Source of the DNA: an uncultured Thermoanaerobaculia bacterium
Lineage (GTDB): Bacteria > Acidobacteriota > Thermoanaerobaculia > Thermoanaerobaculales > Sulfomarinibacteraceae
Assembly (NCBI GenBank): GCA_964423595.1
Contig: CAYRFI010000006.1
Span: 8,458 to 72,457, forward strand
Direction of reading: 5' to 3'
DNA length: 64,000 bases
The translations under genes and the position numbers were made by a program. The first letter of the stretch is position 1; each line of letters starts with the position of its first letter. The notes under the pieces are model-generated. The model saw only the letters and a list, made by a program, of their open reading frames with translations, was not told the origin of the DNA and made no database searches. Below, piece by piece: positions 1-64,000 of this stretch.

Positions 1-2
1 GC

Positions 3-296
3 CTGGTGGCGATCGGCGTCCAGATCGGTGGCATGACCGAGGCTGAAATGGAAACCATGCAGGCGGCGATGAAGGAGAAGATGGGCGGCATGGGCGGCCA
101 TCCGCCGAGCGGCGGTATGAGCGGCGGCCCACCGAGCGGGATGGGCGGTGGCGGCCTCGGAAGCATGGGCGGTGGTATAGGCGGAATGGGAGGCGGTCGC
201 GGTGGAGGCGGAATGGGCGGTGATGGCGGAGACATGCGTCATCGAATGGACCCTGAAATCGAGTGGCTGTCCGTCACCCTGCCAGCGGGCGCCTAA
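3..296 (+). CDS. C-terminal fragment of a protein that starts upstream of the window; Gly/Met-rich tail (possibly another efflux adaptor)
   Basis: Frame is open from the window edge to a stop at 294-296. The tail MTEAEMETMQAAMKEKMGGMGG...GGMGGD is G/M low-complexity, and its EAEMETMQAAMKEK segment resembles EAIEAMRQRMKER in the adaptor at 3826-5241. It lies directly upstream of an RND pump. Confidence 0.4.
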   Translation: MVAIGVQIGGMTEAEMETMQAAMKEKMGGMGGHPPSGGMSGGPPSGMGGGGLGSMGGGIGGMGGGRGGGGMGGDGGDMRHRMDPEIEWLSVTLPAGA

Positions 297-309
297 GGAA
301 ACCAACGCC

Positions 310-423
310 ATGAATGTCAAGAACTCCAAACGAAACGATTTCGAATCACGCATCGTAGCTCAGACGGCCATGCTGCTTCTCGCCGTCTTCGGCCTCGTCG
401 TGCTCGCGGCGTTCAGGGGCTAG
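310..423 (+). CDS. Possible 37-aa single-pass membrane peptide
   Basis: ATG 310 is preceded by AAGGAAA. Translation is MNVKNSKRNDFESRIVAQTAMLLLAVFGLVVLAAFRG, a polar head plus one hydrophobic helix, with GC-rich third positions in the helix. No homology recognised. Confidence 0.3.
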   Translation: MNVKNSKRNDFESRIVAQTAMLLLAVFGLVVLAAFRG

Positions 424-460
424 ATGGGGTCGCAGCGGAGACTGGATACACAGAGTTTGA

Positions 461-512
461 CGCACCCGGGTCCTGAAGAAACACCCCCACCCGTTGCAGG
501 AACCCGGGTGCG
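461..512. repeat. Hairpin with C-run core in the loop (possible H7-related element) upstream of the RND operon
   Basis: Arms CGCACCCGGGTCC / GGAACCCGGGTGCG are complementary apart from one mismatch near the loop. The loop contains ACACCCCCACCCG, like the H7 core complement. Confidence 0.4.
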
Positions 513-598
513 CACCTCTTGTTCCCGGGAAGATCCTTTGCAGGTCGGAACATCCATGATTCAATGACGCGGCTCCAAAGAGGAAGGCAGAAACGGCA

Positions 599-3500
599 AT
601 GAAGGTCAACCCGATCATCCGCTTTGCGGTCGAGCGCCGGGTCACGATGGCCATGGCGGTGCTCGGCGTGCTGGTGCTCGGCTGGCTGTCGCTGACCCGG
701 CTGCCGTTGGAGTTCCTGCCGACGTTCTCGTCATCCTATATCTCGGTCAACGCCCCCTACCCCTCGTCGTCGCCCGCCGAGACCGAGCGGCGTATCGTGC
801 GGCCGCTCGAAGACAGTCTGGGTACCATCAACGGCGTCGAGACTCTGACCGCGAACTCCACCTCGAGCTCGGGCAGCGTCAGCCTCCGTTTTGTCGACGG
901 CACCGACATGGACCTCGCAGCGGTCGACGTCCGTGACCGGGTCGACCGGGTCCGCCACCGGCTCCCCGCCGACCTCGAGCGCGTCGACATCCGTCGCTTC
1001 CAGAGCTCCGACCGGCCGGTCATGCGCTTCCAGATCAGCGCCGACTGGCCGCGCGAGCGTCTCTACCGCTTTACCGAGGACGTGATCGTCCGCCGGCTAC
1101 AGCGGCTGGAAGGGGTCGCCGATGTCGAGGTCCGCGGCGTCGAGGTTCAGGAGGTGCAGATCAACCTCATCCCCGACCGCCTTGCGGCCCTCGGGATCGA
1201 CGTCCGCAAGGTCGCGGCGGTCATCCGCGCGAACCACGAGACGGCTTCTGTCGGCACGGTGCGCGACGGCTCGCGCGTCTGGTTCGTGCGCGTCGACGGC
1301 AAGCTCAAAAACCTCGACGAGATCCGTGCCCTGCCCCTCGGCGGCGGCCTCCGGCTCGGCGACGTCGCCGATGTGGACATGGCCTATCCCGAGCAGGAGG
1401 AGTGGGACTTTCTCAACGGCCAGGAAGCGCTCAACGTGCGCCTCTACAAGGCCTCCACCGCCAACCTCCTGGCGATGATCGACGGCGCGAAGGCCGAAAT
1501 CGAGGCGATTCTCGAGCTACCCGCCGCGGCCGGCCTGCACGTCAACATCTATCGCGACGACTCCGCGGACGTGCGCAACGGCATCGGAGAGCTGCGCAAC
1601 ACCGGTCTGCTCGGCGGCGCGCTGGCGGTACTTTTCATGTACCTCTTCCTGCGCCGCGTTCGCAGCACTCTGCTGGTGGCGATCGCAATCCCGGTGTCGG
1701 TGGTTGTGACCTTCGTCTTCATGTACCTGTCGCGGCAGGCCGGGTGGACCGACTTGACGCTCAACATCATGTCGCTTATGGGGTTGATGCTCTCCATCGG
1801 CATGCTGGTGGACAACTCCATCGTGGTCATCGAGTCGATCTTCCGCCACCACGAGGAGCTCGGCGAGGACGCACGCACCGCGACCCTCTGCGGCGCCTCC
1901 GAAGTGGCCTTGCCGATCGCCGCCTCGACCCTGACCACGATGTGCGTCTTCCTGCCGATGATCTTCCTGCCGTCGGGCGGTCGTTTCGCGATCTTCATGA
2001 CCAACATTGGCTTGACCGTGGTGGTGGTCATGGCCGCCTCGCTGGTGGTCGCCGTCACCGTGGTGCCGATGGTGGCGGCGAGGATCCTCGGCGGTGAGCG
2101 CCCCCACGAGGGCGGTCTGTGGAGCCGCATCTCAGCCACGTACGCTCGATCCCTCGCCTTCATGCTGCGACACCGGCTCGCCTTCGCGATCGCGGTCGTG
2201 CTGGCTCTGGTCGGCTCGTGGTACCTCTACCAGCGAATCGAGCGGACCCTTTCCGCCCCGTCCTACGAACGCCAGATCAGCATCGTGGTCGACACCCCGA
2301 AGAGCTACTCGATCGAGCAGAAGCGGGTCCTCTATGACGAGGTCTTCGCGCTGCTCGACCAGCACCGTGAGGAGCTCGAGATCGCCAACATCACCCACAC
2401 GTTTCGGCGAGGGAGCGGCCGTTCCCGCGGATGGTCCAGGGACAACCGCTTCGATATCTACCTCGTCGACGAGGAGCAAGGGCGGCTCGACACCTCTACC
2501 ATTCGCGACCGGATCGAGGCCCTGCTGCCCACCCGCGCCGGCGTGACCTTCACACTGTCACGGTCGATGCGCGGCCACTCAGGTTCGGGATCGAGCATCG
2601 AGGTGCAGATCCGCGGCGACCGCTCCGAGATCCTCGAGATCCTCGCCGATCGGGCGGTGGCGGCGCTGCGGGCCCTGGCCGGCGTCCGCGACGCCGACTC
2701 GTCGCTCGAAAGCGGAGACGTCGAGGTACTGGTGCGCCCCGACCGAGAACGCACCCTGGCAGCAGGTCTGTCGTCGCAATCGGTGGCCCAGAGCGTGTCG
2801 TCGGCCCTGTCGTCACGAGCGGTGACCTACTTCGAGGTCGAGGACCGCGAGCTCGACGTGGTCGTGCAGCACCGCGAACAGGACCGGCAGACCCTCGACC
2901 AGCTGAAAAAGCTGCCGCTCACCTTCGGCTCGAGCAAGCACGCTATCGGCACCGTGGCCGACTTCGACACCGCGCGCGGGGCGCGCTCGATCGAACGGGT
3001 GGACCGCAGCTCGACCGTCACCATCACCGCCGACACCGCTTCGGGCACGCCTTCGTTCGTCGCCCAGCGGATGGCCCAACAGGCCGTCGACGGGCTCAAC
3101 CTGCCGGCCGGCTACGAAGTAGTGGAGGGAGAGGACTGGATGAGCGGCGAGCAGGACGCCGCCAGCGCATTGTTCCTGCTGGCCTTCGCGCTGGTGCTGA
3201 TCTACATGGTGATGGCGTCGCTCTTCGAGAGCTTCGCCCAGCCCTTCACGATTATGTTCTCGGTGCCCTTCGCCTTCATCGGCGTCGGCCTCATCATGAC
3301 CCTGACCGGCCAGGCGCGTTCGTCGAGCTCGGACATGGGTCTCATCCTCCTCGCCGGCATCGTCGTCAACAACGCGATCGTGCTTGTGGACCACATCAAC
3401 CAGCTCCGCCAGCAGGGCCTGCCCCGCGATGAGGCGATCATCCTCGGCGGCCGCCACCGTCTGCGCCCCATCTTGATGACCGCCATGACAACGGTGCTCG

Positions 3501-3829
3501 GGCTGTCACCCATGGTGGCCGGCTACTTCCTGCCGAGCTTCTTCGGCGCACCCGACGGCCGCGCCGCATTTTGGGCACCGATCGGTCTGGTCATCCTCGG
3601 CGGGCTGACCATGTCCACATTCCTCACGGTCATGGTGATCCCGACCGTCTACTCCCTGATCGACGACCTCAGCGTCTTCGTCCGGCGCATCGCGGTGGAG
3701 GTCCTGCGCGGCTCGTCGCGAACTGTCCCTGTGCCCGCATATCCCGGCGGAGCCCAATGGGCGAAGCCGGATGCCGTCTCCGTGCCCGCCAGCAGCCCCG
3801 AATCCACTCAAGGAAAATATTCCCAGTGA
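599..3829 (+). CDS. RND (AcrB/HAE1-type) efflux transporter, inner-membrane subunit
   Basis: 1076-aa ORF. RND hallmarks are N-terminal IRFAVERRVTMAMAVLGVLVLG, the TM4 region GLMLSIGMLVDNSIVVIESI, and NAIVLVDHINQLRQQG in the second half, with 12-TM, two-large-loop organisation. ATG is preceded by AAGAGGAAGG. Confidence 0.95.
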   Translation: MKVNPIIRFAVERRVTMAMAVLGVLVLGWLSLTRLPLEFLPTFSSSYISVNAPYPSSSPAETERRIVRPLEDSLGTINGVETLTANSTSSSGSVSLRFVDGTDMDLAAVDVRDRVDRVRHRLPADLERVDIRRFQSSDRPVMRFQISADWPRERLYRFTEDVIVRRLQRLEGVADVEVRGVEVQEVQINLIPDRLAALGIDVRKVAAVIRANHETASVGTVRDGSRVWFVRVDGKLKNLDEIRALPLGGGLRLGDVADVDMAYPEQEEWDFLNGQEALNVRLYKASTANLLAMIDGAKAEIEAILELPAAAGLHVNIYRDDSADVRNGIGELRNTGLLGGALAVLFMYLFLRRVRSTLLVAIAIPVSVVVTFVFMYLSRQAGWTDLTLNIMSLMGLMLSIGMLVDNSIVVIESIFRHHEELGEDARTATLCGASEVALPIAASTLTTMCVFLPMIFLPSGGRFAIFMTNIGLTVVVVMAASLVVAVTVVPMVAARILGGERPHEGGLWSRISATYARSLAFMLRHRLAFAIAVVLALVGSWYLYQRIERTLSAPSYERQISIVVDTPKSYSIEQKRVLYDEVFALLDQHREELEIANITHTFRRGSGRSRGWSRDNRFDIYLVDEEQGRLDTSTIRDRIEALLPTRAGVTFTLSRSMRGHSGSGSSIEVQIRGDRSEILEILADRAVAALRALAGVRDADSSLESGDVEVLVRPDRERTLAAGLSSQSVAQSVSSALSSRAVTYFEVEDRELDVVVQHREQDRQTLDQLKKLPLTFGSSKHAIGTVADFDTARGARSIERVDRSSTVTITADTASGTPSFVAQRMAQQAVDGLNLPAGYEVVEGEDWMSGEQDAASALFLLAFALVLIYMVMASLFESFAQPFTIMFSVPFAFIGVGLIMTLTGQARSSSSDMGLILLAGIVVNNAIVLVDHINQLRQQGLPRDEAIILGGRHRLRPILMTAMTTVLGLSPMVAGYFLPSFFGAPDGRAAFWAPIGLVILGGLTMSTFLTVMVIPTVYSLIDDLSVFVRRIAVEVLRGSSRTVPVPAYPGGAQWAKPDAVSVPASSPESTQGKYSQ

Positions 3830-5241
3830 AAATCAAACAGATCACCACTATCTCTGCGTCCTTTCTCATGGTTCTCACCCTCTCCGCATGCGACGGATCC
3901 TCCGGCGACGCCGGGGGCCGCACCGACGGTGGTCGCCCGAACGCGATGGGCGACCCGATGGAGGTCGGCGCGCCCGCCGCGGCGGTGCCGGTGCGGGTGC
4001 AGCGCGTTCTTCGCCGATCCATCTCGCAGTACCTGCAGACCAACGGCACGCTCGAGGCCGAAAACGAGGTCGATATTGTCGCCCGCACCTCCGGCCCGGT
4101 GACCGAGATCCTGACTGAGGAAGGTCAGATGGTTCGCGCAGGTCAGCTGATGGCGCGCATCGATGACCGGGAGCCGAAGAACCAGGCCGCGATCGCGCGG
4201 GTCGCCCGCGACGAGGCGCAGCTCGCCTTCGACCGCACCCAGGCCTCGTGGAACGAAGGGCTGGTGAGTCGCGAGGCTTACGACAGCGCGATATCGAAGT
4301 TGGCCGCGGCGCAGGCGCAGCTAGAGAGCGCCGAGATCCAGCTCGCCTACACCGAGATCCGCGCTCCGTTCGACGCCCAGGTGGTGACGCGGGACATCAA
4401 GCTCGCACAGTACGTGACTTCCGGCGCGCGATTGTTTCGGATCTCAGACTTCACGCCCCTCCTGTGCCGGGTCGAGGTGCCCGAGAAGGACCTGCCACGA
4501 GTGCGGATCGGACAGACCGCCCACCTCGAGGTCGAGGCCTACCCTGGTCAGCAGTTCCCGGCCTCCGTCTCGCGGCTGCGGCCGACCGTCGACCCCGCCT
4601 CGGGCACCTTCACCGTCACCCTCGAGGTGGCTGCGCAGGGCAAGCTGCGACCCGGCATGTTCGCTTCGGTGTACCTGGAGACCGAGACCCGTGAAAACGT
4701 GCTCGCGATTCCGCGCGACGCGCTCGTACTCGATTCACTGGGCGACACGGTCTACGTCATGGTCGACGGCGTCGCCGAGCGGCGGGAGGTACGCCTCGGC
4801 CTGCGCGACGAAGACTCGGTGGAGGTCGTCGATGGGCTCGCGGGCGGTGAGCAGCTGATCGTGCTTGGCCAGGAAGGCCTCGCCGACGGCACGCCGGTGG
4901 AGGTCCTTGGCGATGCGCCGCCCGCCGCGTCCACCGTGGAGGCCGCGGGACCGCCGCCGGAGGCCATCGAGGCGATGCGGCAGCGGATGAAGGAGCGCGG
5001 GATGTCGGACGAGGAGATCGAGCAACGCCTGCAAGAGATGCGTGATGGTGGCGGCCGGGGGGGCGGCATGCGACAAGTGGGCGTGAGTGAGATACCGCCC
5101 TTCTTGGCGCAACGGATCAAAGAGGCGTCGCCCGAGGAGCTCGAAGGCATCAAGGAACGGATGAAGCAGTTCGGCCTTTCCGACGAACGCATCGAGGAGA
5201 TCATCAAGCAGATCCGCGAAAACGGCGGGGACGCGAATTGA
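3826..5241 (+). CDS. RND efflux periplasmic adaptor (MFP/HlyD family) lipoprotein with long charged C-terminal extension
   Basis: GTG 3826 overlaps the pump stop (GTGA). N-terminus VKIKQITTISASFLMVLTLSAC is a signal peptide plus lipobox. MFP motifs include coiled-coil AAAQAQLESAEIQLAYTEIRAPFDAQVV and PGMFASVYLE. The ORF-track start at 3571 lies inside the pump gene and is rejected. Confidence 0.9.
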   Translation: MKIKQITTISASFLMVLTLSACDGSSGDAGGRTDGGRPNAMGDPMEVGAPAAAVPVRVQRVLRRSISQYLQTNGTLEAENEVDIVARTSGPVTEILTEEGQMVRAGQLMARIDDREPKNQAAIARVARDEAQLAFDRTQASWNEGLVSREAYDSAISKLAAAQAQLESAEIQLAYTEIRAPFDAQVVTRDIKLAQYVTSGARLFRISDFTPLLCRVEVPEKDLPRVRIGQTAHLEVEAYPGQQFPASVSRLRPTVDPASGTFTVTLEVAAQGKLRPGMFASVYLETETRENVLAIPRDALVLDSLGDTVYVMVDGVAERREVRLGLRDEDSVEVVDGLAGGEQLIVLGQEGLADGTPVEVLGDAPPAASTVEAAGPPPEAIEAMRQRMKERGMSDEEIEQRLQEMRDGGGRGGGMRQVGVSEIPPFLAQRIKEASPEELEGIKERMKQFGLSDERIEEIIKQIRENGGDAN

Positions 5242-5382
5242 ACCACAAAGACACGAAGACACGAAGTACGCACCAAGTTTTTCTTAACCTGGCGATGACT
5301 GACATCGAAACGTCTGGGGATTTCGACGCCAGGTCAGAATTCTTCTTTGTGAAGACCTTTGTGCCTTTGTGCCTTCGTGGTT
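5242..5382. repeat. Long imperfect hairpin with tandem 8-nt-word arms (H7-like variant) between adaptor and second pump
   Basis: The left arm AACCAC-AAAGACAC-GAAGACAC-GAAG and the reverse complement of the right arm AACCAC-GAAGGCAC-AAAGGCAC-AAAG match at 21/26 positions. An inner stem ACCTGGCG...CGCCAGGT is present. The G-run core is weak (TCTGGGGA). Confidence 0.6.
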
Positions 5383-5413
5383 CAAAAGCGGTCGCCGAAT
5401 CGGGGCAGCCAGA

Positions 5414-8400
5414 ATGAAGATTGTCGATCTTTCGATCCGACGCCCGGTGACGGTCTTCATATTCGCGGTGGCGGCGGTGGTCTTCGGGATCGTTGCCTTC
5501 CGCAACCTCGCGGTCAATCTGCTGCCCGACATCACCTACCCGTCGCTGACTATCCGCACCACCTACGAGGGCACGGCACCGGTCGAGATCGAGTCACTGC
5601 TGACACGGCCAATTGAAAATGCGGTCGGTGTCGTCAACAACGTGGTCCGCGTCACGTCCTCGTCGCGCGCGGACGTGTCCGAGGTGACCCTCGAGTTTGC
5701 ATGGGACACCGACATGGACTTCGCCTCCCTCGACGTGCGCGACCGCCTCGACCGGGTGCGGCTGCCTCTCGAGGCCGAGCCGCCGATCCTGTTGCGCTTC
5801 GACCCGTCGCTCGATCCCATCATGCGTGTCGGCCTTCACGGTTCCGACGATCTCGCGCAGCTTCGTTTCATGGCCGAGGAGGACCTCAAGCGCGCCTTCG
5901 AGCGCATCGACGGAGTCGCCGCAGCGGTGGTTTCTGGGGGGCTCGAGGAGGAGATCCAGGTCGAGCTCGACGAGCGCAAGCTGACGGCGCTCGGACTGTC
6001 GGTAGGTCAGGTGGCGAGCCGGCTGGCGGCGGAAAACGTCAACATCACCGGCGGAACGCTGCGTGACGGCCGCACCGAGTACCTGGTCCGGACCCTCAAT
6101 GAGTTCGTACGGCCGGAAGACATGCGATCCATCGTCGTGCAGCGCAGCGGCCAAGCGATCATTCGTCTGTCGGACGTGGCGCGGGTCTATACCGGCCACA
6201 AGGAACGCGAGATCATCACCCGCATCAACGGCGACGAGTCGGTGGAGCTGGCGATCTACAAGGAGGGTGGCACCAACACCGTGACCGTCTCTGATGCCGT
6301 CACCCGGCGCCTGGACGAGCTTCGTGCGGAGATCGCCAGGGTCGACCCTGCTTTGCGGATCGACATCATCACCGACCAGGCGCGATACATCCGGCAGGCG
6401 GTCCGCGAGGTTCTCGAGACCGCTCTCTTCGGTGGCCTGTTGGCGGTCCTGGTGCTCTACCTCTTCCTGCGCTCGGTCAAGAACACGCTCATTATCTCGA
6501 TTTCGATCCCGGTGTCGGTGGTCGCCACGTTCTTCCTCATGTATGTGGCCGGGATTTCGCTCAACATCATGTCATTGGGCGGTCTCACCCTCGGTGTCGG
6601 GCTGCTTGTCGACAACGCGATCGTCGTATTGGAGGCGGTGCAGCGCAAGCGGGACGACGGCCTTGACGTCGTCGAGGCGGCGCGGATCGGCACCTCGGAG
6701 GTCGGGCGCGCCATCACCGCCTCGACCCTGACAACGATCTGCGTCTTCGTGCCCATCGTCTTCGTCGAAGGAGTCGCCGCGCAGCTCTTCCGCGACCAGG
6801 CCCTCACCGTCGCCTTTTCGCTGATGGTGTCGTTGGTCGTGGCACTGACCGTCATTCCGATGCTCGCCTCACGCCGTCTCGACCCCGCACATGCGGTTTC
6901 GACGGGAAGCGGGGACACACCGCAGCCCGCGCCTCTCCGGTGGCTCGGCGTGGCGGTCTTCACAGTCACCACACGGATCCTCGGGGCGGCGCTGGTTGTC
7001 GTCCGAGTGATCGGCCGCACGAGCGGCGCCATCCTGAAACCGATCCTCGACCTCTTCGACCGCGCGCTGGCGGCCACCGCCGCCGGTTACTCGCGGGCGA
7101 TCTCGCGCGTCCTCGGACGCCCGCTGGCGGTGGTCGGCGTGACGGTGATCCTGCTCGTGGGCAGTCTCGGCCTCTACCGCTCCCTCGGTTCGGAGCTCAT
7201 CCCCGAGCTCGTGCAGGGCGAATTCTACGCCGACCTCGAGCTGCCGCCGGGGACCCGACTCGAGGTCACCGACCGCAAGCTCCTCGACCTCACCGAGACC
7301 GCCGACACCATCGCCGGCCTGAAGACTGTCTACACCATCGCCGGCACTTCCAACGAGCAGGGAGGCACCGCTGGTGAGCTCCGCGAGTACCTCGGCCAGA
7401 TCACGATCACCCTCGAACCGCCGGTGTCGCGGGAGGCCGAGGACGCGGCCATGTTGCAACTGCGCCAGGCCGTCGATGCCGAAAACCTGGCGTTGCAACA
7501 CGGCAACGAGCTCGAGGCGGGCCGGCGGCCCGCGCTGGTGGCACGCTTTGGCAGGCCCTCGTACTTCAGCTTCAAAACCGCCATCGAGGTCGAGGTACGC
7601 GGGTTCAACCTCGAGCTCCTGGAGCGGCTGGCGGCGGAGGTCGTGGCAAGGATGCAAGCCATCGAGGGCCTGACCGATATCAGCGCCTCCACCGAGGGCG
7701 GCCACCCCGAGCTCCAGGTGCGGCTCGACCGAGACCGCCTCGCCGCCTACGGGCTCGGGATCGATGACGTGGCGGCGGTGCTGCGCGGCATGGTGCAGGG
7801 GGACGTGGCGACCGACATCACTCGGACCGACCGCACCATCGACATCCGGGTGCGCGCCGCCGAGCGCTTTCGCTCGTCCGCCGAGGCTCTTGCAAACTTG
7901 ACCGTGACCCAGGTCGGCGGCACCTCCATCCCGCTGTCGGCGGTTGCCGAGGTGCTCGAACTCGAGGGCCCGGCCGAGATCCGCCGCGCAGACGGCACCC
8001 GCGTCGCCAGCATCACCGCCAACCTCGCCGACCGCGACCTCGGATCGGTGACCGCCGACATCCGTCGCGCGCTCGAGGGTATGAGCTGGCCGTCGGGGTA
8101 CGACTGGCGTCTCGGCGGCCAGGAGGAGGAGATGGCCACGTCATTCGCGTCCATGCGGCTCGCCTTCGGGCTCGCCGTGTTTATGGTCTACCTGGTGATG
8201 GCGTCGCAGTTCGAGAGCCTGCTCCATCCCTTCGTCATCATGTTCTCGGTCCCGTTCGCGGTCATCGGCGTCCTCACCACGATGTGGCTGTTCGGGGTGA
8301 CCGTCAGCGTCGTATCGTTGATCGGCTTCATCCTGCTCGCGGGCATAGCGGTCAACGGCGCGATCGTCCTCGTCGACTACGCCAACCAGCTGCGGCGCCA

Positions 8401-8635
8401 GGGCCTCGGCAAGCTCGAGGCGCTGGCACAGGCCGGCCGCGTCCGGATGCGCCCGATCCTGATGACGAGCTTGACGACGATTTTCGGGCTCCTGCCAATG
8501 GCTCTCGGCCTCGGTGAGGGCGCCGAGCTGCGCACGCCGATGGCATTGACGGTGATCGGTGGGATGATGACCTCCACGTTGCTGACTCTACTGGTGGTCC
8601 CGGCGGTGTACGCGATCCTCGACAGGCGGTCGTAG
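5414..8635 (+). CDS. RND (AcrB/HAE1-type) efflux transporter, second paralog
   Basis: Begins MKIVDLSIRRPVTVFIFAVAAVVFG, a typical RND start. Also has GGLTLGVGLLVDNAIVVLEAV and NGAIVLVDYANQLRRQG. It is colinear with the pump at 599-3829. Codons upstream of 5414 lie in a repeat hairpin. Confidence 0.95.
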   Translation: MKIVDLSIRRPVTVFIFAVAAVVFGIVAFRNLAVNLLPDITYPSLTIRTTYEGTAPVEIESLLTRPIENAVGVVNNVVRVTSSSRADVSEVTLEFAWDTDMDFASLDVRDRLDRVRLPLEAEPPILLRFDPSLDPIMRVGLHGSDDLAQLRFMAEEDLKRAFERIDGVAAAVVSGGLEEEIQVELDERKLTALGLSVGQVASRLAAENVNITGGTLRDGRTEYLVRTLNEFVRPEDMRSIVVQRSGQAIIRLSDVARVYTGHKEREIITRINGDESVELAIYKEGGTNTVTVSDAVTRRLDELRAEIARVDPALRIDIITDQARYIRQAVREVLETALFGGLLAVLVLYLFLRSVKNTLIISISIPVSVVATFFLMYVAGISLNIMSLGGLTLGVGLLVDNAIVVLEAVQRKRDDGLDVVEAARIGTSEVGRAITASTLTTICVFVPIVFVEGVAAQLFRDQALTVAFSLMVSLVVALTVIPMLASRRLDPAHAVSTGSGDTPQPAPLRWLGVAVFTVTTRILGAALVVVRVIGRTSGAILKPILDLFDRALAATAAGYSRAISRVLGRPLAVVGVTVILLVGSLGLYRSLGSELIPELVQGEFYADLELPPGTRLEVTDRKLLDLTETADTIAGLKTVYTIAGTSNEQGGTAGELREYLGQITITLEPPVSREAEDAAMLQLRQAVDAENLALQHGNELEAGRRPALVARFGRPSYFSFKTAIEVEVRGFNLELLERLAAEVVARMQAIEGLTDISASTEGGHPELQVRLDRDRLAAYGLGIDDVAAVLRGMVQGDVATDITRTDRTIDIRVRAAERFRSSAEALANLTVTQVGGTSIPLSAVAEVLELEGPAEIRRADGTRVASITANLADRDLGSVTADIRRALEGMSWPSGYDWRLGGQEEEMATSFASMRLAFGLAVFMVYLVMASQFESLLHPFVIMFSVPFAVIGVLTTMWLFGVTVSVVSLIGFILLAGIAVNGAIVLVDYANQLRRQGLGKLEALAQAGRVRMRPILMTSLTTIFGLLPMALGLGEGAELRTPMALTVIGGMMTSTLLTLLVVPAVYAILDRRS

Positions 8636-8641
8636 CCCCGC

Positions 8642-8870
8642 AAGCGCTTCTCGCTTCGGCGAGAAAGGTGCCACCCGTCGCATTGTTTCACTGAGGTGCG
8701 CGTTGAGGCTTCGACGACACAGGTGCCACATTTCGCATTGTTTGCCCGAGAGGCTTGAACTGGCCGAAATGCGCGGAGATCAAACAATGCGAAGTGTGGC
8801 ACCATCCCCGCCGATGCCTCATCGCGCGCCTCATTGGAGGAGTGGCACCTGTGTCGTCGACGCGGCCTCG
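8642..8870. repeat. P elements (GGTGCCAC...CATTGT palindromic family), nested/tandem units
   Basis: The inner hairpin GGTGCCACATTTCGCATTGTTTG (8722-8744) / CAAACAATGCGAAGTGTGGCACC (8781-8803) has 1 mismatch. It is preceded by GCTTCGACGACACA, the inverse of the family tail. The outer left arm is at 8667-8691 and the outer right end GAGTGGCACCTGTGTCGTCGACGC is at 8839-8862. The left flank AAGCGCTTCTCGCTTCGGCG is shared with other copies. Confidence 0.8.
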
Positions 8871-8929
8871 TGCTTCCGAAACGGTGTCGTCTGGGATCGA
8901 TGGATGTTGACCCGCCGCCATCGTCGTGC

Positions 8930-8947
8930 TATACGCATATGCGCATA
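8930..8947. promoter_or_regulatory. Candidate ArgR operator (18-bp near-palindrome) at the argR start
   Basis: TATACGCAT|ATGCGCATA has half-sites matching 8/9. It abuts the AGGAGG of argR and lies just upstream of argR-argG-argH. ArgR family repressors bind 18-bp palindromic ARG boxes. Confidence 0.45.
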
Positions 8948-8956
8948 GGAGGACCC

Positions 8957-9427
8957 GTGCCACGCGATCGTTCCACCGTCCGTCGAATCCTGATCCGCCA
9001 ATTGCTGGCGGAGCGTGAGATCTCCAGCCAGAGCGGGCTCGCCAAGCTGTTGGGCGAGGCGGGTCATCCGGTTACCCAATCGACGGTCTCACGGGACCTC
9101 ACCGAGCTCGGCGCCACCAAGGCGGACGAGGGCACCGACCACGAAAGGTACGTTCTCGCCGATCAACAGCTATCGGCCGATGAGAGCTTCGACGAGCTGC
9201 GTCGTGTTCTCGAGGCCTACCTCGAAGGGGCTGTTCCCTCAGGCAACCTGGTGGTTTTGAAGGTCAGGTCGGCGACGGCCGGGACAGTGGCGGCGGCTCT
9301 CGACGCCACCCCGCCAAACGGAGTGGTTGGCACCCTGGCCGGCGATGACACGGTCGTCGTGATTGCCGACGACACCGTGGGTGGAGGACCCGTCGCGAAC
9401 ACGATCATGGGAATTCTGGAGGAATGA
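8957..9427 (+). CDS. argR: Arginine repressor ArgR
   Basis: Winged-HTH [31 protein letters not shown] and C-terminal oligomerisation/arginine-binding [15 protein letters not shown] 8957 follows AGGAGG (8947-8952). An in-frame ATG 8939 is an alternative start. Lies upstream of argG-argH. Confidence 0.85.
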
Positions 9428-9428
9428 A

Positions 9429-10630
<1,202 letters not shown>

Positions 10631-10634
<4 letters not shown>

Positions 10635-12025
10635 GCCTCCTGCGCGGGCTCTTCGACGGCGACGAGGACGACCTCTTCCGAGCCTTCGCGTCTTCGCTGG
10701 AGATGGACTCATGGATCGCTGAAGAGGACATCGAGGGATCGATCGCCCATGTGACGATGCTGGGTGAGGTCGGAATACTCTCTTCAGATGAGACCGCGAC
10801 GTTGGTCGACGCTCTCTCGCAAATCCTGGAGGAGCTCCGGGGCGGCACCTGGACCCCCGACCCGTCTCAGGAGGACATCCATATGGCGGTCGAGGCCCGC
10901 CTCACCGAGGTCGCCGGTGAGGTCGGCGGCAAGCTCCACACCGCCCGCTCGCGCAACGACCAGGTCGCAACTGATGTCCGTCTGTGGTTGAAGCGCCGGC
11001 TTGACGCCCTCGCGGCGGCCGTCGGCGATCTCATTACCGCCCTGCTCGACCGGATTGAAACCGATGGGCAGGTTGTGCTGCCGGGCTATACCCATCTCCA
11101 GCGCGGTCAACCCATCCTGCTCGGCCACCACCTCCTCGCCCACGCCTGGGCACTCAGTCGAGACCTCCAACGGATTCACGAGGTGACTGCACGGGTGAAT
11201 CGGAGTCCATTGGGAGCTTGCGCCCTCGCCGGCACTCCCCACCCCATCAACCGTCAGCAGACAGCGGAGCTCCTCGGTTTCTCCGGACCGATCGAGAACG
11301 CGATGGATGCAGTTGGGTCGAAAGATCATCTTCAGGAGACAGTCTCGACCTGCGCTATTTGCATGTCGACGCTGTCGCGGATGGCCGAGGAGCTCGTCCT
11401 GTGGTCATCGGCAGAGTTCGCATTTATCCAACTTGATGAGCGGCACACCACGAGCTCGAGCATCATGCCCCAAAAACGCAACCCGGACGGCGCCGAGCTG
11501 ATCAGAGGCGAAGCCGGCGTGGTCTTTGGCAATCTGCAGGCGCTTCTGACACTTACCAAGGCCATGCCACTCGCCTATAACCGTGATCTGCAAACGGAGC
11601 GGAAACCCCTCATCGAATCGGTGCTGCGTACGACGGCTTCGGTCCAACTCCTGGCTGCGATGTGGGCTGAGCTCGAGGTACGGAAGGCGCGGTTCGAAAG
11701 CGAACTGTTCGGCGATCTCAGCTTGGCTACGGAGCTCGCCGATCTCCTGGTCGAGCGCGGCGTGCCGTTCAGGGAGGCACACCGGATCGTGGCCCAGGCG
11801 GTCAGGTGGTGTGAGGAGCAAGGGGGCAATCTCAGCCTCCTCGATGGCGGCACCGCACAACAGTTCCACCCCGGTTTCCCGTCGGATCTGGGACCCTGGT
11901 TGGATCCGCGAGCGGCCGTCGAGCGGCGGACTTCATACGGGGGAACTGCCTCATCGGAGGTCGACCGTCAGGTCTCCCTGCTACGCGATCTGGTTTCCGT
12001 CACAGCCACCGATCACGACCGCTGA
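10631..12025 (+). CDS. argH: Argininosuccinate lyase
   Basis: 464 aa with the fumarate-lyase signature [18 protein letters not shown], and [16 protein letters not shown] overlaps the argG stop (ATGA). Confidence 0.95.
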
Positions 12026-12109
12026 ATGCCGACACCAACCCGGCTTCCAAGAACGCGAGAGAAACCGAGAAGAACGAAACCACAAAAGGTTATTTCTCGT
12101 ACACCCCGC

Positions 12110-14344
12110 ATGAATCGTCTCTTCCGGATTGCCTCAGTTCTGTCCACGGCCCTCCCGATCATCGCCACCGCCCAGGCGCCCGACATCGATCAGGAACCTC
12201 CGGACGCACCCCACCAGATCCCTCGCGTCGAATCGCGGATCGAAGTCGACGGGGTCCTCGATGAGCCGGTCTGGAAGAGCGCCTGGACCATGACCCTCGA
12301 CTACGAGATCCGGCCGGGGGAGAATACCCCAGCGCCTATCCGCACCGACGTCTTCGTCATGTACGACGCGAGCCGCCTTTACGTGGGGTTTCTGGCGCAC
12401 GACCCGGACCCTCGTGAGATTCGCGCCCACCTTTCCGATCGTGATCAAGCCGGGAACGACGACTGGGTCGGCGTGGTCCTCGATACCTTCAACGACGAGC
12501 GGCGAGACTACGTCTTCCTGGTCAACCCCCTCGGCGTGCAGATAGACGAAATCGAGGTCCAATCGAGTGGCGAAACACCGTGGGACGGCATCTGGCGGTC
12601 GGCGGCCACGATCACTGACTGGGGGTGGTCGGCCGAGCTCGAGATCCCTTTCTCCACCCTTCGTTTCCAGAGGAGCGCCGGGCCGCAGATCTGGCGTTTT
12701 GACGCCCTACGCAGCTATCCCAGAAACGTCGATCATCGGATAGGCGCCTTCCCCCGCGACCGTAGCAACAATTGCTACCTCTGCCAGGCGCTCAAGATCG
12801 AGGGCTTCGCCGGTGTCTCGCCCGGACGCAACATCGAGATCGTCCCGACCCTGACAGCGACACGTACCGACGAACGGGAAGATCTTCCAAACGGAGAGAT
12901 GGTCAACGGCGACCCCAATTTCGAGCTAGGTCTCACCGCGCGCTGGGGGATCACCCCGAATCTCACGCTCAGTGGAACCATCAACCCCGACTTCTCGCAG
13001 GTCGAGGCCGACGCACTCCAGCTCACCGTCAACCGTCCCTTTGCGATCCTTTTCCCCGAGCTGCGCCCCTTCTTCATGGAGGGCGCCGACTTCTTCGAGA
13101 CGCTGATGGACGTCGTCTACACCCGCGTGATGCGTGAACCCGAGTGGGGCCTCAAGCTCACCGGCAAGGAGGGCGCTCACACGATCGGCGCCTACGTCGT
13201 GGACGACCAGATCACCAACCTCGTCATCCCCGGCAGCGAGAGCTCGGATTTCACGGTCCTCGAGCAGCCGAACACGGCGACCGTGCTGCGTTACAAGTAC
13301 GACGTCGGCAACCGCTTCACCCTCGGCGCCATCTTCACCAACCGCGGCGGCCGCGACTACCTGAATCGGGTGGCCGGGATCGACGGTGACCTTCGCCTGT
13401 CGGCCAAGGACTTCGTCTTCGTCCAGGTTCTGAGATCGAAGACCAGTTATCCGGAGGAGGTCGCCGAGGACTACGACCAACCCGAGGGCAAATTCGACGA
13501 TTGGGCCGCAGAGATCTACTACAGCCACAGCACCCGCACCTGGATGTGGTGGGCAGATCTTTCAGATATCGGCACCGACTTCCGTGCCGATCTCGGTTTC
13601 ATGCCCCAGGTGAACTTCCAACACCGGGAAGCCGGAATCGGCTACCAGTGGAACGCGACCGAAACGAGCTGGTACTCGCGGATGGACATCAAGGCCAAGG
13701 TGGCCGACACCGTTGACCAGACGGGCTTCCTCCTGTTCCATGAAGACGTCGTGCAGTTCACGATCGAAGGACCCCTTCAGTCACACTCGGTCGTGCGCCC
13801 GAGTCAGGTGCGCGAGGGCTATAACGGCGAGGAGTTCGACTTCAACCGCCTCAAGCTCCACTTCTGCGCCAAACCGGACCGGCACAGCTACGTCTGGCTC
13901 AACCTCCACCTCGGCGGCCAGATCGACTATGACAACACCCGGCCGGGCGACTTCGTCAATTTCGATGGGGGATTCTGGTATCGCTTCGGCAGGCACCTCT
14001 ACCTCGAGCCCACCTACACCCGGGAACGCATGGAGGTCGCCGACGGCTGGCTCTACACCTCGACCATCGGCCAGCTCTCGGCCTCGTGGCAGTTCAACCC
14101 CCGCTGCTTCGTGCGCGCGATCCTCCAGCACGTGGACGACCAGTTCAACACCGCGCTCTACACTGACGGCCGCGACCCCGAGGAGCAGAGCCTTTTCACC
14201 CAGCTCCTGTTTTCCTACAAGCTCAACCCGCGCACGGTCTTCTTCCTCGGATACTCGGACAACTCGTTCGCCAACCAGGATTACGGCCTCACCCTCGGCG
14301 ACCGCACCATCTTTGCCAAGATCGGCTACGCCTGGGTTTTCTGA
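12110..14344 (+). CDS. Secreted outer-membrane beta-barrel-like protein (DUF5916 / CBM9-like N-terminal domain type)
   Basis: Start MNRLFRIASVLSTALPIIATAQA is a signal peptide. The beta-rich sequence has alternating aromatic patterns and ends ...AKIGYAWVF, a terminal Phe typical of OM barrels. The N-terminal region resembles carbohydrate-binding family-9-like domains (from memory). Confidence 0.7.
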   Translation: MNRLFRIASVLSTALPIIATAQAPDIDQEPPDAPHQIPRVESRIEVDGVLDEPVWKSAWTMTLDYEIRPGENTPAPIRTDVFVMYDASRLYVGFLAHDPDPREIRAHLSDRDQAGNDDWVGVVLDTFNDERRDYVFLVNPLGVQIDEIEVQSSGETPWDGIWRSAATITDWGWSAELEIPFSTLRFQRSAGPQIWRFDALRSYPRNVDHRIGAFPRDRSNNCYLCQALKIEGFAGVSPGRNIEIVPTLTATRTDEREDLPNGEMVNGDPNFELGLTARWGITPNLTLSGTINPDFSQVEADALQLTVNRPFAILFPELRPFFMEGADFFETLMDVVYTRVMREPEWGLKLTGKEGAHTIGAYVVDDQITNLVIPGSESSDFTVLEQPNTATVLRYKYDVGNRFTLGAIFTNRGGRDYLNRVAGIDGDLRLSAKDFVFVQVLRSKTSYPEEVAEDYDQPEGKFDDWAAEIYYSHSTRTWMWWADLSDIGTDFRADLGFMPQVNFQHREAGIGYQWNATETSWYSRMDIKAKVADTVDQTGFLLFHEDVVQFTIEGPLQSHSVVRPSQVREGYNGEEFDFNRLKLHFCAKPDRHSYVWLNLHLGGQIDYDNTRPGDFVNFDGGFWYRFGRHLYLEPTYTRERMEVADGWLYTSTIGQLSASWQFNPRCFVRAILQHVDDQFNTALYTDGRDPEEQSLFTQLLFSYKLNPRTVFFLGYSDNSFANQDYGLTLGDRTIFAKIGYAWVF

Positions 14345-14347
14345 GTT

Positions 14348-14818
14348 CTATTTTTTCACTTCGAGCCGAGTCCAGCGAACATCTGCACTGTCGGTGAACC
14401 GCAGTACCTCACCAGGTTCGTCGAGGATGACATCGACGAAGAGCTTGGTGCCCGCCAGATTGCGGTAATAAACCGTGTAGTGGTCCATATCGCCGATTTT
14501 TTCGGCATCCATGCCTGAAACCTTGAATTTGACCACACCGGTACCGCCGGTACCGAAAATGATCCTGTTCTGTTCAAACTCCACATATTGGTCGTTGAAC
14601 ACCGGGTGCGTTGTTGTCCAGAGGCCCAGCAGGCGCGGCGTCAGCTCCGCGAACTCCGGTTTCTCGAAGAGAACCAGCCGCGCCGTCACGACCGCCACAA
14701 CAACCACGACCAGGAGCCCTACCAGAATTCTGGTGGTTGTCAGTATGCCGGGTTTTTTCTCTTCCTCGAGCTCCTCAAATTCGTCCCAGTCGTCATCGTC
14801 GTATGCGCTCCGGGCCAT
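14348..14818 (-). CDS. Small single-pass membrane protein, paralog B (unknown function)
   Basis: Acidic N-tail, a TM helix (ILVGLLVVVVVAVVTARLVLF), then LLGLWTTTHPVFNDQYVEFEQNRIIFGTGGTGVVKFKV. This aligns with the neighbour at 14902-15357. Confidence 0.6.
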   Translation of the reverse strand: MARSAYDDDDWDEFEELEEEKKPGILTTTRILVGLLVVVVVAVVTARLVLFEKPEFAELTPRLLGLWTTTHPVFNDQYVEFEQNRIIFGTGGTGVVKFKVSGMDAEKIGDMDHYTVYYRNLAGTKLFVDVILDEPGEVLRFTDSADVRWTRLEVKK

Positions 14819-14901
14819 AGAATGCCTCCGACCAGAATTACTCTACGCTCCGGACGGGGAAAAAACCACCTCGGGCTGGCCCAAGGGGAGATAACGCCAG
14901 G

Positions 14902-15357
14902 TCAACCGCGTCGTTGCCAGATGACCGCGGGTTGACTCTTGAAGTACATCCGAGCGCCGGAAGATTCGACAACGATGGTTCGCTTGAACTTCGTGCCCGC
15001 CACGTCGCGAAAGTGGAGAATGATCATGTCGACGCCTTCAACCTGCTCTTCTTCGACTCCAACAACGGTGTACTTGACAAACGAGGTGCCACCTATTCCA
15101 AAGGTGATGCTTTTGGTTGTTATCTTCAGGTAGCGATCGGAGTACTCAGGGTGGTCACTGGTCCACTCGCCAACAAGAGACTCAGGCACGGTTTTCGAAT
15201 CGAAGTGTGGACGGTCGAGCAGTCCGTTAGCGAGAATCGCGAAGACGGAAATCACAGCTACCCAGATCAAGGCACGGCGTAATGTCATCGCACGCTTCGG
15301 TTCGGGCTCGTGTGCCGGAACCTCGACAATCACATTGTTCTCTCCATCGGTGCTCAT
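14902..15357 (-). CDS. Small single-pass membrane protein, paralog A (unknown function)
   Basis: TM helix ALIWVAVISVFAILANGLL, then LVGEWTSDHPEYSDRYLKITTKSITFGIGGTSFVKYTV. The start overlaps the stop of the HD-GYP gene by 4 nt. Confidence 0.6.
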   Translation of the reverse strand: MSTDGENNVIVEVPAHEPEPKRAMTLRRALIWVAVISVFAILANGLLDRPHFDSKTVPESLVGEWTSDHPEYSDRYLKITTKSITFGIGGTSFVKYTVVGVEEEQVEGVDMIILHFRDVAGTKFKRTIVVESSGARMYFKSQPAVIWQRRG

Positions 15358-17516
15358 GCGTGCCCCCCAGCGACGTCTGGTAATTCGTCCTCACCGGTCC
15401 ACTTCGGAACCCGCTCCGGATCCTCGCCGATCGCCAGCATGAACGCCTTCAGCACCCTTGGATCGAACTGCGTTCCGGTCTCCTCGAGGATCAGTCGAAC
15501 CGCCTTTTCGTGATCGAAACCCTTACGGTACGGCCGGTCCGAGGTCATGGCGTCATAGGTGTCGGCGACTGCGAGGATCCGCGCGTTGATATCGATTTCA
15601 TCACCCGCGAGCTTTTCCGGGTAACCGGTTCCGTCGAACTTCTCGTGGTGTTGCTCGACGATCGGCAGAATGTCGGCGAAGGCGGTGATCGGCTGGAGGA
15701 TTCGCCCACCAATCGACGGGTGGTTCATCACCTGTTCCATCTCGTCGTCGTCGAGCCGCCCGGGTTTATCGAGGAGCTTGACCGAGATACCCAGCTTGCC
15801 GATGTCGTGCAACAGGGCGCCTCGATGGAGCACCTCGAGCTCGCTGTCGCTGTGACCCAGTTGTCTGGCGATCCGCATCGACATTGCCGTGACCCTCTCC
15901 GAGTGGCCGGCCGTCCACGGAGATTTGGCGTCGATCGCACGCGCAAAAGCCTCGAGCGTTCCCCAGGTCAGGGCCTTCAGCTCGTCGATCAACCTCGAGT
16001 TGGAGAGGGCGACAGCCACCTGGTCAGCGAGTTGGCGCGCGTGCGATCGTTCGTCTTCCGTGAACTCCCGGCCATCGGCGCGGCCCACGCACAGGATCGC
16101 CTCCATTCTCTTCTCCAACAACACTGGCAGAGCCGTCACGACGAGGCCCTCGGCGGCCGGCAGGGCGGCCAGCAGGCCAGAGGCGCCATCCTCGGCGCCG
16201 AGGTTCACCGATTCCGGATTTCCAGCGAGCGTGTCGAGGTCCCACGCCGACAATTCAACATTCGCCGTATGAACCTCGTCAGGAGATCCGCTGGCCGCAA
16301 AAAACACCATCATTTCATCCGCACTCTCGCCGGTGCGCAGCGCGATGCCGACCAAATCGGCGTCCACCGCTTCGAGGCCGCCGACCACTGCGGTTTCGAC
16401 GATCGTCGAGGTGTCGAGAGACGACAAGACCGCGCGGTGGATCCCGGCGTTGGTCGCAAGGGCCCTGAACTGCCGTCGCAGGCGGTCGGACATGCTGTTG
16501 AAGGCATCGGCGAGGTCTTCGAACTCGTCGCCGCTGTCCACCTCCACCCTGCTCGAGAAGTCCTTCTTCGCGATCCGTCGGGTCCCTTCGGTCAGTCGGT
16601 CCAACGGAACGAGGCTGCGGCGAATCGAATAAATACTGGCCAGCAGCACAATCCACAGCGAGGTCAGAACCACGGGCGGAAACACGTTTCGGAACTCGTG
16701 CATCGGCTGGAGAATCCGATCTTCGGACTCGACCAGCACAAACGCCCAATCCTTGACCGCGAAGATGGGAAGCAGAAAGAGATTCCGATAGCTCGCACGG
16801 TAGTCTTCCCCATCCGAGACGAAGCGAAATTCGCCCCGCACGCCCGAGCTCACCAGAGACGTCACATCGGACTCGAGGCCGGCGCAGCCGGCAAACGTGC
16901 CATAGAGGAGCCGTCGGGCATCGTCATAAACACAGATTTCGGTATCGGCCGGTATCAAGTTGCCCGATTCGAGACCCCAGAGGTAGTCCTCGGAGATCGT
17001 TCCCACGACGATTCCCGCACTCGGATTCTCGGGCTCCATCAACCGCCACATTCTTAGGCCAGCCACTTCGGAGCCGTCTCCTGCACCGGTCACGAGCACG
17101 GTCTTTCCTTGCTCGAGATGTGTGAGCAGGTCCGCGCTCGGCTTCGGGTTCGGAGGCGGATCGCCGTAGATCACATCGAGCGATCCATCAGCTGCGGCCA
17201 CGGTCATTCCTTCAAACATGGTGCTCATCCGAGCGGAGGCAGATCCCTCCATCCACCGCTCGCGCTCGGCGTCGGCCAATACCGATACCACCGAACCCAG
17301 TTGCGACTCGAGAAAGAGCAGCCTCTCGTGGACCGACAGGCTCTCCGACTTTGCCGTCCGCCACAGCCGCTCGGAGCTCTGCGCGAAGAGCTGGTCGCTG
17401 ACGTACGGGTACGCGACGACCGCGAGAATGGTGGTCGGGACCAACGCGCTGAGCACGAAAAGGACAAAGAACCGCCGCGCCAGGATGCTGCGGAAGAGAC
17501 GGGTGTCGATTTTCAC
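15354..17516 (-). CDS. Membrane sensor with HAMP, GAF-like and HD-GYP domains (c-di-GMP phosphodiesterase type)
   Basis: Two TM segments bracket a periplasmic region. HAMP is LVPLDRLTEGTRRIAKKDFSSRVEV...FNSMSDRL. HD-GYP motifs are GALLHDIGKLGI and EQHHEKFDGTGYPEKLAG. Confidence 0.9.
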   Translation of the reverse strand: MKIDTRLFRSILARRFFVLFVLSALVPTTILAVVAYPYVSDQLFAQSSERLWRTAKSESLSVHERLLFLESQLGSVVSVLADAERERWMEGSASARMSTMFEGMTVAAADGSLDVIYGDPPPNPKPSADLLTHLEQGKTVLVTGAGDGSEVAGLRMWRLMEPENPSAGIVVGTISEDYLWGLESGNLIPADTEICVYDDARRLLYGTFAGCAGLESDVTSLVSSGVRGEFRFVSDGEDYRASYRNLFLLPIFAVKDWAFVLVESEDRILQPMHEFRNVFPPVVLTSLWIVLLASIYSIRRSLVPLDRLTEGTRRIAKKDFSSRVEVDSGDEFEDLADAFNSMSDRLRRQFRALATNAGIHRAVLSSLDTSTIVETAVVGGLEAVDADLVGIALRTGESADEMMVFFAASGSPDEVHTANVELSAWDLDTLAGNPESVNLGAEDGASGLLAALPAAEGLVVTALPVLLEKRMEAILCVGRADGREFTEDERSHARQLADQVAVALSNSRLIDELKALTWGTLEAFARAIDAKSPWTAGHSERVTAMSMRIARQLGHSDSELEVLHRGALLHDIGKLGISVKLLDKPGRLDDDEMEQVMNHPSIGGRILQPITAFADILPIVEQHHEKFDGTGYPEKLAGDEIDINARILAVADTYDAMTSDRPYRKGFDHEKAVRLILEETGTQFDPRVLKAFMLAIGEDPERVPKWTGEDELPDVAGGHA

Positions 17517-17530
17517 CGTCAGACTCCGCG

Positions 17531-18073
17531 TCAGAACTCGGACACCGGGCCGACGAAGGCCCCGTTGCTCGCCCGCACGATATCGTCGCGGCTCGCGTGG
17601 GCTGTGAACGGCGCCTTGCTATCGCCGTCGGGGCCCATGCTATAGAGGTCATAGTCCGAGTTGACCGGGACCAGGGAGTGGTCTTTGCGACGTTTGCCAT
17701 TGACCCCGGGATCTGCGTTGTCGATGATCTTGAGGTATTGGTAAGGGTTTCCCCAGGGGTCACGCAGATTGTCGTATCCGACATCGGCCAGGCTGTCCGG
17801 CGGAACGGTGTAATCCATGATGTACTGGGCGATATCGGCGTCCATTTTGCTGATATCCGCGATCGCCTGCAGGTCCCGGTTGCGTTGGGTGTAGCCGAGG
17901 AGACGTGGAACGATGATCATGGAAAGGGTCGCTATCAGACCGGCGACGATCACAATCTCGATCAGGGTGAACCCGGAGACTGCGTCCGTTTTGTGCACAC
18001 GGCGCCCCGCCAAACCGGGCGCATACGCCTGTCCGGCTCTCCGCCCAAAGAGATGATTTCTTCCATATACCAT
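17531..18073 (-). CDS. gspG: Type II secretion major pseudopilin (GspG-like)
   Basis: Prepilin motif SG/FTLIEIVIVAGLIATLSMI and GspG-like body LRDPWGNPYQY...DLYSMGPDG. The leader is long if the start is 18073; in-frame GTG 17998 (VHKTDAVSG/F) would give a typical short leader. Confidence 0.85.
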   Translation of the reverse strand: MVYGRNHLFGRRAGQAYAPGLAGRRVHKTDAVSGFTLIEIVIVAGLIATLSMIIVPRLLGYTQRNRDLQAIADISKMDADIAQYIMDYTVPPDSLADVGYDNLRDPWGNPYQYLKIIDNADPGVNGKRRKDHSLVPVNSDYDLYSMGPDGDSKAPFTAHASRDDIVRASNGAFVGPVSEF

Positions 18074-18214
18074 GGCAGGTCAAAGACTTCGGCCCTATTT
18101 TCAATGTTATCACAGGGCACTCGTGAACCCGGATCTCACGATCCAGCTGACCGTAGATGGCGCCCAGATGGAGGCTTGTCGATATCGGGAGACACCGAGA
18201 CGTTGCGAGATCGG

Positions 18215-19138
18215 TTACTTGATGCGGTACCTCGCCACGTCGGGGTTGACACCTGCGGCCTTGTATTTCTCCCAGTTGTAGAAGCCTGAGCCGGTCTTGG
18301 CGCCGAGCTGCCCCGACTCGACCAGCCGCTTGAGGAGGGGACTCGGCTTGTAAAAGCTCCCGAACTCTTCCTCGATGACCTCGCAGATGAAGAGCATGGT
18401 GTCGAGACCCACGTAGTCAGCGGTCATCAGCGGTCCCATCTTGTGACCGAGACAATAGGTGCACTTGTCGACGTCGTCAACCGCGGCGATTCCTTCCTCG
18501 ACGACCCGAATGGCCTCGTTGACGAAGGGGACGAACATGCGGTTGATGGCGAAGCCGGCCTTGTCCTCGGCCGGGATCTCGATCTTGCCCATGTCGTGGC
18601 AGAGGGCCACCACGGTTTCGTAGGTCGCGTCCGACGTCGCCAGCCCGCGGATGATTTCAACCCCCTGCTGCATCGGCACCGGATTCATGAAGTGCATACC
18701 CATGAACAGATCCGGCCTGCCGTAGGCGGCCCCGAGGCGCGTGATGCTGATGCCGGAGGTGTTGGAAACAAGGATCTTGTCATAACCCTTGTCAGCCAGC
18801 TCGCGGTTGATCTTTTCCTTGAGCTCGGGCCGCTCCGGGACGGCCTCGATGATGAGATCGCAGTCCAGCAGATCGTCCACCGAGGAGGTCGTCTTCAGGC
18901 GCCCCAGGGCCTCGTCCCTGGCCTCAACGGTGATCCCTTTCTCGCCGTCCGACTTCTCGAACGCCTTCACGAGCCGGTCGAGGCTGCGCGAGATCGCATC
19001 CAAACCACGCTCGAGGACGCTCGCGTCAACGTCCATGACGACAGTATCGAAGCCGCTCTGCGCGGCTACCTGCGAGATGCCGTTTCCCATCGTGCCGATC
19101 CCGATGACGCCTATCTTCTTCAGTCCGCTTTCGCTCAT
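18215..19138 (-). CDS. hbd: 3-hydroxyacyl/3-hydroxybutyryl-CoA dehydrogenase
   Basis: Rossmann start KKIGVIGIGTMGNGISQVAA, SNTSGISIT, and C-terminal GAKTGSGFY, typical of the Hbd/FadB C-domain family. Confidence 0.9.
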   Translation of the reverse strand: MSESGLKKIGVIGIGTMGNGISQVAAQSGFDTVVMDVDASVLERGLDAISRSLDRLVKAFEKSDGEKGITVEARDEALGRLKTTSSVDDLLDCDLIIEAVPERPELKEKINRELADKGYDKILVSNTSGISITRLGAAYGRPDLFMGMHFMNPVPMQQGVEIIRGLATSDATYETVVALCHDMGKIEIPAEDKAGFAINRMFVPFVNEAIRVVEEGIAAVDDVDKCTYCLGHKMGPLMTADYVGLDTMLFICEVIEEEFGSFYKPSPLLKRLVESGQLGAKTGSGFYNWEKYKAAGVNPDVARYRIK

Positions 19139-19229
19139 CGAATCCTCCTCCAGTCGGTCCCTGGCATTCTACGCCTTCCGAAAAAGACATGCGGGCCAAG
19201 CGACGAGTCACGGTCGTCGATGCGATATT

Positions 19230-19320
19230 CCAGATACCGGATACCAGATCTACCCCGCCTCCCACTGGGACCTCATCCGCTCTCCGCATCCGGTATCTGA
19301 CATCCGGCAGCCGGTATCCC
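19230..19320. repeat. H7 element (heptad-word arms + G/C-run core), CCGGATA word type
   Basis: Arm CCAGATA-CCGGATA-CCAGATC, core CCCCGCCTCCCACTGGG, and opposite arm CATCCGG-TATCTGA-CATCCGG-CAGCCGG-TATCC. Lies in the divergent hbd/tsaC intergenic region. Confidence 0.65.
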
Positions 19321-19377
19321 TGCGAGAGCGGCTGGTTGACTGAACGGCGTGCCAACGGTATACACGTTGGGCTCGAG

Positions 19378-19995
19378 ATGATTTTGGAAATCGATCCCGT
19401 CGAGCCGCAACCGTGGCTGTTGGCGCGCGCCGCGCAGATGCTACGCGGTGGCGGCGTCGTGGTCATGCCCACCGATACGGTTTACGGAATGACCTGCGGT
19501 ATCACTCACCACGAAGCGATCCGCCGGATTTACAAGCTCAAGGACATGGACCCCAAGAAGCCGTTGTCGATTCTAGTCGGCGACATGTCGATGGTCGGTC
19601 ACTATGCCCGCGGAGTCTCGACACCGGCCTTCAGGCTCCTCAAGCGGGTCCTCCCGGGACCCTACACCTTCATTTTCGAGGCCAGCCCCGAGGTGCCGAA
19701 GATCATGCTCCGCAAGCGCCGTACCGTCGGCATTCGCATGCCCGACAACCCGATCGCCCTCGCGCTGCTGGCGGAGATGGGCGAGCCCCTCCTCAGCTCC
19801 TCGATTCGCGGCCCCGAGCAGGATTTCGTCAACGACCCCGAGGAACTTGACGCCTCCCTCGGCGACGATGTCGACATGGTGATCGACGGCGGCATACTGC
19901 TGCCGGTGCCTTCGACCGTGGTCGATCTCTCAGGCTCTGAGCCAGTGCTGCTCCGCGAGGGCAAGGGCGACGTCGGAATCCTCGAGCTCTTCTAG
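19378..19995 (+). CDS. tsaC: L-threonylcarbamoyladenylate synthase (TsaC/YrdC family)
   Basis: LRGGGVVVMPTDTVYGMTCG, KPLSILV, LPGPYTFIF, VGIRMPDNPIALALL and SSS motifs. The upstream part of the tracked ORF (19189-19377) covers a repeat element and is rejected. Confidence 0.9.
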   Translation: MILEIDPVEPQPWLLARAAQMLRGGGVVVMPTDTVYGMTCGITHHEAIRRIYKLKDMDPKKPLSILVGDMSMVGHYARGVSTPAFRLLKRVLPGPYTFIFEASPEVPKIMLRKRRTVGIRMPDNPIALALLAEMGEPLLSSSIRGPEQDFVNDPEELDASLGDDVDMVIDGGILLPVPSTVVDLSGSEPVLLREGKGDVGILELF

Positions 19996-20125
19996 GCGCT
20001 TCCCGATTCGGCGTGCAAGGTGCCACCCCTCACATTGTCTGATGAACCACACCTCTCATCAGAAACGCCTCCCAGTCAGACAATGTGAGGGGTGGCACCT
20101 GTGTCGTCGAAGCCCCAAAGCGCAC
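19996..20125. repeat. P element, single complete unit (type example)
   Basis: Perfect 24-bp stem GGTGCCACCCCTCACATTGTCTGA (20019-20042) / TCAGACAATGTGAGGGGTGGCACC (20076-20099), flank GGCGCTTCCCGATTCGGCGTGCAA, and tail TGTGTCGTCGAAGCCCCAAAGCGC. Lies between the convergent tsaC and degT-like genes. Confidence 0.85.
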
Positions 20126-20144
20126 TCCCGCGCCCAGACCCGTC

Positions 20145-21254
20145 TCAGTTCGCGTAGAACTCCTCGATTGCGTGCACAACCTCTTCCTGCTCGCTCTCGG
20201 TCAACTCCGGAAACACTGGCAACGCCAGCACCTCTCGACTCGCCTCCTCGGCGACCGGGAATTCTCCCTGCTCGTGGCCGAGTCCCTCGAAGCACGGCTG
20301 AAGATGCAGAGGCAACGGATAGTAAACCGCCGCGCCGATGCCCCGATCCGCCAGAAATGCTCGCAACTCGTCCCGGCGCTGAACTCGCACGACGTATTGG
20401 TTGAAGGTGTGGCCGCGGCCGGAAACGGCCTCCGGCAGCTGCACCGTTTGCTCGAGACCCGCGTTGGCGAAGAGACGACGGTAGCGATCGGCGTTGGCGC
20501 GCCGCCCCTCGATCCACGCGCCAACATGCGGGAGCTTGACCCTGAGGATCGCCGCCTGCAGCGCATCGATACGGAAGTTCCCACCCACAACCGGGTGCTG
20601 GTAGGGGCCCGACTGACCGTGCATTCGCAGCTCGCGAAGGCTACGGTCAAGCTCGGCGTTGTCTGTTGTCACCAACCCACCGTCGCCAAAACAGCCCAGG
20701 TTTTTCGACGGAAAGAACGAAAACGCGCCCATGGCCCCGATCGAACCGACCTGGGCGCCATTGAAGTCCGCTCCCCAGGCCTGCGCGCAGTCCTCCACCA
20801 CCGGCACATCGCCCGCAACCTTCATGATCCGGTCCATCGCTGCCGCCTGACCAAAGAGATGGACCGGGATGATTGCGCGTGTCCGGTCGTTGATACTGAC
20901 ATGAAGGTGCTCCGGATCCATGCAGAAATCGACGGGATCGACATCGACAAAGACCGGGGTCGCGCCCAGGCGCGACACCACCCCGGCCGTCGCGAAGAAC
21001 GTAAAAGTCGGCAGGATCACCTCATCGCCGCGGCCAACGCCAAGCGCCATCAGAGCAACGAGCAGTGCGTCGGTGCCCGAGGTGACGCCAACGGCGTGTA
21101 ATGTTTCCAGCGCCACAGCCGATTCGCGCTCGAAAGCGTCGACCTCGGCGCCGAGGATGAATCGTTGTGAATCACAGACGCGATCGATGGCCTGGCGCAT
21201 CTCCTCACGCAGGGGTTCGTACTGTCGCGTCAGATCGAGCAGCGGCACGGGCAT
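20145..21254 (-). CDS. DegT/DnrJ/EryC1/StrS-family PLP-dependent sugar aminotransferase
   Basis: VPLLDLTRQYEPLREEM, GAEVDAFERE, FSFFPSKNLG (PLP-Lys region) and LALPVFPELT. ATG 21254 follows GGAGG at 8-nt spacing. Confidence 0.9.
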   Translation of the reverse strand: MPVPLLDLTRQYEPLREEMRQAIDRVCDSQRFILGAEVDAFERESAVALETLHAVGVTSGTDALLVALMALGVGRGDEVILPTFTFFATAGVVSRLGATPVFVDVDPVDFCMDPEHLHVSINDRTRAIIPVHLFGQAAAMDRIMKVAGDVPVVEDCAQAWGADFNGAQVGSIGAMGAFSFFPSKNLGCFGDGGLVTTDNAELDRSLRELRMHGQSGPYQHPVVGGNFRIDALQAAILRVKLPHVGAWIEGRRANADRYRRLFANAGLEQTVQLPEAVSGRGHTFNQYVVRVQRRDELRAFLADRGIGAAVYYPLPLHLQPCFEGLGHEQGEFPVAEEASREVLALPVFPELTESEQEEVVHAIEEFYAN

Positions 21255-21298
21255 TCCAGGCACCTCCAATGTCGTGAACGGGACATAGAGTACCTCGT

Positions 21299-21414
21299 GA
21301 ATGAGGAATTAGGAATTGGGAATTAGGAATTTCCCGACACACTTCCCAACAACATCGTCGCAAACAGGGGTGGGCGGGCGGCATTCCTCATTTCTCATTC
21401 CTAACTCCTCATTC
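21299..21414. repeat. H7 element, GGAATTA word type (type example)
   Basis: Arm GAATGAG-GAATTAG-GAATTGG-GAATTAG-GAATT, a 35-nt spacer, core GGGGTGGGCGGGCGG (21367-21381), and arm CATTCCT-CATTTCT-CATTCCT-AACTCCT-CATTC. The arms are complementary at 27/33 positions. Confidence 0.75.
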
Positions 21415-21466
21415 TTCTATTTGCTAACATGATTCGGCGACTCGTCGTCGCGACAAGGGAGCAGTC

Positions 21467-22795
21467 ATGCACATCTGTGTTGTTGGTACCGGCTACGTCG
21501 GGCTCGTCACCGGAGCCTGTCTGGCCGATTTCGGCATCAACGTCACCTGCGTCGACAAGGACGAGGAGAAGATTGCCAAGCTCCTCGACGGCGAAATCCC
21601 AATCTACGAGCCCGGGCTCGACTCGTTGGTGGATAAGAACGCGAAAGCGGGACGTCTCCACTTCTCGACCGATCTCGCCCCGGCTATACAGCACGCCCTC
21701 GCTATCTTCATCGCGGTCGGCACCCCGCCGAAGGAAGACGGCTCTGCTGACCTCTCGTACGTCGTTCAGGTCGCAGAGGCTATTGCCGACAATCTCAACG
21801 GCTACAAGGTCGTGGTCACCAAATCCACGGTGCCAATCGGGACGGGGCAATTGATCGAGAAGATCATGACCGAACGAGGCAGCAGTGCCCATCCGTTTTC
21901 GGTCGTCTCCAACCCCGAATTCCTTCGTGAAGGGTCCGCGATCGCCGACTTCATGCGGCCCGACAGGGTCGTCATCGGTGCTCGCGACGCTCAGGCCGTG
22001 GCCATCATGAAGGACATTTACTCACCGCTCTACCTGATCGAAACCCCATTCGTGATCACAAACGTCGAATCTTCCGAGCTCATCAAGTACGCCTCGAACG
22101 CGTTCCTCGCGACCAAGATCACTTTCATCAATGAAGTCGCCGAGCTCTGCGACCGACTCGGCGCGGATGTCCATCACGTCGCCAAGGGAATGGGGCTCGA
22201 CAAACGCATCGGACCGAAATTTCTCCATCCGGGGCCGGGATACGGAGGCTCGTGCTTCCCAAAGGACACTCACGCGATGTCTGAGATCGCGCGCGAGGCC
22301 GGCCGCCCGTTCGAGATCGTTGACACGGTCATTGCGGTCAACGACCGGATCAAGGAACGGGCCGTCGAACGTGTCGAGGAGGCGATTGGCGAGAACCTCG
22401 AAGGCAAGACTGTGGCAGTACTCGGTCTCAGCTTCAAGCCAGAAACAGACGACATGCGCGAATCGTCCTCGATCCCGTTGGTCACGGCACTAGTTCAGGG
22501 CGGCGCAAAGGTCAAGGCATTTGACCCCGTGGCGATGGACAACGCACGCGCAATTCTGCCCCAGAGTGTGCAGTACTGCGAGGACGCCTACGACGCTGCC
22601 GACGGAGCCGATGCAATGATCATCGTCACTGAATGGAACCAGTTCCGTTCCCTTGACATGGAGCGCGTTCGTTCCTCGCTGAGACAGCCGGTGGTGGTCG
22701 ACCTCCGCAACCTATACGACCCGAAGCGGATGAAAGACCAGGGATTCCGGTACTCCAGCTTCGGCCGTGCTGCGAAAGACCTTCCGGGCGAGTAG
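21467..22795 (+). CDS. ugd: UDP-glucose 6-dehydrogenase
   Basis: MHICVVGTGYVGLVTGACLADFG, NPEFLREGSA, GGSCFPKD (catalytic Cys) and LGLSFKPETDDMRES. Confidence 0.95.
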   Translation: MHICVVGTGYVGLVTGACLADFGINVTCVDKDEEKIAKLLDGEIPIYEPGLDSLVDKNAKAGRLHFSTDLAPAIQHALAIFIAVGTPPKEDGSADLSYVVQVAEAIADNLNGYKVVVTKSTVPIGTGQLIEKIMTERGSSAHPFSVVSNPEFLREGSAIADFMRPDRVVIGARDAQAVAIMKDIYSPLYLIETPFVITNVESSELIKYASNAFLATKITFINEVAELCDRLGADVHHVAKGMGLDKRIGPKFLHPGPGYGGSCFPKDTHAMSEIAREAGRPFEIVDTVIAVNDRIKERAVERVEEAIGENLEGKTVAVLGLSFKPETDDMRESSSIPLVTALVQGGAKVKAFDPVAMDNARAILPQSVQYCEDAYDAADGADAMIIVTEWNQFRSLDMERVRSSLRQPVVVDLRNLYDPKRMKDQGFRYSSFGRAAKDLPGE

Positions 22796-22817
22796 CTCGT
22801 TTGGGGTGTCCGCGAAA

Positions 22818-22919
22818 GTAATCAGTAAACAGTGACCAGTAACCAATTCTGAGACTTCGACTTCCTCCCGAGAACGGGGTTGGGGCGGGTCTGGTTACTG
22901 GTTACTTGTTACTAATTAC
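22818..22919. repeat. H7 element, GTAACCA word type
   Basis: Arm GTAATCA-GTAAACA-GTGACCA-GTAACCA, a spacer, core CGGGGTTGGGGCGGGTC (22875-22891), and arm TGGTTAC-TGGTTAC-TTGTTAC-TAATTAC. The arms are complementary at 24/28 positions. Confidence 0.75.
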
Positions 22920-22969
22920 CTCTTCTGACCAGCTTGACCGATCGGGCGGCGACCGCGAAACTGGATGCC

Positions 22970-23371
22970 ATGACTGCCGACGACTCAGTGCGGCTCGATA
23001 TCTGGCTTGATGTGGCGTGTATCTTCAAAACACGCTCGCAGGCCCAGACCGCGTGCGCGCGCGGCCGGGTCGAGGTCAACGGAGACCGAGGTAAACCGCA
23101 CCGTGCCGTGCGACCGGGAGACATCATCCGAATCCAGCTCCCCGGTGGCCGCCGCCGAATTATCGAGGTTCTCGAGCTCGAGTCGACGAACGTATCGAAG
23201 GCTCGTGCACGCGAGCTGTATAGCGACCACACACCACCCCCGACACCCGAGGAGATCGAGCTTCGCAAAATGCAGCGGTTGTCCGCACCTCCCAGGCGCG
23301 CCCGCGGCAGCGGCGCGCCGAAGAAAAGAGAACGCCGCGATCTCCGCCGGCTGAAGGAAGAGTGGGAGTGA
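22970..23371 (+). CDS. S4-domain RNA-binding protein (Hsp15/HslR-like) with basic tail
   Basis: VRLDIWLDVACIFKTRSQAQTACARGRVEVNGDRGKPHRAVRPGDIIRI is an S4 fold pattern. ATG 22970 is preferred; in-frame TTG 22934 is possible. Confidence 0.75.
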   Translation: MTADDSVRLDIWLDVACIFKTRSQAQTACARGRVEVNGDRGKPHRAVRPGDIIRIQLPGGRRRIIEVLELESTNVSKARARELYSDHTPPPTPEEIELRKMQRLSAPPRRARGSGAPKKRERRDLRRLKEEWE

Positions 23372-23373
23372 GT

Positions 23374-23462
23374 GCGAAATCGGAATGAGGAATTCGGAAT
23401 TCTGAATTCCCAACCGCCCACCCCGGGAAATTTCGGATTTCGAATTTCGGATTTCGAATTTG
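23374..23462. repeat. H7 element, GGAATTC/GAATTTC word type, core in C-rich orientation
   Basis: Arm GCGAAAT-CGGAATG-AGGAATT-CGGAATT-CTGAATT, core CCAACCGCCCACCCCGGG (23409-23427), and arm AAATTTC-GGATTTC-GAATTTC-GGATTTC-GAATTTG. It begins 3 nt after the stop of the S4-domain gene. Confidence 0.75.
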
Positions 23463-23677
23463 CCACCGGACCAATAGGCAGTAAGGCTATGCGGCGTTAC
23501 GGCTCTAAGGCACTTCAAACATGGCCCTTGATGAATAGGAAGAAACTCTTGCCCGAGACTATTTCCGCTCTCCTTCCTCAGAAAGGCGCGGTGGGCGAAG
23601 CCCAACGTGGCTTTCTGAGGTTAGAATAGCCGGACCCAATCATGGGGTGTGGCCAGGTACGACCGCTGGAGGTATGA

Positions 23678-25003
23678 ATGAGCAAAGAGGCCAACTGGGA
23701 CAAGCTGGTCGTTGGTGGCACGGTGTTGACGATGGAACCGGACACCAAGCCCATCAAGAACGGCGCCGTCGCGATCGCCGACGGCCGTATCGCCGCCGTC
23801 GGTCCGGCTGAAGAGCTGTTCGAGATGGCGCCATCGGGCGATGTCCTCAACGCCGGCAACTGTCTGGTACTTCCCGGTCTCGTCAACACTCATTCCCACC
23901 TCGCCATGACCCTTCTTCGCGGCGTCGCCGATGACCTGCCTTTGATGGATTGGCTCGAAGGCCATATTTGGCCCGCCGAAAAAGAACACATGAACCAAGA
24001 AACAGTGCGCCTCGGTACCGAGCTTGCGATCGCCGAGCAGTTCTTGGCCGGAGTCACAACCACCACCGACATGTACTTCTTCGCGGACGAGGTCAGCGAA
24101 GTACTGGCCGAAGCCGGCATGCGCGCCGTCGTCGCCGAATCGCTGATCGGCTTCCCAACGCCGCGCTGCGCGACCACGGATGAGATGTTGGCCAAACAAC
24201 GTGACCTTCTCGAGGCCTATAAAGGCCACCCTCTCATCACGCCATCCGTAGCGGCCCACGCCCCGTACTCCGTGCAGGCGGCCGATTTGGTGGCCGAAAC
24301 GGAGCTGGCCGAGGAGTACGAGGTGCCGATGCAGATTCACCTCGCCGAGACGGCATGGGAGGTCGAGAAGCTGCTCGAAGAAAAGGGGCTTTCTCCGGTC
24401 GCCTACCTCGCCAACCTGGGTGTTCTCTCAGAGCGCACGGTAGCCGCCCATTGCGTACACGTATCGCCAGAGGATATCGAGCTCCTGGCTGAGTTCGAGG
24501 TAGGTGTCTCTCACAACCCGGTCAGCAATCTCAAGCTGGCGTCTGGGATTTCACCGGTTCCGGCACTGTTGGAAGGCGGAGTCAAGCTCGGCCTCGGGAC
24601 CGACGGCACCGCCTCCAATAACACCCTCGACCTGTTGCGCGACATGCAGCTGGCTGCCCTTCTCCACAAGGGCGTCACGGGAGACCCGACGGTCCTGCCC
24701 GCCCGCACCATGATCGAGCTGGCGACCATCGGCGGCGCTCAGGTCCTTGGCCTGGCCGATCGGATCGGGACCCTTACTGAAGGGCACGACGCGGACATCA
24801 TTTGCGTTGCTATCGACGGACCGCACACCGCTCCGATGTACGACCCTTTCTCCCACATGGTCTTCGCCGCCCGCGCAGCCGACGTGCGCCACGTCGTGGT
24901 GCATGGCGCGGTGGTGGTGCGCAACCGCGAGCTACAGACACTTGACCGGGAGCGTATCGAGGCGCGGGCGCGGGAGTTTTCGGAAAAGGTTCGACCGAGC
25001 TGA
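23678..25003 (+). CDS. mtaD: Amidohydrolase, 5-methylthioadenosine/S-adenosylhomocysteine deaminase type
   Basis: LPGLVNTHSHLAMTLLRGVADDLPLMDWL, QIHLAET, AHCVH and GLGTDGTASNN metal-ligand pattern. GGAGG lies 8 nt upstream of the ATG. Confidence 0.85.
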   Translation: MSKEANWDKLVVGGTVLTMEPDTKPIKNGAVAIADGRIAAVGPAEELFEMAPSGDVLNAGNCLVLPGLVNTHSHLAMTLLRGVADDLPLMDWLEGHIWPAEKEHMNQETVRLGTELAIAEQFLAGVTTTTDMYFFADEVSEVLAEAGMRAVVAESLIGFPTPRCATTDEMLAKQRDLLEAYKGHPLITPSVAAHAPYSVQAADLVAETELAEEYEVPMQIHLAETAWEVEKLLEEKGLSPVAYLANLGVLSERTVAAHCVHVSPEDIELLAEFEVGVSHNPVSNLKLASGISPVPALLEGGVKLGLGTDGTASNNTLDLLRDMQLAALLHKGVTGDPTVLPARTMIELATIGGAQVLGLADRIGTLTEGHDADIICVAIDGPHTAPMYDPFSHMVFAARAADVRHVVVHGAVVVRNRELQTLDRERIEARAREFSEKVRPS

Positions 25004-25011
25004 AGGAGACA

Positions 25012-25905
25012 ATGATGACTAACATCCCCCAGAACATCCTCGCGGCCACTGACTTCTCAAAACCCGCGGAACGAGCAGGAGAATTTGCGCGCGAGCTCTC
25101 GCGTCGATTCAGGGCACAGCTCCACATGCTGCACGTGATTGTGATTCTCGAAGACCCCCATCTGGAAGAGGATCATCTTCACCGGCTCGAGGAGCTCGTG
25201 GCTTCCGGCGACGATGCACGCCGCAGGGACCTCGAAACCGGTTCCGAGGACCAGCCCGGGCTCGACGTCACCCCTCACATGGTGCGTGGTCTCGCCCCCG
25301 CCGAGGTGATTGTCGAAACGGCCTCCAAACTGGGGTGCGGGCTCATCGTGATGGGCACGCACGGCCGCAGGGGCCTGCCGCACCTCCTCCTGGGCTCCGT
25401 TGCGGAACGCGTCGTGCGCACATCGGCGGTACCGGTGTTGACCGTGCGCGGCGATGCCGATATCGAACTGGAGGGCGCGCCGCGGATCCTCGTCCCGCAC
25501 GACTTTTCCGAGGCGTCAGCCGCGGCCGTGCGCAGCGCGGCCGCGTGGGCCGATGCGCTAGGGGCGGAGATCACGCTCCTGCATGTGGTCGAACCGGTTG
25601 TCTACCCTGATTTCTACTCGGTCGACGTGCTTTCGGATGACCTCATGGAACGGCTCGTCGAACGTTCCGAAAGAGCGCTCGGTGCCGCGGTAGAGGACCT
25701 TCTTGGAAGTGCCAAGGCATACACCGAGGTCGAGGTGGGCCGGGCCGCAAGCACCATCGTCGATTTTGCCGATCCGGAACGTTTCGACCTCGTCATCATG
25801 GCAACACGAGGACTTTCGGCAATCGAGCACGCCCTCCTCGGATCGGTGGCGGAGTCGGTGCTCCGCCGCTGCAGAGTACCGTTGCTCGCTATCCCGGGCG
25901 CGTAA
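25012..25905 (+). CDS. Tandem universal stress protein (2 x UspA domain)
   Basis: Two repeats each end in a G-x2-G-x9-G-S motif (VMGTHGRRGLPHLLLGSVAERVV and IMATRGLSAIEHALLGSVAESVL). AAGGAG lies upstream. Confidence 0.85.
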   Translation: MMTNIPQNILAATDFSKPAERAGEFARELSRRFRAQLHMLHVIVILEDPHLEEDHLHRLEELVASGDDARRRDLETGSEDQPGLDVTPHMVRGLAPAEVIVETASKLGCGLIVMGTHGRRGLPHLLLGSVAERVVRTSAVPVLTVRGDADIELEGAPRILVPHDFSEASAAAVRSAAAWADALGAEITLLHVVEPVVYPDFYSVDVLSDDLMERLVERSERALGAAVEDLLGSAKAYTEVEVGRAASTIVDFADPERFDLVIMATRGLSAIEHALLGSVAESVLRRCRVPLLAIPGA

Positions 25906-25910
25906 ACTCC

Positions 25911-25957
25911 GCAATTCTCCACTGACTCAGCTTGAAGTTGAGTCAGTGGAGAATTGC
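25911..25957. terminator. Perfect 19-bp stem hairpin between convergent usp and pth (candidate bidirectional terminator)
   Basis: GCAATTCTCCACTGACTCA (25911-25929), loop GCTTGAAGT, TGAGTCAGTGGAGAATTGC (25939-25957). It starts 6 nt after the usp stop, and the right arm encodes the last pth codons. No U-tract follows. Confidence 0.5.
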
Positions 25958-26520
25958 TGCGCACGATTGAAGACGTTCATTGCGTTTTCGAGGCCCTTTT
26001 GCAGGGCCAATTCGATAGCGTCCGCGGCCCTGACCACCGAAGTGTCAGCGGCCACGGCCTCGTCATCGCTGAACGGGGACAGCACGTATTCTGCGAGATC
26101 ACCAGTCATGTCGTCGCCCCGCACTCCAACACGAAGGCGCGGGAAACCTGTGCCGACCGCCTCGCACAGGCTTCGGAGTCCGTTGTGGGTGCCGGGACTG
26201 CCCGAGCGACGCAGTCGAAGATTCGCCAGCGGCAGGTCGACGTCGTCGACCACCGCCAGCATGGATTCGGGCGTCAGTCCGAATTCTCGAAGGAGCCAAC
26301 CCGCCGCCTCACCCGACCGGTTCATGAAGGTCAAGGGACGCGACAACAGCACGAGCCGACCGACAGTGATCACCGCGAGCTCGCACGACGGGCGTTGGGC
26401 CCAGTCGGTCACACCGCGTCGCCTCGCCATCTCCTCGACCACCCGGAAACCGATGTTGTGGCGGGTTGAGGCGTAGTCGTCCCCTGGATTGCCCAATCCA
26501 AGAACCAGATCGATGGTCAT
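25927..26520 (-). CDS. pth: Peptidyl-tRNA hydrolase
   Basis: LVLGLGNPGDDYASTRHNIGF and GTHNGLRS motifs. The last ~9 codons lie in a perfect 19-bp hairpin. Confidence 0.95.
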   Translation of the reverse strand: MTIDLVLGLGNPGDDYASTRHNIGFRVVEEMARRRGVTDWAQRPSCELAVITVGRLVLLSRPLTFMNRSGEAAGWLLREFGLTPESMLAVVDDVDLPLANLRLRRSGSPGTHNGLRSLCEAVGTGFPRLRVGVRGDDMTGDLAEYVLSPFSDDEAVAADTSVVRAADAIELALQKGLENAMNVFNRAQQFSTDSTSS

Positions 26521-26552
26521 GGCGAGAAAAGAGGCCCGTGGTGCGTCGAACC

Positions 26553-27254
26553 CTATTCGGATCCTTCGCCCTCTTCGGCCTCCTCGCCCTTGCCCTTGCC
26601 GATAACCTCTGGCTCGGCAGCTTCCGCGATGACCGCTTCTTCCTCGAGGGCCTCTTCCACGACCTCTTCTTCGACGACACGCGGGAGCTCGACGACGACC
26701 ACGACTCGATCGTCGTCGTCAACGATCTTCGCGTTCTCGGGCAGCTGCGACGCAAGGTCAGCGACCTTCAGGTGCTCACCAACCTCGAGATTGCTGATAT
26801 CGAGGACGAATTTGTCGAACATGTCCCGCGGCAGGATCTCGATTTCGATCTCGCGCGAGACGAAGTCGATGCGGCCGCCATGACGGACACCGATGCAATC
26901 GCCAACCAGCTCCACCGGCATTTTGACCGTCAACTTGTGGCCTCGTGTAATGCGGATGAAATCGATGTGGATGAACTTGCCGCTGATTCGGTCGAGCTGG
27001 AGCTCTTTGATCATCGCAAGGCGCTCTTCATCCGTGTCTTTGAGTTTGAGGAGGAAGATAGTGTTCTCTCCCGCCGCACCCTTGAGGATCTCGCGAACTG
27101 CGCGTTCGTCCACCGAGATGGCTACCGGTGGCTTGTCACCACCGTAGAGCACCGCCGGCACCCTACCCTGATTGCGCATTCTGCCGGCGTCACCGGTGCC
27201 GCGGCCTTTGCGGGCCTCGACCGTGATTGTGATTTCTGGGGTCTGTGTTGCCAT
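26553..27254 (-). CDS. rplY: 50S ribosomal protein L25 / general stress protein Ctc, with acidic tail
   Basis: MATQTPEITITVEARKGRGTGDAGRMRNQGRVPAVLYGG start, then an E-rich C-terminus. The conserved prs-ctc-pth order supports the call. The tracked upstream extension to 27398 overlaps prs and is rejected. Confidence 0.9.
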   Translation of the reverse strand: MATQTPEITITVEARKGRGTGDAGRMRNQGRVPAVLYGGDKPPVAISVDERAVREILKGAAGENTIFLLKLKDTDEERLAMIKELQLDRISGKFIHIDFIRITRGHKLTVKMPVELVGDCIGVRHGGRIDFVSREIEIEILPRDMFDKFVLDISNLEVGEHLKVADLASQLPENAKIVDDDDRVVVVVELPRVVEEEVVEEALEEEAVIAEAAEPEVIGKGKGEEAEEGEGSE

Positions 27255-27285
27255 GAACGTAACTCCCTTGATGATTACTTCGTAG

Positions 27286-28233
27286 CTAAACGAAAAGGCT
27301 CGAGACCGACGCACCCTCATGAATTCGGCGGATCGCCTCTCCGAGTAGCACGGCCAGGGACAGCTGCTCAACTTTCGGGCTCGTCCTGGCCTTTTCACTG
27401 AGGGCGATGGTGTCGGTCACCATGACCTTTTTGATCGGTGATGCATCGAGGCGGTCGATTGCGGGGCCTGAAAACACCGGATGGACGCCCGTCGCGTAGA
27501 CCGAGCGGGCTCCACGTTCGATCAGAGCCTCCGCAGAGTGGACCAGGGTTCCTGCGGTATCGATAATGTCGTCGACGATGACGCAGTCACAGCCTTTGAC
27601 ATTTCCGATGACGTTCATGATCTCTGCCCGATTTGCTTCCGGCCGTCGCTTGTCCATGATGGCGAGATCGAGCTTCAGACGTTTGGCGAAAGCCCGAGCT
27701 CGTTCAACGCCGCCCGCGTCGGGAGAAACCAGCATCGGATTTGCGAGCGCTTTGCGACGAATCGCTTCGATCAGAACCGGAGCCGCATAGAGGTGGTCCA
27801 CCGGAATATCGAAAAAGCCCTGAATCTGGGCCGCGTGGAGATCGATTGTCAGGACTCGGCCCGCTCCCGCAGTTGTGATCAGATTCGCAACCAACTTGGC
27901 CGTAATCGGTACCCGCGGCGCGTCCTTCCGATCCTGTCGGGCATAACCCATGTAGGGCATCACCACGCAGACCCTTGTTGGCGAAGCCCTGCGAAGGGCG
28001 TCGAGCATGATGAGGAGCTCCATCAAGTTTTCATTGGGCGGTGGCCCGGTCGGCTGGACGATGAACACGTCGGCGCCGCGTGCGTTCTCCTCTATTTGGC
28101 AATACAGCTCTCCGTCTGAGAAGTTGCCGAGACGCATCCTCCCCATCTCGATCTGCAGATAACCGCAGATCGATTCGGTCAGTGCCGGGTTGGCACGACC
28201 TGAAAATACCAACAGAGGCGATTCTCTCAGCAT
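27286..28233 (-). CDS. prs: Ribose-phosphate pyrophosphokinase
   Basis: FSGRANPALTESI, FIVQPT, YMGYARQDRK and DCVIVDDIIDTAGT (PRPP-binding loop). Confidence 0.95.
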   Translation of the reverse strand: MLRESPLLVFSGRANPALTESICGYLQIEMGRMRLGNFSDGELYCQIEENARGADVFIVQPTGPPPNENLMELLIMLDALRRASPTRVCVVMPYMGYARQDRKDAPRVPITAKLVANLITTAGAGRVLTIDLHAAQIQGFFDIPVDHLYAAPVLIEAIRRKALANPMLVSPDAGGVERARAFAKRLKLDLAIMDKRRPEANRAEIMNVIGNVKGCDCVIVDDIIDTAGTLVHSAEALIERGARSVYATGVHPVFSGPAIDRLDASPIKKVMVTDTIALSEKARTSPKVEQLSLAVLLGEAIRRIHEGASVSSLFV

Positions 28234-28247
28234 GTGCTGCCTATCTC

Positions 28248-28322
28248 TTGGCTGGGGCGGCAGGATTCGAACCTGCGAATGCCGGATCCAAAGACCGGTG
28301 GCTTACCGCTTGCCGACGCCCC
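28248..28322 (-). tRNA. tRNA-Gln (anticodon TTG)
   Basis: Minus-strand 75-nt cloverleaf: TGGGGCGTCGGCAAGCGGTAAGCCACCGGTCTTTGGATCCGGCATTCGCAGGTTCGAATCCTGCCGCCCCAGCCA. Acceptor is TGGGGCG/CGCCCCA, anticodon loop CTTTGGA, T-arm GCAGG-TTCGAAT-CCTGC, and CCA is encoded. Closely resembles E. coli tRNA-Gln (from memory). Confidence 0.9.
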
Positions 28323-28360
28323 AAGCGCCGGAGAGTATACAAGATTTCCGGACTGACGCC

Positions 28361-28759
28361 TTACTCCTTGTCGGCGTCGATGGACGGCGCGTCGCTCGTC
28401 CAGAACTCCTCGTTGAAAAGCCTGGCCGACAACCGGTCGAGCACTGATGTGCTCTGCTCATTGTCCTCGGATCGTCGATTGCCACGTTCCGCGACGATGC
28501 GGTTTTGCCGGGCGGACTCGTACTCCTCGAGAACTCGCTGCTCAATTTGTTCGCGAGTCTCGCCGTTGAGAGGGTGGGCGATGTCACGCATCTGGCCGTT
28601 CCGCGTCTTTCGAGCCGGCATAGTCACGAAGACCTGCCCCTCGCGCCCTTCGACGACCCGCAGATCGTTGACGATGAAACAGTCGTCGAAGACAACGCTG
28701 GCAAAGGCTCGTACCTTACCGCCCTTTGCCGGACTGATGCGCACCTCGGTCACCTTCAT
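28361..28759 (-). CDS. spoVG: SpoVG family protein
   Basis: MKVTEVRISPAKGGKVRAFASVVFDDCFIVNDLRVVEGREGQVFVTMP is the canonical SpoVG N-domain. ATG 28759 follows GGAGGA. Confidence 0.9.
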   Translation of the reverse strand: MKVTEVRISPAKGGKVRAFASVVFDDCFIVNDLRVVEGREGQVFVTMPARKTRNGQMRDIAHPLNGETREQIEQRVLEEYESARQNRIVAERGNRRSEDNEQSTSVLDRLSARLFNEEFWTSDAPSIDADKE

Positions 28760-28780
28760 ACTTTCCTCCATGAAGCCCGA

Positions 28781-29677
28781 TTATTTCACCACTGGACGCC
28801 CTCGTGAACGCCCAAGGGTGCAACCTACATGTACATCCCAGCTTTCATCCAAGCCATCCAGCCCGACTCCCGCGGTCCCGGAGTCGGGGAAGATGGCGAA
28901 CGCGGCAGCGCCTGAACCCGTGACTGCCGCGCACAGCGGCCCCATCGCCTTCAACGCGGTCACGGCACGTCCGACCTCCGGCCAATGTTCGACCACCACC
29001 GCCTCGAGATCATTCCCCAGTTCCTGCCATGGCGGAACGACCGTTTCGGTCTCGTCCAAACCGGCCGCGAAGGCCTCTACATTAGCCTTCGACCCCCGCG
29101 AGGTCAACCTGGACCCGGCTGCGAAGCGGCCGTAGACGTCGGCTGTCGCGACCTCGATCGGCGGGGTACACACGACCACACCACAGTCGATGAGATCCGG
29201 AAGCGGTCGAATGATCTCGCCCCGTCCGGTCGCAAACGCCAAGCCACCGGTGAGGAAGAAGGGCACGTCCGAACCGATCTCAGCCGCGAGTTCTCCGAGC
29301 ACAGACGCCTCGAGGTGTGACCCCCACAATTCGTCGAGGAGAACAAGCGTTGCAGCGGCATCCGACGATCCACCGCCGAGACCCGCGCCAATCGGTATGC
29401 TCTTGGCAAGCTCGAGCCGAGCGCCTGCTTTGATTCCGGTGTGTCGCCGGAGGGTTTCGGCCGCACGGATGATCAGATTTTCACCGCCGGACGGCACGAC
29501 TCCGTCAGGCTCCACCTGCAGCTCGAGGACGCCCGGTGGAGCGACCGCGGCCCGTATCTCGTCGGTCAGATCGATTGTCTGGAGCAATGATTGGACTTCG
29601 TGATACCCATCGCTTCGTCGACCGAGAACCCGCAAATCAAGGTTGATCTTGGCCGGAGCGATGATCCTAGCCCGCAT
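28781..29677 (-). CDS. ispE: 4-diphosphocytidyl-2-C-methyl-D-erythritol kinase
   Basis: APAKINLDLRVLGRRSDGYHEVQSL, IPIGAGLGGGSSDAAA (GHMP ATP loop) and GSDVPFF. Confidence 0.9.
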   Translation of the reverse strand: MRARIIAPAKINLDLRVLGRRSDGYHEVQSLLQTIDLTDEIRAAVAPPGVLELQVEPDGVVPSGGENLIIRAAETLRRHTGIKAGARLELAKSIPIGAGLGGGSSDAAATLVLLDELWGSHLEASVLGELAAEIGSDVPFFLTGGLAFATGRGEIIRPLPDLIDCGVVVCTPPIEVATADVYGRFAAGSRLTSRGSKANVEAFAAGLDETETVVPPWQELGNDLEAVVVEHWPEVGRAVTALKAMGPLCAAVTGSGAAAFAIFPDSGTAGVGLDGLDESWDVHVGCTLGRSRGRPVVK

Positions 29678-30230
29678 ATTTCACCAACTTCCTGCTGCGG
29701 CCGGAAATTTGCAGCAATCTGCGGCGTTTGCTCCCGTCGGGGTCCTCCACGTACCGTCAAGTACGCGTCCGCGCCCCCTCGAGGCCCGGCCGGGGCCCCC
29801 AGCGTCGTCCTTTGCGTGCGTCATGGGTCCGGATTCAAGGCGCCGCGACGACGGCGATGTCCCTCCATCGCCGAGGAGCGGCAACGAAGAAGACGGGGTC
29901 ATGCCGCCGACAACCCGGCGTTGGAAGCGAGAGGTGGCCGTTGCCGGCAGTTGCCGGCGTACGGCCGCTCGCGTCCGGGGTCGGGCCACAAGCCGCGGAG
30001 CGGCGCCGTAACCCTTCGGGCCGACGGGGGCCGCGGCCAATCTCTGCGTTGCTGGTCGTCGACGATGCACGGGCATCGACTTCCTCCTCGCGCCTTGATC
30101 TCAACTCACGAGACCCATCGGCGGACGGCACTGGGGGACGCGGCCGGGCCTCTGGGTCGCAAACACCACATCTCACAACACCTTCCCGGCCTCGCGACAA
30201 AAGCTGCTGAGATATGCGGGCTGACGCTCA

Positions 30231-30974
30231 TCATTTGGGTTGAGCAGTACAGAGCGGCAGTTCAGGTGGCGACGGCAGTTCGGCGCCGTCATTCCATTCC
30301 AGCCGCACCAGCTCGAGCTCCGCCCATCGACCGTCGGCATTTTCGATCCGAAGGAAACCGGGAACCGAGAGGCTGTGATCGCTGAGCTTGAAGCGCCAGC
30401 CTTTGTCGTCGGCGTCAACCTGCTCGACCGACACCACCCGCCAGGGATCGGCAGCGACCGTGACCAGGGCCGCCCAGCGCAAGCCCTCGATCAGAATCTG
30501 GCCATTCTCGTGTGGGGTAACCCAATCGTCTTCGGTGGCCGGCAGTCTGCCGGCAAACAGTCGAACCGCCTGCGGCAACGGCATTGCCGCCACACCGAGC
30601 GCCTGCTCAAAATCCCTGGCTTGGATCTGACAGCCCTCCCGCAGATCGAAAAACGTCGGTTGGTGCGCGCCGGACCAGCAGGTCAGGGACACCGCCGCGC
30701 CAAACGGTTCGGACACCGTGAGCCGCCCATCCTCCCCGCTGGTCAGCAGCGACATTCTCAGACCGCCCGACGATGATATGCGCAGTCGATAGAGCGCCGC
30801 CGGATCCGCGGTCAGCGGCCGGTTCAGGTTTTCGATTGCTGCTACGGGATCGACGGGTACGGTTTCGGATGCCGTGGACTGGCATCCCGCAACACCGAGC
30901 GCAAGTACCGCCGGCATCACGATCCACAATACCGCGCGGGTCCCGTTGGAGGGAAAAATCTCCCGGCTAATCAT
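30231..30974 (-). CDS. LolB-like outer-membrane lipoprotein (candidate)
   Basis: MISREIF...VMPAVLALGVAGC is a signal plus lipobox. The segment LGVAAMPLPQAVRLFAGRLP resembles E. coli LolB LTGMPIPLNSLRQWILGLP (from memory). Its position upstream of ispE-prs matches the E. coli lolB-ispE-prs order. It overlaps the TPR gene stop by 8 nt. Confidence 0.5.
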   Translation of the reverse strand: MISREIFPSNGTRAVLWIVMPAVLALGVAGCQSTASETVPVDPVAAIENLNRPLTADPAALYRLRISSSGGLRMSLLTSGEDGRLTVSEPFGAAVSLTCWSGAHQPTFFDLREGCQIQARDFEQALGVAAMPLPQAVRLFAGRLPATEDDWVTPHENGQILIEGLRWAALVTVAADPWRVVSVEQVDADDKGWRFKLSDHSLSVPGFLRIENADGRWAELELVRLEWNDGAELPSPPELPLCTAQPK

Positions 30975-32868
30975 CTTCGGATCGTTCGAGCAGAGAGCGC
31001 ACATGGTCTGGGTTTTCACAGCCCATATCGAGTCCGAGCAGCAGATAGCGACGCGCCTCCACTCGCTCGCCTCCAACGAGGAGCACTTCGCCGAGGTGGC
31101 AGTAAATGGTTCCGTCCCCCAGGTTTCCTCCGAGATCGACCGCTCGGCGAAGCCAGCGTTCGGCCTCTGCGAGATCTCCGAGCCGGAAGTGGACCCAGCC
31201 CAGGCTGTCGAGGTAGGCCGAGTTCTCGGGGTCGAGCGACACCGCACGGGATATCAACTCCAGCGCCTGTTCGAGGTGCATCTGACGGTCCGCCCACATG
31301 TAGCCGAGATAGTTCGCGGCATTGGCATCGTCCGGCTCGGTGTCCACCAACTGTAGGAACAGCGCTTCCGACTCTTCAACCTGGTCGAGCCGCTCCAGAG
31401 CGGCCGCACGCGTGAAAACGAGGTCTCGTTCGTCGCCGAAGCGATTGATTGCAATTGCCGTCTCCTGGTCCACCTCCTGCCAACGCTCCAACGCCTGCAG
31501 CACCTCCAAACCTGTCAACACATTCTCCAGCCCATCGTCATCGAGCAGCGGCCGCAACCGGCGCCAAGCTCTCGGATCTCCCAATCTGAGACGGAATTCT
31601 GCCTCCATCGCTTCCGCTTCGGTCTGTGCCCTCCCTGCGAGGGACGGTTGGAGGCGCACAAGAGCAGCGATTCCGTCCTGCCACTGCTCGTCGCGTCGAA
31701 ACGTCTCCGCAAGCAGACGCACATAGTCCACCCCGACAACCCCGGCATCAGTCACGCGACCGAGCCATTCCCTGGCCACCAGCGGGTTGTCGGAAATCAA
31801 CTCAAGCCGGGCTGCGGTCGTTGCACAGCGGACCGCTTCGGGAGAATCGGGGCGGTCCTTGACGAGCTCCCACGCGCGGTCCAACCACTCGCGGCCCTTT
31901 TCATGATCGCCAGTGCGGCTCGAAGACCAGGCCATTGTCATTATCAGATCGAAATCTCTCGGATTCTTGCGGAGCAATCGCTGCAGGCGTGTGGCCGCTT
32001 CTTCGTAGCGCCCGAGCGACGAAAGGAGGTGAGCCTCCAAAGTCTGTGCGCGGGTCGAATCGGGTGCCCGGGCCAAGACACGCTGGACCGTCTCAAGGCT
32101 CAGCTCCAACCGATTGCCCTCCCACAGGAGGACAGCGGCACGCATCAGTGAATCGAGATCGATGTCATCCAGCCAGCCAAGCATCCGCTCACCGGCCTCG
32201 CCCGGGCGTCCGAGCTCGACCAACACCTCGACCAGCTTCTCTCGACAGGTCTGCGCAAAGGGTCCGCCCACCGCGCACGAAGTATACAACTCGACGGCTT
32301 CCTCGGAACGACCGGTCGCGTGCAACAGGTCGGCATGGAGAGTCTCGAGCCGCGGATTCCCCGGCCGGCCCTGCCTCAAACCGGCAACGACCGCCTCGGC
32401 CTCCGCGTATTTTTCCTGCCGCTGGAGGACCTGAGCGAGTGAGAAGAGGAGGTTCGGGTCGCTATCGCTGCTCTCAATCGCCAACCTCAAGGCGGCCTCT
32501 GTTTCGGGCAACAACTCCGGATTTCGTGTCGACAGCTGGGTTAACGCCAAAGCACGAACGCGAAGCCCCTCCGGACCAGGGTCCGGTGCTCCGTCGAGGA
32601 CCTCAACCGCCCGGTCGGCCATGCCGACATCGACGAGAAAACTGGCAAACGCGAGGCGGATCTCATTGACGTCGGGCGCTTCTTGCACTGCGGTGGCGTA
32701 CGCCTCAATGGCTTCCCGATAGCGACCGTTGGACTCCAGAATGCGAGCCTCGAGATAGCTCTCGAGCCCATCGGGTAGATCGCCGGTCTGGTCCTTCGGC
32801 AGACCTTCCCCGACTGCCAACATGGCGACCATCACGGTCGCTATCAGTACGAGAGTCGTTTTCAGCAT
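30967..32868 (-). CDS. Secreted/periplasmic TPR-repeat protein
   Basis: MLKTTLVLIATVMVAMLAVG signal, then many 34-aa TPR-like repeats (A-x3-Y/F-x2-A-x8-P pattern, e.g. GRYREAIEAYATAVQEAPD). Confidence 0.8.
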   Translation of the reverse strand: MLKTTLVLIATVMVAMLAVGEGLPKDQTGDLPDGLESYLEARILESNGRYREAIEAYATAVQEAPDVNEIRLAFASFLVDVGMADRAVEVLDGAPDPGPEGLRVRALALTQLSTRNPELLPETEAALRLAIESSDSDPNLLFSLAQVLQRQEKYAEAEAVVAGLRQGRPGNPRLETLHADLLHATGRSEEAVELYTSCAVGGPFAQTCREKLVEVLVELGRPGEAGERMLGWLDDIDLDSLMRAAVLLWEGNRLELSLETVQRVLARAPDSTRAQTLEAHLLSSLGRYEEAATRLQRLLRKNPRDFDLIMTMAWSSSRTGDHEKGREWLDRAWELVKDRPDSPEAVRCATTAARLELISDNPLVAREWLGRVTDAGVVGVDYVRLLAETFRRDEQWQDGIAALVRLQPSLAGRAQTEAEAMEAEFRLRLGDPRAWRRLRPLLDDDGLENVLTGLEVLQALERWQEVDQETAIAINRFGDERDLVFTRAAALERLDQVEESEALFLQLVDTEPDDANAANYLGYMWADRQMHLEQALELISRAVSLDPENSAYLDSLGWVHFRLGDLAEAERWLRRAVDLGGNLGDGTIYCHLGEVLLVGGERVEARRYLLLGLDMGCENPDHVRSLLERSEDD

Positions 32869-32999
32869 CCTTGTCCCTCGGCGAAGCCGCCCAATCGATC
32901 CTGCGGCCGTCGGTGCATCGCGTCTACGATGCATTCAATCACGAGTGTACCCTGTATTGTTCCCGCCGACTTTCGTGTTGTCTGTTAGAATCCCCGCCG

Positions 33000-34361
33000 A
33001 TGACGGAACCAGAACACTCCGGGTCGCTGTTTACTGACCAGACCTTCGACGACGTGGATCTTCCAGAACCGCTTCGGCGTGCTGTCGACGACCTCGGTTT
33101 TTCGAAGCTTACTCAGGTTCAGGCCGAGGTTTTTCCGATTTCACTCGCCGGTCGCGACGTCGTCGCTCAGGCACAGACCGGTTCCGGGAAGACCGCTGCG
33201 TACCTGTTGACGGTGTTTACCCATTTCTTGCGTGTTCCCCGGGAGACTCCGCCCGAAACACCGCGTGCCCTGATCGTCGCGCCAACCCGCGAACTCGCGG
33301 TGCAGATCGCGAACGACGCCGAGGGTCTCGGCCACTACGCCGGCATCCGCACACATGTCGTCTTCGGTGGGCTGGATTACCGCAAACAGCGCGAGATTCT
33401 TGAGCGTGGCACCGACCTCCTGATCGGAACCCCTGGTCGCCTCATTGATTACCATAAGAAGGGTTCGTACTCGTTGCGGAAAACCGAAATGGTGGTGATC
33501 GACGAATGTGACCGCCTTTTTGACATGGGCTTCGCCGAAGACCTGCGCTGGATTCTGCGGCGCATGCCGCACCCTACCGAACGGCAATCGATGATGTTCA
33601 CCGCCACCTTGTCGCAGCGAGTCATGACGCTAGGCTGGCGACAGATGAACGAACCTTCAGAGGTCGTGATCAACCCCGAACAGTTGACACCGGATTCCAT
33701 TCACCAGGTGCTCTACCACGTCGCCACCCGTGAGAAACTCTCTCTGCTCCTCGGTCTCCTCGAGCGCGAGGGGAGCTCGCGAATCATGATCTTCGTCAAC
33801 ACGAGGTTTCGGGCGCAACGATTGGTGGACGATCTGCGCCGCCACGGTTATTCGGCTCGCGGTCTGACGGGCAGCGTCGTGCAGACCAAAAGACTGCGGG
33901 TGCTCGACGAGTTCCGGGACGGTAAGCTCCCGATTCTGGTCGCAACGGACGTGGCAAGCCGCGGGCTCCACATCGAGGGCGTCACTCACGTCATCAATTA
34001 CGATCTCCCCCAGGACTCCGAGGACTACGTTCACCGCATCGGCCGCACAGCCCGAGTCGGCGCCGAAGGAAAGGCCATCACGCTCGCCTGCGAGGACTAC
34101 ATCTACTCCCTCGACGCCATTCAGCAATACGTCGGGTACGATCTGCCCACCGAGTTTGCCGACGACGGGCTTTTCGCCAAAGTGCGGCCGCGCGATCGCC
34201 GGCCCGCTCGCGCTGACTCTCGAAGCCCACGGCCCTCGCAATCCGGACCCAGTCAATCTCCCGGCGGTGACGGCGATTCAAAGCCCCGCAGGAGACGACG
34301 GCGGCGGCCGCGACGAAAAGGGGGCGGAGGGGGTGCCGATCAGGGAGAATCGAAAGGCTGA
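33000..34361 (+). CDS. DEAD-box ATP-dependent RNA helicase with Arg-rich tail
   Basis: Q-motif FSKLTQVQ, motif I AQTGSGKT, PTRELA, DECD (DEAD variant), TAT, and HRIGRTAR. The basic C-tail is RRRRRRPRRKGGGG. Confidence 0.9.
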   Translation: MTEPEHSGSLFTDQTFDDVDLPEPLRRAVDDLGFSKLTQVQAEVFPISLAGRDVVAQAQTGSGKTAAYLLTVFTHFLRVPRETPPETPRALIVAPTRELAVQIANDAEGLGHYAGIRTHVVFGGLDYRKQREILERGTDLLIGTPGRLIDYHKKGSYSLRKTEMVVIDECDRLFDMGFAEDLRWILRRMPHPTERQSMMFTATLSQRVMTLGWRQMNEPSEVVINPEQLTPDSIHQVLYHVATREKLSLLLGLLEREGSSRIMIFVNTRFRAQRLVDDLRRHGYSARGLTGSVVQTKRLRVLDEFRDGKLPILVATDVASRGLHIEGVTHVINYDLPQDSEDYVHRIGRTARVGAEGKAITLACEDYIYSLDAIQQYVGYDLPTEFADDGLFAKVRPRDRRPARADSRSPRPSQSGPSQSPGGDGDSKPRRRRRRRPRRKGGGGGADQGESKG

Positions 34362-34479
34362 AAGCTGTCAGCTGTCAGCCGTCAGTTTCCCACCGCCCAC
34401 CCCCTCGGGATCGTTTTGCGGAAACACGGGAAGGGAGGGTGGGTCTGATAGCTGAGAGCTGATTGCTGAGAGCTAAAAG
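34356..34479. repeat. H7 element, AGCTGTC word type, with both C-run and G-run cores
   Basis: Arm GGCTGAA-AGCTGTC-AGCTGTC-AGCCGTC, core CCCACCGCCCACCCCCTCGGG, an 18-nt loop, GGGAAGGGAGGGTGGG (four G3 runs), and arm CTGATAG-CTGAGAG-CTGATTG-CTGAGAG-CTAAAAG. It overlaps the helicase stop codon. Confidence 0.75.
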
Positions 34480-34497
34480 GGATACCGCCTGCCAGTC

Positions 34498-35550
34498 TCA
34501 ACGCCCTCCAAGATTGAGCGTAGGTGGGTCGTCGTCGGACCAGTCCGGAAGCAGCGGGCCTTCGATCGAGGGATCGCACCACACGACATCTCTGGGCGCA
34601 GCGCGCAAGTTGACAGTGGCCACCAGGACCCGGCTTTCCAGCTCGACGATCTGCAGATCACCACTCACCAATCCTGCGGCCACATGGCGACCGTCGGGCG
34701 AGGCGGCCAGTCGCAATGGAGCGGTGGCAAGCGCCACGCTCCACTCCTTCTTCAGCTGCAACCCCTCCTTCTTCTCGCGCTTGATCTTCCAGATCTCGAT
34801 CTCACCACCGCCGTCGGCTCGCTCAACCGCGGTCGCCAGCGTCGATCCATCCCCGGCAAAGACGAGGTCGACCGGCATTCCTTTTGTCGGGAATTCCGCC
34901 GCCGGGGTGAGCGTTGCAGGATCGACAACGATCACCTCATTCCCCTCGGCCTGCGCTAGAGCCATCACGCCAAGGGTCATAGAGACCGCGAAGTGGCGAA
35001 TATCTCCCCCGAGCGGTTGCCGATACACCAGCCGTCCGTCGCCGAGATTGACTGCAGTCATGCTCGCCCCACTGCCCGCATCGGGCGACCTTTCAAGCAC
35101 CAACAGCACGGTGTTATCCGCCAGAACGGCCACCTGCCACGGATGGTCGAAAGAGATTTCAAACCTATTCATGACGGCGCGGTCCGGATAGCTCATCACC
35201 AGCAGCTGCTTCGCTACCACCAGGTACCTGTCGGGAAAGGAACCGAAATGAGGCATCGTGACACCCGGAATGGGATCTCTGACACTCAGATTCCGAAGGT
35301 CGACGACGGTCGTCCGGCTATTGACGAGATCGGGGGCGAAGAGGATGCCGCCGGGGGCGGGGAAAAGCCACGCTACCGGCCCCGTGGGGATCGATCGCGA
35401 ATTCCCGGTCGTCGGATCGACCATGACTACCTCGTTGCCGGCCGACGCAGCCACGATCCCAACCGGGGGGTTGTTCTTCGCCGCGGTGACTGAGGAACAG
35501 AGGACCAGAACGAAGACCAGTACAGCAAGCGGTAACGTAAACTTCACCAT
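34498..35550 (-). CDS. Secreted beta-propeller-like repeat protein (unknown function)
   Basis: MVKFTLPLAVLVFVLVLCSSVTA signal. Repeated strand-rich ~40-aa units (e.g. VVMVDPTTG, VIVVDPATL, LQIVELESR) resemble YVTN/WD-like propellers. The tracked N-extension to 35766 overlaps the SulP gene and is rejected. Confidence 0.65.
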   Translation of the reverse strand: MVKFTLPLAVLVFVLVLCSSVTAAKNNPPVGIVAASAGNEVVMVDPTTGNSRSIPTGPVAWLFPAPGGILFAPDLVNSRTTVVDLRNLSVRDPIPGVTMPHFGSFPDRYLVVAKQLLVMSYPDRAVMNRFEISFDHPWQVAVLADNTVLLVLERSPDAGSGASMTAVNLGDGRLVYRQPLGGDIRHFAVSMTLGVMALAQAEGNEVIVVDPATLTPAAEFPTKGMPVDLVFAGDGSTLATAVERADGGGEIEIWKIKREKKEGLQLKKEWSVALATAPLRLAASPDGRHVAAGLVSGDLQIVELESRVLVATVNLRAAPRDVVWCDPSIEGPLLPDWSDDDPPTLNLGGR

Positions 35551-35570
35551 GATTTCACTCTCCAACAAAG

Positions 35571-37727
35571 TTAGTCGACCTCGAGGGGGCGACCACGCGC
35601 CATCCAGCTCAGCACCCCTCCTTTGAGGTTGAACACCTCTTCGAAACCCATGTCGACCAGCAGGCGCATGGCGCGGGTCGAACGTCGACCGGAGCGACTG
35701 ACCAAAAAGATGAGTCGATCGCGCGGCACGTCCTCGACCTTGGCCACCAGATCGCGAAGCGGCCACAGTCGAGAGTCCGCGAGGTGCCCTCGAGCGTATT
35801 CCTCCGGCTCGCGGACGTCGATCAGCAATGCGCGCTCGCCAGCCTCGACTACGGCATCTTCGAACTCAGTAACCGTGAGGTGTTTCATCGGGAAGCGGAG
35901 CCGACCCGTGGACGTCGGCAGACTGAGGTCGTAGGGATGTTTGAGCAATGGTTGACACTCGGCAAAAACACGGTGTTCGCACTCGTAACAACAAATAGCG
36001 GAGTCGATGATTTCGTTGAACAGAAAATTGATGGCGTGGTCCGGCTCGAGAAACCGATCGCTCCCCGCCATATGCTCGAAACCGGTCAGACGCATGAAAT
36101 CGCGCACGGCCGGCCGTACGTGGGTCAGGTAGAGATCGCCTCCAGAGCTGCGGTAGGTGCGCAGGACACCTTCGAGAACGTCGATGCCCGACAGGTCGCA
36201 GCGATCGACGCCGTGCATCCGCAACAGCAGCACGTTTTGCCCCGGGTTCGCCTCGAGGTTTGACAGCAGGGCGTCCTCGACGTGGGTCGCCGCACCGAAG
36301 AACAGAGAACCCTCGATTTTGACAACTGCGAGCTGCGGGCAGACGGGAGCATCGGGGTTAACAACAAACTGGTGGAAGCTGTCATCCGGAACTACGGACT
36401 CGACCGTCGGCATGCTCGACTGGTAAATGTAGATCGCGAGCGACAGGATGACCCCCGCGAGGACGGCGAACTCGAGTGGAAAGACAAGGGTTGCGACAAA
36501 GGTGGACAGCATGATTCCGGTATCGGCGCGCGAGGTGCGAACGATCCTGCGTACGCTCCGCCAATCGATCATCCGGTAGGCGATCAGGATGACCAGCCCC
36601 GCCAGACTGGCCCGCGGTAGGTAGGCGGCGAGGGGTCCGAAGGCGAGCACGCCGACGAGAATGAAAAGACCGCAGAACACGCTCGACATCTGGCTGCGGG
36701 CCCCGGACTGATAGTTGACCGCCGAACGTGTGAAGGAACCAGAGACCGCGTACCCGTTGAAAAACCCCGCGGCGAGGTTTGCCATCCCCTGGCCGATCAG
36801 CTCCTGATTCAGGTCGAGCTCTTCGCCGCTCTGGCGCGCGAGATCCCGCGCGATGGAGACAGCTTCGACCAGGCCGAAGGCCGCGATCGCCAGGGCGCCG
36901 GTCAGCAAAGGACCAGTTGCCACTCCTTCGACTCTCAACCCGAGTGAGAGATCGGTCAGGTGGGGCAGAGATCTCGGTATCTGACCCACCACCGCTACGC
37001 CGAGTCGTTCGACACCCAGCGCCGCCACAACGGCACCGGTCCCGACGAGCGCGAGCAGCGCCCCGGGCAGGCGCCGGGTGAATCCGTCGATTACGAGAAT
37101 CGCGAGGATCGTCACAACTCCGAGGACGAGGCTGGTGACGTGGATCTGATCGAGGTTTCGGATCACGTCCGACAGGGTTCGCCAGAGCTGTGGGCTCAGG
37201 GGAATGTTGATTCGGAAGAGGTTCTTGAGCTGGCCGACGGCAATCAGGACGCCAGCGCCGGCCATGAACCCGAGTAGTACCGCTCGTGACGCGAAGTTCA
37301 CGAGCATGCCGAGCCCGGCAAGACCGAAACTGATGCGAAAGATGCCGACCATCAAAGCCAGGGCGCTCGCTGCCACCAGGTACTCCGGGGTACCGATCGC
37401 AGCGAGTGGCGTCAAAATCGAGAGGACGAGGATCGAGACCGCGTTGGTCGGTCCGCTCGCAAGATACCGGGATGAACCCCACAACGCCCCGGCGATCGAC
37501 GCCATGACCGCCGAGTAGAGACCATAAGATGGCGGCAGGCCTGCGATCGCCGCGTACGCGATGCTTTGGGGGATGGCCAGCACGGCGACCGTCACACCGG
37601 CCACCAGGTCTGGACGGATGCGGCGCAGGCGATAGCCACGCACGATCTCCAACGGTCGTGCGAACGACCTGGCGTATCTGCTGAGGGATTCTCCCGGAGT
37701 CACTCGCAACATTCCGACCCCAAGCAT
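35571..37727 (-). CDS. SulP-family anion transporter fused to STAS and a C-terminal rhodanese-homology domain
   Basis: SulP core (PQSIAYAAIAGLPPSYGLYS, GMANLAAGFFNGYAVSGSFTRSAVN), STAS (LLRMHGVDRCDLSGIDVLEGVL), and a rhodanese-like end (LIDVREPEEYARGHL...FLVSRSGRRS...GGVLSW). Start ATG 37727 is chosen because codons 37728-37796 lie in a repeat. Confidence 0.9.
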   Translation of the reverse strand: MLGVGMLRVTPGESLSRYARSFARPLEIVRGYRLRRIRPDLVAGVTVAVLAIPQSIAYAAIAGLPPSYGLYSAVMASIAGALWGSSRYLASGPTNAVSILVLSILTPLAAIGTPEYLVAASALALMVGIFRISFGLAGLGMLVNFASRAVLLGFMAGAGVLIAVGQLKNLFRINIPLSPQLWRTLSDVIRNLDQIHVTSLVLGVVTILAILVIDGFTRRLPGALLALVGTGAVVAALGVERLGVAVVGQIPRSLPHLTDLSLGLRVEGVATGPLLTGALAIAAFGLVEAVSIARDLARQSGEELDLNQELIGQGMANLAAGFFNGYAVSGSFTRSAVNYQSGARSQMSSVFCGLFILVGVLAFGPLAAYLPRASLAGLVILIAYRMIDWRSVRRIVRTSRADTGIMLSTFVATLVFPLEFAVLAGVILSLAIYIYQSSMPTVESVVPDDSFHQFVVNPDAPVCPQLAVVKIEGSLFFGAATHVEDALLSNLEANPGQNVLLLRMHGVDRCDLSGIDVLEGVLRTYRSSGGDLYLTHVRPAVRDFMRLTGFEHMAGSDRFLEPDHAINFLFNEIIDSAICCYECEHRVFAECQPLLKHPYDLSLPTSTGRLRFPMKHLTVTEFEDAVVEAGERALLIDVREPEEYARGHLADSRLWPLRDLVAKVEDVPRDRLIFLVSRSGRRSTRAMRLLVDMGFEEVFNLKGGVLSWMARGRPLEVD

Positions 37728-37890
37728 AGCTGAATAGCCATTGGCTATTGGCTTTTGGCTTTCAGCCGTCAGCTTTCCGGTATCAGCCCTCGGCACTTGT
37801 TCATCGGCAGGGAGAGCTGACAGCTGATTGCCGAGAGCTTCGCGGGGTGGGTGGGGGCGCTAACGGCTAAAAGCGAAAGGCTCACAGCTT
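37728..37890. repeat. Composite H7 element(s), AGCTGNC word type
   Basis: A long left array (GCTGAAT-AGCCATT-GGCTATT-GGCTTTT-GGCTTTC-AGCCGTC-AGCTTTC...), then GAGAGCT-GACAGCT-GATTGCC-GAGAGCT, core CGCGGGGTGGGTGGGGGCG (37841-37859), then CTAACGG-CTAAAAG-CGAAAGG-CTCACAG. Lies in the divergent SulP/queG region. Confidence 0.7.
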
Positions 37891-37917
37891 GTAGGCGTCA
37901 CCCGCTGTGACTCGCCG

Positions 37918-38901
37918 ATGAGATACCCTCGACCCGTGGAAACCCTGACCACCGATCTCAAGCTCCGGGCGATCGAGGAGGGATTTGACCTTGTCGGCAT
38001 CGCTGGAGCCGGCAGGGCGCAAAGTGCCGGTAAGCTAGAGCGTTGGCTCGACGCCGGAATGCACGGCGAAATGAGTTACATGGTGCGCGCCCGTCGCGTC
38101 CGCTCTGATCCACGGCTGCTGCTGCCTGGATGCACCTCGGTGGTCGCAGTGGCCATGAGCTACCGCTGCTCCCAACCCGATTCGACCACGTTCGCGGCCG
38201 GCGACGGCCGTGTGTGGGTTTCCCGTTACGCGTGGGGGCGCGACTACCATCGCATCCTCAAAAAGAAACTGGTCAGACTCGGACGTTGGCTCGCGGAACA
38301 ACGGCCCGGCGCCCGTTGGCGGGCCTGTGTTGACACCGCACCGATCCTCGAACGTGAGTGGGCGGCACGGGCTGGGCTGGGTTGGATCGGGAAAAACACA
38401 CTGCTCCTCAATCGTGATTTCGGCTCCGAGCTTTTTCTGGGCATTCTCCTCACCGATCAACGACTGATTCCGGATGGACCCAGTCCCGAATACTGCGGCA
38501 GCTGTACGGCGTGCCTCGATGCCTGCCCCACCGCAGCCTTTGTCGAACCAAAGATGCTGGACGCCCGGCGATGCGTCGGCTACCTGACGGTGGAGCACAG
38601 ATCCTCCATTGCGGACGATCTGCGGCACAGTGTCGGTACGATGGTAGCCGGCTGCGACATCTGCCAGGAGGTGTGTCCGTGGAATCGGCGCGCCCCGGCC
38701 GATCTCCACCCGGAGTTCGCCCCGGATGCCCGGCGCCTCCGGCCGCAACTTGCAGACCTCGAGCGTCTCGATGAGGAAGGATATGGCGAGTGGCGAAAGG
38801 GAAGCGCTCTCAATCGCATCGCTTTCGCACAGTTTCGCCGCAATCTCGAGGTGATTCGAGAAAATCTCAATCACCGCGATGGGCTCATAGCTAACAGCTA
38901 A
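37918..38901 (+). CDS. queG: Epoxyqueuosine reductase
   Basis: Two 4Fe-4S motifs, CGSCTACLDACPTAAF and CDICQEVCPWN, plus GLGWIGKNTLLLN, typical of QueG. Confidence 0.9.
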   Translation: MRYPRPVETLTTDLKLRAIEEGFDLVGIAGAGRAQSAGKLERWLDAGMHGEMSYMVRARRVRSDPRLLLPGCTSVVAVAMSYRCSQPDSTTFAAGDGRVWVSRYAWGRDYHRILKKKLVRLGRWLAEQRPGARWRACVDTAPILEREWAARAGLGWIGKNTLLLNRDFGSELFLGILLTDQRLIPDGPSPEYCGSCTACLDACPTAAFVEPKMLDARRCVGYLTVEHRSSIADDLRHSVGTMVAGCDICQEVCPWNRRAPADLHPEFAPDARRLRPQLADLERLDEEGYGEWRKGSALNRIAFAQFRRNLEVIRENLNHRDGLIANS

Positions 38902-38920
38902 TTGCCAATAGCTTGTCAGG
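38886..38920. repeat. Solitary heptad-word array (NNNAGCT x5) spanning the convergent queG and infC stop codons
   Basis: CATAGCT-AACAGCT-AATTGCC-AATAGCT-TGTCAGG. No partner arm or G-run core is seen nearby. Confidence 0.4.
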
Positions 38921-39467
38921 TCTTCTTGCTCGGTCGCATGACCATGGTCAAATCACGACCCTCGAGCTTGGTCGGCATACGTTCGATGATCGCCACGTCC
39001 TCGAGATACTCCCCCACACGTTTGAGCAATTCGAACCCGTTCTCCGGCCGCCGCATCTCGCGCATCCGGAACATGATTGTGACCTTGACGTGCTTCCCCT
39101 GTTCGAGGAACTTGCGAGCGCGACGGGTCTTCGTTTCGAAGTCGTGAATGTTGATGTTGGGTCTGTATTTGACCTCTTTGACGTCGACCTGGTGTTGCTG
39201 TTTTTTGGCTTCGCGGGCTTTCTTTTCCTGCTCGTAACGGAAACGCCCGTAGTCCATGATCTTGCACACGATGGGTCGCGAAGTGGCTGCGACCTCGACG
39301 AGATCGAGGCCCTTCTCTTTGGCGAGCGCGAGGGCCTCTTCGACCGGCACAACTCCAACCTGATTTCCTTCGTCGTCAACCAGGCGTACCGGAGAGAGTC
39401 TGATTCGTTCATTGATACGCACCTGCGGTGCATCGGGGTCGTCACGAAACGCGAACTTTCTGATAAT
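38916..39467 (-). CDS. infC: Translation initiation factor IF-3
   Basis: INERIRLSPVRLVDDEGNQVGVV, KGLDLVEV, PIVCKIMDYGRFRYEQ and KEVKYRPNINIHD. The likely start is ATT 39467 (or ATC 39464) just after AAAGGAGG (39471-39478). In-frame GTG 39530 is the longest alternative. Confidence 0.9.
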   Translation of the reverse strand: MIRKFAFRDDPDAPQVRINERIRLSPVRLVDDEGNQVGVVPVEEALALAKEKGLDLVEVAATSRPIVCKIMDYGRFRYEQEKKAREAKKQQHQVDVKEVKYRPNINIHDFETKTRRARKFLEQGKHVKVTIMFRMREMRRPENGFELLKRVGEYLEDVAIIERMPTKLEGRDLTMVMRPSKKT

Positions 39468-39579
39468 CGTCCTCCTTTGGTCAGTGTTTTCGATCGGTTG
39501 ACGTTGGCCGTCCGCGACGGCCGACAACACAAAGCGGAGTATACCACCCGAGCATGCAAAACCCCCGGTCTGTCAACGA

Positions 39580-41220
39580 TCAATCACTCGCCACCGGCCG
39601 ACCCACAACCCGTACCCAGACCACAACCACCACGAGCCCGAAGACCAACAGTACTGACGCCGTGGCATCCGTCAGAGCCTCCGGCAGGTACCCGGCAAGG
39701 ACCGCTGCAGTGGCAGCGAAGAGCGCGTAGGGGAGCTGTGTGCGAACGTGGTCCACATGGTCACAACCGGAAGCCATCGACGACAGAATGGTCGTATCTG
39801 AGATCGGCGAACAGTGATCGCCGAACACCGATCCGCCCAGGATCGACGCCACCGTCGCGGCCAGCACGTGGTGACTCGCGGCCGAGGCCTCGAGCACCAG
39901 AGGCACGGCCAGAGGGGTGAGGATAGCCATCGTCCCCCACGAGGTGCCGGTGGCAAACGACACCGCCGCCGCAGCGAGAAAGATCGCCACAGGCAACGCG
40001 GCCGTTGGCAGGTTCGGCCCGACCGCACCTTTGATGAAAATGGCCGTTCCGAGGTCGCTGCACACCTGGCCCAGCGACCAGGCGAGTGTCAAGACGATGA
40101 ATGCCAGGAACATGCTTTTGAAACCGGTCACGGCGGCAGAAACCGCCTGTCGCACGCTGAGAATGTCCTGCAGCACGGCGAGTAGGATGGCGCTGGTGAG
40201 GCCGATCAGGCTCGCCCACAAAAGGGTGGTGAATGGATCCGAGGCACCGATGATCCGGCTCAGGGAATGGGTCACGGCGCCCGACGCGCGGAGGCTCGCG
40301 GACCCGGTATGGTACAGACCGACCAGGGTCGAGAAGACGACAGCCACAACTGGCACGGCCGCATTCCACCAGCGGCACGGCGCGCCATCTTCGGGCGCCA
40401 GGTCACTTTCCTCGTAGTTGGCCAGTGGCTGAGAGCCGTCCGCCAGAACCTCTCCGGTTCGGGCTCTCCTCTCGGCTCGTAGCATCGGTCCCCAGTCGCG
40501 GCCCGATACTGCGATGGCAAGAGTAGTGGCGAGGGCGAAGACCGGGTAGAAGGCAAAGGGGAGCGACGACAGGAAAACGGAAAACGGGTTCAGGTCGGAT
40601 CCGGCCTTGGAAAGTGCGTCACCGACCAGCGAGACCTCGTACCCGATCCAGGTGGAGACCAGGGCAACGCACGCAACCGGTGCTGCCGTGGCGTCCACCA
40701 GAAATGCCAGCTTCTCCCGGCTGACTTTGTGGCGATCCGTCACCGGGCGCATGGTGTTTCCGACGATCAGGGTATTGGAGTAATCATCAAAAAAAATCAA
40801 AACACCCATGACCCAGGTCACCACCTGAGCACGGCGCGGCGTGGTCGCCAATGGCTCGAGAGCACGGACAACCCCGACGGTGCCTCCGCTCCGGCTCATC
40901 ACGCCGACCATGCCACCGAGCAACATAGAAAAAACGATGATGCTCATGTGGTCCGGATCGACGAGCGCGTCGCGGATATTGGTATCGATGAACCGCAGGA
41001 ACCCAGCGGCCGGGTTGCCGCCTGCGACCATCGTGGTGCCAATCCACACCCCGACGATGAGGGCGATCAGGACATCACGAAATGCCAGGGCGAACACGAT
41101 CGCGACCAGCGGGGGCAACAAACTCCACCACGAGTTGACAGCCGACTCCCCACCCGGCAACACGGCGAGGACGCCGAGAGCTGCGAGCAGGACCAGAGCG
41201 ATCTTCAACCAGTGTGGCAC
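39580..41220 (-). CDS. Na+/H+ antiporter NhaC-family membrane protein
   Basis: Polytopic protein with SLLPPLVAIVFALAFRDVLIALIVGVW and IFFDDYSNTLIVGNTMRP, typical of NhaC-like proteins. Start is uncertain: GTG 41220 is preferred because 41221-41334 (ATG 41334) translates a hexamer/heptamer repeat (PIPIPFP, GIGIGFGF). Confidence 0.8.
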   Translation of the reverse strand: MPHWLKIALVLLAALGVLAVLPGGESAVNSWWSLLPPLVAIVFALAFRDVLIALIVGVWIGTTMVAGGNPAAGFLRFIDTNIRDALVDPDHMSIIVFSMLLGGMVGVMSRSGGTVGVVRALEPLATTPRRAQVVTWVMGVLIFFDDYSNTLIVGNTMRPVTDRHKVSREKLAFLVDATAAPVACVALVSTWIGYEVSLVGDALSKAGSDLNPFSVFLSSLPFAFYPVFALATTLAIAVSGRDWGPMLRAERRARTGEVLADGSQPLANYEESDLAPEDGAPCRWWNAAVPVVAVVFSTLVGLYHTGSASLRASGAVTHSLSRIIGASDPFTTLLWASLIGLTSAILLAVLQDILSVRQAVSAAVTGFKSMFLAFIVLTLAWSLGQVCSDLGTAIFIKGAVGPNLPTAALPVAIFLAAAAVSFATGTSWGTMAILTPLAVPLVLEASAASHHVLAATVASILGGSVFGDHCSPISDTTILSSMASGCDHVDHVRTQLPYALFAATAAVLAGYLPEALTDATASVLLVFGLVVVVVWVRVVGRPVASD

Positions 41221-41241
41221 CGAAGGGAGGGTAGCACGGTA

Positions 41242-41317
41242 GAATCCGAACCCGATCCCGATTCCGTATTTTTGTCGTGTGCGCCGCCACGTTTTCGGGA
41301 ACGGGATCGGGATCGGA
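41242..41317. repeat. Hairpin with CCCGAT-word arms (H7-like, no clear G-run core) between nhaC-like and recO
   Basis: GAATCCGAACCCGATCCCGATTCCG ... CGGGAACGGGATCGGGATCGGA. The arms are largely complementary, and the loop is TATTTTTGTCGTGTGCGCCGCCACGTTTT. Confidence 0.55.
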
Positions 41318-41340
41318 CAAGGCTTCGATACCATACCCAC

Positions 41341-42012
41341 GTGCCAACGATTGACGACGAAGCCCTGGTCCTTGACCACCACCCGTTCGGCGACCGCCAT
41401 CTGGTGCTGGCGGTGCTCACCCACCGGTACGGTGTGCAGCGTGGCGTATTGAGGCGAGCCCGTGGCGGTAAGGCGCCGACTGCGGTAGCGGCTCAGATCA
41501 TGTCGTTAGTGCACGTTGGCCTTTCCCAGAAACCCGAGGCCGAACTCGCCACCTTCCGCCACTTCGATCTGGTGACGAGTTCGTTTCCGCTGACCCGCGA
41601 GCTCGCCAGGTCTGCCGCGGCCGCGGTTGTTTCCGAGCTTCTGATCACCTACTGTCCGCCGGCCGAGCCCTCGGAGCGCGCTTTTCGGCTCGGCGTTTCG
41701 TGCCTCGAGGCGCTTCTTGAGGAAACCCCGGCCGACACCGTAGTTGCCTATGCAGAATTCTGGATCCTCGCTCTCGGCGGGGTGCTGCCCCCGGGAACGA
41801 CCATCGCGGAGGAGCTTGACAGGGATGACGCCGGTCTTCTCGCCGTGTTCCGGAACAAGGCGGTGAACGAGGTACCGACAACGGTGACACCAGCCGTCTC
41901 GAGGTGGCTCGACTCCCTGGTTCGAGGAGAGGCGGAAAGGCCTCTCCGTGCGTTGAGTTTCTATCGGCAGACATCCCCGTCCGGCGGAGCAATCGGTGGA
42001 TCGATTCGCTGA
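41341..42012 (+). CDS. recO: DNA repair protein RecO
   Basis: EALVLDHHPFGDRHLVLAVLTHRYGVQRGVLRRARG (OB-fold start) and a later helical domain. GTG 41341 is chosen. The 200 tracked upstream codons are antisense to nhaC. Confidence 0.8.
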   Translation: MPTIDDEALVLDHHPFGDRHLVLAVLTHRYGVQRGVLRRARGGKAPTAVAAQIMSLVHVGLSQKPEAELATFRHFDLVTSSFPLTRELARSAAAAVVSELLITYCPPAEPSERAFRLGVSCLEALLEETPADTVVAYAEFWILALGGVLPPGTTIAEELDRDDAGLLAVFRNKAVNEVPTTVTPAVSRWLDSLVRGEAERPLRALSFYRQTSPSGGAIGGSIR

Positions 42013-42685
42013 CGGAACCGGCGTGATCGGAATCGAAAGGCGGCCCGGCGTCACGGTGCTCGAATTCACGTCGCCAATCCTCTCTCTCGACGTCCTTGAC
42101 GGGTTCTCGGCAGCCCTGGAAGCACTGGCGGCGGATAACCTGCATGATCCCCTGGTCCTTTGCTCAGCGCATCCGAGCGTCTTTCTAGCCGGCGCCCACC
42201 TCGCCGAGATCGCCAACCTCGACGCCTCATCGAGCGGACCCTACGCGCAGCGCGGAAGGCGCGCCATCCGCAATCTGGAAAAGCACACCGCACCGACCGT
42301 CGCAGCGATCAATGGTTCCTGCTCCGGCGGCGGTTTTGACCTCGTCCTCGCCTGCGACGCGCTGATCGCAGGTCCCGGCGCACGCTTCAGCCATCCCGGC
42401 ATCCGACGTGGCCTGGTCACGGGTTGGTCCGGGACTACCCGCCTGCCCTCAGCACTTGGAAGCGCCATCGCTCGCGCTGCGTTGCTGGAGACCCGCGAAC
42501 TCGATCCGCTCACTCTCTCGAACCACGGGGCAATCTTGTCCTCGTCCGAAGACCCCATCGCGGACGCAATCGAAACGGCCCGACGAATGGCCTCTCTGGA
42601 TCCGGCGAGATGGCGCCTGTGGCGGGCGCTCCGGGGACCAGGTTTCATTGACAGATTCCACGCCTTCGTGGTACATAAGTTATGA
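41996..42685 (+). CDS. Enoyl-CoA hydratase/isomerase (crotonase) family protein
   Basis: FLAGAHLAEI, VAAINGSCSGGGFDLVLACD and FSHPGIRRGL oxyanion-hole pattern. The GTG start overlaps the recO 3' end. Confidence 0.8.
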   Translation: MDRFADGTGVIGIERRPGVTVLEFTSPILSLDVLDGFSAALEALAADNLHDPLVLCSAHPSVFLAGAHLAEIANLDASSSGPYAQRGRRAIRNLEKHTAPTVAAINGSCSGGGFDLVLACDALIAGPGARFSHPGIRRGLVTGWSGTTRLPSALGSAIARAALLETRELDPLTLSNHGAILSSSEDPIADAIETARRMASLDPARWRLWRALRGPGFIDRFHAFVVHKL

Positions 42686-42786
42686 CAGTGGAGGACTTGC
42701 CACAATCCAATTCGAAACATTCTGGCGCCATTTGACGGTCGTATCTCGGTCGGGTGACGCGGCCGCGAGAGGAAGTTGGGAGAGCC

Positions 42787-44010
42787 ATGAGCCGCACGAT
42801 TCTGCTAGCCGACGACAGCCTCACCATCCAAAAGGTCGTTGAGCTCACGTTTGCCGACACGGAGTACGAAGTCGTGGCGGTGTCGAACGGCGACGATCTC
42901 CTCCAGCGGCTCCCAGATGTCCAACCAGATCTCGTGATCTGTGACGTCATCATGCCCGGCCGGGACGGCTATGACGTGTGCCAGGAGATCAAATCGAGTT
43001 CGGAGTTCCTCCACCTTCCGGTCATTCTTTTGACCGGGACGTTCGAGCCATTTGATCGTGACCGGGCGATCGCAGTCGGCTGTTCCGAGATCATTACCAA
43101 GCCTTTCGAGGCGAAGAAGCTGGTCGACGCTGTGGAACGCCTCGCGGCGACACCAGCCGCACCTCCTCCATCAGCCGCCGACACGCAATCAATCGGTCCC
43201 GAGTACCTCTCCACGCCGGATACCGATAGCCAGCTTGACGACACCGAGGTCAGTCAGGAGTTCGGGCCCGGGAAAGCAATCACCGAGGATATGGCTGGCG
43301 CTGGTTCGTTTGACGAAATCGCGGTCGACGAAGCACCTGCCGGGCAGGATGTGGAACCGCCACAAGACGAGTTCGACCTCGACGACGACATCGGGGGTCT
43401 GGAACTGGACACGATGGATCTCCCCGATGTTGAGGCCCCGCTCGAAATCGGTGAGATTGCCGAGTCCACTACCGATCCCGCCAGTACCCTGGCCGCCGAG
43501 GATTTCGCCGCGATCGGGGAAACCGAAGAGGTCGGAACCATCGAAGGCAGCGGGGAACCCGTGCTGGTTGAAGAGGCCTTCATCGATGTCGGCGGGGAGG
43601 ACGAGCCGTTCCCGACCGACAAGAGAGATATCGAGGTGCCGCCACCCGAAAAGGCGGACGCCGATAGATCGCTGACGACGCCCATCGACGTCGCCGCGGT
43701 GATGGCCGACTACCAGCCCGAGCTTGAACCCGCGATGAACGACGAGGACGATGGATCGCCCACCAACGCGAAAGATGACGCCGACACGCAGGACTTCGGC
43801 GAAAAACCCCCGGCGCAGGCGGCACCTGGGGAGGCCAACAGAATCGGGCTCAGCGATGACGATGTGGATCGGATCGCGAGGCGCCTGCTGGAGCTGGCCT
43901 CCGACCGTATCGAGCACATTGCCTGGGACGTCATCCCGGATATGGCTGAGGTCGTCGTACGCGAACGGATGCGAGAGCTCGAGGCCAACGCGGAAACCGA
44001 GCCATCGTAG
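42787..44010 (+). CDS. Response regulator (CheY-like receiver) with ~240-aa acidic linker and conserved C-terminal helix
   Basis: Receiver: ILLADDSLTIQKVV...DLVICDVIMPGRDGYDVCQEIK...ITKPF. This is followed by a D/E/P-rich low-complexity region and the terminal RIARRLLELASDRIEHIAWDVIPDMAEVVVRERMRELE. Confidence 0.85.
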   Translation: MSRTILLADDSLTIQKVVELTFADTEYEVVAVSNGDDLLQRLPDVQPDLVICDVIMPGRDGYDVCQEIKSSSEFLHLPVILLTGTFEPFDRDRAIAVGCSEIITKPFEAKKLVDAVERLAATPAAPPPSAADTQSIGPEYLSTPDTDSQLDDTEVSQEFGPGKAITEDMAGAGSFDEIAVDEAPAGQDVEPPQDEFDLDDDIGGLELDTMDLPDVEAPLEIGEIAESTTDPASTLAAEDFAAIGETEEVGTIEGSGEPVLVEEAFIDVGGEDEPFPTDKRDIEVPPPEKADADRSLTTPIDVAAVMADYQPELEPAMNDEDDGSPTNAKDDADTQDFGEKPPAQAAPGEANRIGLSDDDVDRIARRLLELASDRIEHIAWDVIPDMAEVVVRERMRELEANAETEPS

Positions 44011-44108
44011 GCTTGAAGAGCATATCTATCTGCGCCCCTGTATAGTGAGTCGAAATCAACCCGAGGTCGATCAGTCGTCGTGACCGAAGGTGCCTGGAAG
44101 GAACGATT

Positions 44109-44885
44109 TTGAGAGAGCGTCTCGATCATCTCGTGAGGGAGCTGGCGAACCACGTCGAGAACCTGGTGCTCTTCGAGGTCACGGACTCGACGCACGCTCT
44201 TGCGAGGCGGATCATCGCAGAAATGGACGAGGAGAGCCAGAAGCTCGGAGCCACCCTGATCCTCGCCGACCGCCAGGAGAAAGGCGAGGGGCGGGGCGAC
44301 CGCAGCTGGGAGTCGCCGGCTGGCGGCCTCTACATGAGCTGGCTGAGGTCGGGGATCAAAGCGGAAACCATCGCCCAGCTCCCGATGCTGGCAGCCACCG
44401 CGGCCCACGACGCGATCACCCGGATCGGGGTTTCGGATGTTCGCATCAAATGGCCCAACGATATTCTGGTGGGTGGACGCAAGCTCGCCGGAATCCTCGT
44501 GTTCGCGCGACACGGTGATACGACCTGGGTGACCGTTGGGCTCGGCGTCAATCTCGAGACCACTCCGGTCATCGAAGCATCCAAAGGCCTACCGGCGACC
44601 TCGATCGGCGACCTTATCGGCGTGGGCGACGTGAGGGCCTGGAGGCACGATCTCGTCTGCACGTTTATTGATCAGCTCGATCACCTGATGGAGGACCCGG
44701 TGCCGGCAATCGATCGATGGCGAAACCTCCTGATCCAGCGACCGGGTGACGTCATCAGCGTCGTTCTCGCATCAGGGAGGTTAGTGTCCGGAACCCTCCT
44801 CGAATTCACCGAAGAAGGTTTCTTGAAGATTCGGGAAAACGGCAAAGAACGCGTCGTCACCGGCGGCGACGTCATCGAAAGCTAG
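44109..44885 (+). CDS. birA: Biotin--[acetyl-CoA-carboxylase] ligase (no N-terminal HTH)
   Basis: ADRQEKGEGRGDRSWESPAGGLYMS (GRGRxGRxW-type loop), KWPNDILVGGRKLAGILV, and a C-terminal SH3-like end. TTG start. Confidence 0.85.
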   Translation: MRERLDHLVRELANHVENLVLFEVTDSTHALARRIIAEMDEESQKLGATLILADRQEKGEGRGDRSWESPAGGLYMSWLRSGIKAETIAQLPMLAATAAHDAITRIGVSDVRIKWPNDILVGGRKLAGILVFARHGDTTWVTVGLGVNLETTPVIEASKGLPATSIGDLIGVGDVRAWRHDLVCTFIDQLDHLMEDPVPAIDRWRNLLIQRPGDVISVVLASGRLVSGTLLEFTEEGFLKIRENGKERVVTGGDVIES

Positions 44886-44988
44886 CGCCCGCCCATCCGG
44901 CTTCGCCTACCGGCTCCGTCCTGCTGACTTCGCCGTGACAAGTCGGCTACGCCGGGACAATCCCGTCCAGATACAAGATCCAAGATGG
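44886..44988. repeat. Left half of a split H7 element (C-run core + CAAGATN arm)
   Basis: CGCCCGCCCATCCGG starts right after the birA stop. The arm CAGATAC-AAGATCC-AAGATGG (44968-44988) is complementary to the arm at 45804-45831, about 0.8 kb away. Confidence 0.6.
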
Positions 44989-45120
44989 TGTCCCGTTCTG
45001 AAATAGATTGGCACACGAGTTCATCTACCCGTTCCGGTCGACAGTGCACCGGCTCTCGGGATTCCAGGTTCGTGGCCACGTCGGATGCCGGCGCCGGACG
45101 CTCGACGCACGACGGGTCGC

Positions 45121-45411
45121 TCACGATCTCGGATGGAGCAACCGCCATGTCATGACGCGGACCTCATCGAACAGCCGCAACGTTTTGCTTGCACGAGCAA
45201 CATCGACCACACCTGCATGGGCGAGGAGACGCAGGTGGCAGTCGACCTCGTTCGCCGAGCCGTACCCGATACGCCAGTGGTGTATCCGATTTCGTCCCGA
45301 TCGACCATGGCCCTCCGAGAGGTTCGCCGGGACCGAGCTCGCCGAACGAATCACTTGGTCGGCCAGGCACTTGAAAGGAGCCGGAACCCGCGTCACGAGG
45401 GTGATCGCCAT
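45121..45411 (-). CDS. Four-helix-bundle protein (23S rRNA intervening-sequence protein / Avd-like family)
   Basis: 96 aa. ADQVIRSASSVPANLSEGHGRSGRNRIHHWRIGYGSANEVDCHLRLL matches the family signature (S-I/V-P-x-N-I/L-x-E-G...GS-x-E) from memory. Confidence 0.8.
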   Translation of the reverse strand: MAITLVTRVPAPFKCLADQVIRSASSVPANLSEGHGRSGRNRIHHWRIGYGSANEVDCHLRLLAHAGVVDVARASKTLRLFDEVRVMTWRLLHPRS

Positions 45412-45467
45412 GGTCGCTGCCTGGAGGGCTTTGCGGCGGGCGATGAGGGTGCTGTCGGGGAGCGCAT

Positions 45468-45634
45468 CGAGCCGTGATCACCTCCGGGTCGTTCATACTC
45501 TCCCCAAGCTGGTGAGGCGGCCGGTGTCAAGGGTCGCGAAGCGACCGGCCACAGGCCGGCGGGCCCTTGATACCGGCCGGCTCGCCAGCTATTGCCCGCA
45601 TATTCATGAACGACCCGGAGGTGATCACGGCTCG
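45468..45634. repeat. 167-nt hairpin with perfect 29-bp terminal inverted repeat
   Basis: CGAGCCGTGATCACCTCCGGGTCGTTCAT (45468-45496) is the exact reverse complement of 45606-45634. The 109-nt interior has further pairing (GGCCGGTGTCAAGGG / CCCTTGATACCGGCC, 14/15; GGTCGC-GAA-GCGACC). Confidence 0.8.
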
Positions 45635-45787
45635 CTCCAAACCAGGCGGCCCGCTCACCGGCGCTGCCTCGTGCCGCTGCTGCCTGTCACTGCCGCTGAT
45701 CATCTCCGCCCTCGATAACCGACGCAGAGGCGATAGCTCCCCTGCGAGAACCGACAACTTCTCGCCAGAACGCGACAACTCTGATCC

Positions 45788-45831
45788 TTGGGTGGGAGGG
45801 CGGCCTTGCATCTTGTATCTTGCATCTGCTC
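45788..45831. repeat. Right half of the split H7 element (G-run core + arm)
   Basis: Core TTGGGTGGGAGGGCGG, then CCTTGCA-TCTTGTA-TCTTGCA-TCTGCTC. The reverse complement CAGATGCAAGATACAAGATGCAAGG matches the 44968-44988 arm. Confidence 0.6.
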
Positions 45832-45906
45832 TCCCCCGCTCCGATATGATTCTTATTGAACGATCACGTTCAACGGAGTTCATCCACCGCCGGTCAGGAG
45901 CTTGTT

Positions 45907-46851
45907 TTGTCGGATTCGGTAGCGCTGATTTCCCTGGTCTTCGGTAGCTCTCTGGCATCGTCTTTGTTTTTTGTGCTGTCGGCCCGGATCCTCCGACAAG
46001 CTGCCGAGAAACACCCCCCGAACGCGACAGGCATGGTCGCCGTCACCCATCTCAGCGCTGCTCTCTTCCTGCTGCCGTTCCTTCCGGCGGCAGGTATCAG
46101 CTCGCTGTCAGAGGTCCGGACGATGGCCTCCCCGTTCGTCCTCGTTCTCATCCTGCTGACGGCCGTCCTCCATCTTGCCGCGAGGCTCTTCCATTTCAAA
46201 GCCCTCAGCTTGACCGACGTGAGCCTCGTCAGCCCATTCGCCGCACTCACTCCGGTGCTGACGATCGTGACGGGGTGGGTCATTCTCGCGGAGCGTCCAA
46301 ACGCCGTCGAGCTCGTTGGCATACTGATCGTCGTCGTCTCCCTGTTGGGGCTCACCGAGGTCAAAAAGGTGTTCCAGGCGCGATCCGCGTCGAGCGCCCC
46401 TGCTGAAAAGAACAGCACCAACCTCGGCCTGTGGTTCGCGTTCCTCTCGACAGTTCCGCCGGCCTTCAAAATTGCCATCCAGAAAAAAGCCATCCTGCTT
46501 TCGAATCCGTTGACATATGCGTTGATCATGCTCTTTTTGACTGGAACGGGTGCGATGTTGATCTACGTCGCCCGCAGCCGCGGCCGCGACTTCCGAACTC
46601 AATTCCCCCCTCGCAGGCTGCGAACCCTTTTCGTCATCTCGGGTCTGCTGGCCCTGAACACACTCCTGTTCTGTGCGGCTCTGACTCTCGGACTGGCGGC
46701 TGGAATCAGCGCCATGGCCCGCATCAGCATCGTGCTTCAAGGGATCCTGGCATATTGGATCGCAGGACAAAAAACCAATTTTCGCCGCAGAATGTGGTGG
46801 GGTGTCGTGATTTTCTTCGGCTCCGTCGTCATCGGGATCGCCATCCCGTGA
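45907..46851 (+). CDS. EamA/DMT-superfamily transporter
   Basis: Ten hydrophobic segments in two EamA-like halves. TTG 45907 follows AGGAG at 6 nt. TTG 45856 is the longest in-frame alternative. Confidence 0.8.
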   Translation: MSDSVALISLVFGSSLASSLFFVLSARILRQAAEKHPPNATGMVAVTHLSAALFLLPFLPAAGISSLSEVRTMASPFVLVLILLTAVLHLAARLFHFKALSLTDVSLVSPFAALTPVLTIVTGWVILAERPNAVELVGILIVVVSLLGLTEVKKVFQARSASSAPAEKNSTNLGLWFAFLSTVPPAFKIAIQKKAILLSNPLTYALIMLFLTGTGAMLIYVARSRGRDFRTQFPPRRLRTLFVISGLLALNTLLFCAALTLGLAAGISAMARISIVLQGILAYWIAGQKTNFRRRMWWGVVIFFGSVVIGIAIP

Positions 46852-46908
46852 CTCGGTGGACCTTCGAGAAGGCCCGGATTGGGGGCAAACCTTTCCACCG
46901 ATCACGGG

Positions 46909-47910
46909 TCAGTCATGCACTGACTCGTCCGTCTCGAAGCCTGGGAACTCGACCCCGTTCTCGGAACGATTCCCCAGAAAAACCTTCAGGATCCCCTTTT
47001 TGACCATTTCTCGCCGGAACTCGCCCTCAAAATCTACTGGATGTAAATCTGTCGGCTCGAACACTTCATCTTCGTAATACCGGTCCCACCTGCCGTCTGC
47101 ATCCGCCCCAAAGCCGAAAACATCGACCTCGTCACAGACGTGCACCGCGACCATCAGGGCAATGAAACCGGTGGAGGGAAACTGTCCCTGCTCCTCCATC
47201 CAGTCCTCGTAAAGATATTTCACGAACTCCGGATGGATGATGCGCACTCGCCTGGGTTCCCAGCGAAGATCGTCTTCCACGAGAGAGAGTATCCAATCGA
47301 AAAGATCCTCGGTGTGCAGCGTCATGGGATTTATCAGGAGGAAGGCCCGCCGATCAGCCATGCCCCCTCCAAAGTCCGTGGGCCATGTTACGTGGTGGGT
47401 CGTCTTGTCCCCGACATCGGACTGAAAGTCAGCCGTGGGCGCTCGATTCACCCGAAAGACAACGTTGTGTGCATCGATCAGATTTCCGTAACCCGACCCG
47501 AGCAGGTTGCGGGACGCGCCAACAACCGCACAGATCCGCCTCGTGCGGGGACGCAAAAAGACCGGGGAGCGTCCCGAGATCCGTGAGAACATCCGCTGAG
47601 CGGCCGCCCGAGTCAAGCCTTTACGCTCCACGCGGGAAGCCCACCAATCGAACACTTCCGGCGAAACCCAGCCTTCACCGGGCTCCCAGAAGATATCCAC
47701 GCCTTCCCTGAACGATTCTGGGAATACCGTTTCGAGCCTCTGCTGCAAGGGACCCCTTATGGAGGTTTTCAGATCGCGGAATTCCGTCGGATTCGGCTCG
47801 TTCAACTCCTGGACGTCTGCTCGCTGCTGCCCAAGGACGATACATATCAAGACAGCCGCCGACACCAGCCCACTGCGACGGGGACCGTGGGATCTCATCA
47901 CCGGGGTCAT
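46909..47910 (-). CDS. GT29 (eukaryotic-type, ST3Gal-like) sialyltransferase homolog B, type-II membrane anchored
   Basis: N-terminal MTPVMRSHGPRRSGLVSAAVLICIVLG anchor. Sialyl motif L is CAVVGASRNLLGSGYGNLIDAHNVVFRVNRAPTADFQSDVGDKTTHH. Motif S is PSTGFIALMVAVHVCDEVDVFGFGAD. RYYED and HPVDFE correspond to motifs III and VS. GAGGGA lies 6-7 nt before the ATG. Confidence 0.85.
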   Translation of the reverse strand: MTPVMRSHGPRRSGLVSAAVLICIVLGQQRADVQELNEPNPTEFRDLKTSIRGPLQQRLETVFPESFREGVDIFWEPGEGWVSPEVFDWWASRVERKGLTRAAAQRMFSRISGRSPVFLRPRTRRICAVVGASRNLLGSGYGNLIDAHNVVFRVNRAPTADFQSDVGDKTTHHVTWPTDFGGGMADRRAFLLINPMTLHTEDLFDWILSLVEDDLRWEPRRVRIIHPEFVKYLYEDWMEEQGQFPSTGFIALMVAVHVCDEVDVFGFGADADGRWDRYYEDEVFEPTDLHPVDFEGEFRREMVKKGILKVFLGNRSENGVEFPGFETDESVHD

Positions 47911-47932
47911 GTCATTCCCTCGACCACGCGTG

Positions 47933-48955
47933 TCAGTCCCGTGAAGACGCTTCGGCGCCGGAATGAGGGTCCGGGCGAATCCCCCGATAGACCTTGAGGA
48001 TCCCGTTTGCTTCCATCTCCTCGAGGAGCCGGGCCTCGATGCGGGCCGGATGGAACTGCGATACGTCCTCTGGAACGTCTTCGTAGTAGCGGTCCCACCT
48101 GCCGGAGGCGTCCGCGCCGAATCCAAATACGTCGACCTCTTCGCAGACATTCAGTGCGATCATCAGAGTAATGAAGCCGGTTGAGGGATAGGTCATCCAC
48201 CCTTTCGTCCAGTTCTCGTGCAGGTACATCACGAACTCCGGATGGATGATGCGCACGCGCAGGGGATCCCAGTGAATTTCCTCGTCCACGAGGTAGAGGA
48301 TCCGGTCGAAGACATCCTTGGTGTTGGCGGTGATCGGAGTCATCAGGAGGTAAGCCTCCCTGTCGTACTGCCACTCCTCGAGATCCCGCGGCCACATCAC
48401 GTGGTGGGTCGTCTTTTCTCCGACATCGGAATCATAATCATCGGTCGGCGCACGATTGATGCGAAACACGACGTCGTGAGCATCGATCAGTTCTCCGTAA
48501 TGCGATCCGAGCAGGTTGCGGGACGCGCCGACGACCGCGCAGATCTGTCTCTTGTCGGGTGTCGAGAAGACCGACGAGTCATCCGAAATGCACGAAAACA
48601 TCCGCTCAGCGGCCTCCGGTGTCACGCCATCGATGTCGCCCTCTTCTAAGTGGGCAGCCCACCATTCATACACCTCTTGCGAGATCCAGCCGTCATGCGG
48701 ACCCCAGAAGATGTCGACTCCGTTCTTGAAAGAGTTTGGGAAGGTCGTTGCAAGTCTCTGTTGCAAGGGCCCTCTGACGGAGGTTGAGGTGCGGTCGTTT
48801 TCTCCTTTCAGATAATCATGGCTGGCTTCCGGAATCTCGTACTCAGCATCCGGATGTTCCACTACCCGTCGCGACATGAGAAAGACTGAAATCGCGACGA
48901 CCGCTGCCAGAAGCATTACGTACCAGAGATTTCTGGGTCTCATGTTGCTGGCCAT
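47933..48955 (-). CDS. GT29 (eukaryotic-type, ST3Gal-like) sialyltransferase homolog A, type-II membrane anchored
   Basis: Anchor is MASNMRPRNLWYVMLLAAVVAISVFLM. Motif L is CAVVGASRNLLGSHYGELIDAHDVVFRINRAPTDDYDSDVGEKTTHH. Motif S is PSTGFITLMIALNVCEEVDVFGFGAD. RYYED and HPARIE follow. It is colinear with paralog B. Start is 48955 or 48943. Confidence 0.85.
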   Translation of the reverse strand: MASNMRPRNLWYVMLLAAVVAISVFLMSRRVVEHPDAEYEIPEASHDYLKGENDRTSTSVRGPLQQRLATTFPNSFKNGVDIFWGPHDGWISQEVYEWWAAHLEEGDIDGVTPEAAERMFSCISDDSSVFSTPDKRQICAVVGASRNLLGSHYGELIDAHDVVFRINRAPTDDYDSDVGEKTTHHVMWPRDLEEWQYDREAYLLMTPITANTKDVFDRILYLVDEEIHWDPLRVRIIHPEFVMYLHENWTKGWMTYPSTGFITLMIALNVCEEVDVFGFGADASGRWDRYYEDVPEDVSQFHPARIEARLLEEMEANGILKVYRGIRPDPHSGAEASSRD

Positions 48956-49025
48956 TGTACATTGCGCACAGTGTCGTCCCGAATTGGGTCGCCGACGGAG
49001 GCGCCTGCCCGAGCGGCGTTTTGCT

Positions 49026-50012
49026 CTATCCCTCTGGACGGTTTTGATCGGCTCCGCGCTCGAGTTCGTAAGAAACACACTGCCCACAGACCGTCCGGGC
49101 CACCTCCCTGCGGAGATGGTCGGCTCGCAGTTCGCAAAACTTCGGCGAGTGCCAGGCGTCCATGAAGGTCATCTTCTTCAGATCCCCCATGTCGAATCTC
49201 CCGTCGTGGTCGAAGCAGCACGCGCTCAGCCTCCCGTCCCAGGTCACGTGGCCTTCTGTGAACAGCGCCCAGCAAGGGACCGGTGCCCGCATCTTGTCGT
49301 ATCTGCCGCGGTTACCACCGGTGAACACCCATCGAGTACCGTCTCGCTGCTCGATATGGGCCGCCTGGGAGTAGAGTGGGAGCGCATAGACCTCATCGGA
49401 AAAATCTCCGATCTCCTCGACGACTCGGGCCATCTTCTGACGCTGTCGCTCACCCTCGAACATGATGTATGAAGCGTACAGCCCGCAAGGGTACCCTCCC
49501 GCCTCCCGCACCCGCCACGCGTCCTTGATGTTGGAGACGATCTCGAAGTATTTTGCCTCGGGCTTCCTCGTGATGGCGGCGAAATGCTCCGGGTCAGAGT
49601 AGTTGAGCGAGAACTTGAGGCTGTCGAGGCCGGCCTCCATGCAGGCCTCGACCTTTGCCGGAGTCGAAAGCGAGCCGTTGGTGGTCAAGAAGACGTAGGG
49701 AAAACCGAGATCCTTGGCGTACCTGATCGCAGCCGGAAGCCACGGAACCAAAAAGCTCTCGCCGAGATAGAAGAGGCCGAGCTCCTCGACTCCCTCCCGG
49801 AGCAAATCGGCCACAAGCGCGTCGAAGAAGACGCGGTCGATCTGCCCGACCTCTCGCAGATGCTTGGATCTCGCGCAGAATTGACAAGAAAAGTTGCACA
49901 GGGCGGTGAGCTCGATCTTGACGGATTTTGGGCATGGCGGCGTCTCTGAGAGATACTCTTCCTTGATCTCCGTGATGTTGTCGATCCGCTCGGTGATCGA
50001 TTCTCGTGGCAT
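49026..50012 (-). CDS. Radical SAM enzyme with Cys-rich (SPASM/twitch-like) C-terminal domain
   Basis: CNFSCQFC (CxxxCxxC) near the N-terminus, the GGE-like LFYLGESF, and C-terminal cysteines PCWALF...SACCFDHDG...CGQC. Same strand as, and 70 nt upstream of, the GT29 genes. Confidence 0.85.
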   Translation of the reverse strand: MPRESITERIDNITEIKEEYLSETPPCPKSVKIELTALCNFSCQFCARSKHLREVGQIDRVFFDALVADLLREGVEELGLFYLGESFLVPWLPAAIRYAKDLGFPYVFLTTNGSLSTPAKVEACMEAGLDSLKFSLNYSDPEHFAAITRKPEAKYFEIVSNIKDAWRVREAGGYPCGLYASYIMFEGERQRQKMARVVEEIGDFSDEVYALPLYSQAAHIEQRDGTRWVFTGGNRGRYDKMRAPVPCWALFTEGHVTWDGRLSACCFDHDGRFDMGDLKKMTFMDAWHSPKFCELRADHLRREVARTVCGQCVSYELERGADQNRPEG

Positions 50013-50142
50013 CGGAAAGCCCAAACGGTCCGCCCTTCGTTGCTTCTTTTCGACTCCGCGCGCCAGACCCCCCTCCAATTATTTTAACCCCCCCAACGGG
50101 CCATACGGCACGAAGATATTGAATCTACATAGCTTTGACAAA

Positions 50143-50177
50143 GAGATACAAGATGCAAAATCCAAGATCCAATGCTC
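50143..50177. repeat. Heptad-word array (AAGATNC type), left part of a composite element
   Basis: GAGATAC-AAGATGC-AAAATCC-AAGATCC-AATGCTC. This is the same word family as the arms at 44968 and 45804. Confidence 0.55.
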
Positions 50178-50219
50178 TCAACCCAAGGCGTTCAGGGCTG
50201 TCCAGTCCTGATTCTATGA

Positions 50220-50327
50220 GGAGCCACCTTTAGCATTGTTGGCCTCAGCGATGGAATGACTTCGGCGACGGGATTCCAACAATGCAAAAGATGGCACCTG
50301 GCGCTACTCGATGAAGCGCTTTTCTCC
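50220..50327. repeat. P element, diverged copy nested between two heptad arrays
   Basis: GGAGCCACCTTTAGCATTGTTGG ... CCAACAATGCAAAAGATGGCACC, with tail TGGCGCTACTCGATGAAGCGC. Confidence 0.6.
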
Positions 50328-50345
50328 GGAAGCGCTGTGAGAACC

Positions 50346-50400
50346 CGCGGGTGGGCGGATCGAGTATCGAGCATCGAGTATCGGGCGGGTCGTGGGGCGG
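50346..50400. repeat. G-run core + heptad-word array (ATCGAGT type), ending at the dsbD stop
   Basis: GCGGGTGGGCGG, then ATCGAGT-ATCGAGC-ATCGAGT-ATCGGGC-GGGTCGT-GGGGCGG, with additional G-runs at the end. Confidence 0.55.
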
Positions 50401-52173
50401 CTAGGGCACCGCCTGTAAGCGTCCGAGGAACTTCGCCGGTGGCTCGAAACCGGTGATCCGGAAGACCTCCTCACCGCCCGAAAAGACGATCACGGTCGGC
50501 ACGCCCAGCACCCGGTAGGTGGTGGCCAGCTTCTGGTTCTCCCCGCTGCTCCGCGTCAAATCGACCTTGAAGCGTGAGTAGTTCTCGAGCAGGGCGCTCA
50601 CTTCGGGCGCCGGAAAGGTCTTCTCGTCGAGCTCGCGGCACGGTGCGCACCAATCTGCGTAGAAATCGAGAATGACCCGCTCTCCCCCGGTGACAGCGGC
50701 TTTGACCGCGCCAGCATCATATGGCTGCCAGGCCAGGTGTTCGCCCGACTCGCCCACCGTTGTTCCGCGAAGGAAAACCACCGGCGCCATGACCACTCCG
50801 GCCACCAGTGTGGCGGCGCTCAGGACCCGCATCACACGATCGATCGTCGGCTGCTCGTGACCTGTGCGGTCAATGACCAGGAGGTAGAGCGCACCGAAAA
50901 CCAGGACCGCCGACATCAACCAGCGCCCCGAGTCGCCGGGCATCAGCGGCGCCGCGAAGTATGCAGCCATCGCGACCAGGATGACGCCGAAAACCCGTCT
51001 CACCCCGATCATCCACATGCCGGAGGCCGGCAGCTTGTTGACCGTTCCAGTAAAGGTGCCCAGGATCAGGTACGGCAGACCGAGACCCAGAGCGAGGGTG
51101 AAAAAAAGAACAAAACCCAGGAACGCATCCCCTCGCTGGCCGACATAGGTGAGGAGGCCGACCACGAATGGACCGATGCACGGTGCCGCGACAAAGCCCA
51201 TCACCAGGCCCATGATGAGGGCGCCGAAAACGCCACTCCTTCCACCTGACGCGCGTTGTGCCCAGGCCGGTACCCGCAGCTCCCACAGCCCGAACATCGA
51301 GGTCGAGAGCGACAGCAGGACGACCACGATCAGGCCGACAACCCAGGGGCTCTGCAGGGCGCTACCGAAGATCGCGCCGCTGAGTGCGGCGAGAACGCCG
51401 AGCACCGAATATGTGAAGGCGATTCCCATGACATAGGCGAGGGCAAGGGGGAAGGCGCTGCCTTCGCGATCCTTCGTCTGCTGAGTGAAGAAGCCAACCG
51501 TGATCGGGATGAGCGGGAAGACGCACGGTGTCAGATTCAGCGCAAGCCCGGCCAGAAACACCCCGATCAAGAGCAGCGGCAGGGATTTCGAGCCGAGGTC
51601 CGAAGGCCTTGGAGAATCGCCAGACCCGGAAGGCCGCACGGAAAGCTCCTTGAAGAACTCCTCGTCCGTGGGTCTTGACGAGGTGCCGGGGGGCGCCACC
51701 GTCACATCGATGCCGGTCCGAACCTCCTCCGGAGGTAGGCACTGGGTGTTGTTGCAGGCCTGAGCGGTGACTGCCACGCGCAGGCGATGATCGCCGACCG
51801 CGGTCCCGGGAACGACCAGGCCGGCGAGGATGACCGCGCGGCCCTCCCACACCTCGATCGGCGTGTCGGAGAATTCGAACTCGAGGGCCTGACCATCCGG
51901 AAAACTGACCACCGGCACCGGCCAGCCTTCGGGCAGGATGAACTCGACGGTCGTCGGCAGCGAAAACTCGTCACCAGGGTCATCGGTGTTGACGTGCCAC
52001 CCGCGCTTGATGGTCAGGGTAACCGCCAGCCGCACCTCGTCTCCCGCAACCAGTGGGGTCCGATCAGTCAGCAGCCGAACCTTGAACACCGGCTCGGTAT
52101 CCAAGCCCTGTCCGGCGGCCGGGCCGGCAGCAAAGATCGTCAACAACATCAATATCAGGATCGATCTCTTCAT
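50401..52173 (-). CDS. dsbD: Thiol:disulfide interchange protein DsbD-type (N-domain + CcdA-like TM core + thioredoxin domain)
   Basis: MKRSILILMLLTIFAAGPAAG signal. The TM core carries LTPCVFPLIP and AAPCIGPF cysteines. The C-terminal thioredoxin fold has FYADWCAPCRELD. Confidence 0.9.
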   Translation of the reverse strand: MKRSILILMLLTIFAAGPAAGQGLDTEPVFKVRLLTDRTPLVAGDEVRLAVTLTIKRGWHVNTDDPGDEFSLPTTVEFILPEGWPVPVVSFPDGQALEFEFSDTPIEVWEGRAVILAGLVVPGTAVGDHRLRVAVTAQACNNTQCLPPEEVRTGIDVTVAPPGTSSRPTDEEFFKELSVRPSGSGDSPRPSDLGSKSLPLLLIGVFLAGLALNLTPCVFPLIPITVGFFTQQTKDREGSAFPLALAYVMGIAFTYSVLGVLAALSGAIFGSALQSPWVVGLIVVVLLSLSTSMFGLWELRVPAWAQRASGGRSGVFGALIMGLVMGFVAAPCIGPFVVGLLTYVGQRGDAFLGFVLFFTLALGLGLPYLILGTFTGTVNKLPASGMWMIGVRRVFGVILVAMAAYFAAPLMPGDSGRWLMSAVLVFGALYLLVIDRTGHEQPTIDRVMRVLSAATLVAGVVMAPVVFLRGTTVGESGEHLAWQPYDAGAVKAAVTGGERVILDFYADWCAPCRELDEKTFPAPEVSALLENYSRFKVDLTRSSGENQKLATTYRVLGVPTVIVFSGGEEVFRITGFEPPAKFLGRLQAVP

Positions 52174-52199
52174 CGTCTCCCTCGTCTTCGGGACAACCG

Positions 52200-52958
52200 T
52201 CAGTCGCCTGTCAACTCTCGAACCAGATCCGGTGCGAAGCGCCGAACAAGCTCCCGAATCTCGTTCGGGTATCGCTCCCAGCTCCTCTTTACGAGATCGG
52301 GCCGTCTGGTTACCGTGATCTCGACCGATCGTTCCAGCCGCCAGCGCCGGATCGCCTCGTGGTTGCCGGAGAGTAACACCTCGGGCACCGTTACGCCCTC
52401 GACCTCGGGTGGGCGGGTAAAGCACGGGTAATCGAGGAGCCCTTCGCCGAAGCTGTCAGAGCTCACCGATTCCGGGTCCCCGACAACCCCTGGCACCAAC
52501 CGCGAAACCACCTCGATGAGCGCCATCGCAGCGACCTCACCACCACCGAGTATGTAGTTCCCCACGGACACTTCTTCGGCCCCACTGATCTCGAATATGC
52601 GTTCGTCGAAACCCTCGTACCGACCGCACACCAACAAGAGGCTCGGTTCTTGAGCCAGCTCCTGGGCCAACGACTGATCGAGCAACCGCCCTCGTGGGCC
52701 GAGGATGATCGTCCGCGTGCCGCTCTGCCGCGAGACCATGTCGCGGATGGCCGCCAGCACCGCGGGCGCCTGCAGGACCATTCCGGCGCCGCCGCCATAG
52801 GGCTCGTCGTCGATCTGCCGCCACTTGTTGTCGGCCCAGTCGCGGAGATCGTGGGCCTCGACACCAACCACGCCTCGTTCCACGGCCTTTCCGAGCACAC
52901 CGACGGTGCGAAACGGCTCGAAAAGCTGCGGGAAAATCGTCAAAACGTCAAAATGCAT
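52200..52958 (-). CDS. trmD: tRNA (guanine37-N1)-methyltransferase
   Basis: MHFDVLTIFPQLFE, DDEPYGGGAGMVL, CGRYEGFDERI and SVGNYILGGGE. The tracked N-extension to 53030 lies in a repeat element. Confidence 0.95.
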   Translation of the reverse strand: MHFDVLTIFPQLFEPFRTVGVLGKAVERGVVGVEAHDLRDWADNKWRQIDDEPYGGGAGMVLQAPAVLAAIRDMVSRQSGTRTIILGPRGRLLDQSLAQELAQEPSLLLVCGRYEGFDERIFEISGAEEVSVGNYILGGGEVAAMALIEVVSRLVPGVVGDPESVSSDSFGEGLLDYPCFTRPPEVEGVTVPEVLLSGNHEAIRRWRLERSVEITVTRRPDLVKRSWERYPNEIRELVRRFAPDLVRELTGD

Positions 52959-52990
52959 AGGATTATCTACCCGAACGGTCACAACCCGGC

Positions 52991-53226
52991 CAGCGCTCCT
53001 CGCTTCGGCGTGCACGGTGCCACCCTTCACATTGTTTGATGAACCACTCTCACGCCGGAGGCGCTTTCAGGGCAAACAATGTGAAGAGTGGCACCTGTGT
53101 CATCGATGCAGCAACGCGCGCCTCATTGTACGGCAGACAATGCGAAGAGTGGCACCGGTGTCGCCGACTCGGCCAAGCGCTCTTGATGGGCGGGTGACAC
53201 CAGTGTCGTCGAAGCCCCAGCGCGCG
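52991..53226. repeat. P elements, one full unit plus two extra right-end modules, between rimM and trmD
   Basis: Flank CAGCGCTCCTCGCTTCGGCGTGCAC, then the stem GGTGCCACCCTTCACATTGTTTG (53016-53038) / CAAACAATGTGAAGAGTGGCACC (53073-53095). These are followed by CAGACAATGCGAAGAGTGGCACCGGTGTCGCCGA (53134-) and GGTGACACCAGTGTCGTCGAAGCCCCAGCGCGC (53192-53224). Confidence 0.8.
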
Positions 53227-53236
53227 TCTCGAGTCG

Positions 53237-53794
53237 CTACCGCGCGTCGATGGCGTCGTCGTCGAGCAGGCCTGCCGGAGCATCGATAATCACGAAGCCA
53301 CCGTCGAGGTCGACCTCGCGCACGATCTCCGGTACGTAGGGCACCAGCGATTCGCGTTCGCCGCTGCGAACCACGAGGCGAGTCTGACCCTCGCCCGGAT
53401 CGACGCCGGTGACGCGGCCGAGCACCTCACCTGCGGGCGAACGGCATTCGAGTCCCATCAGGTGATGCTCGTAGTAGTAACCCTCAGGGAGGTCCTCGAG
53501 AGCCTGCTCCGGAAGGTAGAGGCATCTGCCTCGCCAACTCTCGACGATCTCTCGCTCACGGATTCCGCGAATCGAGAGCAGCCACCTCCCCTTGTGGTAG
53601 CGCACCCGGTGGGCCTCGAAGAACTCATTCGGGCACGAGTCGTCGCCGACACCAAAGCGGACCCCGTCCGCGAGACGTTCCGGGAAGTCGGTAATGATTT
53701 CCACCAGGAGATCACCGTGCACGCCGTGAGGTTTTCCCGCGCGACCTATGATCAGCCAGTCGCGACCGTCGCCGACGACACCAGGGGTCGGCAC
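53237..53794 (-). CDS. rimM: 16S rRNA processing protein RimM
   Basis: IGRAGKPHGVHGDLLVEIITDFPERL and the PRC-barrel end VPYVPEIVREVDLDGGFVIIDAPAGLL. The GTG start overlaps the KH-protein stop by 1 nt. Confidence 0.9.
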   Translation of the reverse strand: MPTPGVVGDGRDWLIIGRAGKPHGVHGDLLVEIITDFPERLADGVRFGVGDDSCPNEFFEAHRVRYHKGRWLLSIRGIREREIVESWRGRCLYLPEQALEDLPEGYYYEHHLMGLECRSPAGEVLGRVTGVDPGEGQTRLVVRSGERESLVPYVPEIVREVDLDGGFVIIDAPAGLLDDDAIDAR

Positions 53795-54033
53795 TACTCG
53801 AGGATCTCGAGCACGAATCGCTTCTGGACCTTCATACCCGCCGCCGCGAGCAGCGTTCTGATCGCGCGTGCCGTTCGACCCTGGCGGCCGATGACCTTGC
53901 CGAGGTCCTCGGTCTTCACCCGCAGCTCGAGCACCGTCGTCTGCTCGCCTTCGACTTCTTGCACCACGACGTCTTCCGGATTGTCTACAAGTGCCTTCGC
54001 GATCTCTTCCAGCAGGTCTCTCATCGCACTCAT
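53794..54033 (-). CDS. KH-domain RNA-binding protein (UPF0109/YlqC type)
   Basis: [56 protein letters not shown] contains the GxxG KH loop. It sits in the conserved slot between rpsP and rimM. Confidence 0.85.
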
Positions 54034-54091
54034 CGGAGCTCCCTTCGAAGATGGGGAAGAGGACCCGGAGCCCGCGAGCCCCGGGCGCGCT

Positions 54092-54334
54092 TCACTGCTG
54101 TTTCTGAGCCTTACGAATCAAGGATCGCACAGTTTCAGACACCCCGGCACCCTGACCCCGCCATTTTTCGACCTTTTCAAGATCGAGCTTAATCTCCGGC
54201 GGATCCAGATGTGGGTTGTAGAAGCCCACCTGGTCCAGGTACTCAGCCTGAGTGTCCTTGCGCGAGTCCGACACCACAATTCGGTAGACGGGGTTGCGCT
54301 TCGCACCCCCTCGTCGCAATCTGATCATCAACAT
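54092..54334 (-). CDS. rpsP: 30S ribosomal protein S16
   Basis: [41 protein letters not shown] is the canonical S16 sequence. Confidence 0.95.
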
Positions 54335-54358
54335 TGACTTTCCTCCCTGGGCAAATAT

Positions 54359-55693
54359 TCAGCCGATCCCTAACTGACGCTTCAGCGCGCGGGGGTCGGC
54401 CTTACCCAGACGCTTCATGAGCTTACGCATCTGTCCGTATTGACGCAAGAGGCGATTGATTTCTTCAACACTGGTGCCTGAGCCTTTTGCGATCCTTTTT
54501 TTTCGTGAACCGTTGAGAACCTGCGGATGACGGCGCTCTTTGGGCGTCATAGAGTCGATACACGCCTCCATACGACGGAGCTGCCGCTCCTGCCCCTCAC
54601 CCATCCCGCCGTCGGGCATCATACTCTTCATGCCCGGCACCATCTCCATCACCGACTGTAACGGTCCCATTTTCTTGAGGCTCGTGAGCTGATCGCGTAG
54701 ATCTTCGAGATCGAACTTGTTCTTTTTGAGCTTTGCTTCGAGCCGGCGCGCCTTTTTCTCGTCGACCGCGTCCTGAGCCTTTTCCACCAGGGTCAAAACA
54801 TCACCCATGCCGAGGATGCGCCCCGCCATCCGGTCCGGGTGGAATTGCTCGAGGTTCTCGATCTGCTCGCCGACACCGGCATAGACGATCGGCTTTCCGA
54901 CCACCTCGCGCACCGACAGGGCGGCTCCGCCGCGGGCATCGCCATCAAGCTTGGTGAGGATGACGCCGGTGTTTTCGAGCCGCTCGTGGAACGCTCGAGC
55001 CGATCGAACGGCGTCCTGTCCGGTCATCGCATCAGCGACAAAGAGAATCTGACGGGGCTTCAAGATATTCTTGAGCCGAAGCAGCTGTTCCATCAGCTCC
55101 TCATCGATGTGTAGCCGCCCTGCGGTGTCGAAGATCAACACCTGATAGCCCTTGATCGAAGCTTCGCGAAGGGCCTGGCGAGCGATCGCTTCGGGATCAT
55201 CCATATCCCGGGTGTCGACCGTCGGGATCTTTGCCTTTTCGCCAAGGACCATCAATTGCTCACGGGCCGCGGGGCGCGAGGTGTCCGCAGGTACCAAAAT
55301 CGGGAAAAGACCCTTGCGATCCTTGATCCAGCGCGCCATTTTGGCGGCGGTGGTGGTCTTACCCGACCCTTGGAGCCCGACCAGCATGATGACCGATGGT
55401 CGTCCCTTGAAATCGAGCTCGGTCGTCTCCCCACCGAGCAGAGTGACCAATTCCTCGTGGACGATCTTAGTCACCATCTGTGCCGGCGTCACGGAGCTCA
55501 GAACCTCTTTACCCACCGCCCTGGCCCGCACCCGCTCGACGAAACCGGAAACCACCTCGACGCTGACATCCGCTTCGAGCAGAGCGAGCCTGATCTCTCG
55601 CAAAGCGGTATCGATGTGGTACTCGGTCAGGTGACCCTCACCTCTGAGGGTCTTGGTGACGCGAGCCAGACGTTCCTGTAGCCCTTCCAACAT
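54359..55693 (-). CDS. ffh: Signal recognition particle protein Ffh
   Basis: MLEGLQERLARVTKTLRG start, GLQGSGKTTTAAK, DTAGRL, TKLDGDARGG, and a Met-rich M-domain (MMPDGGMGEGQERQLRRMEACIDSMT). Confidence 0.95.
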   Translation of the reverse strand: MLEGLQERLARVTKTLRGEGHLTEYHIDTALREIRLALLEADVSVEVVSGFVERVRARAVGKEVLSSVTPAQMVTKIVHEELVTLLGGETTELDFKGRPSVIMLVGLQGSGKTTTAAKMARWIKDRKGLFPILVPADTSRPAAREQLMVLGEKAKIPTVDTRDMDDPEAIARQALREASIKGYQVLIFDTAGRLHIDEELMEQLLRLKNILKPRQILFVADAMTGQDAVRSARAFHERLENTGVILTKLDGDARGGAALSVREVVGKPIVYAGVGEQIENLEQFHPDRMAGRILGMGDVLTLVEKAQDAVDEKKARRLEAKLKKNKFDLEDLRDQLTSLKKMGPLQSVMEMVPGMKSMMPDGGMGEGQERQLRRMEACIDSMTPKERRHPQVLNGSRKKRIAKGSGTSVEEINRLLRQYGQMRKLMKRLGKADPRALKRQLGIG

Positions 55694-55800
55694 GGGAGCG
55701 GGAGTGTAAGCCAGCACCAGTCAGAGGTCAAGAGTCTATCAGCGGCAAGCGTTTGACTCGTATGACTTTGGCTCGCGCTCTAAGAACGATACAATAACCA

Positions 55801-56697
55801 GTGGAGATGGGCGCCAATCATCCAATTGTCCTCGAGCCGCGATGTCCGGCCCCGGAGGATCCAGGGATCCTGAATTTCATGCGCCTCGCGAAGGCGCTGA
55901 CTCGCGCAACCTGGGTGGAGCTCGAGCTGCGGCCGAGCGGCACCTCGCCTTCTCAGACCTATCGTTCCGGATCGGGCCCCGAAAAAGCCATCACCCTGGC
56001 CCTCGAGGCTGGAGTCGAATTCGACGCCTCGCTCCGCCTCGGAAAGGCGGCACACCCTGCGGACGATCTCATCACGCTGCTGTCAGACTCTCTCAGGCAA
56101 CACCTCGAGCTCCGCAATCTGTTGATCCAGAACGATCTTCTGAGCAGGGCTCTGGAAACCACATCGAGCTCGGTCCTTCTCTTCGACGACAACGGCGATA
56201 TCCTCTTCGCGAACCCTACCGCTGATTACCTTCTTTCCCGTCAGACTGAGGACGAGCTCCTGGGGAGCTGCAAAAATCGGCCGCGGCAACCTCTGTTCAC
56301 CCTGCTCAGCTCCCTCGTCGAGCGGGTCGCTTCGCAGGACGGCGCCGCATCACCATGGATCGGAGCCATCGAGCTCGAAAAAGGACGCATGATGGCGTGC
56401 GAGGTCACGGCCGTTCCGGCGCCAGCCTCCGACGGACCCAACGCGGTGCTGGTGACCCTTCAGCCGACCGAATCCGAGTCCGATACGCGAATTCAGGCAT
56501 TTTCATCGAGTCACAGTCTCAGCCGGCGCGAACAGGAGGTCCTTCGACTTCTGGGTAGGGGCCTCACCACGACGGCGATGGCCGACAAACTCGGCATCAG
56601 CCCGCACACGATTCGAGATCACCTCAAGAATCTGTATCGCAAAACCGGCACGAAGGGGCGCAACGAATTGCTGGGGTTGATTTCCAGGGCTTCGTAA
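55801..56697 (+). CDS. PAS-like sensor domain + LuxR-type HTH transcriptional regulator
   Basis: The central region LLSRALETTSSSVLLFDDNGDILFANPTADYLL is PAS-like. The C-terminal LSRREQEVLRLLGRGLTTTAMADKLGISPHTIRDHLKNLYRKTG is a LuxR/GerE HTH. Start is GTG 55801 or ATG 55807. Confidence 0.8.
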   Translation: MEMGANHPIVLEPRCPAPEDPGILNFMRLAKALTRATWVELELRPSGTSPSQTYRSGSGPEKAITLALEAGVEFDASLRLGKAAHPADDLITLLSDSLRQHLELRNLLIQNDLLSRALETTSSSVLLFDDNGDILFANPTADYLLSRQTEDELLGSCKNRPRQPLFTLLSSLVERVASQDGAASPWIGAIELEKGRMMACEVTAVPAPASDGPNAVLVTLQPTESESDTRIQAFSSSHSLSRREQEVLRLLGRGLTTTAMADKLGISPHTIRDHLKNLYRKTGTKGRNELLGLISRAS

Positions 56698-56789
56698 GAA
56701 GCAGTCAGCAATCAGCAATCAGCTTTCAGCTCCCCCACCCACCCCTGGCGCCTTGAATGCTGACGGCTGATAGCTGATAGATAAGAGCT
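56698..56789. repeat. H7 element, AGCAATC word type, core in C-rich orientation
   Basis: Arm GAAGCAGTC-AGCAATC-AGCAATC-AGCTTTC-AGC, core TCCCCCACCCACCCCTGG (56731-56748), and arm GCTGACG-GCTGATA-GCTGATA-GATAAGA. It starts 1 nt after the LuxR-type gene stop. Confidence 0.75.
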
Positions 56790-56828
56790 TTTACCTAAGA
56801 GGTATAATCAGATCTGGAGGTCCAAACC

Positions 56829-57590
56829 ATGGCTCGGTTACGCGTTCTAGGCTTGGTTACGGCGATGTTCCTGGTGGCGGCAGTGTTGGCCGCAGCCCAG
56901 GGGTACGTGGTGATTCTCAAGAGTGGGCACAAAGTCCGGTGCAAGGAGCCGCTGCGCATCGAAGGATCGAACGCGATTCTCACCCTCGCGACCGGAACTC
57001 TCGCCAGCTACCCGCTCCAGCTCGTGGATCTCGTGGAAACCGAACGGTACAACCAGCTCGGCCTCGGCAGCGCGCTCTTGATCGAGGAGCTCTCGGTCCA
57101 GGGAACGCCGATCCCGACCCCGACCCCGTTCACGTCCCTCGGGCAGGTCGCTTCAATCGACGCCGGAGGAGGTGGTGCACCATCTCTTGGGACCACCGTC
57201 GAGCCGACCCCTGCGCCGACACCGGGCATCAAGCTGCAGTCTGAGAAGTACCACGACGCTCGGGTCGACCAGGCATTTTCGAAGATCTTCGACGAGAAGG
57301 AACTCCTCATCTACACAACCAGCAGCGGCACGCAGCCCGACCACTTTTTCGTCCAGGCCACAACCGACTCGGAGAAAGAGGTCTTCGACGCTCTGGAGAT
57401 CGTGGCTGAAGCGTTCGTCCTGATCAACCAAATCCACCCGGAAATTGCACCGGCGGCAGTCGAGCTGAAAATGGTCCAGACCTCGGGCAAACCGGCCGGT
57501 ACCTTTCGCCTCACGCCTGAGCTCGCGAAGGAGCTAACTGACGGTGACACTCCGACCCAAACGTTCTACATCAAGTACGTGATCTTCTAG
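56829..57590 (+). CDS. Secreted protein of unknown function
   Basis: MARLRVLGLVTAMFLVAAVLAAAQG signal, a Pro/Thr linker (PIPTPTPF...EPTPAPTPG), and coding-type GC3 bias. No family recognised. Confidence 0.6.
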   Translation: MARLRVLGLVTAMFLVAAVLAAAQGYVVILKSGHKVRCKEPLRIEGSNAILTLATGTLASYPLQLVDLVETERYNQLGLGSALLIEELSVQGTPIPTPTPFTSLGQVASIDAGGGGAPSLGTTVEPTPAPTPGIKLQSEKYHDARVDQAFSKIFDEKELLIYTTSSGTQPDHFFVQATTDSEKEVFDALEIVAEAFVLINQIHPEIAPAAVELKMVQTSGKPAGTFRLTPELAKELTDGDTPTQTFYIKYVIF

Positions 57591-57685
57591 GGTGCCACGT
57601 TTCGCACTGTTGCATTACCAGCATCGCGTGTCCCGAGTGTTGATCGATACGGTAACGCAACAGTGCGAAACGTGGCACCTGTGAT
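57590..57685. repeat. P element, variant (CACTGTTGC stem)
   Basis: GGTGCCACGTTTCGCACTGTTGC / GCAACAGTGCGAAACGTGGCACC is a perfect 23-bp stem, extendable to 29 bp with 1 mismatch. The tail is TGTGATAACGG. It begins at the last base of the upstream stop codon. Confidence 0.7.
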
Positions 57686-57691
57686 AACGGC

Positions 57692-59008
57692 ATGAGTGAT
57701 ACGGATGTCGCCGTTGTTGGCGCTGGTCTCGCCGGTCTGACGGCGGCTCTCCGGCTCACCGAGGCGGGTCACCAGGTCAAGGTGTTCGAACGCTATCCAC
57801 GCCCCGGTGGACTTGCCCGCGTCATGGAGGTCGAGGGCGAACTCCTGGAAGCCTTCTATCACCACCTCTTTACCAGCGACACATCGTACGTCGCTCTCGC
57901 AGAGGAACTCGGAGTCGCCGGCCTCATCGACTGGCTCCCCTCGCGGATGGGAATTTGGACGGAAGGCAGGTCGTGGGACTTCGGAACCCCACAGTCGTTG
58001 CTCCGTTTCCGACCCCTTTCGCTGCTCGACAAGGCCCGTTTCGCGATCTCGACCCTGCTTCTCCAGCGCAGCAAAGACCCCACCCGGTTCGAGAACGTCA
58101 CCGCTTGCGACTGGATCCGCCGCCACCAGGGGGAGAGGGTGTGGCAGAAAGTTTGGGGACCGCTCTTCCATCAGAAGTTTGCCGAGGATGCTGAAAAGGT
58201 CGCGATGGTATGGTTGTGGGGAAAGCTCTGTCTGCGCGGAAAGTCGAGGTCAGCGTCCGGCATGGGCGAACGGCTCGGCTATATGCGGGGCTCGTTTGCC
58301 AAACTCGTCGAGGCGCTCGAAGGCCGGCTCAAAGACGGCGGCACCGAGCTGTTTCTGAGCGAAGCGGTACAGCGCATCGAGAGCGGCGAAGGCAACTTCA
58401 CGATCCATACCCGCGGTTCTTCATGGACCGCAAGCCGGGTCCTGGCCGCGGTTCCGGTGCCAGATTATCTCGAGATCGCAGGGCATCTCGTGTCTGATAA
58501 TGAACGGAGCAACCTCTCCGATCTCCGAGCAACCGGCGCTATCTGCACGATCCTGGAGCTCGAGCACTCACTGACCTCCTACTACTGGCTCAATATCGCT
58601 GACCCCAACATGCCCTTCGGCGGCCTCATTGAACACACCAACTACATCCCGAAGGAACGATACGGCGGTCGCCACCTCCTCTATATTTCGAACTACCTCT
58701 TCCCGGACCACCCACTGTTTCATGCGCCGAAGAAAGAGGTCGTTGCGACCTACCTCCCGGCCCTGGCTCGGGTCAACCCGGCGTTCGAACCCTCGTGGAT
58801 CCTGAAGAGCCACCATTTCAGGGCCGAGTACGCGCAACCGGTGGTACCTGTCGGCTATCGGAAACGGATTCCGCCGTTCCGCTCGAGCGTGCCTGGACTC
58901 TACCTCTGCACGATGGCGCAGATCTTTCCTGAAGACCGCGGCCAGAACTACGCGGTCGCCTATGGGGAGAAGGTCGCGAAGGCCATGCTCGGCGATATCG
59001 GAAAATGA
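57692..59008 (+). CDS. FAD/NAD(P)-dependent oxidoreductase (amine oxidase / phytoene-desaturase superfamily)
   Basis: The dinucleotide-binding start VAVVGAGLAGLTAALRLTEAGHQVKVFERYPRPGGLA and the overall length are typical of the CrtI/HemY-like superfamily. Confidence 0.85.
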   Translation: MSDTDVAVVGAGLAGLTAALRLTEAGHQVKVFERYPRPGGLARVMEVEGELLEAFYHHLFTSDTSYVALAEELGVAGLIDWLPSRMGIWTEGRSWDFGTPQSLLRFRPLSLLDKARFAISTLLLQRSKDPTRFENVTACDWIRRHQGERVWQKVWGPLFHQKFAEDAEKVAMVWLWGKLCLRGKSRSASGMGERLGYMRGSFAKLVEALEGRLKDGGTELFLSEAVQRIESGEGNFTIHTRGSSWTASRVLAAVPVPDYLEIAGHLVSDNERSNLSDLRATGAICTILELEHSLTSYYWLNIADPNMPFGGLIEHTNYIPKERYGGRHLLYISNYLFPDHPLFHAPKKEVVATYLPALARVNPAFEPSWILKSHHFRAEYAQPVVPVGYRKRIPPFRSSVPGLYLCTMAQIFPEDRGQNYAVAYGEKVAKAMLGDIGK

Positions 59009-59183
59009 TGTTCTCCTCGAATTTGTGCTCTCAATTTTCCAGCATCACCAATCGCGGAAGCGAAAACTGAGATCACAAATCTGAACAGAAGAATGCTCAC
59101 GTCGCGCGATCCGGACCGCCTATGGTGTACCATTGGGCCGCCCGCGGAAAATGGGCACGGATAGAGGTTGGAGGCAAAAATCT

Positions 59184-59510
59184 ATGGCAGGTCAAGCAGT
59201 GGAAATCACCGACGCGAACTTCGAAGATACGATCCTCAAGGCGGGCAAACCCGCTTTGGTTGATTTCTGGGCTGTGTGGTGTGGACCGTGTCGTGTTATC
59301 GGTCCTATTGTCGAAGAGCTTGCCGAAGAGTACGGCGACCGCGTAGTGGTGGGTAAGCTTGATGTGGACGCCAACCGAGACACCGCCGTCAAATACGGCA
59401 TTCAAGCCATCCCGACCCTGCTCCTCGTCAACAATGGCGAGATCGCCGATCGCATTGTAGGCGTCACCGACAAGACGAGCCTCACATCGAAGCTGGACAG
59501 CCTCCTATAA
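59184..59510 (+). CDS. trxA: Thioredoxin
   Basis: ALVDFWAVWCGPCRVIGPIVEELAEEY contains the WCGPC active site. It has IPTLLL and is 108 aa. The tracked upstream 17 codons are rejected. Confidence 0.95.
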   Translation: MAGQAVEITDANFEDTILKAGKPALVDFWAVWCGPCRVIGPIVEELAEEYGDRVVVGKLDVDANRDTAVKYGIQAIPTLLLVNNGEIADRIVGVTDKTSLTSKLDSLL

Positions 59511-59662
59511 CCAGTAGGCCTCTCCTTCGCTCCTGCGGCGCCGGTCAGAACACACGGTGGCGCCTTGACTCACCGGATGACCGGCCACAATTGGCGATGG
59601 TCAGGCCTTGGACTGAAAGATGAACCGACGCCATTACTCTGAGCGCTCCGAGGACTGAACCG

Positions 59663-61537
59663 TTGTTTTGCCAGTCCTGCGGCGCCGTCAACCCCTCCGA
59701 GCAAGAGGCGTGTCACCGATGCGGAAACAAGTTGCTGGTGGTCTCGGGCGTCGCTGAATCGACGGACGCCAGCGACGAGTTCTTCATCCAGGCCCAGGAG
59801 GACCTCGAGGAACATCTCCTCGAGCGCATCAGCGCTTTGGAAGACGGTGTGCGTCGGTTGTCGCAGGCGCTCGCGTCAACCGGCCAACACCTGGCGCAAA
59901 TCGAGCGCAACCTGACTGTCGCTCATGCCGGAATTCAGTCCCTCGGGGGGCTCCTGGAAACCGAGGGCATCGTCACACGCGCCGAGGTTGTCGACGGATG
60001 GGAAAGTGCTGCCGATCGAGAGCTGCTTTCCCGCGATTTGTTGCGCCGCTTCAAGGCCCATGCCGAACGCATACTTTCTCAGACTTCACACTCCGGCCAG
60101 GCTACTGACGAGTTTCGCGAAAAGCTCCGCGGCCTCGAGTTGGCCATCGTCGGACCGGATACCGGCGTTGTCCACGAGATGCTTACTGAGCTTGCAGCGA
60201 TAGCACCTGACAGCGATGAGCTGTGGTCCTTCATCGGTGAGGCGGCGTTCCAATCCGGCGAGCTTGAAACCGCCCGCATCGCTTTCCGAAGGGTCGTCGA
60301 GCTGCGAGGTCCCCAGTTCGAAGCGCTTGTCCACCTCGGAGCTGTGGCGTCGGACCTCGGCCGCTGGAGCGAGGCCGAAGACGCCCTCACGCGGGCTCGA
60401 GAGATGGCTCCCGACGCCTTCCTCCCCCACTTCACGCTCGGCGCCCTCAAGGTGATGTGTGGTGAGCACGGCGACGCGGTCGCCCATCTGGAGCAAAGCC
60501 TGACACTCGAAGAGACCCCCCAGAGTTTGTACCTTTTGGGTCTCAGCCGGCTCGAGCTCGGTCAGGTCGGGCGCGCAGTCACAGCTCTCAAACGCGCCAC
60601 CGAGCTGGCTCCCAATTTCGAGGACGCTCTCTATCACCTCGGCATCGCCTTTCTCAAACGCGGTTGGACCAACAAGGCCCTGGACGCTTTTCAACGTGTC
60701 CTCCGTCTCGACCCGCGACGCCTTCAGTACCAGGAAACCGTACGCCTTCTGAGTGGTGCTCCGCCTCATGATCTTCCTGATGACAGCGCACAGCTCGTCC
60801 GGCGCGCCGAGACGGCTCTCGAGGACGGGGCTCCAGAGAGGGCCCTCGATCTGTATCGGAAGGCTCTCGAGTCGGCGCCAGGCCAACCCGAGCTTCAGGC
60901 CACGGCAGCGCTTCTCGCCTCGGCCCTCGGCCGCATTCGTGAAGCCGTCACCTATGCCCACACGATTCTTCGCGAAAGGCCTCAGGGTTCGCCATACCAG
61001 GCGGCCGCGGTCGTGGCACTCCTGGAATCGCTACGGCACACGGGAAGGCTTCGTACGGCGCGCCGGATCGCGAACCGTCTGTGCGAGGACGAGGATATCG
61101 ATGAGCTGGCTCGCGGCATGTCGACCTACGAGCTTGCCCTGGTGGAGTCTGAGCTCGGCGAAAACCTCGCCGCAGCTCGTGATCTCGCCCGCGACGCGCT
61201 GGAGACTGCCCCCCGCGAGCTGCGCCACTATCCGCTCGCAGCGCTCGGCTCGATCGCCCTCAAAAGGGGGCGGTACCGTGAGGCGATGCAGTACCTCGAA
61301 CAGGCGTCACGGGCTGGCGGTTCGGAGCCACCGCTGTTGCGACAGCTTGCCCTCGCACGTCTCGGAACAGGAGAAGGCACCGGTGCCGAAGGGGTCCTTC
61401 GTGAAGCCAACGGAGGCCCGAAGGGTGGCATCGATCAGGAGTTGCTCGATCACGTACGCCGGCTCGGCGAGCTGATCGGTGATTTCAACCGGAATCATCG
61501 CCCGGCGCGGAACAACCGCGTCGGGAAACGGAGATGA
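59663..61537 (+). CDS. Zinc-ribbon + coiled-coil + TPR-repeat protein
   Basis: N-terminal CQSCGAVN...CHRCGNKL zinc ribbon, then TPR units (e.g. GELETARIAFRRVVELRGP, NFEDALYHLGIAFLKRGW). TTG start. The stop overlaps the proS start. Confidence 0.8.
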   Translation: MFCQSCGAVNPSEQEACHRCGNKLLVVSGVAESTDASDEFFIQAQEDLEEHLLERISALEDGVRRLSQALASTGQHLAQIERNLTVAHAGIQSLGGLLETEGIVTRAEVVDGWESAADRELLSRDLLRRFKAHAERILSQTSHSGQATDEFREKLRGLELAIVGPDTGVVHEMLTELAAIAPDSDELWSFIGEAAFQSGELETARIAFRRVVELRGPQFEALVHLGAVASDLGRWSEAEDALTRAREMAPDAFLPHFTLGALKVMCGEHGDAVAHLEQSLTLEETPQSLYLLGLSRLELGQVGRAVTALKRATELAPNFEDALYHLGIAFLKRGWTNKALDAFQRVLRLDPRRLQYQETVRLLSGAPPHDLPDDSAQLVRRAETALEDGAPERALDLYRKALESAPGQPELQATAALLASALGRIREAVTYAHTILRERPQGSPYQAAAVVALLESLRHTGRLRTARRIANRLCEDEDIDELARGMSTYELALVESELGENLAAARDLARDALETAPRELRHYPLAALGSIALKRGRYREAMQYLEQASRAGGSEPPLLRQLALARLGTGEGTGAEGVLREANGGPKGGIDQELLDHVRRLGELIGDFNRNHRPARNNRVGKRR

Positions 61538-63264
61538 ACATGCGCTGGACCCAGACGTTCATTTATACACTGCGCCAGGATCCTTCGGACGCCGAGGTCG
61601 TGTCACACCGATTGATGACGCGGGCCGGACTCATCTCGAAGGTCGCGGCGGGTATTTACAACTACCTGCCGCTCGGTTGGAGATCGCTGTCCAAGCTCCA
61701 GACGATCATCCGCGAAGAGATGGAACGGGCCGGATCCGCAGAGTTGGTCATGCCCGCCATCCAACCGGCAGAGCTGTGGCAGGAGTCCGGGCGATGGTTC
61801 GAATACGGGCCTGAGTTGCTGCGGATGAACGATCGCCACGAGCGAGATTTCTGCTTCGGCCCGACGCATGAGGAAGTGATCACCGACATGGTGCGGCGGA
61901 CGGTCACTTCATACCGCCAGCTGCCGGTCAACCTCTTCCAGATCCAAACCAAGTTTCGCGACGAGATAAGGCCCCGCTTCGGTCTCATGCGCGGGCGCGA
62001 GTTCGTCATGAAGGACGCCTACACCTTTCACGCCGATGCTGAGGATCTCGACAAGGCCTATCGCGCCATGGAACAGGCCTACTGCCGGATTTTCGAGCGT
62101 TGCGGTCTCGGCTATATCCCTGTCGAGGCCGACACCGGCAACATCGGCGGCTCCGAGTCGCACGAGTTCATGGTCCTCGCCGAAACCGGAGAAGACGCGA
62201 TCCTCTCGTGCCCCGCCTGCCATTACGGTGCCAACGTCGAGAAGGCGGAGGCGGGACCGGTCGCTGCGGCACCGGATTGGCCGCTCGATCGCAGTGACCG
62301 GCCCGAAACCGTCAACACCCCGGAGATGCGCACGGTCGAAGAGGTGGCCGAATTCCTGGGCATTGCGCCGGCCCACCTGATCAAAACCCTAATCTTCGAA
62401 ACCGAAAAGGAGTTCGTGGCGGTCCTGATCCGTGGCGACCTCGAGGTCAACGAGGTCAAACTCAAAAACGAGCTCGGCTGCACCCACCTCCAACTCGCTT
62501 CGGAGGCAAAGATCGAGGAGATCACAGGCGGTCCGCAGGGCTTCTCGGGGCCGGTCGGCCTCGAGGGCGTGCGGCTCATCTCCGACCCGTCCGTCATGGA
62601 TCTGGAGGTAGCGGCCACCGGCGCTAACGCCGCCGACGCACATCTCGTCGGCGTGGAGCCGGGCCGCGACTTCGAGCCGTCCGCGGTGGTGGAGATCCGG
62701 CTCGCCACGGCCGGCGATCCGTGTCCTTCGTGCGGCACGGATCTGATCGAAAAACGCGGCATCGAGGTCGGTCACATCTTCAAGCTTGGCACCAAGTACT
62801 CCGAAAAGATGGGCTGCCGCTTTCAGGACGCGGATGGCAACGATCAACCGATGATCATGGGTTGCTACGGTCTCGGGGTCGGCCGAACCGTGGCCGCCGC
62901 AGTCGAGCAGAACCACGATGAGAAGGGGATCGTCTGGCCATTGCCCCTGGCGCCGTACGAGGTGGTGTTGGTTGTCCTCAACGCCGACAAGCCGGCGGTG
63001 GTGGAGGTCGCCGAGAAGCTCTACGTCGAGCTCAAAGAGGCCGGTATCGACGTCCTCTTCGATGACCGCCCCGAGCGCCCGGGCGTCAAATTCAATGACA
63101 TGGATCTCATCGGATTCCCGGTGCGCGTGGTGCTCGGCGGGCGTGGCCTCGAGGCCGGCGAGGTCGAGCTCAGTTTGCGCCGCGACGGCGACAAGCGGCC
63201 GACACCGATTGCGGAGATGGTGCCGGCCGTTCAAGCCCTTCTCGAGAAGCTCCGAAGCGAGTAA
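61534..63264 (+). CDS. proS: Prolyl-tRNA synthetase (bacterial type with INS editing domain)
   Basis: SHRLMTRAGLISKVAAGIYNYLPLGW, FRDEIRPRFGLMRGREFVMKDAYTF (motif 2) and GCYGLGVGRTVAA (motif 3), plus a C-terminal anticodon-binding domain. Confidence 0.95.
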   Translation: MNMRWTQTFIYTLRQDPSDAEVVSHRLMTRAGLISKVAAGIYNYLPLGWRSLSKLQTIIREEMERAGSAELVMPAIQPAELWQESGRWFEYGPELLRMNDRHERDFCFGPTHEEVITDMVRRTVTSYRQLPVNLFQIQTKFRDEIRPRFGLMRGREFVMKDAYTFHADAEDLDKAYRAMEQAYCRIFERCGLGYIPVEADTGNIGGSESHEFMVLAETGEDAILSCPACHYGANVEKAEAGPVAAAPDWPLDRSDRPETVNTPEMRTVEEVAEFLGIAPAHLIKTLIFETEKEFVAVLIRGDLEVNEVKLKNELGCTHLQLASEAKIEEITGGPQGFSGPVGLEGVRLISDPSVMDLEVAATGANAADAHLVGVEPGRDFEPSAVVEIRLATAGDPCPSCGTDLIEKRGIEVGHIFKLGTKYSEKMGCRFQDADGNDQPMIMGCYGLGVGRTVAAAVEQNHDEKGIVWPLPLAPYEVVLVVLNADKPAVVEVAEKLYVELKEAGIDVLFDDRPERPGVKFNDMDLIGFPVRVVLGGRGLEAGEVELSLRRDGDKRPTPIAEMVPAVQALLEKLRSE

Positions 63265-63283
63265 GCACCTCCCGCTTCGGCAA

Positions 63284-63587
63284 CCCCAATGAGGAGCGTT
63301 TCTCGCTGCGACGAGTCAGGTGCCACTTGTCGCATTGTTACAAGAGCGCTCAGGACAGCAGGGTGACAACGACAATGCGACATGTGGCACCGGTGTCGTC
63401 GACGCGGCCATGCGCTTCTCATGGGGGTGTCCCAAGCCCCAATGCGCTCCTCATTGGGGGCAGCAGGGTGCCATCTTTTGCATTGTTCGGATTCATCGCC
63501 TCACAATCTGGTCACGCACTTCAGCCGAACAATGCGAGAGGTGGCTCCTGTGTCGTCGATGCGGCAAAGCGCTCCTCAAGAGGCCCC
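63284..63587. repeat. P elements, two tandem units showing the full three-helix architecture
   Basis: Unit 1: CCCCAATGAGGAGCG / GCTGCGACGAGTCA / GGTGCCACTTGTCGCATTGTT ... ACGACAATGCGACATGTGGCACC / GGTGTCGTCGACGC / GCGCTTCTCATGGGGG. Unit 2: GGGTGCCATCTTTTGCATTGTTCGG ... CCGAACAATGCGAGAGGTGGCTCC TGTGTCGTCGATGC...AAGCGCTCCTCA. Lies between the convergent proS and MidA-like genes. Confidence 0.8.
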
Positions 63588-64000
63588 TCAATCCAGCGAA
63601 AGCGCTTGGCTCGCGACCGCGATCATCTCCCCCTTCGCCTGCACGAGCATCTTGAAATCCGATCCCATCCCCTCCGGGTCGAGGAGGCGTTTGACCTCCT
63701 GGCGGGCGGAGACTGTAGCGGCATCGAGTTCGGCCTCGATGCCCATACCGCGATCCTCGAGCTCGTCAGCGAGGCCCGCCCGTACAAGGAACTCGGCCAG
63801 CGGCCACAGCCCGATCTCCCGCCATCCGGCGCCGCAAGCAGCACGCCGAAGGTCGTCCCAGTTGACGTGGGCCGTCAGGTCGATCTCCCCGGGTGATTGC
63901 AGGGAATCACGGCCGAGCTGGTGGCGACGGAAGGTCGCCAGTGACCCTCCCCTCCTCCCATGCGGATCGTAAAGCCTCCGCGTTTCGTAGCCGTAGTCGA
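63588..64000 (-). CDS. C-terminal part of a MidA/NDUFAF7-like (DUF185) SAM-dependent methyltransferase; 5' end beyond window
   Basis: Not in the ORF track because no start lies in the window. The minus-strand frame is open from the window edge (first complete codon at 63998) to TGA at 63588-63590. It reads DYGYETRRLYDPHG...GEIDLTAHVNWDDLRRAA...WPLAEFLVRAGL..., resembling the DYGY...DLTAHVDF...Q..FL end of the MidA family (from memory). Confidence 0.6.
   Translation of the reverse strand, partial: DYGYETRRLYDPHGRRGGSLATFRRHQLGRDSLQSPGEIDLTAHVNWDDLRRAACGAGWREIGLWPLAEFLVRAGLADELEDRGMGIEAELDAATVSARQEVKRLLDPEGMGSDFKMLVQAKGEMIAVASQALSLD

Follow-up and report, generated by a model that had tools for sequence, protein, structure and literature searches.

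The closest described systems differ in family, host or compartment. In the animal Golgi, sialyltransferases of the ST3Gal type belong to family GT29 and consist of an anchor, a stem and a catalytic domain that faces away from the cytoplasm, and they are partnered by a transporter from the DMT superfamily. Plant GT29-like proteins are also eukaryotic Golgi proteins, implicated in the synthesis of RG-II (Kdo/Dha). The bacterial sialyltransferases of families GT38, GT42, GT52 and GT80 (for example Lst, Cst-II and LsgB) are unrelated to GT29 and have no export signals, and we know of no dedicated transporter partner reported for them. All characterised bacterial sialyltransferases act in the cytoplasm, including Lst after its re-examination, and Lst and LsgB accept CMP-Kdo too (PMC8092323). 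Bacterial GT29 proteins were reported in 2018 by Petit et al. (PMC5811610) from Alpha-, Gamma- and Epsilonproteobacteria, mostly marine; they have the sialyl motifs, form an outgroup to eukaryotic GT29 and are described in that paper as lacking a TM helix and the Cys pair. The statement of the first-pass annotation that GT29 is essentially eukaryotic or viral is therefore outdated, and NCBI and JGI annotations already call the Thermoanaerobaculales proteins studied here GT29 or ST3Gal.

The window, i.e. the whole stretch of 64,000 nucleotides that was analysed, carries a tandem pair of GT29 paralogues and a radical-SAM/SPASM (rSAM) gene, all on the minus strand. The carriers of the locus are free-living, marine-sediment Acidobacteriota, Ca. 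Sulfomarinibacter(aceae). In transcription order the rSAM gene comes first (ATG 50012 to TAG 49026, 328 aa), followed after 70 nt by GT29-A (ATG 48955 to TGA 47933, 340 aa) and after a further 22 nt by GT29-B (ATG 47910 to TGA 46909, 333 aa), which is preceded by GAGGGA. A gene for an EamA/DMT transporter (45856..46851, plus strand) is convergent with GT29-B across a spacer of 57 nt, and dsbD (50401..52425, minus strand, Pfam DsbD_TM E=1.4e-49) flanks the other end. These genes, the gaps of 70 and 22 nt and the GAGGGA were all found where the first-pass annotation had placed them, and Pfam agrees with its naming of both flanks. It had also called the GT29 genes resident, bacterial and operon-like with the rSAM gene, which holds: GC and GC3 of the locus resemble those of the neighbouring genes, and over 20 independent metagenome contigs show identical gene order, which rules out a chimera.

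Both GT29 proteins match Pfam PF00777 (GT29-A E=1.8e-48, GT29-B E=2.5e-47, 162-166 bits where the cut-off is 23) and are 60.5% identical to each other. The best phmmer match in the PDB is pig ST3Gal-I (2wnb, E=6.8e-40), to which the two are about 30-40% identical, with ST6GalNAc2 (2e-16), ST8Sia3 (2.5e-12) and then ST6Gal1 further down. The AlphaFold2 model of GT29-A (pLDDT 80.4) has a helix at residues 8-30, and Foldseek ranks ST3Gal-I first for it (E=5.5e-20, TM 0.76-0.80). By these comparisons of sequence and model, GT29-A and GT29-B are bona fide, ST3Gal-like members of GT29, as had been proposed. The earlier reading of motifs L, S and VS and of the L/S Cys pair is likewise confirmed in both proteins. 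These CMP-sugar-binding motifs, with the catalytic His and Glu, are invariant or nearly so, and just two Cys are conserved across 118 family members, C139 of motif L and C271 of motif S. Motif III is present as RYYE, but Arg replaces the His of the animal enzymes, a change that the sequence comparison shows to be conservative; the canonical WDHYY is retained in remoter bacterial GT29s with the same EamA partner. GT29-A consists of an N-terminal anchor, an acidic disordered stem and the catalytic domain. Both copies are under purifying selection, with dN/dS against orthologues of 0.22-0.32 for GT29-A and 0.19-0.27 for GT29-B. In contrast to the set of Petit et al., the GT29s described here have a TM segment and the Cys pair, are nearest to ST3Gal, are linked to a DMT transporter and occur in Acidobacteriota and other uncultured lineages.

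The likeness to ST3Gal had led to the proposal of an inter-domain transfer used for host-glycan mimicry. Outside the bacterial family, the best-matching named proteins are indeed deuterostome ST3Gal1/2 (fish, Styela, amphioxus) at 30-40% identity, and the type-II layout and Cys pair look eukaryotic. However, we consider a recent transfer from a eukaryote very improbable, because the family is large and old. There are 316 metagenomic homologues at E<=1e-5, the best 120 of which share 50-100% identity with the query, all at E<1e-95; the A/B duplication is older than the clade, the paralogue dS is saturated, and the locus lies in deep synteny beside ffh-rpsP-rimM-trmD. In a neighbour-joining tree the clade of these GT29s is monophyletic in 200/200 bootstraps, and a sister relation to animal ST3Gal1/2 is never convincing (3/200). 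The best grouping, itself weak at 40/200, is with a trio of metagenomic proteins (P0172, P0196, P0158), of which at least P0158 is clearly bacterial by its lipobox. Lipoprotein signals and DMT fusions in related bacterial GT29s are bacterial inventions, GC and GC3 are native, and the free-living habit of the carriers in sediment speaks against mimicry of host glycans. In Ca. Sulfomarinibacteraceae the locus is vertically inherited and deeply syntenic.

The EamA gene had been taken as a mere bacterial flank, but no other gene accompanies GT29 more consistently across lineages. A GT29(-GT29)-EamA core is retained in 20 well-flanked Sulfomarinibacter-type loci, with the rSAM gene upstream wherever the contig reaches that far, and no well-flanked close relative has GT29 without EamA. 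In locus L001, rSAM-GT29-GT29-EamA lies between leuS and a phytase-like gene; these flanks are entirely different, which argues that the four genes moved as one block. The gene for DsbD, a periplasmic thiol-disulfide electron transporter, is found upstream in L002-L007 and is absent there in L001; it is a syntenic neighbour only, outside the mobile core. Among loci that are 30-40% identical, EamA adjoins GT29 in L013/L036 and L038; in L037 it lies about 850 nt downstream of GT29. EamA is fused N-terminal to GT29 in three lineages (P0171 in L011, P0229 in L012 and an ORF in L035), the fusions being 29-31% identical to each other. No EamA gene was found within the flanks examined of L010, L014 and L060. 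GT29 is shown by these loci to be genetically coupled to EamA/DMT transporters across distant bacterial lineages, three fusions included.

The location of the GT29 domains was predicted from hand-read signal sequences and the positive-inside rule. GT29-A starts with a strongly hydrophobic signal anchor (residues about 8-30), while the N-terminal region of GT29-B is shorter, less hydrophobic and more like a signal peptide. A hydrophobic N-terminal segment at H>1.6 is found in 92% of 118 family members, with a mean net charge of +1.4 in the N-flank and -0.95 in the C-flank, in line with the anchor earlier ascribed to both proteins. In B-type orthologues the hydrophobic region terminates in sites like AxA before Q, in many cases PxxAAA before Q. 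Remote bacterial relatives have lipoboxes (P0158 LMAAGC, P0186 FFAGC, P0184 LTSC) or ordinary signal peptides (P0215, P0204, P0163); P0172, the gene of which is frameshifted, keeps the Cys pair in a gene call without a signal. The stand-alone GT29s are thereby shown, as far as their N-termini can be read, to carry export signals in the form of anchors, cleavable peptides or lipoboxes. We infer that the catalytic domains are outside the cytoplasmic membrane, where the disulfide between motifs L and S could form, and GT29-B is probably released by signal peptidase.

The transporter points in the same direction. EamA has 10 TM helices. Most orthologues start 3 residues before TM1, so that the true start of the gene may lie near 45904. 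Loops 1-2, 3-4, 5-6, 7-8 and 9-10 have 17.5 K+R against 3.4 in the others, and the termini consist of about 3 uncharged residues. The bias is repeated in two of the EamA-GT29 fusions (14 against 4 and 13 against 3 K+R). EamA is predicted to be N-out/C-out with both termini periplasmic, and TM10 would therefore exit on the periplasmic side, from which the fused GT29 continues. Canonical 10-TM DMT proteins (YddG, NSTs) have both termini in the cytoplasm, which would place a C-terminal GT29 inside the cell. This orientation, the cytoplasmic action of all characterised bacterial sialyltransferases, Lst included, and the precedent of the DMT relatives ArnE/F, which flip lipid-linked sugars, would fit cytoplasmic GT29 domains tethered to the inner leaflet by the N-helix or the transporter, with EamA exporting or flipping the product or being unrelated. 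We regard such an arrangement as unlikely: the K+R bias predicts the opposite orientation, the positive N-tails, AxA-type sites and lipoboxes direct the mature domain outward, and the only Cys conserved family-wide are the two of the disulfide.

The rSAM protein matches PF04055 and PF13186 above the cut-offs, has a CX3CX2C motif (CNFSCQFC) and is twitch-like; no NCBIfam equivalog was matched. It could be an obligatory third component, either making an unusual donor sugar as a BtrN-like radical dehydrogenase or maturing the GT29s before export. It lies 70 nt upstream on the same strand, and where the upstream flank is long enough nearly all Sulfomarinibacter-type loci have an orthologue (71-98% identical, tblastn) at that position. 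It also moves with the block into the different surroundings of L001, BtrN, a sugar-type dehydrogenase, is its best match among solved structures, and radical-SAM genes unrelated to it are found near GT29 in L011, L014 and L037. Nevertheless, this role seems doubtful. A frameshift splits the L001 copy, the similarity to BtrN is weak (E=6e-6), and the radical-SAM genes near distant GT29s are non-orthologous (27% identity, core only). EamA-GT29 occurs without rSAM in L012, L013, L035 and L038. The family comprises 4678 proteins at E<=1e-5, with the next relatives 57-63% identical; in the loci examined, relatives at about 60% identity are stand-alone genes in Alphaproteobacteria and other bacteria, and no GT29 or EamA was found within 10 kb of them (three loci in two genomes). 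The operon partnership proposed earlier is thus conserved within this lineage, but the radical-SAM link to GT29 is lineage-specific and weak and is no general part of the module.

In the control region upstream of the rSAM-GT29-GT29 unit (50113..50172, minus strand), a heptad array (TTGGATC TTGGATT TTGCATC TTGTATC) abuts a promoter-like TTGTCA-17-TATCTT element, and L003 and L005 have arrays of the same type between dsbD and rSAM. A second array (45806..45828, plus strand; TTGCATC TTGTATC TTGCATC) lies 28 nt upstream of the EamA start, oriented to its gene as the first is to rSAM, and a 15-nt core is 100% identical to 50158..50144 on the minus strand. The window has six matches, compared with 0.5 expected.

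The cargo of the transporter was approached by sequence and fold. In the EamA sequence PF00892 is the only Pfam match (E=2.7e-16), with none to the NST and TPT families. The subfamily has 57 homologues at E<=4e-28 (52-92% identical), and the sole further match is 24% identical. Many of the 57 lie on contigs that equal GT29-bearing contigs in length, in keeping with the coupling to GT29. The AlphaFold2 model has the DMT fold with LicB as top match, the mouse and maize CMP-sialic-acid transporters (6oh3, 6i1r) at ranks 2-5, and YddG, TPT and SLC35B1 matching about as well as the CMP-sialic-acid transporter; the modelled fold does not discriminate between them. LicB (7B0K/7PAF) is also the sole PDB sequence match (E=0.007, 14% identity). 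It is likewise a DMT protein feeding an envelope-decoration pathway, but it imports a small cation, choline, into the cytoplasm and has no glycosyltransferase link or fusion. EamA and the Golgi carrier of CMP-sialic acid belong to one superfamily, and we propose EamA as a candidate exporter or antiporter of the donor, a CMP-sugar.

As the first-pass annotation had stated, the window has no neuA/B/C or CMP-sugar gene: no NeuA, NeuB, NeuC or KdsB-type family was matched by Pfam in about 45 of the 52 ORFs, and probing the whole window with NeuB and KdsB by tblastn found nothing. Neither a CMP-sugar synthetase nor a NulO synthase was found in the window or in the EamA-GT29 loci examined; in the related GT29 locus L060 a NeuB-family synthase is two genes off. 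Plant GT29-like proteins occur in organisms without classical sialic acid, so a non-sialic CMP-ulosonic donor is possible, and no evidence of a specific relatedness to the plant proteins was found. The lack of nearby donor-synthesis genes, the LicB match in place of an NST and the Arg of motif III would suit periplasmic GT29s that do not depend on an exported CMP-sugar, acting on scavenged donors, in reverse, as trans-glycosidases or in glycan binding only, while EamA moves some other small molecule, for instance the acceptor, a sugar acid in free form, or CMP alone. This seems improbable to us, as motifs L, S and VS with the catalytic residues are conserved, remoter members with WDHYY share the EamA partner, one relative is beside a NeuB-family gene, and a transporter fusion is most simply a substrate hand-over.

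We give somewhat better than even chances to a periplasmic, Golgi-like glycan-capping module, in which the GT29s are supplied with a CMP-activated nonulosonic or ulosonic acid that the DMT transporter exports. The donor (sialic, legionaminic or pseudaminic acid, Kdn or Kdo) would be made in the cytoplasm and carried by EamA to the periplasmic face, probably in exchange for CMP, like SLC35A1 in the Golgi. GT29-A, held by its anchor, and GT29-B, probably freed, would add the acidic sugar to an envelope glycoconjugate (LPS core, capsule, S-layer or other glycoprotein). In other lineages the fusion would allow direct hand-over in a leaky compartment, and in this lineage the co-transcribed rSAM may tailor donor or acceptor. 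Some observations count against the module. Free CMP-sugars would be wasteful in a porin-leaky periplasm, and CMP-Kdo is very labile (PMC8092323). Further points are that no gene for donor synthesis was found in the window or in the EamA-GT29 loci examined, that the choline importer LicB outscores the CMP-sialic-acid transporters, that motif III is without its usual His in this clade, that L010, L014 and L060 are without EamA in the flanks examined, and that the signal-less P0172 also has the Cys pair.

The module would share with the animal Golgi system the family, fold, motifs L, S and VS, the Cys pair, the predicted layout and the DMT partner. It differs in its diderm host, in the predicted periplasmic compartment, in the lipoprotein or transporter-fused form of some GT29s, and in an EamA-type transporter of predicted reverse orientation. 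With the GT38, GT42, GT52 and GT80 enzymes it would share the presumed transfer of a CMP-acidic sugar to a glycan terminus. The new point is the pairing and fusion of an EamA transporter with GT29; if the proposed module is true, it would cap glycans with sugars in a Golgi-like way, outside the cytoplasm of a bacterium.

The open reading frames were re-read, and both the arrangement described in the first-pass annotation, two GT29 genes with a radical-SAM/SPASM gene upstream, and its coordinates and spacings are accurate. The radical-SAM/SPASM gene (rSAM, ATG 50012 to TAG 49026, minus strand) is the first of three closely spaced genes. GT29-A (ATG 48955 to TGA 47933, minus strand, 340 aa) starts 70 nt after it, and GT29-B (ATG 47910 to TGA 46909, minus strand, 333 aa), preceded by GAGGGA, starts 22 nt after GT29-A. 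A DMT-superfamily transporter gene, EamA (45856-46851, plus strand), converges on GT29-B across a spacer of 57 nt, and dsbD (52425-50401, minus strand) is located upstream of the rSAM-GT29-GT29 unit. The gene content of the window is ordinary bacterial housekeeping (acrB twice, argG, argH, pth, L25, infC, queG, ffh, proS, trmD, rimM and others), GC3 is uniform across it, and both GC and GC3 of the GT29 locus are native. Given these bacterial neighbours, the native composition and an identical gene order that recurs on many contigs, we reject a chimeric assembly or contamination, and the GT29 genes are resident in a bacterium, as first proposed.

Both proteins match the Pfam profile PF00777 with 162 and 166 bits, well above the curated cut-off of 23 (E about 1e-47 to 1e-48), over profile positions 17/33 to 272. 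The best solved relative by sequence is pig ST3Gal-I (2wnb, E=6.8e-40), with an alignment that reaches into the stem region, while ST6GalNAc2, ST8Sia3 and ST6Gal1 are far behind. In the AlphaFold2 model of GT29-A (pLDDT 80.4), a disordered acidic linker joins an N-terminal helix (residues 8-30) to a catalytic domain with the GT-A-variant fold of the solved GT29 enzymes. All 30 Foldseek hits at E<=0.001 are GT29 structures, and the model superposes on ST3Gal-I as the first match (E=5.5e-20, TM 0.76-0.80).

The sialyl motifs were tested as patterns. Motif L (C-x-V-V-G-N/A-S-x-x-L ... D-V-G-x-K-T-T) is present with its conserved cysteine as CAVVGASRNLLGS...DVGEKTTHH; C139 is conserved at 99%, and V141, V142, G143, S145, N147 and L148 are invariant (30 sequences). 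Motif S (P-S-T-G ... C-D/E-x-V-x-V/L-F/Y-G-F-G) is present as PSTGFITLMIALNVCEEVDVFGFGAD, also with its conserved cysteine, and P257, S258, G260, C271, G278, F279 and G280 are invariant. Motif VS (H-x4-E, with the catalytic His) reads HPARIE in GT29-A and HPVDFE in GT29-B; the conservation of H302 is 90% or more, and E307 does not vary. Across 118 aligned family members these three motifs are essentially invariant, and C139 and C271 are the only conserved cysteines. Motif III, tested as (H/y)-Y-(Y/F/W)-(E/D), reads W-D-R-Y-Y-E: Y290, Y291 and the Glu are kept, and an Arg, nearly invariant in the Sulfomarinibacter clade (the close relatives of the window GT29s), stands at the position of the animal His. 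The distant EamA-linked bacterial GT29s retain W-D-H-Y-Y, and the motif III loop is of low confidence in the GT29-A model (pLDDT<50 at 281-292). The two paralogues are 60.5% identical and each is under purifying selection relative to its own orthologues (dN/dS 0.19-0.32). The ST3Gal-like identity proposed earlier thus holds: by profile, motifs and predicted fold the window proteins are true GT29 members, for which transfer from CMP-Neu5Ac is a prediction.

A protein search gave 316 homologues at E<=1e-5. The best 120 of the 316 all have E below 1e-95 and all come from metagenomes or MAGs; one of them is labelled 'GT29 [Thermoanaerobaculales bacterium]' at NCBI, and many carry the JGI label 'beta-galactoside alpha-2,3-sialyltransferase'. 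In a scan of one genome per species, matches were found only in Ca. Sulfomarinibacteraceae / Ca. Sulfomarinibacter MAGs (three loci in two MAGs, one MAG having two of the loci), a pattern-limited result that underestimates the taxonomic spread. The carriers are marine-sediment Acidobacteriota, and the paper describing Ca. Sulfomarinibacter makes no mention of sialylation. The neighbourhoods of several homologues share the gene order of the window for about 20 kb, namely ffh-rpsP-KH-rimM-trmD-dsbD-rSAM-GT29-GT29-(EamA)-(birA-like)-(response regulator)-... The metagenomes were scanned with a 10-sequence alignment as the query. In a library clustered at 50% identity, the family consists of one full-length representative (513 bits) and a few fragments, and the next scores are about 160 bits; the named proteins at this level are fish, tunicate and amphioxus ST3Gal1/2, found together with many unnamed metagenomic proteins and one protist transcript. 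One homologue, P0128, on a 126-kb JGI contig from an unidentified AT-rich organism, is a K/N-rich protein of 471 aa with two complete tandem GT29 domains.

The catalytic domains were placed in an NJ tree (135 sequences, 197 columns, 200 bootstraps; no ST6/ST8 outgroups, plant or proteobacterial reference set), in which the Sulfomarinibacter clade is monophyletic in 200/200 replicates. It lies outside a 44-tip deuterostome ST3Gal1/2 group (itself supported by 53/200) and joins animal sequences in 3/200; the tree therefore does not support a recent metazoan origin, and the host-glycan mimicry suggested by the first-pass annotation is not borne out as the outcome of a recent inter-domain transfer. 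Metagenomic partners are commoner than animal ones but weak, the best grouping being P0172+P0196+P0158 at 40/200, where P0158 is bacterial since it carries a lipobox. Bootstrap support at the base of this NJ tree, including that for a sister of the Sulfomarinibacter clade, is low.

Bacterial GT29s were already known, having been reported by Petit et al. 2018 (PMC5811610). By the description in that paper, their proteins have neither a TM domain nor the L/S cysteines, whereas the window proteins have both and are therefore a different kind of bacterial GT29. The family as such is known, and what is of interest here is the conserved, sometimes fused DMT partner and the evidence for export.

To compare neighbourhoods, the window EamA, rSAM and GT29 proteins were searched by tblastn against 56 of the retrieved homologue loci (metagenome and MAG contigs). 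A core of GT29(-GT29)-EamA is found in 20 Sulfomarinibacter-type loci (L001-L009, L015, L019-L022, L024, L027, L028, L031-L033), with rSAM upstream in every such locus whose contig extends far enough. The number of GT29 copies per locus varies from one (L009, L027) to four in tandem (L025, positions 2-2773, on a single 2.8-kb metagenome contig). In L001 the rSAM-GT29-GT29-EamA genes are found between leuS and a phytase-like gene, and given these different flanks the four genes have moved as a block. DsbD was considered as part of the module and rejected, as neither L001 nor the distant loci contain it.

The association with EamA extends to the distant loci, whose GT29s are only 30-40% identical: an EamA homologue adjoins GT29 in L013/L036 and L038 and lies about 850 nt downstream in L037. 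In three further loci transporter and enzyme are fused, as P0171 in L011 (574 aa) and P0229 in L012 (545 aa, followed by a second GT29), both with Pfam EamA and GT29 matches, and as a 560-aa ORF in L035 identified by tblastn with the window EamA and GT29. The three fusions are mutually only 29-31% identical, and their transporter halves align end to end with the window EamA. The fused GT29 domain of L035 is similar to the stand-alone GT29 of L013, so both fusion and separation have occurred. The EamA subfamily comprises 57 homologues at E<=4e-28 (52-92% identical), the sole other match being 24% identical, and many of them are on contigs equal in size to GT29-bearing contigs. No EamA was found within the retrieved flanks of L010, L014, L060 and several probably eukaryotic GT29 contigs. 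Downstream of the fusion in L011, in the region 2544-4476, there are a 73-aa ORF, a Crp-family regulator and a non-orthologous radical-SAM/SPASM gene (27% identity over the core).

The other candidate partner is the radical-SAM enzyme highlighted by the first-pass annotation. The window protein has a CX3CX2C motif (CNFSCQFC) and a C-terminal SPASM/twitch auxiliary-cluster domain, and matches PF04055 (47 bits) and PF13186 (48.5 bits) above their cut-offs; no NCBIfam equivalog reaches its cut-off, and the best PDB match is BtrN, weak and over both domains (E=6e-6). Throughout the Sulfomarinibacter lineage GT29 is preceded by an orthologue of this gene (tblastn identity 71-98%). The next homologues, at 57-63% identity, are part of a family with 4678 members at E<=1e-5 (Rhodobacteraceae, Rhodospirillales and others); those at three loci in two genomes are stand-alone genes, with no GT29 or EamA within 10 kb. 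Where a radical-SAM gene is found near a distant GT29, it is not an orthologue of the window gene. A universal partnership is therefore rejected, and we treat rSAM as a lineage-specific operon member outside the conserved module: the proposed link holds as an operon neighbourhood within the Sulfomarinibacter lineage and is weak otherwise, as the homologues at those three loci stand alone. By gene neighbourhood, the consistent partner of GT29 is the EamA transporter and not the radical-SAM enzyme. In L001 (8988-9967, equal to 8805-9784 of L008; Ca. Sulfomarinibacteraceae MAG CAVTEP01), rSAM is split over two frames and the gene call is without the CX3CX2C part, either as a pseudogene or by a long-read assembly error.

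The intergenic regions contain tandem TTGNATC heptads (2-4 copies), often followed by CYGGGYGG. In the window the repeat has six matches against 0.5 expected, confined to three sites. One array of 3-4 copies is located just upstream of a promoter-like site of the rSAM-GT29-GT29 unit (50172..50144, minus strand), a second 28 nt upstream of EamA (45806-45828, plus strand) and a third at 44969-44986 (minus strand). The first two share an identical 15-nt core and have the same orientation relative to their respective genes. The arrays may have a role in co-regulation. Similar arrays are found in the dsbD-rSAM spacer of L003 and L005 and in other intergenic regions (L003 7827-7854; L005 7729-7820 and 15888-16030; L006 about 16000; L027 4867-4930). 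The repeat is a lineage-specific family and may be a regulatory or REP-like element.

The segment of about 850 nt between the birA-like gene and EamA (44969-45820) has inverted heptad arrays at its ends and contains an ORF of the 23S-rRNA-intervening-sequence family (45121-45411, minus strand; Pfam E=9e-14) and a perfect 29-nt inverted repeat (45468-45496 / 45606-45634), each arm of which starts a MNDPEVITAR ORF. The same spacer is only about 200-350 nt in L002-L006, so the segment looks like an insertion. Two genes from EamA, and syntenic in L002-L007, a gene at 42754-44010 (plus strand) encodes a response-regulator receiver domain followed by about 290 highly acidic low-complexity residues, with no recognisable output domain.

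The EamA structure was predicted from an alignment without locus-derived rows. The AlphaFold2 model (pLDDT 79) has a 10-TM DMT fold and matches LicB, the CMP-sialic-acid transporters 6oh3 and 6i1r, SLC35B1, TPT, YddG and Vrg4, all with probability 1.0. LicB is the best match, 6oh3 and 6i1r are at ranks 2-5 and the other DMT structures score alike, so the fold does not single out an NST. By sequence, Pfam gives only PF00892 (EamA) and a weak TMEM234 hit, placing the protein outside NST/TPT, and a profile search against PDB returns only LicB (E=0.007). We infer nucleotide-sugar transport, in exchange for a nucleoside monophosphate, solely from the linkage to and fusion with GT29.

Ten helices are seen in both the EamA family alignment and the model. 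The mean K+R count is 17.5 in loops 1-2, 3-4, 5-6, 7-8 and 9-10 versus 3.4 in the loops between these. Each terminus is about three residues long and uncharged, and the same bias is found in two fusions (14 v 4 and 13 v 3). By the positive-inside rule the termini are therefore predicted to be periplasmic, and in the fusions TM10 would replace the anchor of GT29 itself and deliver the enzyme to the periplasm. Among the stand-alone GT29s, 92% have an N-terminal hydrophobic segment, with a net charge of +1.4 in the N-flank and -0.95 in the C-flank. Anchors are long and very hydrophobic in the A-type proteins, whose B-type counterparts in many cases have a shorter hydrophobic region ending in a PxxAAA|Q-type site, and the distant bacterial GT29s have lipoboxes (LMAAGC, FFAGC, LTSC) or typical signal peptides. 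The signals were read from the sequences by hand, and the topology is that predicted by the positive-inside rule. Four export devices (signal anchor, cleavable signal peptide, lipobox and fusion to a C-out transporter) thus appear to converge on an extracytoplasmic catalytic domain, which the retained structural disulfide pair would fit.

In the Golgi, the donor is supplied by SLC35A1, a DMT-superfamily CMP-sialic-acid/CMP antiporter. An extracytoplasmic enzyme that uses a CMP-sugar needs its donor delivered, and since the partner here is a DMT protein we propose EamA as the CMP-sugar exporter. The exported donor would be a nonulosonic or ulosonic acid activated with CMP, probably exchanged against CMP, and GT29-A (anchored) and GT29-B (probably soluble) would cap an envelope glycoconjugate. 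The conserved or fused DMT partner and the signs of export point to periplasmic glycosylation that depends on nucleotide sugars.

As to the donor itself, the earlier remark that the window holds no CMP-sugar genes agrees with our searches. No donor-synthesis gene was found when about 45 of the 52 ORFs of the window were scanned with Pfam, nor in the supplements of the Sulfomarinibacter paper, and tblastn of the window and all 60 loci, using NeuB from L060 and an approximate KdsB sequence as probes, gave no NeuB- or KdsB-like gene except in L060. There (L060 2054-5873), in the only GT29 locus among the 60 with a nonulosonic-acid synthase, a NeuB-family gene is two genes from GT29, which points to nonulosonic acids as the donor. 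The NeuB-family protein has 674 aa and an additional N-terminal domain, whose GKGPS motif recalls Maf/Cst-type sialyltransferases; nearby there are also an inositol-monophosphatase-family gene and a Glyphos_transf gene. The GT29 gene of this locus (P0172) has its N-terminal part in another frame, by frameshift or long-read error. The only nucleotide-sugar-modifying genes found in the window are a divergent pair 26 kb from the GT29 genes, a DegT/DnrJ/EryC1 sugar aminotransferase (20145-21269, minus strand) and a UDP-glucose/GDP-mannose-dehydrogenase-family enzyme (21467-22795, plus strand), which are not specific to a CMP-sugar pathway.

According to textbook bacterial glycobiology, nucleotide sugars do not leave the cytoplasm, and glycosylation in the periplasm is carried out by GT-C enzymes with lipid-linked donors. 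This rule would be broken by a DMT-GT29 pair that is conserved, in some cases fused, and has its catalytic domains exported. Our literature search found no described bacterial DMT-GT29 or periplasmic sialyltransferase system, and the arrangement, if true, would be without precedent. Tentatively, and as a reading that falls somewhat short of being probable, we suggest that EamA would be the first nucleotide-sugar transporter known from a bacterium, and its GT29 partners the first Leloir-type (CMP-sugar-dependent) glycosyltransferases known from a periplasm. Together they would be the prokaryotic equivalent of the Golgi unit of 'transporter plus lumenal sialyltransferase', widespread in uncultured bacteria, repeatedly fused, and possibly the source (or an ancient recipient) of eukaryotic ST3Gal-type sialylation. 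As the fused version unites transporter and enzyme in one polypeptide, it offers a simple, testable model of lumenal glycosylation.

The system also bears on the origin of eukaryotic sialylation, as GT29s of the window type have an anchor, the disulfide pair and a transporter of the NST superfamily, while the bacterial GT29s described so far are without the first two. Enzymes of the ST3Gal type that naturally fold in the periplasm with a disulfide bond could aid glyco-engineering, in which the expression of animal sialyltransferases in E. coli is difficult (the subject of PMC4864186). For the abundant Acidobacteriota of sediments, acidic capping sugars could affect the interactions with phages, grazers and minerals.
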